DNA of 64,000 bases, from contig JAOLAV010000002.1 in assembly GCA_028338895.1 (NCBI GenBank), positions 3,857 to 67,856 on the forward strand, in the 5' to 3' direction. The position numbers and the translations under genes are program-made. Positions within the stretch are counted from its first letter, which is position 1. Every line of letters begins with the position of its first letter. This DNA comes from Fidelibacterota bacterium (lineage in GTDB: Bacteria; Fidelibacterota; Marinisomatia; Marinisomatales; UBA1611). The notes under the pieces are model-generated. The model ran no database searches and was not told the origin of the DNA. It saw only the letters and a program-made list of their open reading frames with translations. Shown piece after piece: positions 1-64,000 of the stretch.

Positions 1-573
1 GCAAAAATAATATATCCAGAAACTGAGATATCTTCAAAAAAAAGCTTTATCAAAGTCCATATTTCAGAAAAAGATGAAAATATAATGGATGCTCTTGCAA
101 GAGGTGCTTCAGATGGCCTAAAATTAGCTGTTAATGTTGGAGCTATGCTGATTGCATTTGTATCAATAATTACAATGGTTAATTATATCTTTTCATTTTT
201 TTTTAGTTATACATTGCAAGAACTTATTGGATTAGTACTAAAACCCCTTGCTTGGACAATGGGTGTTCCATGGAGTGAAGCAAAAATAGTTGGTATTTTA
301 ATGGGTGAAAAAATTGTGTTAACAGAATTAATAGCGTACTCTAATTTGAGTGAAATTATTAAAAAAGAATTTATTTCTGAGCGAACTTCAATTATTGCAA
401 GTTATGCCCTCTGTGGATTTGCTAATTTTAGTTCTATTGGAATTCAATTAGGTGGTATTGGAGCAATGGCTCCAAAAAGAAAAAAAGATCTATCAAAAAT
501 TGCATTAAAAGCAATGATCGGAGGAGCTTTAGCATCATGGCTTACAGCGACTATTGCAGGGATATTAATTTAA
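1..573 (+). CDS. nupC: NupC/CNT-family nucleoside permease, C-terminal part (5' end outside the window)
   Basis: Frame 1 is open from base 1 with no stop before the ORF-track Met at 85. Blocks GLKLAVNVGAMLIAF and ALCGFANFSSIGIQLGGIGAMAPKR match remembered NupC C-terminal conservation. Confidence 0.8.
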   Translation, partial: AKIIYPETEISSKKSFIKVHISEKDENIMDALARGASDGLKLAVNVGAMLIAFVSIITMVNYIFSFFFSYTLQELIGLVLKPLAWTMGVPWSEAKIVGILMGEKIVLTELIAYSNLSEIIKKEFISERTSIIASYALCGFANFSSIGIQLGGIGAMAPKRKKDLSKIALKAMIGGALASWLTATIAGILI

Positions 574-588
574 AATGAGAGTCTTATT

Positions 589-1149
589 ATGAAATTATTA
601 ATCATGGGTCCTCCTGGTGTAGGAAAAGGGACACAAGCAACATTGTTGAAAGATCAGTTGAAAATTGTTCATCTCTCAACTGGTGATATTCTTAGATCAG
701 AAATTAAAAAAAAATCAAACATAGGCTTAAAAGCAAAAAGCTACATGGATGCTGGTAAACTAGTTCCAGATCAAGTATTATTAGATATTATTAATGATAG
801 AATAACAGAACGTGATTGTATAGAAGGATACCTCTTGGATGGATTTCCAAGAACATTAAATCAAGCGATTGGACTCGATAATATTATGTCTTCTATTCAC
901 CATTCTTTAGATAGCGCCATTAGCCTAGTAGCAGATAGTGATGAGCTAGTACAGCGTCTAATTAAAAGAGGAATCGATTCAGGCCGAAGTGATGATACAG
1001 ATGAAGTGATAAGAAATAGACAAAAAATATACTGGGAAGAAACAGCACCTCTTTTAGATTATTACAAGGAAAAAAACATTTTAAAAGAAGTGAATGGTAT
1101 TGGTGATATAAAAGAAATAACAAAAAGAATCTTAGAAAAAATAAAATAG
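589..1149 (+). CDS. adk: Adenylate kinase (short LID, no Cys4 zinc knuckle)
   Basis: P-loop GPPGVGKGTQ, LSTGDILR and DGFPRT motifs. Length 186 aa. Confidence 0.95.
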   Translation: MKLLIMGPPGVGKGTQATLLKDQLKIVHLSTGDILRSEIKKKSNIGLKAKSYMDAGKLVPDQVLLDIINDRITERDCIEGYLLDGFPRTLNQAIGLDNIMSSIHHSLDSAISLVADSDELVQRLIKRGIDSGRSDDTDEVIRNRQKIYWEETAPLLDYYKEKNILKEVNGIGDIKEITKRILEKIK

Positions 1150-1150
1150 T

Positions 1151-1744
1151 ATGTTAAAAATAGGTTTAACTGGTGGAATTGGTTCAGGAAAAAGTTCTGT
1201 TAGTCAGCATTTTAAAAAATGGGGTGCTCATATTTTTGATGCAGATACAGTTGCTAAAAATATATTGAATAATAATGAAATTGCTCAAAATGAAGTGATC
1301 TCCGAATTTGGGACAGATGTTTTAGGAGCCAATGGAAGAATAGATAAGTCTAAACTTTCACGAATAGTTTTTCAGGATGAAGATAACCAATTAACTCTCA
1401 ATACAATTATACACCCTTATGTTTTTACAGAGATTGATAAAGATTTTGACTTAACCCTCTCAAAGGGTGAAAATGATATTTTTGTAGTTGATGCCGCTCT
1501 AATATATGAATCTGGAGCAGATACTCATATGGACTATGTTATAGTTGTTACATCTCATCTTGGCTTAAGAGTTGAAAGAGTGTTAGCAAGAGGTGATCTG
1601 TCCAGAAATGAATTTTTGAAGAGAGTTGAACTACAATGGAGTGACGAAGAGAAAGTTCAAATGGCTGATTTTATTATTCTGAATAATAGTTCAGAGGATA
1701 ATTTATTAGAAGAAGCTAAAAAAACGTATGACTTATTATTATAA
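1151..1744 (+). CDS. coaE: Dephospho-CoA kinase
   Basis: N-terminal GLTGGIGSGKS P-loop, about 200 aa, typical CoaE layout. Starts 1 nt after the adk stop. Confidence 0.9.
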   Translation: MLKIGLTGGIGSGKSSVSQHFKKWGAHIFDADTVAKNILNNNEIAQNEVISEFGTDVLGANGRIDKSKLSRIVFQDEDNQLTLNTIIHPYVFTEIDKDFDLTLSKGENDIFVVDAALIYESGADTHMDYVIVVTSHLGLRVERVLARGDLSRNEFLKRVELQWSDEEKVQMADFIILNNSSEDNLLEEAKKTYDLLL

Positions 1745-1746
1745 TT

Positions 1747-2223
1747 TCACTTCTTTAATCCAAGTGGTTTGTCAAGAATAGCTTTCAAAATAAAAGCTCT
1801 TTTTAACATTCTGGGCGATTTAAATAATTCTTTTTTTAAATTAACACGCTTATTCCATTTTTTCCCCAAGTGTAATTCTTTTCGATCTGCTATTTTTGAA
1901 TGAAAAATATTTTCCTCAAAATCTTTTTTGCTATTAACAGGATTAGTTAAATCTAATTTTTCTTCATAAAGCTGATCTTTTTGCTCGGTTAGATTGTCCG
2001 TTTCAAATATTTCATCATTTATACTCGAGGATTCTGATTCAATATTTAAATTTTTCTTTTCCTTAAAAAGATTAGTTAAAAGATCATCAAAACCTACAGT
2101 CTCTTCTACCGAATTATCCCAGTCCGGATCAGATTCAAATTCACGTTTTTGCTGATCTTTTTTACGCTTATTTAAATAGCCAGATACTAGGTAAACAAGG
2201 AGGAGTCCAATACCTTCCCACAT
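1747..2223 (-). CDS. Hypothetical protein: one N-terminal TM helix followed by a highly charged K/E/D-rich tail
   Basis: ORF of 158 aa. Its ATG overlaps the upstream methyltransferase stop by 1 nt (TAATG at 2221-2225). No family recognised. Confidence 0.5.
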   Translation of the reverse strand: MWEGIGLLLVYLVSGYLNKRKKDQQKREFESDPDWDNSVEETVGFDDLLTNLFKEKKNLNIESESSSINDEIFETDNLTEQKDQLYEEKLDLTNPVNSKKDFEENIFHSKIADRKELHLGKKWNKRVNLKKELFKSPRMLKRAFILKAILDKPLGLKK

Positions 2224-3026
2224 TAGCTATTTGGCCTTTTTAAAAGAAATAATGCTCCATTACAAAATATTTCATCAAGAATGGGCAACCATCTAAATGG
2301 ATTTTTTATTTTTGGTAAACCAAACCTAAAAGAATAAGCCGGTCTAATAATCCAATTACTACTTTTAATAATTTTATATCCAATAATATCGAGTATAGAC
2401 TTCATTTCATTAATTGAGATTCTAGTTTTTTTAGTATCAATTAAATAAGTAATCTTTTTTTCTGTGCAACCAATCCATTTTAAATACTTAATATATAAAT
2501 TATTAGGCAATAAATGCAGATATGGAAGTTTGCCAAAAATATTAGCCACTGTTTGCTGATGGCCTGCATATGCACAATATCTAGGAGGGAAGGACATAAA
2601 TACCTTGCCTCCAGGATTCAATAATTTAAAGATATTTTCCAATGCGGATTTCTTGTCCATAATATGTTCAATTACATCTCTTATTACTATCAAATCATAT
2701 TTTTCATGTATTTTATTATCAAAAGACTTTAGGTTACAAATATCAGCTTGAAAAAGATCAAGAGAGTTCTCTTTATCTAATAGAACCGCATTTTTAAATC
2801 TGTCATCTGATAATTCTAACCCAGAACAAAAAGCTCCTTTTTTTTTGTAATACTTAAGTAAGCCAGCTTCAGCACATCCAATTTCTAAAATTCTTTTGCC
2901 ATTAAATTCAGTTTCTTCAATAAAATGACTCAAAACATTTTCAGCATACCATTCTTGCTCTCGATAGCATCTAATACACCTATCAGAAATTTGATTAGCT
3001 ATATCGTTTCGGATTGAATTCACCAT
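2223..3026 (-). CDS. Class I SAM-dependent methyltransferase
   Basis: Motif I ILEIGCAEAG, a later DLIVIRDVIEHI block and LNPGGKVF. Lies 25 nt downstream of floA on the same strand. Confidence 0.7.
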   Translation of the reverse strand: MVNSIRNDIANQISDRCIRCYREQEWYAENVLSHFIEETEFNGKRILEIGCAEAGLLKYYKKKGAFCSGLELSDDRFKNAVLLDKENSLDLFQADICNLKSFDNKIHEKYDLIVIRDVIEHIMDKKSALENIFKLLNPGGKVFMSFPPRYCAYAGHQQTVANIFGKLPYLHLLPNNLYIKYLKWIGCTEKKITYLIDTKKTRISINEMKSILDIIGYKIIKSSNWIIRPAYSFRFGLPKIKNPFRWLPILDEIFCNGALFLLKRPNS

Positions 3027-3051
3027 AATTAATGGTCTGTTAAATTAAATT

Positions 3052-4062
3052 TTAGCCTTCTTCAACTGGATTTTCTGTTGTTGAGCTTGATCCTGTATCA
3101 GAAATAGCATCTCTCATAATGGTATCAGATTTAATATTTTCCATTTTATAATAATCCATAATACCCATGTTACCATCTCTAAAGGCTTGAGCCATCGCTT
3201 TGGGGACTTCTGCTTCAGACTCAACTACTTTCGCTCTCATCTCTTGAGTCTTTGCTGTCATTTCTTGCTCTTCTGCTACAGCCATTGCTCTTCTTGTCTC
3301 TGCTTTTGCTTGAGCAACTCTTAGATCTGCTTCAGCCTGATCTGCTTGTAAAGAAGCTCCAATATTTTTGCCTACATCAAGATCTGCAATATCAATAGAT
3401 AATATTTCAAAAGCCGTACCAGCATCTAAACCCTTATCTAAAACAGCTCGGGAAATATTATCAGGGTTTTCTAAAACCTGGGAATAATTAATCGCCGATC
3501 CAATCGCAGAAACAATACCTTCTCCTACTCTTGCTATAATAGTTTCGTCAGTTGCACCACCAACAAGGCCTGGTATATTTGTTCTGACTGTCACTCTCGC
3601 TCTTGCTTTTAATTCAATTCCATCTTTGGCAACAGCCGCTAAGAAACCCTCTTTTGGAGCATTAATGACCTTTGGATAAACAGAAGTTTGAACAGCAACT
3701 AAAACATCTCTTCCAGCCAGATCAATTGCAGTTGCAGTTTCAAACTTTAATGGAATATCCGCTTTATCAGCTGCAATTAATGCAGAAACAATATTTTGCA
3801 CATTGCCTCCTGCCAAAAAATGCGTTTCAAGCATATCTGGTGAGATATTAGTTAAACCCGCTTGATAAAGATTAATTACTCCATCAGTAACTAATCTTGG
3901 AGAAATTTTTCTCAATCGCATTCTAATTAGATCAAGAATTCGGATTTTTCCTAAACCGAGTGAAACAATCCCTTGTATCCACATTCCAACAGGCACAAAA
4001 TAAAAAATAGTAAGTGTCGCAAAGACAAGTACTCCGAGCATAAACATTTGAATAACAGGCAT
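3052..4062 (-). CDS. floA: Flotillin-like protein FloA (UPF0365/YqfA, SPFH family)
   Basis: Near full-length resemblance to B. subtilis FloA as remembered ([57 protein letters not shown]). N-terminal membrane hairpin. Confidence 0.9.
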
Positions 4063-4081
4063 AACTACTCCTTTGTTTTTT

Positions 4082-5422
4082 TTATAATTTTCTTACTAAA
4101 ATTCTATTTCCATCCGCAGATAATACTTTCACATCTTCACCTTTTTCTACAAAATCTCCTTCGCTAACAACAAAAACTCGCTTTCCTTTAATTTTCACCC
4201 AACCAGAAGGGTGTAAGTCCGTTTCTGATGATCCAACTTCACCTATAAAAGACTCCCAATCCAATAGATTCTTATCAACTCTCTCTTTTATTTGGTTTTC
4301 TGGTGAAGTTAGGTGTTTCCAAAAATTTGTTTTTAGAAGTACTCTTATTAATAAATAAAGTCCAATAACAGCACCAATTAAACCAATAAGAAATCCATCC
4401 ATTGCTTGTCCTAAAACCTCTTCTCCTACAGGAATATCAGGTATTAACAAAAGATAAAGCCCATATAGCATAACTCCAATTCCACTAATACCTACAATGC
4501 CAAAACCTGGGATTATAAAAGCCTCAAGCATAATTAATCCCAATCCAGTTATAATAAATAACATATCTGACATTGTCGCAAGTTGAGCAATATAAGATGC
4601 ACTTAGCGAAAGCACTAAGCATATGAGGCCAACAATCCCAGGAATACCCCAACCAGGACTTTGTAATTCAAATAATATACCTAAAAACCCAAAGGTAGTT
4701 AAAAGAGAGGCGACAACAGGATCAGTTAAAAATCGAACAATTTTTTCAGACCAATTTTCTCTATTCTCAATAATTTCTGATTCTGAATAACCTAAAACTT
4801 CAATTAATTCTGTAATTGTTCCTGCTTTACCATCTGCTATTTTATACTTTATAGCCTGTTCAGTCGTTAAAGAAATTAACTTCCCTTCTTTCCTACCCTC
4901 AATGTCATTAACTATTAGTGAGTCGCCATTTAGAAGAAGATGTGTAAACGTTAATTCCTCATCAACCATTCCCCTTGCTATTTCTTTACTTCTTCCTGTT
5001 TTTTCAGCGGTAGAAGCCATTTCCTCTCGCATAAAACTTATAACTTTTTCACTTCCTTTTTTACCTGACATATCAACCGCTGTAGCAGCTCCAATTAATC
5101 CACCTTCCGTCATATAAATTTTCTCACAAGATAAAGAAATTAATGCACCAGCCGAAATGGCACGGCGATTAATATAAGCGATAGTCATAACCTTAGAACT
5201 AAGAATAGCATCTTTAATTTGAGTTGCAGCATCAACACGACCACCAAAGGTATTTATATCAAAAATAATAGCTTTTGCATTATCAGATTCAGCTTGGGAT
5301 ATTACACGTTTGATAAAAGGAGGGAGCCCTAAATCAATAGTACCTTCTATTGGAACGGTATAAATAATTTCAGAGAATAGTGGAGATATGAAGACTAAAT
5401 AGAATAATAGTAGTTTTTTCAT
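4082..5422 (-). CDS. nfeD: Long-form NfeD membrane-bound ClpP-class serine protease (YqeZ-like)
   Basis: Signal/TM N-terminus, ClpP-like region ([22 protein letters not shown]), central multi-TM block and a C-terminal NfeD beta domain. Sits immediately upstream of floA, as in the B. subtilis yqeZ-floA pair. Confidence 0.85.
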
Positions 5423-5507
5423 CTATCTAAATTTCACATATAAACACCTCTAGGAAAACAAAAATCGAATTTAAAAAGAGTTATTATAATTGTAATTTCT
5501 ATACTGT

Positions 5508-6362
5508 ATGAAACCTCTACATCAGCTTACATATTTATCTTTATTATTTTTAAATAAATTAATTTGTTCATTGTCCAAAAGGAGAAGGTATAAACTGTCA
5601 ATTTATATTAGCAAATTATTTTTTAATTTAATTCCTATTCGGAAAAATATAGCTAAAAAAAATATACAAAAAGCATTTCCTGAATGGACAGAAAATAAAA
5701 TAAATTTAGTTCTCAAAAATTCTTACAATTTTTTTTGTTACAACTTAATACAGTTTATTGGTTTTCCTAAAACACTGGAACAAGTAAAATTTATAGTTAA
5801 AGGCAAAAATATAATTGATCGTTATCTTCAAAATGGTAATGGAATTATAATGGTCACAGGGCACTACGGAGCATGGGAAATTCTTGGAAAATGGCTAGGT
5901 GAATATGCAAAGCTTTTTACTGGTATTGCATTTAAGCAAAAAAACTTAGGTGCACATCATTTTTTTATAGAACAGCGTGAATATTTCGGAACAAAGCATA
6001 TTTTTACACGCGAGCCATTAGAAAAAATGTATAATGTTTTAAAGAAAAATGGAATTTTAGGTATTGTCAGTGACCAAGATGCTGGAAAAAAAGGAATATT
6101 TGTTGATTTTTTTAAAACTCCAGCTTCAACTGCAAAAGGAGCGGCTTTATTCCATATAAATAGGGGATCACCTATAGTTGTCGCCGTTTGTATGAGAACT
6201 GGATTTGATCGATATAGAATAGAGTTTATTCCGATAGAAAATAATGGAAAAAATATACAAAGTATCACTCAATCATATACAAAAATACTTGAAGAATATA
6301 TAAAAATATACCCGGAACAATACTTTTGGTTTCATCGACGATGGAAAACTAATTTAAAATAA
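5508..6362 (+). CDS. lpxL: Lipid A biosynthesis late (lauroyl/myristoyl-type) acyltransferase, LpxL/HtrB family
   Basis: N-terminal TM. H-x4-E acyltransferase motif in GHYGAWE. C-terminal PEQYFWFHRRWK typical of the family. Length 284 aa. Confidence 0.75.
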   Translation: MKPLHQLTYLSLLFLNKLICSLSKRRRYKLSIYISKLFFNLIPIRKNIAKKNIQKAFPEWTENKINLVLKNSYNFFCYNLIQFIGFPKTLEQVKFIVKGKNIIDRYLQNGNGIIMVTGHYGAWEILGKWLGEYAKLFTGIAFKQKNLGAHHFFIEQREYFGTKHIFTREPLEKMYNVLKKNGILGIVSDQDAGKKGIFVDFFKTPASTAKGAALFHINRGSPIVVAVCMRTGFDRYRIEFIPIENNGKNIQSITQSYTKILEEYIKIYPEQYFWFHRRWKTNLK

Positions 6363-6364
6363 AT

Positions 6365-6934
6365 ATGATAAAAATAATGGAATGGACAGACAAGAGATCA
6401 CTTGAACACACTCTTGACATTCTACATAGTGGTGGAATAATAATTTATCCTACGGATACTTTATATGGTTTTGGATGTGATTCAAAAAATAAAGACTCAA
6501 TCCAAAGAATAAATCATTTAAAAAATCGAACTGGACCAATGAGCGTTATGGCCTCTTCAAAAAAAGTTGTTCAAACTTGGTTAAATGTAAAAGAAGAAGA
6601 AAAACTAGATATACTAAAAGTACTTGATGGAGGAACAACGATTATTGTTCCAATTCTTAAAGGTATTGTTTCTGAAGATATTTGTAGTTCAAATAATAAT
6701 TTAGGGATTAGAATTCCAAAACACTTATTTTGTAAAAAATTATCAGAAAATTTTCCTAACCCAATAGTAACAACTAGTGTAAACTTAACAAATATGCCCG
6801 CCATGACAGACCCTATTCTGATTAAAAATCAATTCTCGGGAAGTGTTGATCTCATCATCGAAGACGGTATTATTTCTGGCTCTGGTTCAAATATTCAATT
6901 ATACAAAAATGGAAAATGGAAAAAAATAAGATAA
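6365..6934 (+). CDS. tsaC: L-threonylcarbamoyladenylate synthase (YrdC/Sua5 domain only)
   Basis: YPTDTLYGFGCD motif and IRIPKH block. 189 aa single-domain form. Confidence 0.85.
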   Translation: MIKIMEWTDKRSLEHTLDILHSGGIIIYPTDTLYGFGCDSKNKDSIQRINHLKNRTGPMSVMASSKKVVQTWLNVKEEEKLDILKVLDGGTTIIVPILKGIVSEDICSSNNNLGIRIPKHLFCKKLSENFPNPIVTTSVNLTNMPAMTDPILIKNQFSGSVDLIIEDGIISGSGSNIQLYKNGKWKKIR

Positions 6935-7641
6935 AAAAGAATATTATTTTTTCACTAATACTGATTACATCTTTAGCATATTCAGCAAGTCCTTTTAAAG
7001 TTGGTGAAACACTCAATTATCAGGCTTACTTTTCAAGAATAAAAGCAGCCAAAGGAATTTTAAAAGTCCTAAATATTGAAAAGATTAATGATATAGAAGC
7101 ATATCATGTTCAGTTTAAAGCTCAAACAGAGGGTATTACAGATCGATTATTCCCTATCAATGATGTTATTGATTTATGGCTTAGTAAAGAGGGTTTGATT
7201 CCTTTACGAATAAAGTCAAATATAAAAGAAGGAAATTATAAAAAAAAAGAGGACTTACTTTTTTATCAAAGTAAAGAATATGCAATATCGGGTAACAAAA
7301 AAATTAAAATAAAACCCATTACTCATTCTCCATATTCACTTTTTTACTATTTCCGAGGCCAAGATATAGCCAAGCTTAAAGAGCGTGAAATCAATATAAT
7401 TCAGGGTCAAAAAGTCGAAAAATTACAATTAAAACTTGAACATAATATTCAAGTAAACGTTCCTGCGGGAAGTTTTATGTGTACGAAAGTTGAGCCATTA
7501 AGAAATGAAAATAAAAAATTTAAGAATGAAGGAAATATTCAAATATATTTTTCTGAAGATAAAAATAAATACCCTGTTAAAATAAAACTAAAATTAAAAT
7601 ATGGTTCTTTAGTTCTCAAACTAGAAAGAATTATTAGTTAA
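6916..7641 (+). CDS. Exported DUF3108-like protein
   Basis: Signal peptide, then a FKVGETLNYQAYF..IKAAKGILKV opening that resembles the DUF3108 beta-barrel family. The ATG overlaps the tsaC 3' end. Confidence 0.5.
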   Translation: MEKNKIKKNIIFSLILITSLAYSASPFKVGETLNYQAYFSRIKAAKGILKVLNIEKINDIEAYHVQFKAQTEGITDRLFPINDVIDLWLSKEGLIPLRIKSNIKEGNYKKKEDLLFYQSKEYAISGNKKIKIKPITHSPYSLFYYFRGQDIAKLKEREINIIQGQKVEKLQLKLEHNIQVNVPAGSFMCTKVEPLRNENKKFKNEGNIQIYFSEDKNKYPVKIKLKLKYGSLVLKLERIIS

Positions 7642-8803
7642 ATAACCTTGCAATATCTGAAAAGATTACAGTCACCATAAAAACAAGAAGAAAAGCTACT
7701 CCAATTTGCTGGACTACCATTCTTGTTTTAATATTAATGGGTCTTCTTATTATGCCTTCGACTAAATGTAAAAAAATATGCCCACCATCTAAACCTGGTA
7801 TAGGTAAAATATTTAGTAGCGCTAAATTGACACTTAATAGAGCCATAAATGTAAAAAATGGAATTAAACCCGCTTCCGCTGTTTGACCTGCTAATTGAGC
7901 AATCATTATTGGGCCTCCTAAATCAGAAACAGAAGCCGAGCCAGAGAATAACATATTTAAACTAGAAATAATTAGACCAAAACTAGAGAGAGTACGACTT
8001 ATACCAATAGATAATGATTTAGAGAATGATAAATCCTGGTAAGAAAAATATGGAGCAATACCTATTATACCTAATGTATCGATTCTACCATCTCTAGGAG
8101 CTAAGGTATAAGTGGTCTTTATATTAAAATCCTTAATTTTTCCATCTCTTTTTATTTTAATATTTATTTCTTTCTCAGGACGAGCATGAATTATTTTTGT
8201 CATATCTGACCATGTTGAAATCTCTAGGTTATTTATTTCAATAATTTGATCACCCGGTAATATTCCTGCTATTTTTGCTGGTCGGTCTTCTTGTAACTCT
8301 GCAACAATTGGTTCACTACTATATTTTGGTGTACCCTGTAGATATGCGATAGAAGAAAAGATAAAAAAAGCTAATAATGTATTCATAATAACGCCTGCAC
8401 TCAAAATCCATATTTTTGCCCATAATGGTTTAGACATAAATTCATGTTCTTGGTTATCAATAGTTGTATCCATGCTCTCATCTAACATCCCAGCCATTTT
8501 TACATATCCACCTAATGGAAGAAGAGCTATTACGTATTCTGTATTTGAACCAATCCTATTGTTCTTTTTAAATAGTGTTTCGTAAACAGGTGCCCATTTA
8601 AAAGCATTATTTACTCTTTTATAAAAAAATATTTTCAACATCCACCCATCATTAACAGATGTTATTGAAAAAACTCGGGGTGGTGCACCAATTGAGAATT
8701 TCTCAACATATACACCAACTGAACGGGCAGCAAAAAAGTGTCCAAGCTCATGGATAGTAACCAATACACCTATGATTATAATAAATGAAAATAATGTTGT
8801 CAT
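7634..8803 (-). CDS. rseP: Site-2 protease RseP (M50 zinc metalloprotease)
   Basis: HELGHF zinc motif near the N-terminus, a PDZ-like segment (PAKIAGILPGDQIIEINN) and C-terminal LNILPIPGLDGG. Confidence 0.9.
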   Translation of the reverse strand: MTTLFSFIIIIGVLVTIHELGHFFAARSVGVYVEKFSIGAPPRVFSITSVNDGWMLKIFFYKRVNNAFKWAPVYETLFKKNNRIGSNTEYVIALLPLGGYVKMAGMLDESMDTTIDNQEHEFMSKPLWAKIWILSAGVIMNTLLAFFIFSSIAYLQGTPKYSSEPIVAELQEDRPAKIAGILPGDQIIEINNLEISTWSDMTKIIHARPEKEINIKIKRDGKIKDFNIKTTYTLAPRDGRIDTLGIIGIAPYFSYQDLSFSKSLSIGISRTLSSFGLIISSLNMLFSGSASVSDLGGPIMIAQLAGQTAEAGLIPFFTFMALLSVNLALLNILPIPGLDGGHIFLHLVEGIIRRPINIKTRMVVQQIGVAFLLVFMVTVIFSDIARLFN

Positions 8804-8844
8804 TGTCTCTTTAAATTACTCAATTATAAATTGTTTTTCACAAC

Positions 8845-9993
8845 CTATGAAAAATTATTTACATGTTTTTTAACCCAAATATCTAATTTTTTAAGATCAT
8901 CTAATTTGGGGTTTTTAATCCAATTATGATTATCAAGCGAAGATAAATTTATTTTTGGTATATCAGTAAATTTAATTTCATTTTTTAAAAATCGATATAC
9001 CGCATAGTCATTTGCTAGATTTAAAGCCGCTCCTGATGTCCCTAAACGCTCTAGAGCATCAAATGCTAATTTTATGCACGGGAACCTTTCAAAATCAGGC
9101 TTTTCAAAAGTCAAATCTCCACAATCAAAAAAGTTAAGTCTCTCCCATGGTGCTTCTAAATGTCTTGGATAAGTAAATGCATATTGAATAGGAACTTTCA
9201 TATCTGGAACACCCATCTGTGACTTAATAGCGCCATCTTTAAGCTCAATCATTGAGTGTATAATTGATTGAGGGTGAATTACAATTTTAATTTTTTCAGG
9301 CTTAAATCCAAATAGCCAATAAGCTTCGATAACTTCTAACCCTTTATTCATCATCGTTGCGCTATCTATTGTTATTTTATTTCCCATTTCCCAATTTGGA
9401 TGTTTTAATGCTTGATCAAGTGTAATATCAGAAAAAGTTGAAATTTCTCGCTCCCTAAACGGGCCACCACTTCCAGTTAAAATTAGACCTCTAACATCAG
9501 CTAAATCTTCTCCAACTAAACATTGCCAAATAGCAGAATGCTCACTATCAACAGGAAATAGTTTTGAACCTGACTTTTTTAGAGCTGTTTGAATAAGATC
9601 CCCGGCCATAACTAGGCTTTCTTTATTTGAAAGAGCAACATCGACACTAGACTCTATAGCTCTTAAAGTTGGCTCCATACCTGCAGCTCCAACTAATGCA
9701 TTTAACATAATATCAACATCTTGCCTAGATGCAATTTCCAAAAGACCTTGCCGACCTTTTAGAACTTTTATCGAAGTTGATTTCATAGCATTAAGAACTT
9801 TATTATAAGCTAATTCATCAACTATACATATCGCTTCAGGATTAAAATAGATTGCTTGCTCAATTAATAAATCAGCGTTTCGAAAAGCCGTCAAATAAAT
9901 TATATCAAGCTCATCTTTTAGATGTGATACAACTTTTAATGCATTTATACCGATAGATCCTGTTGAACCGAGTATAGAAATTTTTTTACCCAT
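8845..9993 (-). CDS. dxr: 1-deoxy-D-xylulose 5-phosphate reductoisomerase
   Basis: ILGSTGSIG NADPH motif, PVDSEHSAI, and KHPNWEMGNKITIDSATMMNKGLE. Confidence 0.95.
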   Translation of the reverse strand: MGKKISILGSTGSIGINALKVVSHLKDELDIIYLTAFRNADLLIEQAIYFNPEAICIVDELAYNKVLNAMKSTSIKVLKGRQGLLEIASRQDVDIMLNALVGAAGMEPTLRAIESSVDVALSNKESLVMAGDLIQTALKKSGSKLFPVDSEHSAIWQCLVGEDLADVRGLILTGSGGPFREREISTFSDITLDQALKHPNWEMGNKITIDSATMMNKGLEVIEAYWLFGFKPEKIKIVIHPQSIIHSMIELKDGAIKSQMGVPDMKVPIQYAFTYPRHLEAPWERLNFFDCGDLTFEKPDFERFPCIKLAFDALERLGTSGAALNLANDYAVYRFLKNEIKFTDIPKINLSSLDNHNWIKNPKLDDLKKLDIWVKKHVNNFS

Positions 9994-10676
9994 TAAAATA
10001 ATTCCTTCTGCATTAAAAAAGTGTATATATTTAATTTGTTATTAATTCTTATACCTCCGCCTAAATTTATTTTATAAATAGAATATAAAACTTCTAATTC
10101 AAAAAAATTTATTTGCCCATCTGATACTGATTTAATTTTTTCTGACAATACGTTAATTTTACTTTTATAAAAAACTGAACCTATCCCATAACGAAAATTA
10201 AATAAGCTCCAATCAGTCCACCTCTTAAGTTCAAAGTTAAGGGAACTTAGTGTAAAATCTTTTAAGCCTTTTAAGTCTGTTCTCTGAATGACAAATATAG
10301 AAGTTAATGAATCTTCTTTCCCCCCAAAATATTGAATTCCAGCTCCTAAAACTTGAGGTGAGTCTTCTCCTGCTCTGAATCCGTAAATTTTAGATGTGAT
10401 TGCTAAATTTTTGGTCATTTTAACTGAGATATTTAAATTTGGATATTGCCAATTTTCATTGATTTTATTTTTATAAATGTTTGATAAACCGTACTGAATA
10501 AATACTTTACCATTATAAAGTGGATTAATTATAGGAGATTCAGATAAACAAAATGCTGAGTAAGATAAGGATCTATCTATACAATCTTGACAATCAATGT
10601 ATTGATTGAGTCTAAAATCAAGAGATTCAGATAAAAGGAGACTGGAAAAGATCCACACCTTTATTAAAATTTTCAT
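9993..10676 (-). CDS. Hypothetical small outer-membrane beta-barrel protein
   Basis: Signal peptide, alternating hydrophobic beta-strand pattern and a C-terminal aromatic residue (ends ...QKELF). No family recognised. Confidence 0.45.
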   Translation of the reverse strand: MKILIKVWIFSSLLLSESLDFRLNQYIDCQDCIDRSLSYSAFCLSESPIINPLYNGKVFIQYGLSNIYKNKINENWQYPNLNISVKMTKNLAITSKIYGFRAGEDSPQVLGAGIQYFGGKEDSLTSIFVIQRTDLKGLKDFTLSSLNFELKRWTDWSLFNFRYGIGSVFYKSKINVLSEKIKSVSDGQINFFELEVLYSIYKINLGGGIRINNKLNIYTFLMQKELF

Positions 10677-10685
10677 GGATCCAGA

Positions 10686-11480
10686 TTAAATAATACCGCG
10701 ATTTGAGGATTCGATAAAATCTATTATTTGAGTTTTAATTATAGAATCTAAAAATTCATTTTTAATTTTATTGATTGATTCTTTTCTATTCATGTCTGAT
10801 CTAAAATATATTTTATATATCTCTTTTATAACTTTTCGATCAGCAGGTGAAAAACCTCTTCTTTTTAGACCCGTACTGTTTATACCTTGAAACTTTAATG
10901 GCGTTTCGGCACCTAGGATAAAAGGAGGGACATCTTGAACAACTCTATAGCCTCCACCAATAAATGCATGTTCACCTATTTTTGTGAACTGATGTACTAA
11001 TACACCTCCACCTAATACAACCCAATCTTGTATTTCAACATGTCCTCCCAAGGTAGTAAGGTTAGACATAATGATATTATTTCCTAGAATACAATCATGT
11101 GCAACATGAGTTGATGTCATTAATAGACAATCCGATCCAATCCTTGTTTCCCCAAGCGCTGAAGTACCTCTATTAATAGTAACATATTCTCTAATTACTG
11201 TTCGATCTCCAATGACTGTTTTTGTATCCTCTCCACTAAATTTTAAGTCTTGAGGTATTTCACCTATTGAGCTTGAATGAAAAATACTGCATTTTTTCCC
11301 GACCACAGTATTTGATCGAATATTTACATGATTCCCAATCTTTGTGTTGTCACCAATATATACATTCTGATCAATAATTGAATAAGGCCCCACTTTTACA
11401 TTCGCACCTAATTCTGCTTTTGAATCAATAATTGCAGTTGGATGAATTAGTGTAGAAATTTTATCCTCTCGCCCTAGCAA
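10686..11480 (-). CDS. lpxA: Acyl-ACP:UDP-GlcNAc O-acyltransferase
   Basis: Hexapeptide repeats, IHPTAIID start region, catalytic-His context VAHDC and a C-terminal helical domain. TTG start. Confidence 0.9.
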   Translation of the reverse strand: MLGREDKISTLIHPTAIIDSKAELGANVKVGPYSIIDQNVYIGDNTKIGNHVNIRSNTVVGKKCSIFHSSSIGEIPQDLKFSGEDTKTVIGDRTVIREYVTINRGTSALGETRIGSDCLLMTSTHVAHDCILGNNIIMSNLTTLGGHVEIQDWVVLGGGVLVHQFTKIGEHAFIGGGYRVVQDVPPFILGAETPLKFQGINSTGLKRRGFSPADRKVIKEIYKIYFRSDMNRKESINKIKNEFLDSIIKTQIIDFIESSNRGII

Positions 11481-11925
11481 CTAGATTAGCTGCAAAAGTT
11501 GCTTCTGCAACTAGTGTTTCATCAACAAAACATTTCCCATGGAATTTGCAAAGATTTAACTTTCTTTTTACAAGCTCCATATGAACTTTTAATTGATCTC
11601 CTGGGATAATTGGCTTTCTAAACTTTGCTTTTTCAACCGTAGAAAAAAACATATTCATCGATAGAGGATCTTCAATCTGACTAAGCATTAAAAAAGATCC
11701 GGCTTGAGCCATTATCTCTAATGAAAGAACGCCTGGCATAACGGGTTGCCCTGGAAAATGTCCTTGAAAAAAAGGCTCATTAATCGTCATATTTTTTAAA
11801 GCTATTAATGACTTCCCTGGTTCAACTATATCAATTTTATCTATTAGGATAAATGGATAACGATGAGGAAGAATTTTTATAATTTCATTTATATTGAAAC
11901 TCATTTGATTAACTAGATTATTCAT
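11461..11925 (-). CDS. fabZ: 3-hydroxyacyl-ACP dehydratase
   Basis: HFPGQPVMPGVL hot-dog active-site motif. Length 154 aa. Sits between lpxC and lpxA. Confidence 0.9.
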   Translation of the reverse strand: MNNLVNQMSFNINEIIKILPHRYPFILIDKIDIVEPGKSLIALKNMTINEPFFQGHFPGQPVMPGVLSLEIMAQAGSFLMLSQIEDPLSMNMFFSTVEKAKFRKPIIPGDQLKVHMELVKRKLNLCKFHGKCFVDETLVAEATFAANLVARARG

Positions 11926-12874
11926 CTGATGTCTCTGACCATAATTCGTTTAGTTCCTTTGTATATTGCTTTTTTAATTTTTTTACAAACTCTACATTAC
12001 TCGCATGGCCAGCTCTTGCAGCGGTAACATGACCTTTAATAGGCACTCCTAAAAGTGCTAAATCTCCTATCAAGTCTAAAGTTTTATGCCTAACCGGCTC
12101 ATTTTTAAAACGTAATACTTTTCCATTTAAAATACCATTTGCGCCCTGAATAATATTGTCTTCTATTCCAAATAATTCTTTTAATCTTTCCATTTCACTC
12201 TGATCAATTTCTTTATCAATAATTACAACTGCATTATCTAAGGCACCACCTTTAATGAGACCTCTTTCTTTCAGCATTTCTACTTCACTCAAAAAGCAGA
12301 AAGTTCTAGCAGGAGCAACTTCAAAAGCAAAGTCTTCTTCCATATTATATATCGCTTCATATTGAGTCCCTAGCGCAGGTAGAGGATACTCAACCATAAA
12401 AGTAATTCTAAATCGATCAGAAGGGATAACATGTATATCTATATCTCTGTAAGGATTTGTATAATTTGTTGCTCGAGTAATCTCTAAAACTTTTCGTTTT
12501 TTAGTTTGAAGCTTAATCCCAGCCTTAATTAAACATTCAACAAAATCTTTCGCACTTCCATCCATAACTGGTGGCTCTTTACCTGTTAGCTCTATAAGAA
12601 TATTATCAATTCTTAGACCACTTACGGCAGCTAAAGCGTGCTCTACAGTATGAATCCTTACATCGTTCTCTTCGATAGTAGTCCCTCTAGAAATATCAAC
12701 AACATGGTCAATATCAGCTTTTATTTCAGTGCAACCAGGAATATCAGAACGAATAAACCTAATACCATAATTTTCAGGCGCAGGATGAAATGTTATAGTC
12801 GTCTGAACTCCAGTATGTAAACCAACACCTTCACAAGATTGAGATGTCCTTATTGTCCTCTGTTTTCTTTCCAT
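11918..12874 (-). CDS. lpxC: UDP-3-O-acyl-GlcNAc deacetylase
   Basis: TVEHALAA, HKTLDLIGDLALLG and AGHASNVEF motifs, which carry the zinc and catalytic residues. Confidence 0.9.
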   Translation of the reverse strand: MERKQRTIRTSQSCEGVGLHTGVQTTITFHPAPENYGIRFIRSDIPGCTEIKADIDHVVDISRGTTIEENDVRIHTVEHALAAVSGLRIDNILIELTGKEPPVMDGSAKDFVECLIKAGIKLQTKKRKVLEITRATNYTNPYRDIDIHVIPSDRFRITFMVEYPLPALGTQYEAIYNMEEDFAFEVAPARTFCFLSEVEMLKERGLIKGGALDNAVVIIDKEIDQSEMERLKELFGIEDNIIQGANGILNGKVLRFKNEPVRHKTLDLIGDLALLGVPIKGHVTAARAGHASNVEFVKKLKKQYTKELNELWSETSDE

Positions 12875-12880
12875 TTCTGT

Positions 12881-13894
12881 TTATTTTTCTGAAATATTAG
12901 TTTTAAATTTATTTTGATTATAGTATAGCTTTTCTATTTTATTGATAATAGCTTGCTTTTTATTATGTTCATTAATTTCCCTAGCAGGGTAACCAGCATA
13001 TATTTTATTTGCAGGTAAAGATTTTGTAACTCCTGATTTTGCAGCAAAAACAGAATTAGAACCAATTTTTAAATGACCAGCAATACCAACTTTACCTCCA
13101 AATATACAAAAATCTCCGATTGTAGTACTACCAGAAACTCCAACTTGCGCAGTAATTAAACAACTTTTCCCTATTTTAACATTATGAGCTATATGGACAA
13201 GATTATCTATTTTAGATGACTCTCCGATGACTGTACTACCAATTGTTGCGCTATCAATAGAACAATTAGAGCCAATCTCAACATTATCTTCAATTATAAC
13301 GTTACCTGTTTGTGGAATTTTATAATGATTAGTATTCTCAGTAACATATCCAAAACCATCAGAACCAATTACTGTTCCACTGTGTATAATAACGTTATTA
13401 CATATTTTAGTTTTTTCATATAAAATAACATTAGGATATAAATGACATTCAGATCCGATTAAAACATTTTCTGAAATAACTGAATTGGCTTCAATAATAG
13501 AATTATCTCCTATTTTGACATCATCCATAATAACAACACCGGCACCTATGTGTACATTATTACCGAATGAAGATTTTGAGCTAATTATCGACGATTTATG
13601 GATAGATGGCTTTTTATTTTTAATTGGATAAAAAAGCTCTAATGCCTTAGCCATTGCTAATTGAGGGTTTTTTACAATTATACCATTTTTACCATTGAGA
13701 ATTTTTTTATCTTTTACAAATATGGCTTCAGCTTTTGTTTGAGATAAATACTTTTTATATAATGGGTTGGAAAGAAAAGTTATTGTTCCTACATCACTAT
13801 CCTGAATTTCTGACACGCCTGAAATTAAACAGTTCAAATCTCCAATAACTTGACCACCTACATGATCTGATATCTCACCTATAGTGAGTTTCAA
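12881..13894 (-). CDS. lpxD: UDP-3-O-acylglucosamine N-acyltransferase
   Basis: N-terminal uridine-binding domain, long hexapeptide-repeat region with IAHNVKIG, and a C-terminal helix. TTG start 6 nt after the skp stop. Confidence 0.9.
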
Positions 13895-13900
13895 CTTTAA

Positions 13901-14428
13901 CTACTTACCGGAATCTAATTTTCTTAACTCATGTAGAACATCATCTGTCATATCAAACTTTGGCTTAAAATAGAGTAAACCCACCGATGCGTCTATTATA
14001 TAGTCAAAGCCACCATCAATCGCAACCTTGTCTACAGCCTCTTTGACTTTACCTAAAATTTCATATTCCATCTGAGCCTGCTTTCGCATTAGTTCGCCTT
14101 GCGGTCCAACTTTTTCCGCTTGGTAGCTTTGAATAGATCTTTCCATCTGGGCAAGCTCTTGCTTTATACTTTCGCCTTTATCAAGCGCCATCAATCTCTT
14201 CACTTCATAATCTTGCTTCAAGCTGTCCATTTTTAAAACCATTTGATCAAATTCTAATTGAACTTTTCGGTACTCAAGCTGTAATTGAGATTCGGCTTCT
14301 TTGAATTCTTCGAATTCTGTGCGAATTCTCTCAGACAAGATATATCCAATTTTAAGCTCTGCTGCTGAAATATTAGCCACACCAAAGTAGGTTATAAAAA
14401 AAATAAATATGCGCAATAAACTCTTCAT
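13901..14428 (-). CDS. skp: Periplasmic chaperone Skp/OmpH
   Basis: Signal peptide plus coiled-coil-rich 175 aa. Canonical position between bamA and lpxD. AGGAG SD upstream. Confidence 0.8.
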   Translation of the reverse strand: MKSLLRIFIFFITYFGVANISAAELKIGYILSERIRTEFEEFKEAESQLQLEYRKVQLEFDQMVLKMDSLKQDYEVKRLMALDKGESIKQELAQMERSIQSYQAEKVGPQGELMRKQAQMEYEILGKVKEAVDKVAIDGGFDYIIDASVGLLYFKPKFDMTDDVLHELRKLDSGK

Positions 14429-14444
14429 ATTAGACTCCTATTAA

Positions 14445-16868
14445 TTAAAATTGTTGACCAAATGTTAATGTCGTTTTCCATTTTGGATCAAGTTGCCCAT
14501 ATGAATCAACTCGATCAAATCCATATCCAATATCGAATCCAAGCTTACCTATCATTGGCATAAAAAATCTTACACCTGCTCCAAGAGATCGTTTTAAATC
14601 AAAGGGACCTCTTCTAGGTAGATTAAGTCTTTCCATTAAATCAGTTGAAGACCAAACATTTCCCATCTCAGCAAATACAATGCCATAAATTACAGGGTTT
14701 TCTGCGAAGGGCACTCGAAATTCTGTTCCAATTTTAACCATTGTATTTCCACCAATTGGATTAAGGCTTGATGTCAGCGGGCCAACTCTATTATCATCAT
14801 ATCCTCTTAAAGGATTTCCATAAGGGATACCATTCCCCCCCATAATAAAACGATCATTATACGGTATGAAAGAAATCCCACCGTCTTTAGAGGATAATTC
14901 TTTAATAACTCCAATTTTAAAAGAATTTGTTAAAACAAATTTCCAAAATGTGGGTGTATACCATTCCAAATTTAAAGTATGCTTATGAAAATTTTCTTGC
15001 CCCCCTAATAATCCTCCAGACAATGTTGAATTAATAGAAAAATGAGAACCTATTGTCGGGAATTCGGGATGATCTCGACTATCCCTTCTTATAATTTGAT
15101 TTAGCGAGATACCATCTGATTGTTGCATTCCACCAGCATATCGATCTAAATCTTCTTGAGTACCTTCATTTATTCTTCTAGCCATTTGAATAGACCAAGT
15201 GCCTCTAAAATAATCATCCGGCCATTTAAAAATACGACCCCACATAATACTACCACCAGCTAGAGTTGTTAAAAGAGGAGAATAGTATGTCGTTGAGCCA
15301 CCACCTTGTAGTCTGTAAAATATAGATCCCCCTAACAGATTTTTAGTATCGTTAACCATGGGATCAGTAAAACTAATACTTGCTGTTCTATATTTAGGTT
15401 GGCTCGAATTAAGGTTTTGATAATTATAATTATTTTGACCACCAACATTTGTTCCAACATTAAAACTAAAACTAAAGCTCTGTCCTTTTCCTCTAAAATT
15501 TGGTAGTGCAAGGCCACCGCCACCAGTCATTCCTAAAGATTGGGTATAGCCCATATTTGCACTAGCTTGACCCGCTGGTTTTTCTTCAACCGTAAATTGA
15601 ATATCTACTTTATCTTCCGATACTGGAACTATGTTCGGAGCAGCATTAGCAAAAAAGTTTAACATCATAACTTCTCTATAACTTCGAGCAATTCTTTCTT
15701 GACTATAAACATCTCCAGGAAAAACTCTTAATTGCCTTCTAATAACATTTTCACGTGTGCGAGTATTTCCTTGAATATCAATATGATTAATGTAAACCTT
15801 ATGGTTCTCAGTTATAACAAAGTGTATATCTAGTGAATCCTCTCCAATAGGAGTGACTTGAGGTTCAATCCGACTGTATATATACCCTCTATCTAAGTAT
15901 AGACCCTGTACTCTTGAAAAAACAGCCATATTAAAAGCTTCTTCACTATAGATATCTCCTTTTTCTAATGATAATGCTCGAGTTAATTTACTTTGATCAA
16001 ATAAAGACATTCCCTCCCATGAAAAATTTCTATAGTTGTAGGAAGGCCCTTCTTCTATTTTTAGAAGTAAATTAATTTTTTTGTTATTTTTTGAATACTC
16101 TAGCGAGTCACTTAATATTTGAAAGTCACGGTATCCTTTATTTCTATAAAAAGTTGAAATCAGTGCTAAATCTTCTTCAAATTTCTTTTTATCGAATGTC
16201 GATCTCCAAAAAAAGTACCATGGCTGTTGTTTTGTCTCTTTTAATTTCCAACGCAATCTAAAATCGGAAAATGCTTGATTACCTTCAAAAAGAATTTTAC
16301 CAATTTTAGTTTTATTGTTTTCTTTTATTGTGTAAACAATATTCCTTGCAAGCTCTTTTCCTTTTCCACCGAAAAGTGTGAATTTTTCAGTTGGCACCTC
16401 TAGTATTGATTCTATTGTAACATTTAAATAACCTTTTTCGGCATAAAGCTTTTTTATTTGTTCAGTGGCCTGGCTAAGTGTATTTGGCTTAATTCGTTGA
16501 CCTTCTGAAAAGGACAATTCTTCATTTATTTTAGAATCTTTTAATTTTTTGTTACCTTTATATTTTATTTTATTTAAAATAAAGTTTTCAAGTACAACAA
16601 TTGTAATCGAGACACCATCTTTAGACTCTTCGTTATATTCTATCTGTATATCTTGAAAAAGACCTAATTTCCAAAGACGTTTTATAGCTCGAGGAAAATC
16701 AACAGGAGATATAGCCTGCCCCTCCTTAAGCCCAGCCGTAAATAATATAGTATTATTAGAAGTAATAATATTTCCTTTAATAGAAACTTTAGAGAGCTGA
16801 ATACTCTCTTCTTTACCCTGCGAAAAGATTAAGGAAATAGATACAAAAAAAATCCAAAAAAAGTTCAA
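14445..16868 (-). CDS. bamA: Outer membrane protein assembly factor BamA
   Basis: 807 aa with a signal peptide and POTRA-like N-terminal repeats. The C-terminal barrel ends in ...TLTFGQQF. Lies downstream of uppS. Confidence 0.9.
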   Translation of the reverse strand: MNFFWIFFVSISLIFSQGKEESIQLSKVSIKGNIITSNNTILFTAGLKEGQAISPVDFPRAIKRLWKLGLFQDIQIEYNEESKDGVSITIVVLENFILNKIKYKGNKKLKDSKINEELSFSEGQRIKPNTLSQATEQIKKLYAEKGYLNVTIESILEVPTEKFTLFGGKGKELARNIVYTIKENNKTKIGKILFEGNQAFSDFRLRWKLKETKQQPWYFFWRSTFDKKKFEEDLALISTFYRNKGYRDFQILSDSLEYSKNNKKINLLLKIEEGPSYNYRNFSWEGMSLFDQSKLTRALSLEKGDIYSEEAFNMAVFSRVQGLYLDRGYIYSRIEPQVTPIGEDSLDIHFVITENHKVYINHIDIQGNTRTRENVIRRQLRVFPGDVYSQERIARSYREVMMLNFFANAAPNIVPVSEDKVDIQFTVEEKPAGQASANMGYTQSLGMTGGGGLALPNFRGKGQSFSFSFNVGTNVGGQNNYNYQNLNSSQPKYRTASISFTDPMVNDTKNLLGGSIFYRLQGGGSTTYYSPLLTTLAGGSIMWGRIFKWPDDYFRGTWSIQMARRINEGTQEDLDRYAGGMQQSDGISLNQIIRRDSRDHPEFPTIGSHFSINSTLSGGLLGGQENFHKHTLNLEWYTPTFWKFVLTNSFKIGVIKELSSKDGGISFIPYNDRFIMGGNGIPYGNPLRGYDDNRVGPLTSSLNPIGGNTMVKIGTEFRVPFAENPVIYGIVFAEMGNVWSSTDLMERLNLPRRGPFDLKRSLGAGVRFFMPMIGKLGFDIGYGFDRVDSYGQLDPKWKTTLTFGQQF

Positions 16869-17620
16869 GAAAGGCCTCCTAGTTGGTCACTCACCTTACC
16901 AAACCTTCTTTCTCTAGATTGATAATCTTTTACCGCTTTCATTAATTCTTTTTCACGAAATTCAGGCCAAAAGGTATCCGTCATATAAATTTCAGTATAA
17001 GCACTTTGCCATAGTAAAAAATTACTTAAACGACTCTCACCACTCGTTCTAATCATAAGATCTGGGTCTGGAATACCTTTTGTGTATAGGTAATCAGAGA
17101 ATATATTTTCATCTATTTCATCAGAGTTTAATGAACCATTTTTAACTTTTATCACTATCTTTTGTACTGCCTCTATTATTTCTTGTCGACTACCATAATT
17201 CAGAGCGAGAGAAAGGTTTAAACCTGTATTTTTAGCTGTTAAGTCTGCACCTTTCTGAAGACTGTTTTTTGTACTTACAGGCAGTTTTTCTAAGTCTCCT
17301 ATAATATCAAATTTGACATTATTCTTATGTAGACCCTTTACCTCTTTGTTTATTGTTCTTAAAAGAAGAGTCATTAGAGCGCTCACTTCTGCTGCTGGTC
17401 TTTTCCAATTTTCTATAGAAAATGTGTAAAGAGTAAGATACTGAACTCCGATTTCTCCACATACACGAGTAATTTCTCTAACAGAGTTCACTCCTTCTCG
17501 ATGACCAGCTATACGCGGGAGTGTCTTTCCTCTTGCCCACCGACCATTGCCATCCATAATAATAGCAATATGTTTAGGTACAGGTTGAACTAATATTTTT
17601 TCTTTTTGTGATTCTTGCAT
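16865..17620 (-). CDS. uppS: Undecaprenyl diphosphate synthase
   Basis: IMDGNGRWA, ENWKRP and RTSGESRLSNFLLWQ motifs. Confidence 0.95.
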   Translation of the reverse strand: MQESQKEKILVQPVPKHIAIIMDGNGRWARGKTLPRIAGHREGVNSVREITRVCGEIGVQYLTLYTFSIENWKRPAAEVSALMTLLLRTINKEVKGLHKNNVKFDIIGDLEKLPVSTKNSLQKGADLTAKNTGLNLSLALNYGSRQEIIEAVQKIVIKVKNGSLNSDEIDENIFSDYLYTKGIPDPDLMIRTSGESRLSNFLLWQSAYTEIYMTDTFWPEFREKELMKAVKDYQSRERRFGKVSDQLGGLS

Positions 17621-17747
17621 CGTTATAGAAAAGAAGAGCTAATGAAATTACTCCTTGCAATTAATGGAAACAACCAACTAACGGTTGTTATTTTAAAGGC
17701 TATTAATTAATACTCAATTTTTTAAATATTGTTCCATAAACATAGTA

Positions 17748-18863
17748 TTAATTATCCAAATCATTAATCTGTTTCAGCAATCTCTCAGCAATTTCGAAGT
17801 ATAACTTACCAGCACTAGACTTTTCACCTTCAATAGCAATTGGGTTCCCTCTATCTGAAGACAACATAATATCTTCTAAAATCGGGATTTTACCTAGTAG
17901 AGGGACATTTAGTCTATCACTTTCTTTTTGGCCTCCACCTTTTTTAAACAAATCAAGTATCATACTAAACTTGCCCGATGAATCAACATCTATTTCTTTA
18001 CCATTTAGATTAATTTTTGACACAGATTTTGTTTCGGGAATTGAGCCACTTATCATTAATCCTGACATATTTTCAACAACACCTAAAACCGGCGTATTAA
18101 CTTTACGAAACATATCCGCTCCTTTTCTTACATCTGCTAATGCCATATCTTGCGGAGTTGTAACAATAACAGCACCCGTTATCTTTAATTTTTGAGTTAG
18201 CGTCAGTTGAATATCTCCAGTTCCTGGTGGTAAATCTAGAATCATAATATCTAGCTCACCCCATTCGACATCTCTAAAAAATTGTTCTGTCATGCGCGAA
18301 ACTAAAGGGCCTCGCCAAATAACAGGTGTATCATTTCCACTTATAAAACCGAAGCTCATAACTTTCATTCCAAATTTTTCTAATGGTATCAATTTTTTAT
18401 CTTCTGTCATTTGAGGTTGTTCATGAAGGTTAAGAACTATTGGTAATGATGGACCATATATATCTAAATCGAGTAACCCTACTTTCATCCCTTTTTTTGC
18501 TAATGCACATGCGAGATTCACTGCAACCGTCGATTTTCCAACGCCTCCTTTTCCACTTGCAATTGCTATAATATTTTTAACTCCTTCTAATATTGGCTCT
18601 GGCGTTTTTGAAGAGTTTTGGGAAGGTGGAGTATCATTACTCAAAGCTACTTCTACAGTTGAAAAAGATTGCGCAAGAACCTTTTTAACATTTGAAATCA
18701 CTTCTTCTTTTTTTTCTTGATTTTGAGAAGAAATATTTAAAGTGACTACTACTCTATCGTCAACTACTTCAGCATCTTTCACCATTCCAAATGAGACTAT
18801 ATCTCTAGAAAAACCTGGATAATTAATAGATTTTAATTTTTCGATTACTTGATCTTTTTTCAT
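17748..18863 (-). CDS. mrp: Mrp/ApbC/NBP35-family P-loop ATPase with an N-terminal DUF59-like domain; atypical because it has no CXXC motif
   Basis: DUF59-like N-terminus (INYPGFSRDIVSFGMV), deviant Walker A ASGKGGVGKST, and DLPPGTGD. After ENMS the usual C-x2-C is absent, and the whole protein has a single Cys. Confidence 0.85.
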   Translation of the reverse strand: MKKDQVIEKLKSINYPGFSRDIVSFGMVKDAEVVDDRVVVTLNISSQNQEKKEEVISNVKKVLAQSFSTVEVALSNDTPPSQNSSKTPEPILEGVKNIIAIASGKGGVGKSTVAVNLACALAKKGMKVGLLDLDIYGPSLPIVLNLHEQPQMTEDKKLIPLEKFGMKVMSFGFISGNDTPVIWRGPLVSRMTEQFFRDVEWGELDIMILDLPPGTGDIQLTLTQKLKITGAVIVTTPQDMALADVRKGADMFRKVNTPVLGVVENMSGLMISGSIPETKSVSKINLNGKEIDVDSSGKFSMILDLFKKGGGQKESDRLNVPLLGKIPILEDIMLSSDRGNPIAIEGEKSSAGKLYFEIAERLLKQINDLDN

Positions 18864-18870
18864 ATTTTTT

Positions 18871-18904
18871 TTACAAAAAAAACGGCTGCTTTACAGCAGC
18901 CGTT
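18871..18904 (-). terminator. Rho-independent terminator downstream of the ferredoxin gene
   Basis: Perfect 10-bp stem AACGGCTGCT/AGCAGCCGTT (18881-18904) with a 4-nt loop. On the minus strand it is followed by a run of T (plus-strand A-run 18875-18882). Confidence 0.8.
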
Positions 18905-18929
18905 CCTAGGTTATAATGTTATTAAGTGT

Positions 18930-19235
18930 TTATCCTGGATATTCCCTTCCAAACCATTCATAATTAGTTTTTATGTATTTACTCCATTCTTCAGGAACCT
19001 CACTCTCTTCAAATATTGCTTCGACAGGGCACTCGGGCTCGCAAGCCCCACAATCTATGCACTCTTCAGGATCAATATATAAAGAGTCTTTCTCTTCTGG
19101 TACAAACCCATCTACCTTTGCTTCGGCTCCAGCACCTTCTTTATCATGCGGGCCATGAATACAATCAACTGGGCAAACCTCTACGCAGGCTGTATCACAA
19201 GTACCTACACAGGGCTCAGCAATTATATAAGTCAT
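18930..19235 (-). CDS. fdxA: Ferredoxin of the two-cluster FdxA type (7Fe-like)
   Basis: TYIIAEPCVGTCDTACVEVCPVDCI and CIDCGACEPECPVEAIF motifs. AGGAG SD 8 nt upstream. About 30 aa are inserted between the cluster motifs. Confidence 0.9.
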   Translation of the reverse strand: MTYIIAEPCVGTCDTACVEVCPVDCIHGPHDKEGAGAEAKVDGFVPEEKDSLYIDPEECIDCGACEPECPVEAIFEESEVPEEWSKYIKTNYEWFGREYPG

Positions 19236-19579
19236 AATAGTACTCCTACTTAATTATGTTTATTCTTAGTATTTATTACTCTTTAATTTAAGAGAAAAAA
19301 ATAACGGTTAAAAATCATTAAAAGGTAAATTCTAATCCAATTCATAAATACAAAAAAAAGTTAAAATAAGTTTTCATAACTAGATTCATTAATTAGTCCC
19401 TTTACATGAAATTGTAAATTAAACCACGAAATGAGTTTGCACTAGCTTACCAAAATAGACTTTATTCCAGCTTATTAAATATTTTAGGTAAAATATAATA
19501 GAAAAGGAATCGGCAGATATTCTATAATAAAATTTTGGAGTTTGAACATATTAAATAAAAGATTAAGCTTATTTCAATA

Positions 19580-19933
19580 CTATTCGGAAATATATAGTTT
19601 CCTGTTCTGAAGTTCAGTCATACTCTTTACTGCTTTTATCTCTTTAACCGCTCCCTTAATCTTATCGTCTATTTTTTTTAATATTTCATCACTAGTTGCC
19701 ATAGAATTACTTAATTGAATAAAATCTTTATTTGCAACAATAACCTTTTGTTTTGAAGTGTTAGAATCTTCGATTAAGACATCTAATTGAGATTCAATTT
19801 GGTTTATCTTTGCTTTTAAAGTACTTGATTCTTCATCGTTGTTCAGAACTCTCGAATTAATCATAAAAAGACCAATCAATACAAGAAATATATTAAATGC
19901 TAATAGAGCCGTTGTAGTATTTTCTTTTTTCAT
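19580..19933 (-). CDS. Hypothetical membrane-anchored coiled-coil protein
   Basis: 117 aa with one N-terminal TM helix followed by heptad-like charged sequence. No family recognised. Confidence 0.4.
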   Translation of the reverse strand: MKKENTTTALLAFNIFLVLIGLFMINSRVLNNDEESSTLKAKINQIESQLDVLIEDSNTSKQKVIVANKDFIQLSNSMATSDEILKKIDDKIKGAVKEIKAVKSMTELQNRKLYISE

Positions 19934-20005
19934 AGATGAATTTTGTAATTCTAGTCGTGTTTTAGAAAAGATTAATTTTTCTTTAGTTTAAGATTCCTAA
20001 AATAA

Positions 20006-20512
20006 TTAGTACATACTCATAATACCTAGAATTATTAAAATAAAATATGGGACTAGATCAGCCGCCCCTACATAATCTTTTGCAATCCGCTGTCCTAGCA
20101 ATAAAAAAATCATTGTTATTGCAAGGTAAACTAATCCATAAAAAATCCATAATGTTGTTTTCTCTGCAAAAGAAAAATATATACCATAAACTAAAATTAA
20201 GCCGCCTACTAATTCAAGAATCGTCAAAATACTAAGAAGGATTGGATACACTTTGTTGAAGATACTTTTTGAGAATTGAACTTTAAAATATTCAAGGTTA
20301 TTTCGTCTATTGAGGACTTTATCTAAACCCGATTGGATGAAAACTATTGAAATGAAAATAGCTATTAAAATTTGGCATAGAACCAGTGGATCTTTAAATG
20401 ACATGCCGAGAAGACTAATCCGATCACCATACCGCTCGGCTACAGATTGTGCACATATAATTGTTAAAGAAGATAAAAATAAGATAATAAGCTTTAAAAT
20501 AGTTCTCTTCAT
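20006..20512 (-). CDS. Small polytopic membrane protein, possibly DoxX-like
   Basis: 168 aa with about 4 TM helices. Weak resemblance to DoxX-family proteins. Starts 2 nt after the plsC stop. Confidence 0.4.
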   Translation of the reverse strand: MKRTILKLIILFLSSLTIICAQSVAERYGDRISLLGMSFKDPLVLCQILIAIFISIVFIQSGLDKVLNRRNNLEYFKVQFSKSIFNKVYPILLSILTILELVGGLILVYGIYFSFAEKTTLWIFYGLVYLAITMIFLLLGQRIAKDYVGAADLVPYFILIILGIMSMY

Positions 20513-20514
20513 AG

Positions 20515-21228
20515 TTAATCTTTTTCCTTTATTAAGTCTTTAATTCGCTTTCTTACTGAATCCCTAAGTTCTTCGATCGTTAAATCAGAATATTCTTTAG
20601 AGTAAATTGGAGCCCCAAACCTTATTCTTAAAATACCAGGTCTTAATTTCCAATCACTCTTTTTTTTTGCTTTAAAACCACCAATTAAGCCAATTGGAAT
20701 AATTGTAGCCCCTGAGTTTTTAGCAAGATGGAATGGACCTTTTTTAAAAAGCCCCATTTTACCATTTACTGTCCTTGTACCTTCTGGTGCTATTAAAATT
20801 GAGGATCCTTTAGATATCTTATCCTGCGCCTTTACTAAGCTCTTTAGGGCCTGCTTAATACGTGTTCTGGGAATTGGTATTATTCCATACCTCCTACAAA
20901 CCTGTCCCCAGAGTGGGTATCTAAAAACTTCAATAGCTGCAACGGCAGTTATATAATGATTGACAAAAGCACCAATCATAAATTGATCAAACATAGAGGT
21001 GTGGTTAAACATATAAATGTAAGGTTGCTCAGACGCGGGAGGAGGCATATTGTCTTTTATTAAAATTTGTCCACCAAAAAAACACCAAAACCAACAAAAT
21101 GGCCTTAGAAAAAAATAAAATATTTTCCTAGGTATTATAAAGATTAAAAAAAATATTAAAATTAAAACAAAAAACGTATAAACAAACCAAATTGGCCAAA
21201 TAATTAATGAAATAATGATTTTATACAT
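20515..21228 (-). CDS. plsC: 1-acyl-sn-glycerol-3-phosphate acyltransferase
   Basis: NHTSMFD (NHx4D) and APEGTR acyltransferase motifs. N-terminal TM helices. Confidence 0.85.
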   Translation of the reverse strand: MYKIIISLIIWPIWFVYTFFVLILIFFLIFIIPRKIFYFFLRPFCWFWCFFGGQILIKDNMPPPASEQPYIYMFNHTSMFDQFMIGAFVNHYITAVAAIEVFRYPLWGQVCRRYGIIPIPRTRIKQALKSLVKAQDKISKGSSILIAPEGTRTVNGKMGLFKKGPFHLAKNSGATIIPIGLIGGFKAKKKSDWKLRPGILRIRFGAPIYSKEYSDLTIEELRDSVRKRIKDLIKEKD

Positions 21229-21235
21229 TTTAAAT

Positions 21236-22279
21236 TTATAAAGAATTAAAAATTTTATGATGTACTTTAGAAAAAGGATACTTTGAAATATCTTTTTTTA
21301 AAATCCAATTATAATTATCATCCAAAATAATTTCACTATTACTTATTTCACAATTGAAACAATGCATAGTCACAGAAAAATGCGAATAACTATGTTTGAC
21401 AGTACAACTATTACTAATATTTTTAACTTTAATTTTTAACTCTTTTTCTAATGTTTTTTTTATGAATGGTTTAGTTAGCAACTTATTTTCGACCTTTACA
21501 TTGGGTAGCTCCCATAGACCTCCAAGCATCATATTCTTTTCTCTTTTATGTATCAAAAAAAGGTTGTCTTTTTTTAGTATACACGAAATTAAGGTAAAAT
21601 GTGGCACTTTTCCCTTTTTTGTTTTTTTAGGATAACTTTCAGGATTAGAAGATAGAGCCGCTTTACAAATAGATGATATTGGACACTTAAAACATTTCGG
21701 TTTCCGCGGAGAACAGATTAAAGCACCAAGCTCCATAATACTTTGATTAAAATCACCAGGATTTTTAGCCGGAATTGAAAGATTTAAAACCTTTTTTATT
21801 TTTTTTAAATTATTGACAGATAAAACTTTTATACCAAGAAACCGTGACATGACTCTCTTAACATTACCATCTAAAACTGGGAATTTTTTACCAAAGGCAA
21901 TTGATAATACTGCCGCTGCTGTATATTCACCAATGCCAGGTAGTTTGATCAATATATCCCAGCTAGTTGGTATTTGACCTCCATGTTCTTGACTGATAAT
22001 TTTGGATGCTTTATGAAAATTATGACACCTTCTATAATAGCCTAAACCCTCCCAAGATATAAGTAAATCAGTTATCTCTGCTTTCGCAACATCTTTAATA
22101 GTGGGATATTTTTTGATCCATTTTTGAAAGTATGGTATGACTGTATCAACTTTTGTTTGTTGGAGCATAATTTCAGATAACCAAATTTTATAAGGGTCTT
22201 GTATATCTCGAAAAGCAAGATCTCTTTTTTCTTTATCATACCATTTAATAAGATCTTGAGCCTGTAAAATTGATTGCAC
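21236..22279 (-). CDS. mutY: A/G-specific adenine glycosylase MutY
   Basis: WLSEIMLQQT, HhH-GPD LPGIGEYTAAAV, Fe-S loop CSPRKPKCFKCPISSIC and a C-terminal NUDIX-like domain. The ORF-track start (TTG at 22324) overlaps marR by 46 nt. I prefer the in-frame GTG at 22279, which forms a TAGTG 1-nt stop/start junction with marR. Confidence 0.85.
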   Translation of the reverse strand: MQSILQAQDLIKWYDKEKRDLAFRDIQDPYKIWLSEIMLQQTKVDTVIPYFQKWIKKYPTIKDVAKAEITDLLISWEGLGYYRRCHNFHKASKIISQEHGGQIPTSWDILIKLPGIGEYTAAAVLSIAFGKKFPVLDGNVKRVMSRFLGIKVLSVNNLKKIKKVLNLSIPAKNPGDFNQSIMELGALICSPRKPKCFKCPISSICKAALSSNPESYPKKTKKGKVPHFTLISCILKKDNLFLIHKREKNMMLGGLWELPNVKVENKLLTKPFIKKTLEKELKIKVKNISNSCTVKHSYSHFSVTMHCFNCEISNSEIILDDNYNWILKKDISKYPFSKVHHKIFNSL

Positions 22280-22713
22280 TATACAATCTTCTTTGGCAGT
22301 AGTTTTATTTTTAGGATTTCCCAATGCAATGTAGATATTTTTTCAATAACATCTTGAGAATTTGAGGAACCAATCTTTTTTTCGAGCGAAAGCCCGAGTT
22401 CTACATATTGATCATTTAATGATTGTTGAATCTCGGCACCCAAACTCCCAATAAAAACTTTTACAGATCGACGATCTTCTGAAGATTTTTTCCTATATAC
22501 CCAGCTTTTTTTTTCTAGACCTATAATTAATCTTGTGGCTGTGCTATTATCAATTCCTATTTTTTTCGCTAATTCTGTCATCTCAATCCCACTAGATGGT
22601 ATTACAGACATAGCAATTATTTGTGAATATGATGCACCGGGAATAGAAAGACGTCTCCTCACAAAGCTTTGCAAATCAATTAGAAAAGTACTTAGTAATT
22701 CACTATAATTCAT
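22279..22713 (-). CDS. MarR-family transcriptional regulator
   Basis: 144 aa with a winged-helix pattern (YSQIIAMSVI..., ELAKKIGIDNSTATRLIIGLEKKSWVYRK, DRRSVKV). Confidence 0.8.
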   Translation of the reverse strand: MNYSELLSTFLIDLQSFVRRRLSIPGASYSQIIAMSVIPSSGIEMTELAKKIGIDNSTATRLIIGLEKKSWVYRKKSSEDRRSVKVFIGSLGAEIQQSLNDQYVELGLSLEKKIGSSNSQDVIEKISTLHWEILKIKLLPKKIV

Positions 22714-22751
22714 ACTTGTATATTACAAATATAAAAAAAAATATCAACTAT

Positions 22752-23945
22752 TTAATCTAAAGCTAAGAGCTTCAGGCGCTTTGCGTGATAAAGAAAGAAA
22801 TCTTTAGAAACTTTTTTTCTTTCTTTATTACCAAGGTGCCCAATAATATTCCAGTGATCCATTTCAGTGAATTTCATCCAGTACCATTGACCCCGCATTA
22901 ATAGCTCATCTTCAAAATACTTTGAGCTTGGGTCTGGTCCATTTAATTTTGATGTCGGAGCGTACATTGAAATTGAATTAACAACACCATCATTTTCATA
23001 CCATGTAGAATCTGTCTCACTACCATTTGCCCAATAACCAGAGCGTGAACCTAAAATTTTAGATCTAGTTTTAGTGATGATTGAGGTCCCTTTACTAGGA
23101 AAATGTTGGCTCGAACCCTCTTTTTTTATTGTTGTAGATGTAATTATTGAAAAATAATATATATTTGGTGAAATTTGAAGGAAGTTATTTATCTCCTCAG
23201 CTCCGCTAAGACTCAAATCCCAAGAGCTTATATTCTTAGTACTCCAAGCTTTGTGATTGCGCATTCTAGATATATAATCAGCCCAACTTTCTTTTAACAT
23301 CCTTCTAAAGCCCCATTGCTCAAGATCAAAACTATAAAAATCAGTCCCAACTACACCCGCAATACCAACAAAATACTGTATGAATGGAATTGTTTTCCTA
23401 ACTATTTCAGCAAGTGTTGTTCCATTGTGAGGGGTAGAAATTGAAGTGATACTTAAAATTGCATGATTGGTAACTCCACCTAAAAGCTTGGAATCTTCCA
23501 ATAAATCTTCATTTTCATAAATATTTTGAGTTAAGAGATAATCAAGCATTCTTGCTGTTTGACCTCCCATACTATGCCCAATTAAATGGATTGGATTTGA
23601 GGCATCCCACTGAGGATATAATCCTTTATAATTTTTATTTTTAGGCTTCTGAATAATACTATATTTTTTAGAATGATTTTTGCCATAATCAACCTGCCCT
23701 CCCTTCAATTGATAGTATACTTCAACTGCGCGTTCCCAGTTTGATGATACAGGACCTACTGAGACCTCATAAACATTGTGACCTTGATCGGTAAGCATTT
23801 GAACATAGTCGCTTTTCCCACCCCAATAATTATAATTCCCCATCTCGTCTTCCCCCCATCCCATAAAGCCATGGATTAAGACAATTGGACAACTATTCTT
23901 CGCAACAATAAAACCTAGCATTAACAAAAACCGTATTAGAATCAT
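22752..23945 (-). CDS. Secreted triacylglycerol lipase resembling Firmicutes family I.5/I.6 (Geobacillus/Staphylococcus type)
   Basis: PIVLIHGFMGWG, YWGG, SNWERAVEVYYQLKGGQVDYG, nucleophile elbow GHSMGGQTARML, and Asp/His contexts ENDGVVN and MDHWNIIG. Hydrophobic N-terminus. Confidence 0.85.
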   Translation of the reverse strand: MILIRFLLMLGFIVAKNSCPIVLIHGFMGWGEDEMGNYNYWGGKSDYVQMLTDQGHNVYEVSVGPVSSNWERAVEVYYQLKGGQVDYGKNHSKKYSIIQKPKNKNYKGLYPQWDASNPIHLIGHSMGGQTARMLDYLLTQNIYENEDLLEDSKLLGGVTNHAILSITSISTPHNGTTLAEIVRKTIPFIQYFVGIAGVVGTDFYSFDLEQWGFRRMLKESWADYISRMRNHKAWSTKNISSWDLSLSGAEEINNFLQISPNIYYFSIITSTTIKKEGSSQHFPSKGTSIITKTRSKILGSRSGYWANGSETDSTWYENDGVVNSISMYAPTSKLNGPDPSSKYFEDELLMRGQWYWMKFTEMDHWNIIGHLGNKERKKVSKDFFLYHAKRLKLLALD

Positions 23946-24856
23946 AATTTCAAAGGAATACTTACTTCCAGGCCATGTACTGAAATCCCAGTACCATAAA
24001 TAAAGTTTGCATAATTGACCTCTAAAGAATAAAAGTTATAACCAAAGCCAAACCCAGTTGCTCCTAAGATTGATTTTGTTAAACTTTCTCCTACGTCTTG
24101 ATTCAACTTTCTAGAGGACGTTCCAATTTTAAATTTTAATTGATCGGTTATAGTAAAAACTAGGCCTAAAAAGTTTTCTACCCCTGGAGTCCCCTGGAGC
24201 ATAATTGTGTCAAAATATATATTTAAAGGTAAATGTTTTAGTTCTTTTGATGCACTAAAAACTAGTTTAGTATCCATATCAATTTGCGCCTTTTTATCAA
24301 ATTCTTTACCTAGCTGATGGATAGATACCCCTAATTCTGAGCCGCCTTTATTAAGTCTTAAAATTGTTCCAAAAGAGAATTCAACTAAATATACTTCTTT
24401 TATGCCTAATGAAGATTTAAATATTTGACTACTAATTCCAATTCTTAATGGACTTTTAAATATGTTCTTCGAATATGTTCCCCTAATCCATAGATCATTC
24501 ACATTGTAATCATTATTTTTTTCAAAAGATTCATTGTAACCTTGAAAAATACCATATGATACGTGTCGAATTGAGAAGGTCCCAAACCCTTTATATACTG
24601 GAAATCCGATTCCAATACTTTCACTCGTTATTAGTGCTGGGTACTTAAGAATTGCGCTCGAAAATATTTTTTTTTCGAAATTAAATGCGGGGTTTAATTT
24701 AGATGAAATAATCGATGGTCTTAGATAACCAGCGCCACCTAAGGATAATTCCTCAGTAGAAGTAAAAACATCATAAGAAGGGAATGAGGTTTTTGCTTTA
24801 ACAAGAGGGTATGGTGAATAAAAATAGAGCATTATTATTATAAAAATAATACGCAT
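23942..24856 (-). CDS. Hypothetical outer-membrane beta-barrel protein (possibly the FadL/PorV-like clan)
   Basis: Signal-like N-terminus, an early SLGGAGY...NPAF motif reminiscent of FadL/PorV-type barrels, and an alternating beta pattern. TAATG junction with priA and ATGA junction with the lipase. Confidence 0.45.
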   Translation of the reverse strand: MRIIFIIIMLYFYSPYPLVKAKTSFPSYDVFTSTEELSLGGAGYLRPSIISSKLNPAFNFEKKIFSSAILKYPALITSESIGIGFPVYKGFGTFSIRHVSYGIFQGYNESFEKNNDYNVNDLWIRGTYSKNIFKSPLRIGISSQIFKSSLGIKEVYLVEFSFGTILRLNKGGSELGVSIHQLGKEFDKKAQIDMDTKLVFSASKELKHLPLNIYFDTIMLQGTPGVENFLGLVFTITDQLKFKIGTSSRKLNQDVGESLTKSILGATGFGFGYNFYSLEVNYANFIYGTGISVHGLEVSIPLKL

Positions 24857-27093
24857 TAAATTAAACTCAGTGGATCAAAATGAATGTTAATTCGATTTTG
24901 CCGAGATGGAAAATTTTTATTAAACCTTTCCATATTTTCTTCAATAAAAGAATGTAATAATTTCCCATTAATATCAATTTTTTTTAAGGATTTTAAAACT
25001 ATCTGATACCTGTACCTATTTTTAACTCTTTCTAAATAGCATGGCACAGGGCCCAATATTTCAAGCCCTCCATATCTATTTTCAAAGTTGTCTAGTATCG
25101 TATTTGCTTGATTATTAACCGAATCTCTAGAGGCTCCTGTTATCTCTATTTTTGCCAACCAGCTATAAGGGGGGTAGTTAAGTTCTTCGCGTTCTTGTAA
25201 TATAATATTATAGTATTTCAAAACATCCAGTTCAGATGCATTATTTATCACCGGGTTATCTGGTGCATAAGTTTGGATTACAACCTCACCTTTTTTATCT
25301 TTTCGTCCTGCTCTACCAGATGCTTGATAAATAAGCTGAAAAATCCTTTCACCTGATCTAAAATCTGGAATATATAAACCTAAATCTGCGTTTATTATAC
25401 CAACAAGCGTTGTATTGGGAAAATCTAATCCTTTCGCAATCATTTGAGTCCCTAAAAGAATATCAATATCTCCTTTTGCAAAAGATTTCAAAATCGAAGT
25501 TATTCCTAAACCTGTTTTTGATGTATCCATATCTAAACGAGCTATTCTAACATCGCCAAACGTATCTTTTATTAGATGTTCTACTTTTTGAGTTCCAGTT
25601 CCTTTATATAAAAGATTTGTGCTCTTACATTCAGAACAACATTTATCCAGAGAGCTCTCTTTATGCCCGCAATAATGACAAAGAAGTTGGAGGTTTTTCT
25701 GATGATATGTTAACGCAACATTGCATTGATGACAATTAAGAATCTCTCCACAATCAGAGCATCTAATAACAGGTGAATACCCCCTACGATTGTGTAGTAA
25801 GATAATCTGTTCATTTTTACTTAACCGGTCTTCTATTTTATCTTGAAGCAAGCCAGAAATTACCTGCCCATATTTACCAGATTCTTTTTGCTCTGATAAC
25901 ATATCGACTAGATGAACAGTCGGGTATTCCGCGACTCCAAACCTTTCTGGTAAATGTAGGTATTTTAACTTATTCTGTTTATAGTTATAATAACTCTCAA
26001 GGCTCGGTGTCGCACTCGCAAGCACTACAATAGATTTTTCAAAAGTCCCTCTTACAAGGGCAACATCGCGAGCATGATATCTAGGTTCAGGTGAGTCTTG
26101 CCTAAAAGAAGACTCTTGTTCTTCATCTATTACAATTAATCCTAAGTTTTTTAATGGTGAAAAGATCGCGCTCCTTGCTCCAATAACTACTTTAAAGCTA
26201 CCTTTACAAATTTGAGTCCATGTCCAAGACCTCTGAGATTGTGTTAATTTAGAATGCCAGAGTGCAATTTGATCTCCAAAAACAGACTTGAACCTTCCTG
26301 CTATTTGTGGAGTTAAAGAGATTTCAGGAAGTAAAATAATCGCAGTTTTCCCACTCAGTAAACAATGCCTTACAGCATCTATATAAATTTCGGTTTTTCC
26401 ACTCCCTGTTACACCATGTAAAAGGAAAGATTCAAATTTATTTTTATCAATAGATTTAATTATTGATTTTAAAACATTTTTTTGTTTTTCATTAAAAATA
26501 ACATCTTTATGAATCGGGTCAAAAATAAATCCAGTTGCATCGGGTAATAACGTCTTTTCAATTAGTTTTACTAAACCTATTTTTTCAAGGCTTTTACAAA
26601 TCGCCATAGGGCTTGAGCAGTATTTACTTAAATCCCCTACTTTGATAATTATATTATTATTTATTAGGTGATTAAAAACAGTATATTGTTTTGGTGCTCG
26701 CTTTTTTAAAAGGATTAGATTCTTTTTATCATAATTTTCAACAACCTTCACATACCAACATATTGGAGGTTTATAACGTGTTGATAGAGTTTTGGGAAAA
26801 ACAGCTTTAGCTACTTTACCGATAGGAGTTAAATAATAAGTACTTATCCATTTTATCAAACTCCAAAGCTCTGGAGTCATAATAGATAAATCATCTACTA
26901 TACTTGCAATCTCTTTTAAATGGCCTTTAAATGAGACCGATAACTGTAGTTCTGTAACAATTCCTTTTACTATTCTTTTCCCAAAAGGTACTTCTACTCT
27001 AGTACCAACTTGAATATTTTCTTTCAGATTTTTAGGTATGATATAACTAAAAGTTTTAAAACCAGAAATTGGGAAAGCAACTTTAGCGAACAT
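24856..27093 (-). CDS. priA: Primosomal protein N' (replication restart helicase PriA)
   Basis: Walker A GVTGSGKT, VIDEEQE box, and the Cys-rich zinc region CSDCGEILNCHQCNVALTYH...CHYCGH...CSECKS. Confidence 0.95.
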   Translation of the reverse strand: MFAKVAFPISGFKTFSYIIPKNLKENIQVGTRVEVPFGKRIVKGIVTELQLSVSFKGHLKEIASIVDDLSIMTPELWSLIKWISTYYLTPIGKVAKAVFPKTLSTRYKPPICWYVKVVENYDKKNLILLKKRAPKQYTVFNHLINNNIIIKVGDLSKYCSSPMAICKSLEKIGLVKLIEKTLLPDATGFIFDPIHKDVIFNEKQKNVLKSIIKSIDKNKFESFLLHGVTGSGKTEIYIDAVRHCLLSGKTAIILLPEISLTPQIAGRFKSVFGDQIALWHSKLTQSQRSWTWTQICKGSFKVVIGARSAIFSPLKNLGLIVIDEEQESSFRQDSPEPRYHARDVALVRGTFEKSIVVLASATPSLESYYNYKQNKLKYLHLPERFGVAEYPTVHLVDMLSEQKESGKYGQVISGLLQDKIEDRLSKNEQIILLHNRRGYSPVIRCSDCGEILNCHQCNVALTYHQKNLQLLCHYCGHKESSLDKCCSECKSTNLLYKGTGTQKVEHLIKDTFGDVRIARLDMDTSKTGLGITSILKSFAKGDIDILLGTQMIAKGLDFPNTTLVGIINADLGLYIPDFRSGERIFQLIYQASGRAGRKDKKGEVVIQTYAPDNPVINNASELDVLKYYNIILQEREELNYPPYSWLAKIEITGASRDSVNNQANTILDNFENRYGGLEILGPVPCYLERVKNRYRYQIVLKSLKKIDINGKLLHSFIEENMERFNKNFPSRQNRINIHFDPLSLI

Positions 27094-27130
27094 TCTTTTT
27101 ATTTATATATAATTGAATCTCATCAGTAAT

Positions 27131-27166
27131 AAAAAACCCCTAAAAATAATACTTTAACGATAGGGG
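27131..27166 (-). terminator. Probable intrinsic terminator after rplI
   Basis: Stem CCCCTA (27137-27142) / TAGGGG (27161-27166). On the minus strand it is followed by T6 (plus A-run 27131-27136). The 18-nt loop is large, hence moderate confidence. Confidence 0.5.
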
Positions 27167-27187
27167 CTTTAGAATTGAATATATTTA

Positions 27188-27631
27188 TTATGATTTAATT
27201 ACATATATTTTAACATCACCGCTTAATTCTGATGTAACTCTTATTGGCACATGGTAAATCCCAAGTGCTTTGATAGGATTTTCTAAAGAAATCGAGCTAC
27301 GATCAACAGTAATACCTTTTGCTTCTAATGATTTTTGAATATCAATAGTTGTAATAGAACCAAACATTTTTTCTTCTTCACCAACCTGCGCTTCAATTGT
27401 TATTTCAATATTTGATAGTTTTTTTGCAATTTTTTCATGAGCCGCAACCTCTCGAACTGAACGATTCTTTTCGATTTGTTTTTTCTCTATTGATATCGCT
27501 AGGTTTTTCTTTGAAGCCCGCAAGCCAATACCTTCTGGGATTAATTTATTTCTAGCATACCCAGGTTTCACACTAACAATATCTCCTGCACTACCAAGTC
27601 CTTCATAATTTTTCAATAATATAATATCCAT
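27188..27631 (-). CDS. rplI: 50S ribosomal protein L9
   Basis: MDIILLKNYEGLGSAGDIVSVKPGYARN N-terminus and the two-domain layout. Follows rpsR. Confidence 0.95.
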   Translation of the reverse strand: MDIILLKNYEGLGSAGDIVSVKPGYARNKLIPEGIGLRASKKNLAISIEKKQIEKNRSVREVAAHEKIAKKLSNIEITIEAQVGEEEKMFGSITTIDIQKSLEAKGITVDRSSISLENPIKALGIYHVPIRVTSELSGDVKIYVIKS

Positions 27632-27642
27632 ATTAACCCCTT

Positions 27643-27870
27643 TTATTCTATTCCTCTTTCAACATACGGCATCAATGCAATCGAGCGAGAACGCTTAATG
27701 GCTCTAACTAATTTACGATGCATTTTTGCACTAGTACCTGTGATCCTTCGTGGCATAATCTTACCTTGATCATTTACAAACCTGCGTAGCAACTTGACAT
27801 CTTTATAGTCTATATCATGAATACCATTTTCTTTAAAATAACAAAATTTATTTCTATTTTGAAACGCCAT
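27643..27870 (-). CDS. rpsR: 30S ribosomal protein S18
   Basis: [22 protein letters not shown]...K.QR.L..AIKR.R..AL.PY pattern. Length 75 aa. Confidence 0.95.
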
Positions 27871-28340
27871 TATTTAACCTCCCCTGATACAACTTTTTCT
27901 ACTTTTAAAGGCTCTTTCTCTTTTGTAGAATTTTCTTTTTCAACTTTTTTATTTTTTTCTTCTTTAGTCTCAGATACATCTTTTTTCAATTCTGTATCAT
28001 TTGATTTAGAAGATTCTTCTTTCTTTACCTCTTCAACGTGAACTTCGGGCTTTGAATCTAATGTTACTGTCATGTGCCGAATAATTGAGTTATTTAACTT
28101 CATTAAGGTCATAAACTCAACCATTTTAACTTGATCTCCTTCTTCGAATTGCATTAAAACAAAAGTTCCATATTTTTGTTTATTTATTGGGTATGCAAGT
28201 CTTTTTTTACCCCAAACTCTATGATTGATTAATTTAGATCCTGTCTTCTCTAATTGTTGACCAACTTCAGTTTTTAAGCTTTCTAAAACTTGATTTTCTA
28301 AATTTGGATCTACAATATATATTGTTTCATAATACCGCAT
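27870..28340 (-). CDS. rpsF: 30S ribosomal protein S6 with a roughly 55-aa K/E-rich C-terminal extension
   Basis: [11 protein letters not shown]-terminus and GKKRLAYPI motif. GGAG SD upstream. 1-nt junction with rpsR. Confidence 0.9.
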
Positions 28341-28356
28341 AATATCTCCTTGTCCT

Positions 28357-30513
28357 TTAGCCGACTAGCAGCGGTGCAATGACCAGTGAAACCACTGACA
28401 TTAGTTTAATTAAAATATTTAATGATGGACCCGATGTATCTTTAAAAGGGTCTCCAACAGTATCGCCTACAACAGCTGCTTTATGAGCATCTGATCCTTT
28501 AATAATTTTTTCACCATTGACAGTTACTCCTTCTTCAATCATTTTTTTTGCATTATCCCAAGCTCCCCCTGAGTTTGACTGAAAAATCGCCATTAATACT
28601 CCGCAAACAGTAACTCCTGCCAGTAACCCCCCTAAGGTTTCAGGACCAAAAAGAAATCCTACAATAACAGGACTTGTAACGGCTAAAACTCCTGGAGCAA
28701 CCATTTCTTTAATAGCTGACTGTGTGGATATCTCAACACAACGCCCATGCTCTGCTTTATCTAAAGCATCTTCATATAAAAGACGATCGCTATCATTCCA
28801 GTTTTTTTCTTCTTTCAAACTCATTAATTCTAGAGCCTTTTTTAATTCAGGTATATCTCTAAATTGACGACGCACTTCTTCAATCATTGCCATCGCAGCT
28901 CTACCAACAGCACTCATAGCCATTGATGAGAATAGGAATGGTAACATTCCACCAACAAATAATCCAGCCATTACATTTGGTTTAGAAATATCTATACTCG
29001 AAATACCAGTTTTAACCATAAAAGCAGCAAATAAAGCCAAAGCAGTTAGTGCTGCCGAGCCAATTGCAAAACCCTTACCGATTGCCGCAGTCGTATTTCC
29101 AACCGCATCTAATTTATCGGTTCTTTCTCTTACTTCTTTTGGAAGGCCAGCCATTTCTGCAATTCCTCCAGCATTATCTGATATTGGTCCATAAGCATCT
29201 ACAGCAAGTTGGATTCCTGTATTTGCAAGCATTCCTAATGCTGCCATAGCAATCCCATAAAGCCCCGCAAAGTGATGTGCTCCATATATAGCCGCAGCAA
29301 TAATCAAAGTAGGAACCGCAGTTGATTGCATACCAATAGCAAGACCCGCAATTATATTTGTTGCCGGCCCAGTTAAAGATTGATCAACAATGGATTTGAC
29401 CGGAGAGGTTCCAGTACCCGTATAATGTTCCGTAACTAAGCCAATACCAAGGCCTGAAAAAAGACCAATTACTGTGGCATAAAAGACTCCCATCTGAGAA
29501 TATTGCACCCCTTGTTGGATAAAAGTTTCAGGTAAGAACTCTCTAATCAAAAAGAAGATTCCTGCAACCATTATAATAGCACTTCCGAACTCACCCCGAT
29601 TAAGTGCTTTTTGAGGATCACCACCTTCTTTTACAGAAACCATAAAAGTACCAATTATAGAAACAACTATTCCAGCAGCAGCAATAAAAAGAGGTAAAAT
29701 AATAAAGTTAATATCGAAAGACCCTGGAGCACCATAAACGATTATACTAGAACCCAAGACCATTGCGCCAAGAATTGATCCAATATAAGACTCAAATAAA
29801 TCAGCACCCATACCAGCCACATCACCAACATTATCACCAACATTATCAGCTATTGTTGCGGGGTTTAAAGGATGATCTTCAGGGATACCAGCTTCTACTT
29901 TACCAACTAGGTCAGCTCCAACATCAGCAGCTTTTGTATAAATCCCACCTCCAACTCGTGCAAATAAAGCAATAGAAGAAGCTCCGAGTGAAAACCCAGA
30001 GATAACATTCAGGACTTTTCCGATATTTTCTTTTTCAAAACCAAATTGCCCGGTATAAAAAATAAACAAACTCGTAAGCCCCAGGACACCTAAACCGACA
30101 ACACAGAGCCCCATTACTGAGCCACCACTAAAAGCAACATTTAAAGCTTTTGATAAGCTCTCTTGAGCAGCATTTGTTGTTCTATTATTTGCTTTTGTAG
30201 CCACCCTCATTCCTAAAAATCCCGCAAGACCAGAGGCCAACGCACCGATGATAAATGAGAAGGAAATATATAAACTTGAATCTGCTCTGCCGTTATTGGC
30301 AAAGCCCAACAAAATTGCGACAAAGACTACAAAAATGGCTAAAACTCTGTATTCTGCCTTCAAAAAAGACATTGCTCCTTCGGCAATACTAGCTCCGATA
30401 GATTTCATTCTTGCATTACCTTCATCCTGAGCCTCAATCCAACGTGTTTTCCAGAAAGCGTATAGCATTGCAAGTACACCCGCTCCAAGAACAATTGTTA
30501 AATCATATTTCAT
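28357..30513 (-). CDS. hppA: Membrane-integral ion-translocating pyrophosphatase (K+-dependent type)
   Basis: 718 aa, polytopic. Motifs are [38 protein letters not shown] and [20 protein letters not shown]. Confidence 0.95.
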
Positions 30514-30533
30514 TTAATTATATCACTCCTTAA

Positions 30534-31088
30534 TTAATTATTGTATTTATTCATTGAATAGTTTATTCCTTGTATCAAAATAGAATCTAAAGATTCTGTG
30601 CCTTTTTGAATCATTTCTTTAACTTTTATTTCATCATCTGATTTAAAAGGTTTCAGAACATACTCTTCCGCCGGGCGCATATTTTCTTCTGTTCCAATGC
30701 CTAGACGCAACCTTGGGAATTTATTTGTTTGCAATTGATAAATAATATTTTCCATTCCTCTATGACATCCATCTCCACCCTTTGGCTTGATCCGAATAGA
30801 GCCAAGAGGTAAATCAACATCATCAACGATGACATAAATATCAGGGGGAAGAAGGTTCCATTCATAAGCTATTTCCTTGACAACTGATCCACTAAGATTC
30901 ATTCCCGAAGTTGGCTTCACAACGATTACTTCACGCCTGTTATGCTTCGCTATAGTGTAATCTCCTTTACCAGGTTGAAAAGACAAATGATGCTTTTTAG
31001 CCCATTCATTAACAACCCAAAAGCCTGCATTATGCTTAGTCTTTGAATATCTATCACCTGGATTTCCTAAACCAACATAAGCAATCAT
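30534..31088 (-). CDS. pth: Peptidyl-tRNA hydrolase
   Basis: VGLGNPG and TKHNAGF motifs. Length 184 aa. Confidence 0.95.
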   Translation of the reverse strand: MIAYVGLGNPGDRYSKTKHNAGFWVVNEWAKKHHLSFQPGKGDYTIAKHNRREVIVVKPTSGMNLSGSVVKEIAYEWNLLPPDIYVIVDDVDLPLGSIRIKPKGGDGCHRGMENIIYQLQTNKFPRLRLGIGTEENMRPAEEYVLKPFKSDDEIKVKEMIQKGTESLDSILIQGINYSMNKYNN

Positions 31089-31090
31089 TT

Positions 31091-31747
31091 TTAATTAGAA
31101 TCGCTTTCTGAATTAACCTCACCATCTTTACCTTCGGCTTGGTCAGCTTCAGAAATTGTAGAAGTCTCTAGCTCATCTTCTTCGGGCTCTTCTTCAACAA
31201 GCTGAGAAATGGTTACAATATTTACTTCATCATCTGTAACTATTTCGATATCTTTATTTTTAAGCTTAATGTCCGATATCCTCATTCCTGAATTTAATTC
31301 AAGGTCTTCAATATCAAGCTCTATCTGCTCAGGAACATCTGTTGGAAAACAGTTAATCTCAAGTTGATTTATAGACTGAGATAAAATCCCACCTTCCTTA
31401 ACTCCTTTTGCCTCTCCCACCAAAACTAAAGGTACTGTAATCGTCATTTTTACAGATCTACGGACACGCATCAGGTCTAAATGAAGGACCTCATCTGTAA
31501 CAGGATGATATTGTAATTCTTTAATCATTGTAAATTGACTCTTCCCGGCTTGATCTATCTCAAAAATCCTCTGTCCTGAATTCAGGGCATGAAATAAGAC
31601 GAGTCTATCAACTTCGATATTAACATTTTTTTCTCCTGCGTAATAAAGCACGCCAGGTATTAATCCTTTCCTTCTCAATAACTTTGCTCCCTTAGTTCTC
31701 ATTTCAACCCTGGTAACAACATCTAATTTATAGTAGGACGATGACAT
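31091..31747 (-). CDS. rplY: 50S ribosomal protein L25 (Ctc form) with an acidic C-terminal tail
   Basis: Long two-domain L25/Ctc layout (RRKGLIPGVLY, HPV...LHLDL). AGGAGA SD upstream. Canonical prs-ctc-pth order. Confidence 0.9.
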   Translation of the reverse strand: MSSSYYKLDVVTRVEMRTKGAKLLRRKGLIPGVLYYAGEKNVNIEVDRLVLFHALNSGQRIFEIDQAGKSQFTMIKELQYHPVTDEVLHLDLMRVRRSVKMTITVPLVLVGEAKGVKEGGILSQSINQLEINCFPTDVPEQIELDIEDLELNSGMRISDIKLKNKDIEIVTDDEVNIVTISQLVEEEPEEDELETSTISEADQAEGKDGEVNSESDSN

Positions 31748-31762
31748 ATTCTTATCTCCTTA

Positions 31763-32710
31763 TTAAAATTCAAATAATGCGCTAACAGATTCACCATTAT
31801 GAACTCTGTTAACTGCTTCTGCAAAAACTTTTCCAACAGACACAACTTTTATTTTTTCAATAGACTTTTTTCCTTGCCTTGCAATTGTGTCAGTGATAAT
31901 AATTTTTTTTATTTCTGAATCATTCAATCTTTTTAAAGCCGGACCAGATAACACCCCATGAGTTGCAATCGCCGTTATAGAAGTCGCTCCTTTATCTATG
32001 GCTGCTTTTGCTGCATTAACCGTAGTTCCAGCAGTGTCAATCATGTCATCAATTATTAAAACATCTAAACCATCTAGATCTCCTATTAGATGACTAACCT
32101 CAGCTTGATTTGGAGCATATCTTCTTTTATCTATTAAGGCAAAATGCATGCCTAGCTTTTTTGCATACCCTTGACTCATTTTAGCCGATCCAACATCCGG
32201 AGCAAGCACAACAGACTTCTCGGGGTCGAAATTTTCTGCAGCGATAGTATCAAGAATAATCGACCTGCTGTACAAATTATCAAATGGAATCTTTGCAAAG
32301 CCTTGAATTTGAGTTGAATGTAAATCCATTGTCATTATTCGATCAGCACCCATCGCTGTTAATATATCAATCATCACTCTCGATGATATTGGAACACGTG
32401 GCTGGTCCTTGCGATCTTGCCTTCCATAACCAAAATAAGGCATGACAACGGTCACTGTATCTGCCGAGGCACGAACAGCAGCATCAATCATTAGAGTAAG
32501 CTCTATAATATTGTCTGAAGGTCCATTAGTAGATTGAATAATGAAAACATCATGCCCTCTAATATTTTCTTCATACTTAACCCATATTTCACCATCAGAA
32601 AAAGTTCGAATAGAGATTTCGCCTAAATTTTTTCCAAGAAAAGTGGCTATTTGCTTCGCAAGGATTGGGTTACTACGCCCACTAAATATTTTTAATTTAC
32701 TTTTTACCAT
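31763..32710 (-). CDS. prs: Ribose-phosphate pyrophosphokinase
   Basis: FSDGE, MDLHS, VLAPDVGS and the PRPP-binding loop IIDDMIDTAGT. Confidence 0.95.
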   Translation of the reverse strand: MVKSKLKIFSGRSNPILAKQIATFLGKNLGEISIRTFSDGEIWVKYEENIRGHDVFIIQSTNGPSDNIIELTLMIDAAVRASADTVTVVMPYFGYGRQDRKDQPRVPISSRVMIDILTAMGADRIMTMDLHSTQIQGFAKIPFDNLYSRSIILDTIAAENFDPEKSVVLAPDVGSAKMSQGYAKKLGMHFALIDKRRYAPNQAEVSHLIGDLDGLDVLIIDDMIDTAGTTVNAAKAAIDKGATSITAIATHGVLSGPALKRLNDSEIKKIIITDTIARQGKKSIEKIKVVSVGKVFAEAVNRVHNGESVSALFEF

Positions 32711-32726
32711 TTTTTATTATCTATTG

Positions 32727-32797
32727 CTGGGGCGAAGAGAGTCGAACTCCTACCGCCTGGACCAAAACCAGGTGTACTACCATTATACTACGCCCCA
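32727..32797 (-). tRNA. tRNA-Gln (anticodon UUG)
   Basis: I folded it by hand into a cloverleaf. Acceptor stem is TGGGGCG/CGCCCCA. D stem is GTAT/GTAC. Anticodon stem CCTGG/CCAGG carries loop TTTTGGT. T stem AGGAG/CTCTT carries loop TTCGACT. Discriminator is G, and no CCA is encoded. The 5' UGGGG...CCCCAG 3' ends resemble E. coli tRNA-Gln. Confidence 0.9.
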
Positions 32798-32808
32798 TTA
32801 TTTAAATT

Positions 32809-33660
32809 CTACGTATCCATTAAATATGGCTGAGTAATAAAAGTTATATGTGATCTACTGAATTGTGACTCAACAGATTTAGCATCTGCTTCATCGTCAA
32901 AAATCGCATACACAGTCGAACCTGAGCCCGACAGACTGGCAAAACGAGCACTACTGTCTCGAAGAGTATCTTTTATACTTCCAATCTTTGGATATGATGG
33001 AACAATAATTGATTCAAAATCATTCTCAAAAAACTTAAAAGAGATATTATCTCTTTCAATTAAGCTTTTAAAGTTAACCTTCTCTTTATCATCCTGCAAA
33101 AGTATTTTGTATGCACTAAATGCCCATGCAGTATTAATATGAATTCTAGGAATGACCAACAAATATGTACCTTTTATATTTGTATTTACTCTTGTTAAAA
33201 CTTCACCAATACCTTCACCTAATTGAATACCCCCTCTTATAAAAAATGGAACATCAGCACCGATAGAAGAAGCAATTGATTCTAGTTCTTTTTTCTCGAG
33301 TCCTAATTCATATAATCTGTTTATTCCTTTTAATATTGCTGCCGCATTAGAAGAACCTCCTCCAAGGCCACTCCCTGCAGGTATTATCTTTTCTAAATGA
33401 ATGGAAATCCCTTTAATATCAAATAATTTTCCCATTCTCATCCAAGCTTTAACGCATAAGTTATCTGAACTATTATCTAACCAATCAATATTCGAAGAAA
33501 AATGACATCCCGATTCAGCTCTGCATAAAGTAATCGTATCATGAAGATCTAATTCTTGAAAGAGGGTATGTATATTATGAAAGCCATCACTTCGCTTATT
33601 CTGGATTTTTAATCCAATATTAACCTTAGCTCTAGATCTAAGGATTAACTCTTCACTCAT
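32809..33660 (-). CDS. ispE: 4-diphosphocytidyl-2-C-methyl-D-erythritol kinase
   Basis: GHMP kinase motif IPAGSGLGGGSSNAAA. N-terminal KVNIGLKI. Confidence 0.9.
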   Translation of the reverse strand: MSEELILRSRAKVNIGLKIQNKRSDGFHNIHTLFQELDLHDTITLCRAESGCHFSSNIDWLDNSSDNLCVKAWMRMGKLFDIKGISIHLEKIIPAGSGLGGGSSNAAAILKGINRLYELGLEKKELESIASSIGADVPFFIRGGIQLGEGIGEVLTRVNTNIKGTYLLVIPRIHINTAWAFSAYKILLQDDKEKVNFKSLIERDNISFKFFENDFESIIVPSYPKIGSIKDTLRDSSARFASLSGSGSTVYAIFDDEADAKSVESQFSRSHITFITQPYLMDT

Positions 33661-34135
33661 TATTATCTGTAATTGTGGCGATTGCTAATACCGCCCAGCC
33701 TGACTCTCGGCCAATAAATCCTAACTTATCTGTTGTGGTTGCTTTTATAGATATTTGCGATGCATTAAGATTAGTTATACCGGATAACTTTTTTTTTATA
33801 CTAGGTATATAGTTTCCCAACTTTGGCTTTTCCAAAATAACTGTCGCATCAATATTATTTATAGTAAAACCTTTGTTTTCTATTTTTGAGATTACATCTT
33901 TTAAAAAATAAACGCTCTCTGAATCTTTCCATTTAACATCCTCACTGGGGAAAAAATGCCCTAAGTCTCCTAAGTTAGCAGCTCCTAAAAGTGCATCGCA
34001 AATTGAGTGGATTAATGCATCACCATCTGAGTGTCCCAAAGACCCGATTGAAGATACAATCTCAACAGAGCCAACTACAAGCTTTTCACCTTTAACTAAT
34101 TGATGAACGTCATATCCAATTCCTGTGCGAATCAT
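33653..34135 (-). CDS. ispF: 2-C-methyl-D-erythritol 2,4-cyclodiphosphate synthase
   Basis: IGYDVHQL and GHSDGDALIHSICDALLGA motifs. Length 160 aa. Confidence 0.95.
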   Translation of the reverse strand: MIRTGIGYDVHQLVKGEKLVVGSVEIVSSIGSLGHSDGDALIHSICDALLGAANLGDLGHFFPSEDVKWKDSESVYFLKDVISKIENKGFTINNIDATVILEKPKLGNYIPSIKKKLSGITNLNASQISIKATTTDKLGFIGRESGWAVLAIATITDNNE

Positions 34136-34800
34136 TTAAGCTGCCTTTCTGCTCGAACCCAATCCTCTAATTTAGTAATCTTAAAATTTGAAAGACTACC
34201 CTCGATTGGAATAACTGAAAAACCCGCTTTTTCCATTAATGTAGACTCATCGGTCACTTTTAATTTATGTATTTCAGAGTATTTAAATGCACGAATTAAT
34301 TTCTCTTTGTTGAAAACTTGTGGTGTTTGCGCTAACCAAATATTCTCACGATTGAGAGTCTCTTTAACCTTACCATTAGAAATAAATTTGACAGTATCTA
34401 CCGGCCGCACTGCTATTATTGCACCATCCGCATTTAAAGAAGCATTGATACATGCTTCAATTAAATTTTTAGAGATGAATGGTCGAGCGGCATCATGTAT
34501 ACAAACAGTATTTATGTATTCTTCAACTGCTTCAATACCTTTTTTAACTGAATCTTGCCTCCGAGAACCACCCATAACGACCTTTATAGAATTAACTTTA
34601 AAAACGCTTTTAGAGTATTTTTCAACAAAAGATAAGTGATTTTCAGGAACAACAACTAAAACTTGTTTAATATGAGAGACTTTTAAAAATGTCTCTATGG
34701 CATAATGGAATAAAGGCTTACCTTTTAATAATTTAAATTGCTTTTGCTCACCAAATCGATTCCCTATACCTGCAGCTGGAATAATTGCAGCTACGCTCAT
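34132..34800 (-). CDS. ispD: 2-C-methyl-D-erythritol 4-phosphate cytidylyltransferase
   Basis: N-terminal IIPAAGIGNRFG, VCIHDAARPF and AQTPQ motifs. Confidence 0.9.
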   Translation of the reverse strand: MSVAAIIPAAGIGNRFGEQKQFKLLKGKPLFHYAIETFLKVSHIKQVLVVVPENHLSFVEKYSKSVFKVNSIKVVMGGSRRQDSVKKGIEAVEEYINTVCIHDAARPFISKNLIEACINASLNADGAIIAVRPVDTVKFISNGKVKETLNRENIWLAQTPQVFNKEKLIRAFKYSEIHKLKVTDESTLMEKAGFSVIPIEGSLSNFKITKLEDWVRAERQLK

Positions 34801-34808
34801 TCAAACTC

Positions 34809-35861
34809 CTATAAGATTATCATTGCATCGCCATAGCTTAAAAAGCGATAATCATTTTTCTTTGCTTCACTATAAGCTTTTTTAATTAACTTTCTATCTG
34901 CAAAAGCACTTACCATCATTAAAAGAGTTGATTGTGGAGTGTGAAAATTTGTAATCATCTTATCAACCATTTTATATTCGTATGGAGGATAAATAAATTT
35001 ATCGGTCCAGCCTCTTTTGGGAGTAACCTGAAAACCTGAAATAGCAATGGTTTCGAGCGCTCTAACTGTAGATGTTCCAACAGCAATAATTTTTCTATGT
35101 CTTTTTCTTGCTTGATTTATTGCCATTGAAGTTGTCGGTGAAACTTCAAAATATTCGGAATCCATTTGATGCCGATTTAAATCTTCAACTTGAACAGGCC
35201 TAAAAGTTCCTAAGCCAATATGAAGTGTAACTGTCTCAATTTTTATTCCTTTTTCTTTAGCCTTCGCTAATAATGGTTCTGTAAAGTGCAAGCCGGCAGT
35301 TGGTGCCGCAACAGCTCCTCTTTCACTAGCATAAACCGTTTGATACCTTTTTTTATCCTTTGCATCAGCATCACGATCAATATAAGGCGGCAAGGGAGAG
35401 ATCCCTATCTTGTCAATGATATCATGGAGACTATCAGATTCGTGCTCAAATCTGACAACTCTGCCACCTGAAACAGTGTTGTCGATAACATCGCACATGA
35501 GCTTTGAATTAAAGACTAACTTATTACCAATTCTTACTTTCCTCGCTGGTCTGACCATCACTTCCCATAAATCTGTAGATAACTCTCTAAGTAAAAAGAC
35601 CTCAACTTTAGCATCAGTTCTATCCTTCGTTGCAAAAAGGCGGGCTGGAAATACTTTAGTATTATTCAGTACTAGGAGGTCATTTTTTCTCATATAATCT
35701 AAAATATGATAAAACTTCTTATGCTCTATTTCACCCGTATCTCGATGAACAACCATGAGCTTAGAATAATCCCTCCTCGATTCTGGATGTTGAGCTATCG
35801 AATTTTTTGGTAAACGATAATTAAAGTCTGCAAGTTTATATTTTTTCTTTTTATCAATCAT
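34809..35861 (-). CDS. queA: S-adenosylmethionine:tRNA ribosyltransferase-isomerase
   Basis: [19 protein letters not shown] and [10 protein letters not shown] motifs. Length 350 aa. Confidence 0.95.
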
Positions 35862-36880
35862 TTGTATAACCCCTGTTGGTCTTTCGTTAATTCTTTATTT
35901 AATAATTTATATGCAGATTCTTGAGCAATTCGGCCTCTGGCTGTTCTAAGCAAAAAACCTTCCTTAATTAAAAATGGTTCATAAACATCTTCAATCGTTG
36001 TTGCGTCTTCGCCCACTGCAACAGCTAGAGATTTAACTCCAACAGGGCCACCAGAAAATTTTTCAATAATTACATCTAAAATTTTTCTATCCATACCATC
36101 TAACCCAATAGAATCAATTCCTAATTTTTCTAAAGAGGATTTAGCAACATCTATAGTTATCCTACCTGAAGCTTTAACTTGAGCAAAATCTCGTGCTCTT
36201 CTTAAAATCCTGTTTGCAAGTCTTGGCGTCCCCCTGCTCCTTTTAGCTAGCTCCATAGCCCCCTCTTCATCCATTTCAACTTCAAGAATTTCCGCCGATC
36301 TATTTATAATGTGAAAAAGATCTTCTGTGTTGTAATAGTCAACCCTTAAAACAACACCAAATCTATCTCTTAATGGCGACGTTAAATTACCTAAGCGTGT
36401 TGTGGCACCAATCAAAGTAAAAGGCTCTATGTCTAATTGAACGCTTCGAGCACTTGGACCTTTATCAATCATGATATCTATTGAAAAATCTTCCATCGCT
36501 GAATAAAGGTATTCCTCTACAACACTATTTAATCTATGTATTTCGTCAATGAAAAAAACATCTCTATGACTAAGGCTCGTAATCATTCCAGCCAAGTCAC
36601 CAGCTCTTTCTATAATAGGACCAGAAGCCTGTTTAATATTTGACTTTAATTCTTTTGAAACAATATTTGCGAGGGTTGTTTTCCCTAAACCCGGAGGCCC
36701 AAATAAAAGGACATGGTCTAGGGCATCTCCACGCTTATTTGATGCTTCAATATATAATTTTAAATTATCAACGAGCTCTTTCTGTCCAATAAACTCATCA
36801 AACTGAGAAGGACGTAGAGATTTTTCAATCGTTAAATCATCATCTAAGGGTGATGGGTCTGTTATGTGAATCTCTGTCAT
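35858..36880 (-). CDS. ruvB: Holliday junction branch migration helicase RuvB
   Basis: [12 protein letters not shown], Walker [20 protein letters not shown] and RGTPRLANR motifs. Confidence 0.95.
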
Positions 36881-36988
36881 TCTACAAATTATTAATAAAT
36901 CATTTTAAATATGATATAGAAGATACGATCTCAAATAGGCATCGTAAAGAATCTAGACTAGATATTTATCATTACTTATATTTAGAAT

Positions 36989-39823
36989 CTACGAATTATT
37001 TTTTAAAATGGGCTTTAAGTATAAGCCTGTATAAGAGTGCTTCATTTTCGCTAATTGCTCAGGTGTACCAACTCCAATAATATTCCCACCTTCAGTGCCA
37101 CCTTCAGGTCCAAGATCAATGACCCAGTCTGCTGTTTTTATAACATCTAGGTTATGTTCGATAACAATGACGGTATTACCCTTGTCAACTAAGCGGTTTA
37201 AAACCTTTAGAAGCATCCTAATATCTTCAAAATGAAGCCCTGTTGTCGGTTCATCTAAAATGTACAATGTTTTTGTTGTTGCCACTTTAGAAAGTTCGGT
37301 TGCTAACTTAACTCTTTGCGCTTCTCCGCCTGATAATGTTGTTGCTTGCTGACCTAGATGAATGTATCCTAAACCGACATCATACAATGTTTTTAATTTC
37401 TTCTTAATGGATGGAACAGGCTCAAAAAAAATCAATGCTTCAGAAACAGGCATTGCTAAGATTTCAGCAATAGATTTCCCCTTATATTTAACCTCCAATG
37501 TTTCCCTGTTATATCTCTCACCAAGACAAACTTCACATTTGACATAGACGTCAGGTAAAAAGTTCATTTCTATTTTAATAATACCATCTCCCTGACAAGA
37601 CTCGCAGCGCCCACCTTTAACATTAAAAGAAAAACGTCCTGGCTTATAACCTCTAACTTTTGATTCTTGAAGCTTTGCAAATAAATCTCTAATATGAGTA
37701 AATAGCCCTGTATAGGTTGCTGGGTTCGAACGTGGAGTCCTTCCAATTGGCTTTTGGTCTATATCTACAACTTTGTCTAAAAACTCAATCCCTTCCGAGG
37801 ACTCATAGTTAAGAGGGTAAGACCTTGATCTGTTTAATTTTTTTGATAGTAAAGGAAATAAAGTTTCATTAATCAATGTACTTTTACCACTACCTGAAAC
37901 ACCTGTAACAGCAATAAATGTTCCTAGTGGGAATTTTACTTCAACATCTTTTAAATTATTTCCAACAGCACCTTTTAATGATAATATTTTAGAATTCCCT
38001 TTTCGACGTTGTTTAGGAATTTCAATTTTTCTTTTACCAGTAATATATTGAGCTGTTAATGATAACTTTGATTTATGCAAATCCTCGGGTTTACCTGAGA
38101 AAGTGATTTCACCTCCATTTTTTCCTGCGCCAGGACCTATATCAATAACATAATCAGCCGCTTCTATTGTTTCTTGATCATGCTCAACAACTAAAATTGA
38201 GTTACCAATGTCTCTAAGTGATTTTAATGTGCCTAGTAGTTTATTGTTATCTCTTGGATGCAACCCAATAGATGGTTCATCTAAAATATATAAAACCCCC
38301 ATTAATTGTGATCCTATTTGAGTCGCGAGCCTAATTCTTTGCGCTTCACCACCCGAAAGAGTAACAGCAGATCTATCCAAAGTCAGATAGTTTAAACCAA
38401 CATTTACTAAAAAACTCAGCCTCTGCTGAACTTCTTTCAAAATTTGATCTGCGATTTTTTCTTCCATTTTTGTTAGTTTTAAATCATTGAAAAATTGGCT
38501 TAGCATTACAATCGACATTGAAGAAACTTCACCTAAATTCTTTTTATTAATTAAAACACTCAGCGTTTCTTTTCGCAATCGAGTACCAGAACAACTAGAG
38601 CATGGACGCATACTCATAAACTGTTCAATCCATTGTCTTATTCCTTGGGATCTTGTTTGACTATAGCGACGCATTAAATTGGGAATTGCTCCTTCCCATC
38701 CCCCAGAATAAGTACCTTCCCATTTTGCTGATGTATATTCCATTTTAAACTTTTCTTTTCCAGTACCATTTAATAAAATACGCTTTACTTCATTATCCAA
38801 CTTTATCCATGGAGTTGTAAAATTAAAATTATAGTGCTTGGATAAGCTTTTTAGAATACTTCCATACCAGTTCCCGCGCGGTTGTTCTCCAAGAGGTATA
38901 ATTGCGCCTTGGATTAAACTTTTTCTTTTATCCGGAACTATAAGGTTGGGATCGACTTCCATGTGCGAGCCTAAACCATCGCATTGAGGACAAGCTCCAT
39001 AAGGAGAATTAAATGAAAACATTCTAGGCACGATCTCTTCCATTGAAATGTCACAATCAGGGCAAGCTAAGTGCTCAGAAAATAGATACTCTTTATTAGG
39101 CAAAATATTAATGATCAGATTACCGCTGCCAATTTTAAGGGCTAGCTCAATTGACTCTGTTAAGCGCTCATTAATGTTTTCGTTTACAATAAGTCTATCA
39201 ATTACAACTTCAATCGATTGTTTTTTATTCTTATTCAGTTCGAGGTTATCATTAATAGAAAATATTTCACCATTAACCCTAACCCTTAAAAAGCCATCTT
39301 TTCTAATATTTTCAATAATTGATTTATGAAGGCCTTTTTTACCTTTGACAATTGGAGCAAGGATATGCATCCGACTACCTAACTTAAACTTATTTACTCT
39401 ATCAACAATCTGCTGAACTGTTTGTTTTTGAATTACATTCCCACATTTCCAACAGTGCGGTTTACCTACGTGAGCATATAGCAGCCTCAAATAATCATGG
39501 ATTTCAGTTACAGTTCCAACAGTTGATCTTGGGTTTCTAGCCGTTGATTTTTGTTCTATCGAGATAGCAGGAGAAAGCCCTTCAATAGAGTCGAGATCTG
39601 GTTTTTCCATTAATCCTAAGAATTGTCTAGCATATGAAGATAGTGATTCAACATATCTTCGCTGCCCTTCGGCATAAATAGTATCAAAAGCTAAAGATGA
39701 TTTTCCGGAACCAGATAATCCGGTAATTACTACAAATTGATCACGTGGAATTGTAACATCGATGTCTTTAAGATTGTGCTGTCGAGCACCTTTGACAATA
39801 ATTTTATCACTTGCTTTTTTCAT
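36989..39823 (-). CDS. uvrA: Excinuclease ABC subunit A
   Basis: 944 aa. Two ABC modules (GLSGSGKSS and GVSGSGKST), two LSGGE signatures and CxxC zinc modules. Confidence 0.97.
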   Translation of the reverse strand: MKKASDKIIVKGARQHNLKDIDVTIPRDQFVVITGLSGSGKSSLAFDTIYAEGQRRYVESLSSYARQFLGLMEKPDLDSIEGLSPAISIEQKSTARNPRSTVGTVTEIHDYLRLLYAHVGKPHCWKCGNVIQKQTVQQIVDRVNKFKLGSRMHILAPIVKGKKGLHKSIIENIRKDGFLRVRVNGEIFSINDNLELNKNKKQSIEVVIDRLIVNENINERLTESIELALKIGSGNLIINILPNKEYLFSEHLACPDCDISMEEIVPRMFSFNSPYGACPQCDGLGSHMEVDPNLIVPDKRKSLIQGAIIPLGEQPRGNWYGSILKSLSKHYNFNFTTPWIKLDNEVKRILLNGTGKEKFKMEYTSAKWEGTYSGGWEGAIPNLMRRYSQTRSQGIRQWIEQFMSMRPCSSCSGTRLRKETLSVLINKKNLGEVSSMSIVMLSQFFNDLKLTKMEEKIADQILKEVQQRLSFLVNVGLNYLTLDRSAVTLSGGEAQRIRLATQIGSQLMGVLYILDEPSIGLHPRDNNKLLGTLKSLRDIGNSILVVEHDQETIEAADYVIDIGPGAGKNGGEITFSGKPEDLHKSKLSLTAQYITGKRKIEIPKQRRKGNSKILSLKGAVGNNLKDVEVKFPLGTFIAVTGVSGSGKSTLINETLFPLLSKKLNRSRSYPLNYESSEGIEFLDKVVDIDQKPIGRTPRSNPATYTGLFTHIRDLFAKLQESKVRGYKPGRFSFNVKGGRCESCQGDGIIKIEMNFLPDVYVKCEVCLGERYNRETLEVKYKGKSIAEILAMPVSEALIFFEPVPSIKKKLKTLYDVGLGYIHLGQQATTLSGGEAQRVKLATELSKVATTKTLYILDEPTTGLHFEDIRMLLKVLNRLVDKGNTVIVIEHNLDVIKTADWVIDLGPEGGTEGGNIIGVGTPEQLAKMKHSYTGLYLKPILKNNS

Positions 39824-39968
39824 ATTACCTTATAGTTAATTAACTCTATAAAACAGACCATTCTTAAATTTACAGCTTATTATAGGATAAGCCCTAAATG
39901 CATTTACATTTTAAAAAAGCTAAAAGTCTTAATCTTGAATCTTTAAAATACCTGTCTTATTTTTAGGG

Positions 39969-40508
39969 GTGAGCTCATTAAAAAACAAACTGCTTATATC
40001 TATGCCCCATATGACTGACGTTTTCTTTTCTAAATCTGTAATTTATATATTTGAGCATAATAATGATGGTGCTATTGGAATAATAATTAATAAAAGTTTG
40101 AATGATTCAAAATATAAAACTCTATTTAAAGAACTTTCATTAAATCATCCTATTTCTGTAAATAATAAAAAGATTTTTTTTGGTGGACCAATATTAATTG
40201 ATAAGTATATTTTGTTGCATAAGCCCTTAAAAGACGTGAATCCATCTATAGACGTAACGAATAATATCTCAATCAGCAGTAATAAAATTAACTTAGAGAA
40301 GATAATAGGCGCAAACGATGTTCCCTATAAAGTGATGATGGGTCATGCCGGTTGGAGACCTGGACAACTAGAAAATGAAATCAAAAAAGGCGATTGGATG
40401 ATGCAATCGATGACTGATGATTTTGTTTTCAATCTTCAATCCAATTCTATGTGGGAGCAAGCTATCAGCTCTCTAGATCATAATTGGGCAAATGGGGCAA
40501 ATGCTTAA
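39969..40508 (+). CDS. YqgE/AlgH-family protein (UPF0301)
   Basis: LLISMPHMTDVFFSKSVIYIFEHNNDGAIGIIINK, GGP and GHAGWRPGQLENEI motifs. A GTG start is needed to include the conserved N-terminus. Confidence 0.8.
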   Translation: MSSLKNKLLISMPHMTDVFFSKSVIYIFEHNNDGAIGIIINKSLNDSKYKTLFKELSLNHPISVNNKKIFFGGPILIDKYILLHKPLKDVNPSIDVTNNISISSNKINLEKIIGANDVPYKVMMGHAGWRPGQLENEIKKGDWMMQSMTDDFVFNLQSNSMWEQAISSLDHNWANGANA

Positions 40509-40569
40509 AAAATTATTGTTTTTTTTTCTTGATTTTCCTAACTGTAAGACCAAAGATTAGGTATACAAT

Positions 40570-40950
40570 ATGAACAATAATATCTATCAACGCACCCGGT
40601 TAATACTTTTTATGTTCCTGGCTTTATTTTACACTTCTTGTCAGGAAGATCCATCAAGGCATTTAAATCTTGGAAACTGGTATTTACAAAGAGGCTTAAT
40701 AGATGAAGCTATAATTGAATATAGAGAAGTCTCTCGTTTATATTCTGGAGATGCAAATGAATTAAAAAGAGAGGAATTCCATGTTTTGGGTAAATCACAT
40801 CTAAAGCTAGCTATTGCTTACACAAAAAAAGGATGGTGGGAATATGCTCTTAACGAAGCAAAACGAAGTTTTGAAATAACTCCAAATAAAGACTCTCATG
40901 AACTTATTGCTCTTATTGAAGAAAAACTCTTACAGGGTATTGATTCCTAA
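40570..40950 (+). CDS. Small exported TPR-like protein (possible lipoprotein)
   Basis: Hydrophobic leader ending ...FYTSC (Cys24, a non-canonical lipobox), followed by helical TPR-like repeats (LGNWYLQRGLIDEAIIEY). Confidence 0.45.
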   Translation: MNNNIYQRTRLILFMFLALFYTSCQEDPSRHLNLGNWYLQRGLIDEAIIEYREVSRLYSGDANELKREEFHVLGKSHLKLAIAYTKKGWWEYALNEAKRSFEITPNKDSHELIALIEEKLLQGIDS

Positions 40951-40960
40951 ATAGAGTTCT

Positions 40961-41743
40961 CTAAATAGTTCCAGATCTAGATTCTCCACCATCACAATAA
41001 ATAATAGAACAATTTATAAAGTTCGCATCCGGTTTTAATAACATTGATATCGTTCCAGCTATATCTTCAGGAGTTGTAGTTCTTTTCATAGGGTTTCTTT
41101 TCTTTGTATTCTCAACCCATTTTCCCCAATCTTCTGTGATCTTAGTTAATGCTCTAGTTGGAGTGACACCTGCTTGAATAGCATTAGCGGTAATTCCAAA
41201 TTCTCCTAATTCCCATCCAATTTGACGAATGATTGCTTCCATTGCAACCTTAGCAACACTAACTGGTCCATAACCCTCCATTGCTAAGTAATTGCCTTCA
41301 CTTGTAAGACCCATAATACGAGAACCATTCGCTAATAATTTATTTTTATATAGGTTTTGAGTCCAATATAGTAGCGAGTTCCCCATAACATGTATAGTCA
41401 TATCCATTTGCCTTTGTGTAACTGGCTTTTCGCCAAAAAAATTTGTGGTTGTTCCAAATGCGATTGAATGCAATAGCAACTTTAAAGGATTACCATTGGT
41501 GATTTCTTTAATTTTGGGAACATACTTATGAATAGCTTCTTCTGATGCTGCATTTGTATTAAAATAGTGAGAACGACCACCAGTTAACTCATTAACTTCA
41601 TTAATTGTTTCTAGAGCAATCTTTTTAGCATCGCCTCGATCAAAATGAAAAGCTATTATTCCATAACCATCTTTAGCTAATTTTTTTGCTGTTGCAGCCC
41701 CATGTCCAGTTGAACCACCAAGTATTAATACCCAATCTGACAT
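40961..41743 (-). CDS. Divergent SDR, probably an enoyl-ACP reductase of the FabI/FabL type
   Basis: Rossmann GGSTGHG. Catalytic spacing is Y-x6-K (YGPVSVAK), as in FabI/FabL, rather than the classical Y-x3-K. Divergently adjacent to fabA. Confidence 0.55.
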   Translation of the reverse strand: MSDWVLILGGSTGHGAATAKKLAKDGYGIIAFHFDRGDAKKIALETINEVNELTGGRSHYFNTNAASEEAIHKYVPKIKEITNGNPLKLLLHSIAFGTTTNFFGEKPVTQRQMDMTIHVMGNSLLYWTQNLYKNKLLANGSRIMGLTSEGNYLAMEGYGPVSVAKVAMEAIIRQIGWELGEFGITANAIQAGVTPTRALTKITEDWGKWVENTKKRNPMKRTTTPEDIAGTISMLLKPDANFINCSIIYCDGGESRSGTI

Positions 41744-41864
41744 ATTTTCTCCAATTTTAATTGTTTTAATTTAATTATTTATTTTATTTGATAGTTGCCA
41801 AATGTCGGTTTAATAATTGAATTTTTTGTTGTACTCTTCGCGATATAAATTTAATTAAAAAATA

Positions 41865-42416
41865 ATGAAACAAAAAAACAGTTATACCAAAGAAGAATTA
41901 TTAAAAAGTGGTGAGGGTACCCTGATGGGTTCAGATACCGGAAAATTACCGCTCCCTCCCATGTTAATGATTGATAGAATTCTTGAAATAAATAAAACTG
42001 GTGGGAAATATAATAAGGGTCAAATTTTAGCAGAGCTCGATATAGATAATGAAAATTGGTTTTTTCATTGTCATTTTAAAGGTGACCCCGTGATGCCCGG
42101 TTGCTTAGGATTAGATGGAATGTGGCAACTTGTTGGTTTTTATCTTACTTGGATTGAGGGTAAAGGAAGAGGGAGGGCTTTAGGAGTCGGAGATTTAAAG
42201 TTTAAAGGTCAAGTTCGCCCTTATCATAAAAAAGTCGTTTATAAAATTGATATAAAAAAAGTACTAGACAGAGGAGGAAAGCTAATGATTTGGGCAGATG
42301 GAGAGCTTAGCACATCAGATGATCGTACAATTTATTTTGCAAAAAACCTACAAGTTGGACTCTTCGATAATTTAACCTACGATTTTGGTGGAGATCCATC
42401 TCAAGATACTTTTTAA
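41865..42416 (+). CDS. fabA: 3-hydroxydecanoyl-ACP dehydratase/isomerase
   Basis: Strong match to remembered E. coli FabA: FFHCHFKGDPVMPGCLGLDGMWQLVGFYL..GKGRALGVG..KF.GQV. Catalytic His and Asp contexts are present. Confidence 0.9.
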   Translation: MKQKNSYTKEELLKSGEGTLMGSDTGKLPLPPMLMIDRILEINKTGGKYNKGQILAELDIDNENWFFHCHFKGDPVMPGCLGLDGMWQLVGFYLTWIEGKGRGRALGVGDLKFKGQVRPYHKKVVYKIDIKKVLDRGGKLMIWADGELSTSDDRTIYFAKNLQVGLFDNLTYDFGGDPSQDTF

Positions 42417-42437
42417 TTGATAAAAGGACTTAATTAA

Positions 42438-43538
42438 ATGTCACTTCAATGTGGAATTGTTGGGCTACCGAATGTTGGTAAATCGACTCTGTTTAATGCT
42501 TTAACTGAATCTAGCGTTCCAGCTGAAAATTACCCTTTTTGCACTATAGAACCACATACTGGGGTTGTTGCACTACCAGATAATAGATTAATTAAATTAT
42601 CAACTATATATAAGCCAGATAAAACTATTAATGCTACTGTAGAGTTTACAGATATTGCCGGTTTAGTGAAGGGCGCGAGTAAGGGAGAAGGGTTAGGAAA
42701 TCAATTCTTAGGCCAGATACGTCAAACATCTGCCATACTACATGTGATTAGGTGTTTTGATGATGAAAATATTACACATGTTGAGGGAAGTATAAACCCC
42801 GTTAGAGATGCTGAAATAATAGAAACAGAATTGCTCCTTGCAGATATTGAAACCCTTGAAAAACGACTCCGTAAAACCGAGAAATCTGCACGGTCGGGTG
42901 ATAAAATTGCGATAAAAGAAGTAAACCTAATAGAGAGTCTTATTCAGCATTGTTCAAGCGGTAAACAAGCTAGAGCATACATGGTTGAAGATGATAATCA
43001 AGATTCTTTTAATTCATTTCATCTTTTAACCAACAAGCCCATTTTATATATAGCTAATGTTGATGAAGCTGAAATTGCCAATGATCAAAATAATAATTAC
43101 GTTAAAGACCTTCTAAGCTTTGCTGAGCAACAAGGAAATTCAGGCATCCGTATTTGCGCTTCGATTGAACAAGAAATTGCAATTCTTAGTGAAGAAGAAA
43201 AACCCATGTTTTTAGAAGAATATAATTTAGGTGAACCGGGACTTAATAAAGTAATTAGAAATAGCTTTAATCTTTTAGGTCTTCAAACTTACTTTACATG
43301 TGGAGAAAAAGAAGTTAGAGCCTGGACAATTCCGAAAGGGGCAACCGCTCCTATGGCTGCAGGTGCTATCCATTCAGATTTTGAAAGAGGTTTTATAAAA
43401 GCTGAAATATTTCATTACAATGAGATAATTACTAATAAATCAGAAAAAGTTTTGTCTGAACTAGGCCTAATTAGGCAAGAGGGTAAGGGCTATATTGTAA
43501 GGGACGGAGATTGTATCTTTTTTAAATTTAATGTTTGA
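42438..43538 (+). CDS. ychF: Ribosome-binding ATPase YchF
   Basis: G1 GLPNVGKSTLFNALT, PFCTIEP, DIAGLVKGAS and a C-terminal YchF/TGS-like domain. Length 366 aa. Confidence 0.95.
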   Translation: MSLQCGIVGLPNVGKSTLFNALTESSVPAENYPFCTIEPHTGVVALPDNRLIKLSTIYKPDKTINATVEFTDIAGLVKGASKGEGLGNQFLGQIRQTSAILHVIRCFDDENITHVEGSINPVRDAEIIETELLLADIETLEKRLRKTEKSARSGDKIAIKEVNLIESLIQHCSSGKQARAYMVEDDNQDSFNSFHLLTNKPILYIANVDEAEIANDQNNNYVKDLLSFAEQQGNSGIRICASIEQEIAILSEEEKPMFLEEYNLGEPGLNKVIRNSFNLLGLQTYFTCGEKEVRAWTIPKGATAPMAAGAIHSDFERGFIKAEIFHYNEIITNKSEKVLSELGLIRQEGKGYIVRDGDCIFFKFNV

Positions 43539-43595
43539 GCCACTTTAGAACGTAATAGTCTAGATGACTTAAAATAGAATACTTTATTGGGCGAC

Positions 43596-44264
43596 TTAAC
43601 CTTCTTCGTCATCTTCTTCCCATTCTTCATCATAATCTTCATAATCTTCATCTTCATCTTCATAATAGTCGGAAGGGTAAGCAAAATAAGGATTACTTGA
43701 CATCCCGTATGGGTCATGAGGGTTTAATTGATTAACGATTTCCTTCTTTTCATCATTCTCTTTTTCAACAGCAACGGCTTCCTGTTTTACAATTATAACT
43801 TTTGGTTCGTTATTTACAGTTTCGACACCGCTAGTATTTTGATTAATAGCATTCATTACAAGACTTCTATCTTCATCTGAAAGAACTGATGAGTGAGGGT
43901 TTGTAAAGGTTGTTTTTTGTTGACTCCTAAAATTCAAACCTGTTAAAACCGAAAAAAAGAGAATAATCAATGAAAAAATAGCTCCTTCTGGTTTAAGATC
44001 ATATCCTCCCCACATATTTTGAATAACTCCAAAACCAAGAAAAATCCCTAAAGAAAGCATTAGCCCAAATAGTATAATCATATTGCCCATTTCTTTGGGA
44101 ACATGAGACTCCATTACTAGCATATACAAGAACCAGATTAGGATTACCATTACAGCAATAATAATGCTTAATAAAAACTCCCCTAGGAGAAGAGCTGTAA
44201 AAAAACCGACAACACCAATCGCCGGAATTATGAAACCAACACCAGATTTTATATCGTTAGCCAT
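43596..44264 (-). CDS. Hypothetical 4-TM membrane protein with an extremely acidic, Tyr-rich C-terminal tail
   Basis: 222 aa with four hydrophobic helices. The tail is ...YPSDYYEDEDEDYEDYDEEWEEDDEEG. No family recognised. Confidence 0.5.
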   Translation of the reverse strand: MANDIKSGVGFIIPAIGVVGFFTALLLGEFLLSIIIAVMVILIWFLYMLVMESHVPKEMGNMIILFGLMLSLGIFLGFGVIQNMWGGYDLKPEGAIFSLIILFFSVLTGLNFRSQQKTTFTNPHSSVLSDEDRSLVMNAINQNTSGVETVNNEPKVIIVKQEAVAVEKENDEKKEIVNQLNPHDPYGMSSNPYFAYPSDYYEDEDEDYEDYDEEWEEDDEEG

Positions 44265-44404
44265 TTTGAAACTCCATTAACACCTCGAATTGAGTTAAAA
44301 ATTGCTGTTTGTATATGTTAAATGCAAGATTTTTCATTGTTAATAAATTCTCTGTTATCTACTCTATAATTTACAAGGCTAATTTTGTAAATTAGAGTAT
44401 TACT

Positions 44405-45394
44405 ATGAAAAAAAATCCTATAAAGCTCGGAGTAATTGGCGTTGGGCACCTTGGCCAACATCACGTTAAACATTATTGCAGTATTAAAGATATAACTCTT
44501 GTTGGTCTTTTTGATACAGATGAAAAACAAGCACTTAAAATCTCAAAACAGTATAACATTCCTATCTTTGATAATTTAAATAAATTAATATCATCTGTCG
44601 ATGCTGTTTCAATTGTTACACCTACAATTCATCATGCTGAGGTAGCAGAATATTGCCTTAAAATGAAAAAGCATGTTTTTATTGAGAAGCCAATTACATC
44701 AACAATTCGCGAAGCTGAGAACCTTATTGAAATAGCAAAAAATAAAAAAAAAATTATTCAAGTTGGGCATATAGAACGGCTTAACCCTGCGCTGCGAGCA
44801 TTAGAACCTTACCAAATAAAACCAGCTTTTATTGAATTCCAGAGACTTGCTCCTTACAGCGAAAGAGGAACGGATGTTCCTGTTGTGCTCGATAAAATGA
44901 TTCATGATATTGATATACTGTTATCCTTAGTCAATGCAAATGTTGATTCTATCGAAGCTTCTGGGTTATCTATCCTTACAGAATCAATTGATATTGCGCA
45001 TGCAAGAATTAAATTTTCAAATGGTTGTGTTGCGAGTATAATGTCTAGTCGAATTTCAAAAAATGAAGTTCGAAAAATTAAAACATTCCAACAAAACTTA
45101 TACACAACTATTGATCTTTATAAAGGGTTGACTGAAATTTATAAAATTGAAAACAATATAAACTCCAATCAAGATTATTTGTTAAAAGTTCCTTTTGACT
45201 ATAATGGTACTAAGAAACATATTATTTATGAAAAACCAGAAATAATTAAGGAAGATGCATTAAGGTTGGAATTAATAAATTTTATTTACTCTATTGAAGG
45301 TACTGAAAAACCAATCGTTTCTGGTGAAGCAGGTCGAGATGCGCTTGCCGTTGCAATTGAAATTCAAGAAAAAATCACAGAAGGTATTAAATAA
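44405..45394 (+). CDS. Gfo/Idh/MocA-family NAD(P)-dependent oxidoreductase (candidate UDP-sugar 3-dehydrogenase, GnnA-like)
   Basis: N-terminal Rossmann KLGVIGVGHLGQHH and the EKP motif (VFIEKPIT). First gene of the lpxB-lpxK operon. The specific function is inference only. Confidence 0.75.
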   Translation: MKKNPIKLGVIGVGHLGQHHVKHYCSIKDITLVGLFDTDEKQALKISKQYNIPIFDNLNKLISSVDAVSIVTPTIHHAEVAEYCLKMKKHVFIEKPITSTIREAENLIEIAKNKKKIIQVGHIERLNPALRALEPYQIKPAFIEFQRLAPYSERGTDVPVVLDKMIHDIDILLSLVNANVDSIEASGLSILTESIDIAHARIKFSNGCVASIMSSRISKNEVRKIKTFQQNLYTTIDLYKGLTEIYKIENNINSNQDYLLKVPFDYNGTKKHIIYEKPEIIKEDALRLELINFIYSIEGTEKPIVSGEAGRDALAVAIEIQEKITEGIK

Positions 45395-45981
45395 TGAATT
45401 TAAGAAAATTAATCTTTTCAAATAGAAGCTTCACACCAATACCATTAGTAGTTACTCTGATTTATTTTTCTTCTTTTGAAACTCCATTTGTATTTATAGG
45501 TATAATTATAGCTTTTTTGGGCGAGAGTATAAGAATTAGTTCCGTTCGATTTGCTGGGGGCGCCACACGAACCTTAAAAGTCGGAGCCCCTTCTTTGTGT
45601 ATGAGTGGGCCTTATCATTTTACCCGAAATCCTCTTTACTTAGGAAATATGACAATTTATCTTGGCTTTGTTTTATTCTCTGGAGGTGATATTATGTGGG
45701 AATTATTTTTAGCTACCTTTGTTTTCTTTACTTTCCAATATTCGATGATCATATCACTTGAGGAAAAAACACTAGATAAAAAGTTTGGAAATGCTTATTT
45801 AAAATATAAATCAAATGTTCCTCGTCTATTTCCAAGGTTCTCAATTTGGGAAAGTAATGATTTACGATCTCCAATCCCCTTAAAAAAAGTGTTTTCAACA
45901 GAAAAAAGATCACTACAAAATATTTGTCTTTTTACTGTAATTATAATCATAAAAAACTATTATCACTTATTTATAAAATGA
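45394..45981 (+). CDS. ICMT/Ste14-like membrane methyltransferase (candidate LmtA-like)
   Basis: Polytopic, with the SGPYHFTRNPLYLGNM motif typical of isoprenylcysteine carboxyl methyltransferase-family enzymes. TAATG junction with the upstream gene. lpxB starts 7 nt downstream. Confidence 0.7.
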   Translation: MNLRKLIFSNRSFTPIPLVVTLIYFSSFETPFVFIGIIIAFLGESIRISSVRFAGGATRTLKVGAPSLCMSGPYHFTRNPLYLGNMTIYLGFVLFSGGDIMWELFLATFVFFTFQYSMIISLEEKTLDKKFGNAYLKYKSNVPRLFPRFSIWESNDLRSPIPLKKVFSTEKRSLQNICLFTVIIIIKNYYHLFIK

Positions 45982-45987
45982 TTATTG

Positions 45988-47124
45988 ATGGAAATTAAAA
46001 AAAAGTTTTTTTTGCTGGCAGGAGAACCTTCCGGAGATTTGCACGGCAGTAAACTAATAAAGGCAATTAAAATACTAGAACCAAACTCTTCATTCATAGG
46101 TCATGGAGGAGACTTAATGAGAGCAGAAGGTATGACTATTTTAGAACACATTGACAACCTTTCTTTTATGGGTTTTACCGAAGTAATTAAACACCTTCCT
46201 CGAATTATAAAAATTCTGAAAAAAACGAAAAATGCAATTCAAAAATTAAAACCAGATAGAATTATTTTGATTGATTACCCGGGTTTTAATCTTCAGATAG
46301 CAAAGCAAGTTTCAAACTTATCAATACCTATCACTTTTTTTATATTACCTCAAGTTTGGGCATGGAAAAAAAATAGGATAAAAATTTTAAAAGAAAACAC
46401 AGATCAATTGATAGGAATTTTCCCTTTTGAAAAAAAATGGTTTCATATCAATGATGTGGATATTGAATTTTTAGGACATCCTTTCGCCGATGATAAACAC
46501 ATAGGAGAGACTTCAAAATCATTCTATGGTCGCCATAATTTAACCATTGAGCACCCTATCTTATTATTGCTGCCGGGAAGTCGAGAGCAAGAAATTTACA
46601 GACATTGGCCTATTTTTTTAGAAGTAGCCAATAGGATAAAGCTTAAATTTCCTAAAATGCAAATCATACTTGGAAAGCCGGATCATATTTTCATTGATAA
46701 GATACCCGATTATATTAAAATTGAAAAAAATGCAAAAAAAGCGATGTTAGTCTCTACCGCAGCCATTGTAGCCTCAGGAACAGCAACTCTCGAATGCGCA
46801 ATTGAAAATCTTCCAATGGTGACTTGCTATAAAATGTCTTTTATATCATGGGTTATAGCAAAGTCTGTAGTTAAGCTAAAATATTCATGTATGCCAAATA
46901 TAATGGCTAGTAAAGAAATTGTTCCAGAACTACTACAAGGGCAAATGAAATCAGATAATATTATAGAGCACATTACTCCCCTGTTAGATATAAACTCAAA
47001 AAAAAGAAAAAGGATGATCAAAAAATTAGAACCGATTAGAACAGGACTTGGATCTCCGGGTGTTTATAATCGAGTAGCTAAAACTATATTGAATAGAACA
47101 GCTTTAAATGAAAGAAAAAATTAA
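45988..47124 (+). CDS. lpxB: Lipid-A-disaccharide synthase
   Basis: N-terminal AGEPSGDLHG motif and GT-B layout. ATG at 45988; the ORF track begins at a TTG one codon earlier. Confidence 0.9.
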   Translation: MEIKKKFFLLAGEPSGDLHGSKLIKAIKILEPNSSFIGHGGDLMRAEGMTILEHIDNLSFMGFTEVIKHLPRIIKILKKTKNAIQKLKPDRIILIDYPGFNLQIAKQVSNLSIPITFFILPQVWAWKKNRIKILKENTDQLIGIFPFEKKWFHINDVDIEFLGHPFADDKHIGETSKSFYGRHNLTIEHPILLLLPGSREQEIYRHWPIFLEVANRIKLKFPKMQIILGKPDHIFIDKIPDYIKIEKNAKKAMLVSTAAIVASGTATLECAIENLPMVTCYKMSFISWVIAKSVVKLKYSCMPNIMASKEIVPELLQGQMKSDNIIEHITPLLDINSKKRKRMIKKLEPIRTGLGSPGVYNRVAKTILNRTALNERKN

Positions 47125-47755
47125 AATAATTTTAAAGAAACATATAGTTAGCTTTTTTTTAAAATTATTGTATTCTACAAATACTTACGATGTGAGAGGA
47201 AGAGAAAACTATATTAGAGCTAAAGAATCGGGAAAATCAATAATTATATCCTTGTGGCATTCTCAATTGCTCTCAGTTTTTTACGATTTAAAAGATATAA
47301 AAGTTTATGCACTTGCCGGAACACATAAAGATGCTGAAATAATTTCTCAAGTAGCTTTAAAATGGGGATGGAACATGATTCGAGGCTCTAGTAAAGAAGA
47401 TGGAGCAAAAGCGTACAAAGAAATATTGAAGATTTTAAAGAGCGGTCAAAAGATTTTATTTATTACACCTGATGGACCAACTGGCCCAGCTAAAGTTCCA
47501 AAGCTTGGAATTATCAGAGCAGCAAAAAAAACTGGAACCATAATTATACCAGCTAGTACACATTCAACTCGAAGATGGGGATTCACAAATTGGGACACAT
47601 TTTTTTTAGAAAAGCCATTTGGGAAAATTTATATCAAATATGGCAAGCCTTTACTTTTAGAAGACTCAATATCAGATACAGAGTCATCTAGAAAGCTCGT
47701 AGAAGCGATGGAACAAGTTGAACTAGAAAACTTGCATTATGCAAATAAAAAATAA
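47108..47755 (+). CDS. DUF374-domain protein (lysophospholipid acyltransferase-like, uncharacterised)
   Basis: LWHSQLL, IRGSSKEDGAKA, ITPDGPTGP and NWDTFFLEKPF blocks match my recollection of DUF374. Overlaps both lpxB and lpxK. Confidence 0.75.
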   Translation: MKEKIKIILKKHIVSFFLKLLYSTNTYDVRGRENYIRAKESGKSIIISLWHSQLLSVFYDLKDIKVYALAGTHKDAEIISQVALKWGWNMIRGSSKEDGAKAYKEILKILKSGQKILFITPDGPTGPAKVPKLGIIRAAKKTGTIIIPASTHSTRRWGFTNWDTFFLEKPFGKIYIKYGKPLLLEDSISDTESSRKLVEAMEQVELENLHYANKK

Positions 47756-48842
47756 ATTTAAGCATCTTAAAAAACTATTATATCCTTTGAGTGCTATATA
47801 TTATCTTTTTATCTTTTTTAGAAATTTACTTTTTGATTATAATATTGTTAAGCAAAACAAACTTTTATGCCCCGTTATTAGTATTGGGAATATTTCTACT
47901 GGTGGTTCAGGAAAAACACCTATGGTCATATACTTAGTTAATTTACTAAAAAAGAATAATCTAAAAGTTGGTATTTTAACTCGAGGATATGGACGTTTAG
48001 TTGAAACCCCAATTATAATTTGTAACGAAAATAAAAAAATTAAACAAAATTTAAATTTTCTAAAAATAGGAGATGAGCCTCTTTTATTTTTTGAAAAATT
48101 AAATGGTGTTCCAATTGGTATTGATAAGAATAGATTTAGGACTGGTAAAATTCTTCTAAAAAATTATAATCTAGATGTAATCGTACTGGATGACGGTTTT
48201 CAACATCGCTCTTTATATAGAGATTTTGAAGTTGTTTTAATTAATAGCCTCCATAAAAAAAGGAATCACAAGTTATTACCTGTTGGATTTTTAAGAGAAT
48301 CTTTTTCAAGTTTAAAAAGAACTGATTGTGTTATTGTTACAAAAAATAATTTATCACAACCTCAAAATAAATTAATTGAAAAAATTGAAAATTTTCAGCC
48401 AAATATTTATTATTCTAGATCCATAAATAATATTTCTAAAATATCTATTCCAAAAATTAATGCATTAGAACTTTTAAAAAATAAAAAAGCCTATTTATTA
48501 TCAGGAATAGGGGATCCTTTGAGTTTTCAATTAAGTATAAAAAGTCTTTCCAAAAATATAGTTGGTCATTGTAATCTTAAAGATCACTTTAACTATTCTC
48601 AAAAAGACTTAAATAAAATCGAAATTGAAGCTAAAAAGAAAAATGCAGATTTTATTTTAACAACGGAAAAAGATTGGGTTAAGCTAAAAAGCTTAAATTC
48701 AAAAATGCCGGTTTTACCAGCTAACCTAGAACTGTCTATTGATGATAAAGTAAATGGATTAAGTTTTAAAGAACTAATAAATGATAAAATTAAATTTGAG
48801 ACATACCATAGGCAAAAACGACACCCACAAAAGTTAACATAA
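47739..48842 (+). CDS. lpxK: Tetraacyldisaccharide 4'-kinase
   Basis: N-terminal membrane helix, P-loop GNISTGGSGKTP, DDGFQH motif. Confidence 0.9.
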   Translation: MQIKNKFKHLKKLLYPLSAIYYLFIFFRNLLFDYNIVKQNKLLCPVISIGNISTGGSGKTPMVIYLVNLLKKNNLKVGILTRGYGRLVETPIIICNENKKIKQNLNFLKIGDEPLLFFEKLNGVPIGIDKNRFRTGKILLKNYNLDVIVLDDGFQHRSLYRDFEVVLINSLHKKRNHKLLPVGFLRESFSSLKRTDCVIVTKNNLSQPQNKLIEKIENFQPNIYYSRSINNISKISIPKINALELLKNKKAYLLSGIGDPLSFQLSIKSLSKNIVGHCNLKDHFNYSQKDLNKIEIEAKKKNADFILTTEKDWVKLKSLNSKMPVLPANLELSIDDKVNGLSFKELINDKIKFETYHRQKRHPQKLT

Positions 48843-51800
48843 GTGGCCAACCAGTATTAACAAGTTGCTTAGAACTAGGGTCATGGAATACATGAACTTG
48901 GAATTCGTGAGTTGAAGTGGCACCATGCTCGTCAACCGCCATTAGAATAAAATCATTCATACCCATTTGGTTTTTTCTAGGTGACCATTCGAGCGTAGCT
49001 TTGTTTTTATCAAATCTAGCATACTTAGGTAATCTAACCGCTCGATAGGCTACTTTATCCCCATTTAAATCTTCAGTTACTATTTTATAGCGCCAAGAAT
49101 GTCCCGTTAAACCTACTGGTTTCGGGTTTGAAATTATTGTTGGTGCATTATTAATAAATATTTTACCCTGTTGGACGTCCGTTCCGTAACCATCGCTTAC
49201 GGCGACTTCAAATGAATTATTATTAATCTGAGCTGCTTTAGGAACCCATAGTATTTTACCATATCTATCCATTTGCATCCCGTGCGGTCCTTTAAGTAAG
49301 GTGTATTCCAACTTTGTATTTTTATTTTTATCATCAACTCTGACTTGGTATTTAAATAATTCTCCAGCGAGTCCCATATGAGGAGGATTTGAAACAATCG
49401 TTGGTAAATGATTTGCGTATACTTCATATGTCTGTTCATCTTTTGTATATCCATCCGAAACAACAACAGTTATTCTATGAGCATCCGATTGTTCTACATT
49501 TGGCGTCCAACGCAATGTTCCCGAGGAACCTTCAACGACCATTCCTTCCGGGAAGTCTAATAAATTAAATCGAAATGGATTTACTTTTTCCACGACAACT
49601 CTTGGAGGCTTCCCTTTTGCTCCATTAAAAAACTCCCAAAGAAAATCCTTCATTTTAATTGTCCGACCATCTATATTTTCTAATAAAACCCAGAGTCTAT
49701 CTTCTTCAAAAAAGACGGAATGTGTATATTTTTTTAAATTAAGCCTGGAGACTAAACTATCGGCTGGGTATTTTGGGTCAAAATAATAAATAGCTTCACT
49801 GTTATGCCAATCCCCTAAATATCTATCAATATTTGAAAGCGCTACATCGTCAGTTATGTTAATTGAATACATTCTTATAGAAGAAATATTTTCAACCTTT
49901 ACAACCTTTTTAAATGGTAATAAAGAGCCTTTATTTCTATCATTTATCATTATTTTGTATGCATACTCATCGCCAACAGTTGCAGACATTGGAGGAACTG
50001 AGACAATTTTTGTCGGAGCATTAACAAAAAACTCTGCTTCAATAACTCTAGATTCGTGGCCGTCTGAAACTTCAATTTGAAGTTGATGAAAATCTAATTC
50101 GTTCATTGTTGGCTCCCAACGCAAAAAGCCTGTTTGAGGATCCATTCGCATCCCTTGAGGTAATTTGTGAGCTGTATAAACTAATCTGTCATTTTTGTTA
50201 GGCTCTTCAACCGTTAATTCAAAATCCCAAATTCCACCAACATTAATAGTATTCATCATCATCGGAGCAGACTTTATTATTGGAGGATGATTAACAAATA
50301 AATTTACAAATTGCGTATCTGTTGCAACTCCATGGCTGGCAATAATTGAATATTTTATGGTGTCAACTTGAACTGGATTAGGAGTCCAAGAAATAGTACC
50401 ATCTGGCTGTATAATCATACCGTCTGGTCCAAAAAACAGCTTATAACTTATTTTTTCATCGGCTTTCTGTCGCCATACTTTTACAGGATAATTATAGATA
50501 GTGCCAACACTTGCTTTTTCAGGAGCTTTTGAAAGAATCTTAACTCCAGCTCTAGAAAAAAGTTGAAATTCTTGAGCTGTTCGCTCGAAACCATCTGATG
50601 CAACAATTCGTACATTGTAAACCTCAACATGTGCACTGTCTGTCTTCCAAACTACAATACCATTTTCAATTGTCATTCCATCTGGAGAAACTTCTAACTC
50701 TAATTTTATTGAACTATCTTTATTAAGGTCTTGAACAATAGGCTCATATCTGAAGGTTGAACCGGCAATAAATTCTGTAATAGTTGGCTGAGTTAAAAAT
50801 CTTGGTGGGTCATTAACATAAACCCACAAACTCTCATCTCGACTCTCTAAAACTGGAGTTGCTTTAAAAACTTGTTCCGCTTCATTAACCCCTGTATAGG
50901 GCTCCATTATTTCATCAACTTTCATTCTAACCATATAGGATAACGGAAAGGCATCTAATTGTTTATCTGTTGGTACCCAATTAATAGACTTACTATCATA
51001 TAAAAAATACATACCCTTAGGAGGCTGATTATCCCATCTAAAGCTATAAAACTCATCGCTACTGTCTTTTGGTATTTCATATAAGAATGGTTGACTCGGC
51101 CTAAGGACATACCTTGGTAAAATATGCTTTGGAAGCCTTTGCCCAAGCGATTCTTTTGGCTTCGGTAATTTTGGCTGTTCTAAAGTCCTTATAATTTTTT
51201 TTGGTATAGACATTCGAGGCTGCTCTCTTAAAACTTTACCTTCTTTTTGACTTGGTGAAATTGTATTTGGTATATAACTACTTGGAGACTGACCTAAATC
51301 AGTTATAATTAACTCTTCTAATTGAGGCTCAAGCGGTACTTTTTCTTCTGGTGGTAACTCTATAAAAACCTCTGGAAAATCCGGCTCTAAGTCTTGGGTA
51401 TTGGAAAGTAAATTAGGAAGTTGTGATTTTATGAAATCTGGAGTTATTAAGTAACCTTGGTCTAGCTGGCCTGATTTATTTCCGAGTTGAATAACATATG
51501 TTGAATTTTGTTCTCCATCCCAAGCTGAAATAAGGACACTTCCATTATATAAGCCGGCTTTTGTCATTGGTAACATTGAAAAGACCTGCATTTCTGAAGG
51601 AATATTTCTCATGGCATCTCGAACCGGTTGTGATGTCCCATCTTTTCCTGAAATCAAAGTTAAGGTATTTAAATCAGATGAAAGAGCTAATATATCTTCA
51701 TGGGTGTCTTGATTAAAATCTTCCAATGAGACTTGAGTTAAAGGACCACTATTAATCGGTACTTCATCTATTACAAGAGTAGCGGGAGTTAATGTAAACG

Positions 51801-52674
51801 CAATAATGTCACCTGATTTAAAGGAGACTAAAACATCAAAAAAACCATCAGAGTCCCAATCCGTTAATTCAATAGAATATGGTAAAATACCATTTAAACC
51901 ATCCACTTGTTTACGAACTAGATGCCCAGAGTCAAAAACACCGCCGATATTATAAAAGGGTTGTGCCTTGATAGTATTTCCATCTGGACTTAATGCTAAT
52001 ATATCATCATAACCATCACCATCATAATCCACTACACCAACATATAATAAGCCAGAGCCAACAAGTAATTGGTCTGGACGAACTTTTTTTGTTAATGTAA
52101 GACCTGAGGCTGACGAGTTAACAATTGCGAAACCACGAAAAGGACTTCCAAGTGCTAATACTAATTCTTGGTCACCATCAGAATCTTGATCTAGTAATTG
52201 AAAGTTATTGCACCTCAGAGATCTATTTTCTTTACCTACATCTAGTGTAGCGGTTGGTATTTCTGAAAAATTTGTGCCATCCCAAGAGTATGTTGCTATA
52301 AATACATGAGGTGTTGTATTACCCTCAAATCGCGTCAAATTCATTACAATTACAAGCTCTGGAGATCCATCCCCATCCATATCGCCTATTTTTGCATCAA
52401 CAAAATCGCCACTTAATTCAGTTGGAGGTGTGAATTCCCAAATTAAATTTTGATAACCATCCACATTTATTTCATAGTATCTAACTTTATTCGGGAAAAT
52501 ACTTTCATTCGGATTTAATTCAAGTGCTATAAACTCGAGCATTTGATCGCCGTCAAGGTCATAGGTTCCATTCATGTTTGATATCTTCTGAGAAAATAAA
52601 CTCGAAAATAAAAACACTGCCAGGATCAATTTTATTGAAAATAAATTGTCCTTCGTCTTTTTAAGAACTAACAA
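48790..52674 (-). CDS. Giant exported protein (1294 aa): FG-GAP/integrin-alpha-like propeller region, Pro-rich linker, seven cadherin-like/He_PIG-type repeats and a C-terminal TM anchor
   Basis: Leader MLVLKKTKDNLFSIKLILAVFLFSSLFSQ with a TTG start. Six D-x-D/N-x-D-G-like motifs (e.g. DLDGDQ, DMDGDGSPELV, DQDSDGDQELV, DYDGDGYDDIL, DWDSDGFFDVL). Repeated P-x-GM...G.i.W.P...vSDG modules. Terminal hydrophobic helix GWPLMLTFVGVVFAYGM. Confidence 0.8.
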   Translation of the reverse strand: MLVLKKTKDNLFSIKLILAVFLFSSLFSQKISNMNGTYDLDGDQMLEFIALELNPNESIFPNKVRYYEINVDGYQNLIWEFTPPTELSGDFVDAKIGDMDGDGSPELVIVMNLTRFEGNTTPHVFIATYSWDGTNFSEIPTATLDVGKENRSLRCNNFQLLDQDSDGDQELVLALGSPFRGFAIVNSSASGLTLTKKVRPDQLLVGSGLLYVGVVDYDGDGYDDILALSPDGNTIKAQPFYNIGGVFDSGHLVRKQVDGLNGILPYSIELTDWDSDGFFDVLVSFKSGDIIAFTLTPATLVIDEVPINSGPLTQVSLEDFNQDTHEDILALSSDLNTLTLISGKDGTSQPVRDAMRNIPSEMQVFSMLPMTKAGLYNGSVLISAWDGEQNSTYVIQLGNKSGQLDQGYLITPDFIKSQLPNLLSNTQDLEPDFPEVFIELPPEEKVPLEPQLEELIITDLGQSPSSYIPNTISPSQKEGKVLREQPRMSIPKKIIRTLEQPKLPKPKESLGQRLPKHILPRYVLRPSQPFLYEIPKDSSDEFYSFRWDNQPPKGMYFLYDSKSINWVPTDKQLDAFPLSYMVRMKVDEIMEPYTGVNEAEQVFKATPVLESRDESLWVYVNDPPRFLTQPTITEFIAGSTFRYEPIVQDLNKDSSIKLELEVSPDGMTIENGIVVWKTDSAHVEVYNVRIVASDGFERTAQEFQLFSRAGVKILSKAPEKASVGTIYNYPVKVWRQKADEKISYKLFFGPDGMIIQPDGTISWTPNPVQVDTIKYSIIASHGVATDTQFVNLFVNHPPIIKSAPMMMNTINVGGIWDFELTVEEPNKNDRLVYTAHKLPQGMRMDPQTGFLRWEPTMNELDFHQLQIEVSDGHESRVIEAEFFVNAPTKIVSVPPMSATVGDEYAYKIMINDRNKGSLLPFKKVVKVENISSIRMYSINITDDVALSNIDRYLGDWHNSEAIYYFDPKYPADSLVSRLNLKKYTHSVFFEEDRLWVLLENIDGRTIKMKDFLWEFFNGAKGKPPRVVVEKVNPFRFNLLDFPEGMVVEGSSGTLRWTPNVEQSDAHRITVVVSDGYTKDEQTYEVYANHLPTIVSNPPHMGLAGELFKYQVRVDDKNKNTKLEYTLLKGPHGMQMDRYGKILWVPKAAQINNNSFEVAVSDGYGTDVQQGKIFINNAPTIISNPKPVGLTGHSWRYKIVTEDLNGDKVAYRAVRLPKYARFDKNKATLEWSPRKNQMGMNDFILMAVDEHGATSTHEFQVHVFHDPSSKQLVNTGWPLMLTFVGVVFAYGMSQI
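48889..51102 (-). repeat. Seven tandem cadherin-like / He_PIG-type Ig-fold repeats of about 85-100 aa inside the 1294-aa ORF (the first is degenerate, the fourth is split)
   Basis: Recurring N(H/A/D)(P/L)P.I... F.Y.v...D.n....l.Y.l...P.GM.id..G.l.W.P.......v.vSDG pattern at about aa 525-620, 621-708, 709-793, 794-884, 885-1086, 1087-1174 and 1175-1262. Confidence 0.7.
51475..52569 (-). repeat. FG-GAP-like Ca-binding motif repeats (putative beta-propeller blades) in the 1294-aa ORF
   Basis: Aspartate-rich loops, each followed by hydrophobic strands, spaced about 55-60 aa apart (aa ~39, 98, 162, 216, 272, 319). Confidence 0.6.
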
Positions 52675-52683
52675 AATATTATA

Positions 52684-55239
52684 TCAGCCTTCATCTTTAG
52701 AAAGGCTATCAATGTTTGGCTCGGGTTGATTCTTATCTGTTTCGGAAGTGGAATCATTAGTCTTTTTGGGTAAAGTATTTTTTACTTCTTCAAGCTTTAG
52801 AGAGTCACTTGAATCTTTCTTTATGTTTAATTCTATTTTCTCAACTTCTAAAACTTTAGGGTTTTCTTCATCCTTTTGAGTTTGAGGAACATTTTTTATT
52901 GAATCTAATTTTACTTCATCAACCTGTAAACTTTGTTTTGGAATATTACTTTGTTTTGGTGAAATAGGAATTTTTGGCTCTTGCTGTTCTGGCTGGGCAT
53001 CGGGTAGCCGAGGCTCTCTATAAACTTTAGGTATTTTGCCTTTAGGTCCAAAAATAGGCTCTTCCAATGAACCGCCTTGTAAGAGTTTAATCTTTAATTC
53101 TTCAGGAAAAAATTCTTGAATTAGCCTTGAGAACATAACGGCTGGCTCGACCGAACCAATTAAATCAAACTCTGTCGTAACTTTTTTAGAACCGTTGGCG
53201 CGAACAATAATCTCCCCTCTAATCGCTTGCAATATTCCTTCATCCATGAAAACAGCTAAAGATTGAGAGGGTAAAGAAGGAGTTGTTGAAGAAAGATATA
53301 TTCCTTGGTATAAAGAATCATCAGTTTTATCAAAAGTAAAACGAATTAATTTTTGCGTAAAGTCCATATCTAATGAATTTGGAAAACCTTCAAAGAAATA
53401 ATCAGGAAATTCAAACAATTTAGGGTCAAACGATTCTGGCTGATAAGACTGAGAAAGTGAATCGTCTGTTGGCGAAATTGACATAAAAACAACATTTGTT
53501 TGCATATCATGAACCATAGTAAGTGTTGTAATACTATCTAATTGAGAATCTCTTAATGAGTATGCGAAATCAAATGTTTCGCCAAAGTTCAAATTAGCTA
53601 AGTTTGCTGAAATTCCGTGCTGAAAGTGGGTTGGGTCTCCTTTTTGGGGGATTTGATTAACAGCAACACCAAATGGAGCTTCGCCATCAAAAACGTATCG
53701 GTCTTTGGTGGCAGAAGATGGTGTCATAGCTAAAACATAATAGAGATCAATATCATTTCCGGTAACCTGGTTAACCATTGTATCTTTATTTATTACTTTA
53801 GGACTTAACGCATCAATGGTTTTTTTTGTAAATGTTGTTATTTCAGTATCCATGTTCGGAATAGAAGATTTTTCTTTAATTGTATCAGGTACTTCAGGAA
53901 TGTATTCACCAAGATCTAGCTTTGTAAAGCCTGCTTCATCTGCCCAATAAACACTTTGCATATCCGAATTTATTTTGGGAATTTGGATTTTTTCTAAATT
54001 GATTTTTTTGTTTTGAGTCTTACTTTTTGCACTTGCTAAAAAGTCTCCTAGCGTTGGGCTTAAAGTAGAATAATCCTTTTCATCTTTAGTTTTAGACTCA
54101 ACGTCTAAGCTCTTTTCTCTGAGCAGAAGACTTTTCACATTTTTTTCATATTCTAATGTTAAGCTGTCAAAGTTTTTTTCTTTATCCGTTAAGATATCTG
54201 AGGGAGATATTATGGCTTTTTTATCACTTTTTAGTCCATCAGCACTAATATTTTCAACTTGAGTTATATTATAAATTTCTATGTCCTGTCTAAGCTTAAA
54301 TAGATCTCTTATACGCCCTTCGTCTTTAATTGGAAATGCGTTTTTGCCAGATAAACTCGTTTCTGGAAAAAAAAGCTTACTATTTTTAAGGGTTAAAAGA
54401 AAAACATCGTCCGATGCAAAAGGCACAAGTAAGCCCTCTTCATAATTTTTTCCAAAAGTATGGAATGGTTGCAAGTCTGAGCCTAAAATATATCTAGATT
54501 TTTCAATTGGGATAGAACCGCTTTTAGAAAGTGTAAAGTCCATAGAAATATCAAATAAAGCAACTTTGAGGGTGTTCTTTTCTGGCGATATCATAGCGAT
54601 ATAATTTTCACCATCAGAAATAAAACCACCAACATAGACTGCGCCGTAACCATTTTCAATTATAGGCGCAGATAATACTTTAATATTTTTTAAATCTATA
54701 CGTTCATTAGAAATATCAATGTTAAAAACTAAACTATATCTAATTGGAGCTCCAAAAGAGACAGCAAGGGCATGAGGTCCTCCTGGCACTAAAGATAAAC
54801 TAGAAGGCCTTAAAGTACTAATTTCAAAAGGTAGGTCTTTATAGGTGTATGGCTTGTTTGAGAAACCTTCTTTTGACCCTTGAAAGACATAAAGCCAAGT
54901 ACTTGAACCAATAGATGCAAATAAATCAGGAATAATAATGATATCCTCAAAACCATCATTATCTAAGTCTGTTATTTCTAAATCGGAAAATTTTTGCCCT
55001 TTAGGCAAATTATATGTCCATAAAGTATCTATTTGATCAGAACCTGAGAACTCAACCCAAATAGCACTGGACGTGCGCGTGTTAATGGCGAAAGTCTCTA
55101 AATTGCCATCTTCATCTAGGTCAAAAGACCTGTTTATGTGGAAGTTACCCCGACCTACCATAATAGATATGAGCAATGACCATATAAAGAATATCTTTAA
55201 GAAGCTCATTTTAGCTCTTATGAACGTAGTTAACCTCAT
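52684..55239 (-). CDS. Large exported protein (851 aa): N-terminal region paralogous to the FG-GAP region of the downstream giant ORF, unique middle, low-complexity P/E/K/Q C-terminus
   Basis: Signal peptide. FDLDEDGNLETF and TDLDNDGFEDIIII align with YDLDGDQMLEFI and GDMDGDGSPELVIV of the neighbour. No C-terminal TM. Ends 9 nt upstream of the 1294-aa ORF. Confidence 0.75.
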   Translation of the reverse strand: MRLTTFIRAKMSFLKIFFIWSLLISIMVGRGNFHINRSFDLDEDGNLETFAINTRTSSAIWVEFSGSDQIDTLWTYNLPKGQKFSDLEITDLDNDGFEDIIIIPDLFASIGSSTWLYVFQGSKEGFSNKPYTYKDLPFEISTLRPSSLSLVPGGPHALAVSFGAPIRYSLVFNIDISNERIDLKNIKVLSAPIIENGYGAVYVGGFISDGENYIAMISPEKNTLKVALFDISMDFTLSKSGSIPIEKSRYILGSDLQPFHTFGKNYEEGLLVPFASDDVFLLTLKNSKLFFPETSLSGKNAFPIKDEGRIRDLFKLRQDIEIYNITQVENISADGLKSDKKAIISPSDILTDKEKNFDSLTLEYEKNVKSLLLREKSLDVESKTKDEKDYSTLSPTLGDFLASAKSKTQNKKINLEKIQIPKINSDMQSVYWADEAGFTKLDLGEYIPEVPDTIKEKSSIPNMDTEITTFTKKTIDALSPKVINKDTMVNQVTGNDIDLYYVLAMTPSSATKDRYVFDGEAPFGVAVNQIPQKGDPTHFQHGISANLANLNFGETFDFAYSLRDSQLDSITTLTMVHDMQTNVVFMSISPTDDSLSQSYQPESFDPKLFEFPDYFFEGFPNSLDMDFTQKLIRFTFDKTDDSLYQGIYLSSTTPSLPSQSLAVFMDEGILQAIRGEIIVRANGSKKVTTEFDLIGSVEPAVMFSRLIQEFFPEELKIKLLQGGSLEEPIFGPKGKIPKVYREPRLPDAQPEQQEPKIPISPKQSNIPKQSLQVDEVKLDSIKNVPQTQKDEENPKVLEVEKIELNIKKDSSDSLKLEEVKNTLPKKTNDSTSETDKNQPEPNIDSLSKDEG

Positions 55240-55465
55240 GGTTTAAACCAAAATTGGATACATTTATTCGGGAGGCAAATCACGTTTTGATCTCCCTTAC
55301 CTCGTTTACTCTTTGAAAAATATAGGATAATGCTACTATTTATACAAGTAAAACACCTTGAAACTCTTATTTCTTAATTTGTTATATTTTAAAGTATATT
55401 TCCTTTCTAATTTGTTACTTGAATCTTAATTTGTGGTATGTTACCATGCTGAGAACTTCATAATC

Positions 55466-56314
55466 ATGAAAAATATATTTTTTTTATTTACAATTAACTT
55501 TTCGATTCTTTTTGGTCAATTCAGCTACCCTGCTGAAGACTTCCTTGGGGGTGGTATTGGCTATAGCCCAATGTATATTAAACTTGAATCAATTCCAGGT
55601 GCAGACTCGCTTGTAAACCTTGGACTCGATCCAAATAATTTTGCAGATCCATTCGTTGTACATGGTGGAGAAGGTTTTGCGCATGTAACTGGTCGATGGC
55701 GTATCGGGGGATATGCAGGTATGGGAGGATCATCTATAAGCACAATTCCAACTATTAAAGTTTACGTTGACACAGAGGCGGAAGGCTGGCAAAGCGAAGA
55801 GACTCAAGACTACACCGATGATTTTAATCCTTCTATTAAAGCAAAATTTTCATTTCTTCTTGGTGCGGCATCGGTTGAATATGTTATGCCTTTATTACAA
55901 GATTTAGAACTTTCATCAGGAGCACTAATGGGTCTCGGTAGAGTTGGTATGGCTATTGACCAGCAGAGTGGAAATCCTAGATGGGATAAGGTCTTTTCTA
56001 ATGCTTATGGAACAATGACGGATGGCGTTTTATATTACCCGGTTTTGGATATAAATAATCCAGACGATATAATTCCCGGAAAGGTTGCTGGCTTACAAAG
56101 AGATGTAAGTGCTATTTTTTTTAATTTTCAACCATATATAGCTGTTAAATGGCAATTTCTAGAACGCTTAGGATTGAGAATTAGTGTTGGTGCAAATAAA
56201 GGGACAGTAAATGCTGGAAGCTGGAAACTTAATGGACGAACTCCAATTAGTGATTCACCAAAATCTTCAATAAGCGGAATTACATTTAGAACCATGCTAT
56301 ATATTGGTCTCTAA
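55466..56314 (+). CDS. Hypothetical outer-membrane beta-barrel protein
   Basis: The ATG at 55466 gives signal peptide MKNIFFLFTINFSILFGQ (the ORF-track GTG at 55433 is less likely). Gly/aromatic-rich alternating pattern. No family recognised. Confidence 0.45.
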   Translation: MKNIFFLFTINFSILFGQFSYPAEDFLGGGIGYSPMYIKLESIPGADSLVNLGLDPNNFADPFVVHGGEGFAHVTGRWRIGGYAGMGGSSISTIPTIKVYVDTEAEGWQSEETQDYTDDFNPSIKAKFSFLLGAASVEYVMPLLQDLELSSGALMGLGRVGMAIDQQSGNPRWDKVFSNAYGTMTDGVLYYPVLDINNPDDIIPGKVAGLQRDVSAIFFNFQPYIAVKWQFLERLGLRISVGANKGTVNAGSWKLNGRTPISDSPKSSISGITFRTMLYIGL

Positions 56315-56328
56315 ACTTCCTAAATAAT

Positions 56329-57933
56329 ATGTTTCAAAAATTTCGCCAGATATGGCCTCTGGTATTATCCACAGCATTTGGATTTCTATTGGCAACGCTT
56401 CTTTTTTTGCCTAGAGCTTATTCGAGCAACCAGAACGTTTACAAAGTACTAAGAGAAAAAATTAACGTTCTCCAACAAATGATTTCTTATGTAAACCATT
56501 TTTATTTTGATTCAGTTGACATGGAAAAAATTATGGATGGTGCTTTTCGTGGACTAATGGAAGAACTTGATCCTCATTCAACATATATCCCCGCAAAAGA
56601 ACAAGAAAATATAAATGAGGTTTTTAAAGGAAAATTTCAAGGGATTGGTATCGAATTTGATATTTTAGATGGTTTTATTACTGTTATTTCTCCAGTACCT
56701 GATAGCCCCTCTGATATTGTAGGTCTCATGCCTGGTGATAAGTTAATCGCAATAAATGGAGATGATGCTTATAAAATCACAAAAAATGAAGTCTTTGAAA
56801 AATTAAGAGGTCGAAAAGGGACAAAGGTTGTTGTTACAATCAGTCGAATAGGTAAAAGAAAGCCATTCGACGTAACAATTATCCGAGATAATATTCCTAT
56901 TTATAGTGTGGGTGCCGCAACTATGATCGATAGTGAAACAGGGTATATATTTCTCAGGCGCTTTTCCGCAACAACCGAAAAAGAAGTCACAGCTGCTATT
57001 GATACTTTAATAAATCAAGGAATGAAAAAATTATTATTTGATTTAAGAGGAAATAGTGGCGGCTACTTAGAACAGGCTGCTGCAATATCTGACCAGTTTA
57101 TAACTAGTGTAGACACACTAGTTTATACAAAAGGAAAAATAAAAGAATCAAATCAACAGTTTATTAGTAATGAAGATAAAGGACACGATGATTTTTCATT
57201 AGTTGTGATGATTAATCGTGGGTCTGCAAGTGCTGCTGAAATAGTTTCCGGTGCAGTTCAAGATTTAGATAGAGGACTCGTTGTAGGTGAAACTAGTTTT
57301 GGAAAAGGACTTGTACAGCGGCAGCTACCTCTAGATTCCGGTGCCGCTTTGAGAGTAACTATTGCAAGATATTATACTCCTTCAGGACGACTAATTCAAC
57401 GTCCATATGAAGATGGAAATGATCTTGCATATTATAGAGAATTATATGCAAAAGATAGAGAATCTAAAATTGATAGCCTTAAAGAGCTAAGGCCTAAATA
57501 TAAAACAAAATCAGGAAGGACTGTATATGGAGGAGGAGGAATTACTCCAGATATTTACATACCATATAAAAATTCTATAAATTCAGAGACTGGTAAAATT
57601 GTAAGAAATCCAAAAAGACCAATTTTTAATTTTGCCTCTAAATACGCATCAAAAAAGAAAAATGATTTCATTTCTTTTAAAAGCTTCAAAAAAGATTGGA
57701 TAGTTTCAGACTCTTTAGTAACTGTTTTTTTTAGCCAACTTGACAATGATTCAATTACTGTAATAACAGATTCCGTCTTGATTGATATTGAATATATAAA
57801 AAACACAATAAAGAGTGAAATAGCTGGATCCGTGTGGGGAAAAGATGAAGCGGCAAATATAAGATTACTTTTTGATAACCAGGTAGTTGAGGCTTTAAAA
57901 CATTTTAATGAAGCAGATGCATTTTTAGATTGA
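56329..57933 (+). CDS. ctpA: Carboxy-terminal processing protease (S41 family, with PDZ domain)
   Basis: PDZ (GLMPGDKLIAINGD) and catalytic blocks NRGSASAAEI and ETSFGKGLVQ. N-terminal TM/signal. Confidence 0.9.
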   Translation: MFQKFRQIWPLVLSTAFGFLLATLLFLPRAYSSNQNVYKVLREKINVLQQMISYVNHFYFDSVDMEKIMDGAFRGLMEELDPHSTYIPAKEQENINEVFKGKFQGIGIEFDILDGFITVISPVPDSPSDIVGLMPGDKLIAINGDDAYKITKNEVFEKLRGRKGTKVVVTISRIGKRKPFDVTIIRDNIPIYSVGAATMIDSETGYIFLRRFSATTEKEVTAAIDTLINQGMKKLLFDLRGNSGGYLEQAAAISDQFITSVDTLVYTKGKIKESNQQFISNEDKGHDDFSLVVMINRGSASAAEIVSGAVQDLDRGLVVGETSFGKGLVQRQLPLDSGAALRVTIARYYTPSGRLIQRPYEDGNDLAYYRELYAKDRESKIDSLKELRPKYKTKSGRTVYGGGGITPDIYIPYKNSINSETGKIVRNPKRPIFNFASKYASKKKNDFISFKSFKKDWIVSDSLVTVFFSQLDNDSITVITDSVLIDIEYIKNTIKSEIAGSVWGKDEAANIRLLFDNQVVEALKHFNEADAFLD

Positions 57934-58015
57934 TTAAACTAACTTAACAAGCTTTCAAATAAAATTTTTATTTATTTTTATGAAAACTTATCAACTTTAG
58001 AAACGGAGATATATA

Positions 58016-58630
58016 ATGGTATATTATTTTTTAGAAGGCGGCGCTTTTATGTGGCCTATCTTAATGACATTAATTTTTGGGCTTGCGTTTGTAATAGAAC
58101 GTGCATACTCTCTTATGATGTCTGGAGTAGACTCACAGGCTTTTTTCGAAGAGATTACCTTATCGATTAAAGAAAAAGGTAATGATGAAGCGGCAAAAAC
58201 TTGTCAAGAAACCGATGGACCTGTTGCCGCTATTTTTTATGCCGGTTTAATAAAAGTAAATCGTGGCTTAGAAGAAGTTGAGAAAGGAATTCAAAATGCC
58301 GGTGCAATTGAAATGGCCTTTCTTGAAAGAAACATGATTTGGCTCAATGCTGTAATTACCGTTGCTCCCATGCTTGGTTTTACTGGAACAGTTGTCGGGA
58401 TGATTGGAGCATTTGATGCTATTAAAGCTGCAAACGATATTTCGCCTGCCGTTGTTGCTGGAGGTATTTCTCAGGCTCTATTAACAACCGCTTTTGGACT
58501 TATTGTTGCCATGATTATTCAGGTCTTCCAAAATGTTTTTGTCTCGAGAATTGACAAACTCGTGTTAGATATGGAGGAACAATCGAATAAGTTCATGGAT
58601 CATCTTTATGAACTGAACGAAAAAAAATAA
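58016..58630 (+). CDS. exbB: MotA/TolQ/ExbB-family proton channel
   Basis: GGAFMWPIL N-terminus and a C-terminal conserved helix pair (APMLGFTGTVVGMI...ALLTTAFGLIVA). GGAG SD upstream. Confidence 0.85.
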   Translation: MVYYFLEGGAFMWPILMTLIFGLAFVIERAYSLMMSGVDSQAFFEEITLSIKEKGNDEAAKTCQETDGPVAAIFYAGLIKVNRGLEEVEKGIQNAGAIEMAFLERNMIWLNAVITVAPMLGFTGTVVGMIGAFDAIKAANDISPAVVAGGISQALLTTAFGLIVAMIIQVFQNVFVSRIDKLVLDMEEQSNKFMDHLYELNEKK

Positions 58631-58647
58631 AACCCTTATAAATTTTG

Positions 58648-59046
58648 ATGAAAAAAAATCGAAGATTTAAAGGCGGAGAAATACCAACTTCTTCAATGGC
58701 TGACATTGCATTCCTTTTATTAATATTTTTTCTAGTTACAACGACGATTGATACAGATAAAGGCCTTGGGATTGTACTACCGCCTCCAGGTGATATGGAA
58801 ATTGAAATTAGAAAAGATAATATTGTTAATTGTCTTATTAACTCCCAAGGAAAAGTTTTATTAGATGAAGAGCCAACCAGCATTGAACAAATTCATCGTA
58901 TTGTGGGAGAAAGACTAAGAGCAAATAACAAACTAGTAATTTCTGTAAAAGCGCATCCCAAAACAGCATATAATGATTATGTAAGAGTCATCGATCAATT
59001 AAAAAGAGCAGACGCAAAAAGAATATCAATAGCAAATAGCAATTAA
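58648..59046 (+). CDS. exbD: Biopolymer transport protein ExbD/TolR (copy 1)
   Basis: N-terminal IPTSSMADIAFLLLIFFLVTT TM signature and a periplasmic alpha/beta domain. ATG at 58648. Confidence 0.85.
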   Translation: MKKNRRFKGGEIPTSSMADIAFLLLIFFLVTTTIDTDKGLGIVLPPPGDMEIEIRKDNIVNCLINSQGKVLLDEEPTSIEQIHRIVGERLRANNKLVISVKAHPKTAYNDYVRVIDQLKRADAKRISIANSN

Positions 59047-59052
59047 TAAAGA

Positions 59053-59463
59053 ATGAAATTTTCAAAAAAAACAAAAGTATCCAGTGAAATACCAACAGCA
59101 TCAATGCCCGACATTATTTTTATGCTACTTATATTTTTTATGGTTACTACTGTATTGAAAGAATATTCGGGTTTGCCGGTTAATCTTCCTAAAGCAAAAA
59201 GAATAGAAAAGTTAAAATCAAAAAGGCATACAGTTCAGATCTGGGTTTCTAAAGAGGGTTTAATTTCTATTGATGATAGACTAATGGGTGTCGATGATGT
59301 CTCTTTAGTTATGTATGACAAAAGAGTCGCAGACCCTCAAATAGTTGTCTCTTTAAAAGGAGACGAAGAAGCTGAAATGGGTCTTATTTCTGATATACAT
59401 GAAAATTTGCGAGAAGTAGAAGCTCTTAAATTAAATTATTCGACTAAAACACTTGTAGATTGA
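59053..59463 (+). CDS. exbD: Biopolymer transport protein ExbD/TolR (copy 2)
   Basis: IPTASMPDIIFMLLIFFMVTT signature. Paralogue of the preceding gene. Confidence 0.85.
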   Translation: MKFSKKTKVSSEIPTASMPDIIFMLLIFFMVTTVLKEYSGLPVNLPKAKRIEKLKSKRHTVQIWVSKEGLISIDDRLMGVDDVSLVMYDKRVADPQIVVSLKGDEEAEMGLISDIHENLREVEALKLNYSTKTLVD

Positions 59464-60077
59464 TGGATTTTATAAACCCAGTAAAAACTAGATATCCTGT
59501 GGTAATCAGAGTTACTACTCTTATCGGTGTAGGATTAGTTATTTCAAATTTTTTATTGTTTCCAAGATTTGGAAATGATATTGAATTTGATAGTGTCGAA
59601 CAGGTAATTATAGAAAATATAGATATACCTCAGACACAACAAATTGATAATACACCTCCTCCCGCAAGACCATCCATTCCAGTGCCATCTGATGATGAAG
59701 ATATAGCTGAAGATTTAACATTAGATGAATTAGATTTTGATGATTTTTCTAACCTTGATGCACCACCTCCTCCTCCTTCTGGACCTAAAGTAGTTTTCAT
59801 ACCATACGATGATCCACCAGTAGCAATGTCACCAATAAGACCCGTTTATCCAGAGATTGCGCAAGAAGCAGGTATTGAAGGTGTTGTTATAGTTCAAGCT
59901 TTTATAGATGAAAGAGGAAGGGTTAAAGAGACATTGATTCTTAAAGGAGTTCCAAATACTGGTTTAGATGAAGCAGCGATGAGCGCAATTAAGAAGACTC
60001 GATTTAGACCAGCAAAACAAAGGGAGCGGGCCGTTGGAGTCTGGATTTCAATTCCTGTGAACTTTAGACTAAAATAA
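59463..60077 (+). CDS. tonB: Energy transducer TonB
   Basis: N-terminal TM, Pro-rich spacer (TPPPARPSIPVP, APPPPPSGP) and a C-terminal TonB domain (YPEIAQEAGIEGVVIVQAFIDERG...RFRPA). The ATG overlaps the exbD stop (TGATG). Confidence 0.8.
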   Translation: MDFINPVKTRYPVVIRVTTLIGVGLVISNFLLFPRFGNDIEFDSVEQVIIENIDIPQTQQIDNTPPPARPSIPVPSDDEDIAEDLTLDELDFDDFSNLDAPPPPPSGPKVVFIPYDDPPVAMSPIRPVYPEIAQEAGIEGVVIVQAFIDERGRVKETLILKGVPNTGLDEAAMSAIKKTRFRPAKQRERAVGVWISIPVNFRLK

Positions 60078-60103
60078 TTTTAAAGCTCTGGCTACTATTT
60101 TTT

Positions 60104-60856
60104 TTACCCTTTGATATTACTTCTATGATATTCCCAATTTAATTTTCTAATATACTCAAGCGAAATTTCTTTAGGACATTCCGCTTCACAAGCTCCAGTA
60201 TTTGTACAATGCCCAAAGCCTTCTTCATCCATTTTAGAAACCATTTTAACAACTCTTTCTTCACGCTCGGGTTGACCTTGAGGTAACAAAGCTAACTGAG
60301 AAACTTTTGCAGAAACAAAAAGACTCGCAGAAGCATTCTTACAAGCAGCAACGCATGCACCACATCCAATACATGCTGCAGCATCAAAAGCATCTTCCGC
60401 AATTTCTTTTCCAATTGGAATTGAATTACCATCTGGAGCGCTACCTGTATTAACGGAAACATAACCGCCCGCTTGTATAATTCGGTCAAAAGAAGATCTA
60501 TCAACAATTAAATCTTTTAATACGGGGAAAGGTTTTGCTCTCCAAGGTTCTATAGTAATTGTATCTCCATTATTAAAATGACGCATATGCAACTGGCAAG
60601 TTGTCGTACCTTTTTGAGGCCCGTGAGGCTTACCATTAATTACCATAGAGCACATACCGCAAATACCTTCTCGACAGTCATGATCAAAAGCAACAGGGTC
60701 TTGACCTAAATTAACGAGTTGTTCATTTAGAACATCGAGCATCTCTAAAAAAGACATGTGGGTATTTAAACCATTTACTTTATATGCTACAAAATCCCCT
60801 TTCTGATTTGGTCCAGGTTGACGCCAGATTTTTAATTTAAGATTTAATTCTTCCAT
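60104..60856 (-). CDS. sdhB: Succinate dehydrogenase/fumarate reductase iron-sulfur subunit
   Basis: Cluster motifs [20 protein letters not shown] and [12 protein letters not shown]. Confidence 0.9.
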
Positions 60857-60857
60857 A

Positions 60858-62774
60858 TTATTTATAACTACGCTGGGTTAATTGAACATTTTCAAATTCT
60901 AAAACTTCTTTATTTAAAATTGGATCTTTATTTTCACTATTGAATTCCCATGCTGAAGTAAAAGCAAATTTAGCATCATCTCTCATCGCTTCACCCTCTC
61001 CAGTTTGATGCTCTTCTCTAAAGTGACCACCACATGATTCATCTCGAGCTAAGGCATCCCTCATCATTAATTCACCTAATTCTATAAAGTCAGCAACTCT
61101 CCCTGCTTTGGTTAATTCAGGATTTATCACATTATCTTCCCCTGGGACTAGAACATTATTCCAAAAGTCATTTTTAATAACTTTTATTTCTTCAATGGCA
61201 CTTTTTAATTCTTTCTTATTTCTAGACATTCCACAATAGTCCCAAACAATCTTTCCAAGCTCTCTATGGTAACTTTCAACGGACCTATTGCCATTATTCT
61301 CTAAAAGTCTTTTGACTTGATCTTTTGTCTTTTTTTCAGCTTTTTCAAATTCTTCATGATCAGTACTAATTGCAGGTGTTCTAATATCTTCTGATAAATA
61401 TTTACCAAGGGTATAAGGTAAAACAAAATATCCATCGGCTAATCCTTGCATCAATGCTGAAGCCCCAAGTCTATTTGCTCCATGATCTGAAAAGTTGCAT
61501 TCTCCTATTGCATAAAGGCCCGGAACTGTTGTCATAAGGTCATAATCAACCCACAAGCCACCCATTGTATAATGTACAGCTGGAAAAATTCGCATTGGCA
61601 TTTTATATGGATTTTCACCTGTTATTTTTTCATACATTTCAAAAAGATTTCCGTAGCGAGAGGACACTACATCTTTACCTAGTCTTTTGATAGCGTCTTC
61701 AAAATCAAGATAAACAGCTAAACCAGTTGAGCCCACTCCATATCCAGCATCACACCTTTCCTTTGCAGCTCTAGAAGCAACATCTCTAGGAACTAAATTT
61801 CCAAAAGCAGGATACCTTCTTTCTAAGTAATAGTCTCTGTCTTCTTCCGGAATGTCAATACCAGCTCTATTATCACCTTTTTTTCTAGGAACCCAGATAC
61901 GTCCGTCATTTCGTAGGGATTCAGACATTAAAGTTAATTTAGATTGATATTCTCCCGAGACAGGAATACATGTTGGGTGTATTTGAGTATAACAGGGATT
62001 TGCAAACATTGCTCCTTTTTTATGGGCTCTCCAAGAGGCCGTAACATTGCTTCCCATCGCATTTGTTGACAGATAATAAACATTACCATAACCACCTGTT
62101 GCTAAAACCACAGCATGACCAAAATGTCTTTGATACTCACCTGTAATTAGATTCCTTACAATAACACCTCTAGCTTTTCCTTCAATCTTTACAATATCTA
62201 ACATTTCATGCCTGTTAAACATTTGAACATTTCCTTTACTGATTTGCCGACTCAGGGCACTGTATGCTCCTAAAAGCAACTGTTGTCCCGTTTGACCTCT
62301 TGCATAAAAAGTTCTAGAAACCTGAACTCCCCCAAAAGATCTATTATCTAAAGTTCCTCCATATTCCCGAGCAAAAGGAACACCTTGCGCAACACATTGA
62401 TCAATAATACTTGAGCTAACTTCAGCTAGTCTGTAAACATTTGCTTCTCTAGATCTATAATCACCACCTTTAATTGTGTCATAAAAAAGACGGTAAACAG
62501 AGTCACCATCATTTTGATAATTTTTAGCAGCATTAATACCACCTTGAGCAGCTATTGAATGTGCCCTCCTTGGGCTATCTTGAAAACAAAACGCCTTAAC
62601 TTTGTAACCCATTTCTGCGAGCGATGCTGCCGCTGATGCACCCGCTAATCCTGTGCCTATTATGATAACTTCGAGTCTTCTTTTATTTGAAGGACTGACC
62701 AAAGGTACTTTTGCTTTATAATTAGTCCATTTATCGGCTAAGGGTCCTTCAGGAATTTTATTATCTAATATCAT
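60858..62774 (-). CDS. sdhA: Succinate dehydrogenase/fumarate reductase flavoprotein subunit
   Basis: FAD motif [12 protein letters not shown], covalent-FAD His context [11 protein letters not shown] and HYTMGG. Length 638 aa. Confidence 0.95.
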
Positions 62775-63442
62775 ATGTTTTTTATGTAAATAAAAATTGG
62801 AATACTTGCGAAAGTAATAGGTATCAATAAAACTAAACCTGTTGTTATTGCTTTTATAGACGAACTATATTTCCTAGTTCTAAACCCTAAAGTCTGAAAT
62901 GCTGATTCGAGACCATGTTTTAAATGGAGACCCAAAACAACCATGCTGATAACATATATAGAAACATACCAGAGTTCATGAAAAGCTGAAACAGTAACTG
63001 TATATAAATCTTTTTTTCCCCATATATCTTTTTCTATAGATCCAAAATGCATTTCATACCAAAAACTTCTGAGGTGTATTACTAAAAAAATTAATAATAA
63101 AGTTCCCAATACAGCCATATTATTAGAAGCCCAACTGCTATTAGTGGTACCACTAGAAACAGCATATTTTACAGGTCGAGCATTTCTTGATTGAATAGTA
63201 AGGTAAAACGTTAAAAGAACATGAAGAATAATTGCCGAATATGTAATAATAGAAAGAAGATTAACAACAGGGTTTGTTGTCATAAAAAAAGCATATTCAT
63301 TAAATTGCTTTTGTCCTGCCTCTCCTGGAATAAATAGCTGAAGATTCCCAGCCAAGTGACCAGCCAAAAATAAAACTAAAAAAACACCCGACAGGGACGC
63401 TAAAGTCTTTCGAAATAAAGTTGATGTAAAATATGTCTTCAT
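62771..63442 (-). CDS. sdhC: Succinate dehydrogenase/fumarate reductase cytochrome b subunit (single large 5-TM type)
   Basis: 223 aa with five hydrophobic helices carrying conserved-looking His residues. ATGA overlap with sdhA. Confidence 0.8.
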
Positions 63443-63554
63443 TTAAGTAACTAATTCAAATTAGATATCTAAAATTAAGTTAATAATTCATTTTTGGCAC
63501 AAAGAATCGATAAAATAAAACGAAGCTTTAAAAAATATAAATAATGTATTTCAA

Positions 63555-64000
63555 CTAATTTAATTGAAGTTGAATACTATATGGTCCATTTTTGAAAACA
63601 GATTCTAAAAACGTTTCTAAATAAACTTCTTCACCATTTTTTCTATTTCTTAATCCATCTAATGAAAGTTGACTAGCCCATTTATTCCAATATCTATATG
63701 ATTTACCCATTGGCCCTTCTTGCGAGTCATCCAAGATAGAAGCAGATTTATTAAAATGATATCTATCTTTTGTTGACCATTTTTTAAGCACCTCAATAAC
63801 TTCATTTCTAGTCTTTAAATCAGTTAGTATTCCAACCCAAAAAGAAACAGGTGCTAATTCAAAACCAAATGGAGTCCTATCACATCCCCGAACTTCTAAG
63901 ACGTGCTTTAAGCGAACATTTGTAAAAATTTGCTGCAACGCAACTTTAATATTTTTTTCATACAATTTATTTTTATCTTCTAATATTTGAAGATTTTCCC
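63555..64000 (-). CDS. gshA: Glutamate-cysteine ligase (plant/proteobacterial GCS2 type), C-terminal part; 5' end outside the window
   Basis: VLEVRGCD...LAPVSFWVGILTD resembles YLEMRGADGGPW...ALPAFWVGLLYD of plant-type GCL. The reading frame stays open upstream of the ORF-track TTG (63965) to the window edge. Confidence 0.65.
   Translation of the reverse strand, partial: ENLQILEDKNKLYEKNIKVALQQIFTNVRLKHVLEVRGCDRTPFGFELAPVSFWVGILTDLKTRNEVIEVLKKWSTKDRYHFNKSASILDDSQEGPMGKSYRYWNKWASQLSLDGLRNRKNGEEVYLETFLESVFKNGPYSIQLQLN

Follow-up and report, generated by a model that had tools for sequence, protein, structure and literature searches.

The window, i.e., the whole analysed stretch of 64000 nt, carries two large neighbouring genes on its minus strand, namely A (52684..55239, 851 aa), read as a secreted paralogue of B, and B (48790..52674, 1294 aa, TTG start), read as a type-I anchored propeller-Ig protein. 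The earlier note had described both as adjacent ORFs 9 nt apart that fill about a tenth of the window, which is correct (6450/64000 nt). No terminator-like site was found in the 9-nt gap, and relatives show 4-nt A/B overlaps instead. A and B are one operon. Since both are conserved at full length in over 100 species genomes, they are no chance ORFs; homologues form 35 clusters for A (44-98% identity) and 95 for B (42-89%, most of them full-length with 1197-1297 aa). Searches of Pfam, NCBIfam, PDB and the literature yielded no described system or characterised family matching the pair, as had been suspected. Uncharacterised as it is, the A/B pair resembles a fixed component of the envelope more than a variable adhesin.

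Protein B starts with a signal peptide (aa 1-29, 52588..52674, minus strand) that is predicted to be cleaved between LFS and QK. The N-termini of the B family show in all lineages a basic n-region, a hydrophobic core of about 12-15 residues and mostly [AGS] followed by Q at the putative site. Next comes a seven-bladed FG-GAP/VCBS propeller (aa 37-397, 51484..52566, minus strand), a class assignment proposed before on which Pfam (FG-GAP_3 above its cut-off with 61.5 bits in 3 stretches, plus FG-GAP), AlphaFold2 and Foldseek agree. AlphaFold2 models a beta-propeller with moderate confidence (pLDDT 45-83), the order of its strands being compatible with about 7 blades. The six Asp-rich loops counted earlier comprise four strict D-x-[DN]-x-[DN]-G motifs (aa 98, 162, 216, 272) and two looser ones (aa 39, 319), and their Asp residues are invariant in 23 homologues with 44-89% identity to the window protein (alignment A1). 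The subsequent linker (aa 398-510, 51145..51483, minus strand) is Pro-rich (17% Pro), as had been stated, and consists of an acidic followed by a basic block with net charges of -9 (aa 430-460) and +10 (aa 480-525) and 13 Pro. AlphaFold2 models aa 421-507 as disordered; within the family alignment, the basic half of the linker is conserved and the remainder gap-rich.

The stalk of B (aa 511-1265, 48880..51144, minus strand) is formed by seven He_PIG-type Ig-like domains. Pfam reports Big_9 and, above its cut-off, He_PIG (114.5 bits, 6 stretches), AlphaFold2 predicts seven Ig-like domains (pLDDT 75-90) and the Foldseek matches are tandem Ig/cadherin strings, such that both the propeller and the Ig/cadherin folds are supported by the profile and structure searches suggested earlier. 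The mutual identity of the repeats is only 23-35% (alignments of at least 50 residues), i.e., they are ancient and individually fixed, and no indels of the Ig string were found across 69 species. While class and number of the repeats are thus as first described, that description omitted an alpha/beta insert of about 115 aa within Ig5 (aa 915-1030, 49585..49932, minus strand), which emerges from the AlphaFold2 secondary structure. It is highly conserved (84% in close relatives) and gave no match in family searches.

The C-terminal segment with its hydrophobic anchor (48793..48879, minus strand), ending in ...DPSSKQLVNTGWPLMLTFVGVVFAYGMSQI-COOH, is conserved more than any other part of B (from 90% down to 67% over the phylum). 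All 70 distinct C-termini follow the pattern WPL(M/L)L.FVG..F and none has a basic tail; the hydrophobic pattern is invariant over 140 loci and reaches practically to the last residue. The hydrophobic core is short (about 14-16 residues, 19-residue Kyte-Doolittle mean below 1.6), and an anchor without subsequent positive residues is atypical for a stop-transfer helix. Models of sorting signals did not match it. With regard to the type-I topology proposed for B from signal peptide and C-terminal anchor, the sequence features are in accordance.

Protein A was said to have a signal peptide and two Asp-rich loops. We likewise find a hydrophobic N-terminal helix, read as signal peptide, and two D-x-D-x-D-G loops (aa 40 and 91). 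The loops are part of a propeller (aa ~31-320, 54280..55149, minus strand) that matches FG-GAP_3 (E=2.4e-6), is modelled by AlphaFold2 as all beta (pLDDT 70-88) and retrieves propellers with Foldseek, CRTAC1 among them. Its paralogy to B is real, i.e., BLASTP aligns both N-termini over 212 aa (E=2e-11) and hhalign of A against the B family gives 99% probability over 281 columns (E=8.8e-18). The collinearity noted before is restricted: of B's seven blades, only about five (blades 1-5) have a counterpart in A.

A linker connects this propeller to a conserved core of 255 aa (aa ~490-745, 53005..53772, minus strand). Here, the view of a unique middle of about 450 aa has to be refined: the region is not uniform, and the core is the best conserved part of A, with 80% identity among close relatives versus 43% for the propeller. 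The core has no match in Pfam, NCBIfam or PDB, i.e., belongs to no known family, and AlphaFold2 (pLDDT below 40) leaves the model of A's C-terminal 530 residues uninformative. The deepest lineages encode a different form, A', without the core, such that the partner role of A is not uniform. The variable tail (aa 746-851, 52687..53004, minus strand) is of low complexity, as reported, with a K/E/P/S-rich composition; in the alignment of the family it shows little identity and 30-39% gaps.

The earlier note missed, beside A's core, the conserved neighbours that diverge from A. Gene O (55466..56314, plus strand, 282 aa) adjoins A at every locus with enough flank on that side and encodes a signal peptide. 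Its product has no match in Pfam, NCBIfam or PDB; it shows invariant Gly-rich motifs and a beta-amphipathic periodicity (z=3 vs shuffles), and we read it as a putative beta-barrel-like outer-membrane protein of an undescribed family. Ctp follows 14 nt after O (56329..57933, plus strand). It is an S41 C-terminal processing protease (Pfam Peptidase_S41, E=2e-45) with PDZ domain and syntenic at all loci; any functional link to A/B would be putative. Located 3' of Ctp are ExbB-ExbD-ExbD-TonB (58016..60077, plus strand; Pfam MotA_ExbB and TonB_C, ExbD by the relatives' annotation), which we list as conserved context only. The wider neighbourhood comprises the envelope biogenesis genes lpxB, lpxK, Ctp, TonB and BamA, and in closer relatives the gene order is conserved from SdhAB to YchF. 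Since gene order is that strongly conserved around the locus in the phylum, little can be concluded from synteny with O, Ctp and TonB.

All about 140 loci examined show the same order, i.e., A followed by B in one direction and O, Ctp and ExbB in the other. At least 112 GTDB species genomes carry B, in one copy per locus. All named relatives are from Marinimicrobia/Fidelibacterota, and the pair is present in every sampled lineage of the marine phylum Marinimicrobia (SAR406). Among 92 loci with enough flank, 89 have a same-strand ORF of at least 500 codons upstream of B, which confirms the co-occurrence that the earlier note had asked for; the other 3 have a shorter ORF there. The distance from the end of the upstream ORF to B's first conserved motif is 75-132 nt, with 278 nt in one locus. 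A is absent from a single MAG (L053).

We also compared evolutionary rates. The median identity among close relatives is 80% for B, 77% for Ctp, 80% for ExbB and 41% for LpxK; for distant relatives, the respective values are 44%, 56%, 69% and 38%. That is, B evolves about as slowly as Ctp and ExbB. Both A and B are under strong purifying selection.

B resembles metazoan integrin alpha in its signal peptide, the N-terminal seven-bladed FG-GAP propeller with Ca2+ loops, the leg of Ig-like beta-sandwiches, the single C-terminal anchor and, presumably, the pairing with a second subunit. In contrast to integrin alpha, B's leg has seven He_PIG-type domains instead of thigh, calf-1 and calf-2 (Integrin_alpha2 is not among its listed Pfam matches), a linker of about 110 aa, model-disordered at aa 421-507, separates propeller and leg, and GFFKR is missing since there is no cytoplasmic tail. 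Furthermore, its partner is the propeller paralogue A rather than a beta subunit with VWA/betaI, and B's ectodomain is expected to be periplasmic because the host is diderm. Bacterial integrin-type FG-GAP/VCBS proteins belong to the same propeller superfamily as B and carry Ca-binding D-x-D-x-D-G loops in most blades; their function is uncharacterised (Chouhan et al. 2011, PMC3192720; VCBS supercluster, PMC8023676). The surveyed sequences have neither a transmembrane helix nor recognisable leg domains (Chouhan et al. 2011, PMC3192720), whereas B has both, is kept as a single copy throughout the phylum and shares its operon with a conserved partner.

With regard to localisation, inner membrane, outer membrane and LPS have been described for a cultured phylum member (PMC11652737). 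In such a diderm cell, the N-terminal Sec signal and the C-terminal hydrophobic anchor would place B at the inner membrane. Profile searches of A and B for a T9SS C-terminal domain, RTX/T1SS, autotransporter or other known sorting or outer-membrane translocation signals found none, while the T9SS domain is present in one unrelated large protein from the phylum. Judged by this absence of recognised export signals, A and B would lie inside the outer membrane, although they may reach the surface by an unrecognised route.

This bears on the reading of B, together with A, as a Ca-dependent adhesin of the outer surface, whose propeller would bind particles, polysaccharides or cells. Among bacterial surface adhesins, FG-GAP/VCBS propellers and He_PIG/cadherin-like repeats are typical. 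B matches these Pfam classes, Foldseek ranks Ig and cadherin strings of eukaryotic cell adhesion best, and adhesins classically carry their binding domain at the far end of a long stalk. Likewise, B shares He_PIG, Big_9 and weak tandem-95 profiles with dystroglycan-type CADG/He_PIG repeat surface proteins and large Ig-repeat adhesins (tandem-95/Big_9), although NCBIfam tandem-95 scores 31.6, far under the 90-bit cut-off, and Cadherin_5 26.1, just under its cut-off of 26.5. Its domain boundaries show, as in CADG-type proteins, the cadherin-like N-x-x-P motifs VNDPP, VNHPP and VNAP. Adhesins, however, usually show rapid repeat turnover, the opposite of B, and the number of B's diverged repeats is fixed. 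The missing T1SS or T9SS export signal and the placement at the inner membrane point away from the surface, too. Adhesion, one of the roles the earlier note considered, is thus weakened by B's single copy, a housekeeping-level rate like that of Ctp and ExbB, an Ig string without indels, an anchor more conserved than any other part and the lack of a T9SS domain, and we consider it unlikely.

Somewhat more doubtful is a module of A/B with the divergent operon, in which B or A would be substrate or partner of Ctp, O would serve as anchor or exporter, or B would be coupled to the ExbB/ExbD motor via its conserved TM and Pro-rich dipole. At every locus, O and Ctp lie next to A in divergent orientation while the LpxK flank is sometimes rearranged, and the conserved O family was found here only beside the A/B pair; the adjacency is weak evidence, given the broadly conserved gene order. 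B's C-terminus reads ...[AS]-Q-[IFL]-COOH in most lineages and resembles a PDZ ligand, but -AMQ, -ALN or -AVQ takes its place in the deepest lineages, and the predicted topology turns this end to the cytoplasm, out of reach of a periplasmic Ctp. Finally, the charge dipole of B's Pro-rich linker is TonB-like, yet B lacks a TonB_C domain, its TM is C-terminal and not N-terminal, and the neighbouring operon already has its own TonB.

We regard it as improbable that B molecules, anchored by their C-termini, pack side by side via the Ig domains and, together with A and Ca2+, build a lattice or ring-like layer in the periplasm or envelope that gives the cell its shape or stiffness. Haloarchaeal S-layer proteins and nuclear-pore gp210 are likewise built from signal peptide, Ig string and C-terminal TM, where the C-terminal anchor holds a large Ig-like ectodomain in a bounded space. 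B has this layout, gp210 chains are among its Foldseek matches (1426-1586 aligned columns), and the strict conservation of each Ig domain fits many fixed lateral contacts. However, TM-scores of 0.06-0.09 are very low and would be expected for Ig strings in general. Sequence relationship to the S-layer glycoprotein or gp210 is absent, B adds propeller and linker, and PGF-CTERM or other sorting motif models did not match; the analogy to these proteins is one of architecture only. Cryo-EM of the cultured phylum member was reported as outer and inner membranes plus LPS only, and the term S-layer is absent from the IJSEM text on it. Just as improbable are functionally unrelated, lineage-specific 'VCBS repeat' periplasmic proteins left by tandem duplication: NCBI names ('VCBS repeat-containing protein' or 'hypothetical'), the lineage differences in A's C-terminal half and the MAG without A are compatible with it, but the stop/start overlap or few-nt spacing, which 89/92 loci retain over the whole sampled divergence (40-89% identity for B), and the selection on both genes argue against it.

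We tentatively prefer, at clearly less than even probability, that A and B are parts of an envelope complex which is specific to the phylum and constitutively kept, and in which B is an inner-membrane-anchored, periplasm-spanning, Ca-dependent scaffold or tether. B would be exported via Sec, lose its signal peptide and be held in the inner membrane by its last ~19 hydrophobic residues, i.e., type-I without cytoplasmic tail. At ~4 nm per Ig domain, we estimate that the seven fixed Ig-like domains would provide a stalk of roughly periplasmic length (~28-31 nm), which together with an extended linker could exceed the periplasm. The acidic/basic Pro-rich linker would bear a putatively Ca2+-loaded seven-bladed propeller at the distal end. 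A would be translated from the mRNA of B, its stop lying at or overlapping B's start, and as a soluble, probably periplasmic paralogue may associate with B via its five-blade-equivalent propeller and conserved core. The complex may thereby act as structural tether from the inner membrane to the wall or the outer-membrane side. For the envelope of this phylum, we therefore favour B as a fixed part of an envelope machine or an envelope-spanning tether, which fits its properties better than a surface adhesin.

The pair of adjacent ORFs reported in the earlier note is confirmed, i.e., gene A (52684-55239, minus strand, ATG start) encodes 851 aa and gene B (48790-52674, minus strand, TTG start) encodes 1294 aa, with 9 nt between the TGA of A and the TTG of B. 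Since the G+C content of the window is about 32% and stop codons are thus frequent, ORFs as long as these are not due to chance; both are also kept full-length in many genomes. No terminator-like site was found in the 9-nt gap, and the promoter scan yielded 19 promoter-like sites where 25.9 were expected. At least 2.7 kb of upstream sequence is available for 92 loci, and in 89 of these an ORF of 500 codons or more reaches or overlaps the start of B; its end lies 75-132 nt 5' of B's first conserved motif, or 278 nt in one locus. In the remaining three loci, the ORF in the A position spans 408-458 codons, and for two of them tblastn finds more A-like sequence upstream, so that the ORF may be split. 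At its 3' end, B converges with the LpxK ORF (47739-48842, plus strand); the two overlap by 53 nt (48790-48842), such that no intergenic room is left for terminators. The overlap is just 4 nt in L001, a locus from a related genome, where LpxK is 24 aa shorter.

Scanning one genome per GTDB species, we found B in 112 species. Their organism-level titles are all Marinimicrobia or Neomarinimicrobiota, and the others read just 'uncultured bacterium' or 'bacterium'. The B homologues form 95 clusters with 42-89% identity and are mostly full-length (1197-1297 aa). For A, an exhaustive HMM search of 1.84 billion representatives gave 234 matches, mostly fragments of the same family, and all named cluster members belong to Marinimicrobia or Fidelibacterota; a second, word-indexed homologue search, queried with the A alignment, brought nothing further. 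Public records name these proteins 'VCBS repeat-containing' or 'hypothetical', and we found no paper that joins Marinimicrobia with FG-GAP or VCBS proteins.

Gene order was assessed via tblastn on 163 fetched loci. Wherever a locus is long enough, A is followed by B in one direction, and in the other the always divergent neighbor O is followed by Ctp (an S41 protease with a PDZ domain), which is always next, and then by ExbB. LpxK usually converges on the 3' end of B, with a rearranged flank in some lineages. A and B are found together in relatives, and the only locus without A is L053, which stems from a MAG. Its slot of about 560 nt (5400-5930) holds, on the reverse strand, a putative N-terminal fragment of an IS3-like transposase and the last residues of a putative T9SS-type C-terminal domain (…GMYLYQLKMANFVKTKKLVLLK, then stop), which points to a rearrangement mediated by an IS or to chimerism of the assembly. 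The MAG ERR318620_bin.68 contains two complete syntenic copies of the locus (L043 and L062), whose B proteins are 60% and 44% identical to the window's; most likely, two Marinimicrobia lineages are mixed in this bin and the duplication is not a true one. L001, with a B 61% identical to that of the window, also shares the SdhAB-to-YchF gene order.

The domain classes named in the earlier note, i.e., FG-GAP propeller and He_PIG-type Ig, are upheld by Pfam. B matches FG-GAP_3 in three stretches (61.5 bits, cut-off 26.9), He_PIG (PF05345) in six (114.5 bits, cut-off 24) and also Big_9, and the one Pfam match of A is FG-GAP_3 (28.5 bits, cut-off 26.9). By profile, both proteins fall into the FG-GAP/VCBS propeller class (PF13517, PF01839) and B also into the He_PIG/dystroglycan-type cadherin-like Ig class; the profiles of the two families gave no matches to solved structures. 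Asp-rich loops are located in B at aa 98, 162, 216 and 272 (strict motif) and at aa 39 and 319 (looser), and in A at aa 40 and 91. Their Asp residues are invariant throughout both family alignments, with Ca binding being putative.

For B, AlphaFold2 was run on residues 1-1200 with 23 homologues (mean pLDDT 69). The model comprises an N-terminal helix that is the signal peptide, a beta-propeller (aa 37-397, pLDDT 63-83 in the first and 25-62 in the second half), a disordered stretch (aa 421-507) and, from aa 511 on, Ig-like sandwiches (pLDDT 75-90), the fifth of which contains an inserted alpha/beta segment some 115 residues long (aa ~915-1030, the Ig5 insert). Together with a final repeat C-terminal to residue 1200, B has seven Ig domains. 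Its linker carries a charge dipole, i.e., a net charge of -9 with six Pro at aa 430-460 and of +10 with seven Pro at aa 480-525, and the basic half is conserved. Foldseek relates B to tandem Ig/cadherin strings in the PDB (neurofascin, titin, contactins, DSCAM, cadherins, gp210), where the TM-scores are low and generic. Ig/cadherin-type folds are thereby supported, and so is the propeller fold of both proteins, given the all-beta models, the Foldseek propeller matches and the invariant loop Asp residues. B would have seven blades and A about five, both counts being taken from strand patterns only.

The A model is confident at aa 30-320 only; this all-beta part has propeller matches that include CRTAC1, and residues 323-851 show pLDDT values below 40. 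The proposed N-terminal paralogy of A and B proved real. BLASTP relates the two N-termini with E=2e-11 (26% identity, 212 aa), and a profile-profile comparison aligns A 12-296 with B 11-307 at 99% probability (E=8.8e-18, 281 columns), such that the propeller of A would match roughly five of the seven blades in B. The suggested division of A into a propeller, a unique middle and a tail needs revision in that the middle is not uniform: the best conserved part of A is aa ~490-745 (A-core), with 80% identity in close relatives compared to 43% for the propeller and 39% for linker and tail. The A-core has no match in Pfam, NCBIfam or PDB, and the exhaustive HMM search found none beyond the family.

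In the deepest lineages (L084-L107), whose B is 27-32% identical to the window's in the propeller and 41-48% in the Ig region, the A slot holds a shorter protein of 550-690 aa (A'). It is composed of a propeller, an invariant helix (INDILLARAE), acidic repeats with 'V.KV.LTS' and one He_PIG-like domain resembling Ig1 of B. The A-core was not found in A', and one A subgroup (P0188) combines a He_PIG-like Ig domain with the A-core. From this composition and the shared propeller, we infer that the pair descends from a tandemly duplicated gene of the type propeller-linker-Ig1..., of which the upstream copy lost stalk and anchor and diversified its C-terminal half.

Conservation along B increases toward the C-terminus, and evolution is slowest in the last 39 residues (90% identity in close and 67% in the most distant relatives). 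All 70 distinct C-termini, taken from 140 loci, follow the pattern ...H.F.DPS..Q.(V/I)(N/S)T(G/S)WPL(M/L)L.FVG..F..G...-COOH. That is, B ends within or 3-4 residues past its hydrophobic segment, and none of the 70 has a charged residue past it. The N-termini of B are Sec signal peptides in all lineages, with a basic n-region, a hydrophobic core of about 12-15 residues and usually A, G or S directly before Q; those of A resemble them. From these N-termini and the C-terminal anchor, B is predicted to be type-I anchored and A to be soluble after export. The cleavage sites predicted for B and O (window 52588-52674 and 55466-55520) mostly lie between A/G/S and Q and would leave a mature N-terminal Gln, with ...K followed by DLQ in the deepest lineages. 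By analogy, this Gln start resembles the 'Q-rule' of Bacteroidetes, which is said not to hold for the entire FCB group (PMC5837995).

O (55466-56314, plus strand) has 282 aa with a signal peptide and Gly-rich invariant motifs (GGGIGYSPMY, HGGEGFAH, GRWRIGGYAGMG and FFNFQPYVAVKWQ), and its C-terminus reads ...FRTMLYIGL. Its beta-amphipathic periodicity exceeds that of shuffled sequences (z=3), and it has no match in Pfam, NCBIfam or PDB other than a single chance PDB hit (E=1.4). We consider it probably an outer-membrane beta-barrel of an undescribed family. After 14 nt follows Ctp (56329-57933, plus strand) and then ExbB-ExbD-ExbD-TonB (58016-60077, plus strand). The rest of the window is filled with housekeeping and many envelope genes. 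Genes for envelope biogenesis are found at 7634-8803, 14445-16868 and 45985-48842 (RseP, BamA with five POTRA, LpxB, DUF374, LpxK), and H+-pyrophosphatase, PriA, UvrA and SdhAB are also encoded.

Regarding known systems, B parallels integrin alpha in its seven-bladed FG-GAP propeller, the second half of which is modelled at moderate confidence (pLDDT 45-60), and in its Ig leg and C-terminal anchor. However, the thigh/calf-1/calf-2 legs of integrins (Integrin_alpha2) have no counterpart in B's Pfam list up to E<=1, where the leg is He_PIG-type; the GFFKR-type cytoplasmic motif that follows the integrin TM is missing (70/70 C-termini); and the partner A shows no Pfam VWA match, although a beta subunit would contain betaI/VWA. 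B is thus rejected as an integrin alpha member on leg domains, cytoplasmic motif and beta subunit. The bacterial integrin-type propellers surveyed by Chouhan et al. (2011) come without TM segments or leg domains (PMC3192720), whereas B has both. Classical cadherins are rejected as well, since Cadherin_5 (26.1 bits, cut-off 26.5) and CELSR2_9th (13.8 bits) stay below threshold; the complete DxD and DxNDN Ca2+ motifs of the classical type contrast with the partial VNDPP, VNHPP and VNAP at B's domain boundaries. TonB/TolA transducers have an N-terminal TM (SHLS) and a C-terminal TonB_C/TolA domain, whereas the TM of B is C-terminal and TonB_C is missing; only the Pro-rich charge-dipole spacer is common to both, and the gene of a genuine TonB lies close by. 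With 0 PADLOC families for A, B and O, anti-phage defence was discarded.

We also screened for export and sorting signals. Por_Secre_tail-type matches, as expected for T9SS cargo, are absent from A, B and B's last 50 aa (Pfam, NCBIfam). A second large ORF in L065 (12524-16360) was rejected as another paralogous pair: it encodes an unrelated 1278-aa LamG/lyase-like protein with a typical T9SS C-terminal domain, recognized by eye, such that the T9SS signal missing from A and B does occur on one or more large proteins of the phylum. The last 50 aa of B gave no NCBIfam match up to E<=10 for PEP-CTERM, GlyGly-CTERM, PGF-CTERM, LPXTG and the like, where HMMs of such short signals are insensitive; sortase-like signals combine motif, TM and basic tail, whereas B has no basic residues past the helix. 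LapA-like T1SS adhesins carry RTX nonapeptides and a T1SS signal but no Sec signal peptide, in contrast to the Sec-type one of B in all lineages, and no HemolysinCabind match was found (Pfam). Autotransporter signals were found in neither A nor B.

Our confidence in operon structure and architecture is much higher than that in function. For a protein with Sec signal and C-terminal hydrophobic anchor but no outer-membrane export signal in a diderm host, the default is an inner-membrane location with a periplasmic ectodomain; one cultured representative of the phylum has a diderm envelope with LPS (PMC11652737). We tentatively favor that B and its co-translated paralogue A would form a Ca-dependent scaffold or tether that is anchored in the inner membrane and spans the periplasm, a reading that we hold to be possible rather than probable. 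Seven Ig domains of about 4 nm each (own estimate) approximate the periplasmic width, and their fixed number is in keeping with a spacer whose length is defined.

Among the rivals, the pair might be a module coupled to O and Ctp, which always lie next to it, or to ExbBD. In an extended form that we regard as quite improbable, A, B, O and the PDZ-S41 protease, perhaps joined by the ExbBD-TonB motor, would constitute a phylum-specific trans-envelope machine, i.e., a bacterial 'integrin-like' heteromer. Here, the tail-less anchor would act as a recognition element (an undescribed sorting/processing signal or a motor-docking helix) and the seven-Ig stalk would define the geometry of the envelope or carry force from one membrane to the other. 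Another rival is an S-layer- or gp210-like lattice, with gp210 found among the generic Foldseek matches. For the 'adhesion or envelope system' proposed earlier, the envelope part stands, while the adhesin part is unlikely, given the conservation, the fixed repeats and the lack of export signals. A surface adhesin made of B and A is unlikely: each locus has a single copy, and B is conserved like Ctp and ExbB and far above LpxK (median identities for B/Ctp/ExbB/LpxK of 80/77/80/41% in close and 44/56/69/38% in distant relatives). Furthermore, the Ig string shows no indels in 69 species, its seven repeats are mutually 23-35% identical (alignments of at least 50 residues) and thus ancient and individually fixed, the most constrained part of B is its membrane-proximal end, and T9SS, RTX, autotransporter and sortase-type signals are all lacking. 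Finally, A and B might be neighbors unrelated in function, which we regard as improbable.

The dark and low-oxygen ocean harbors Marinimicrobia (SAR406, Fidelibacterota) as one of its most abundant groups of uncultured bacteria, whose cell envelope is, to our knowledge, almost entirely uncharacterized. Judged from sequence, the pair occurs in a single phylum, shows the conservation of a core gene and is built from known kinds of domains, and its functional significance is hypothetical. It would serve as a clean lineage marker, and a bacterial protein with the complete set of propeller, Ig leg and membrane anchor bears on the origin of integrin-like architectures. O, the A-core and the Ig5 insert represent phylum-specific undescribed families and are possible targets for structure determination. 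The pair of about 2100 residues is kept by every sampled lineage in small AT-rich genomes and evolves as slowly as ExbB and Ctp; given this retention and slow evolution, it is likely important for Marinimicrobia cell biology.
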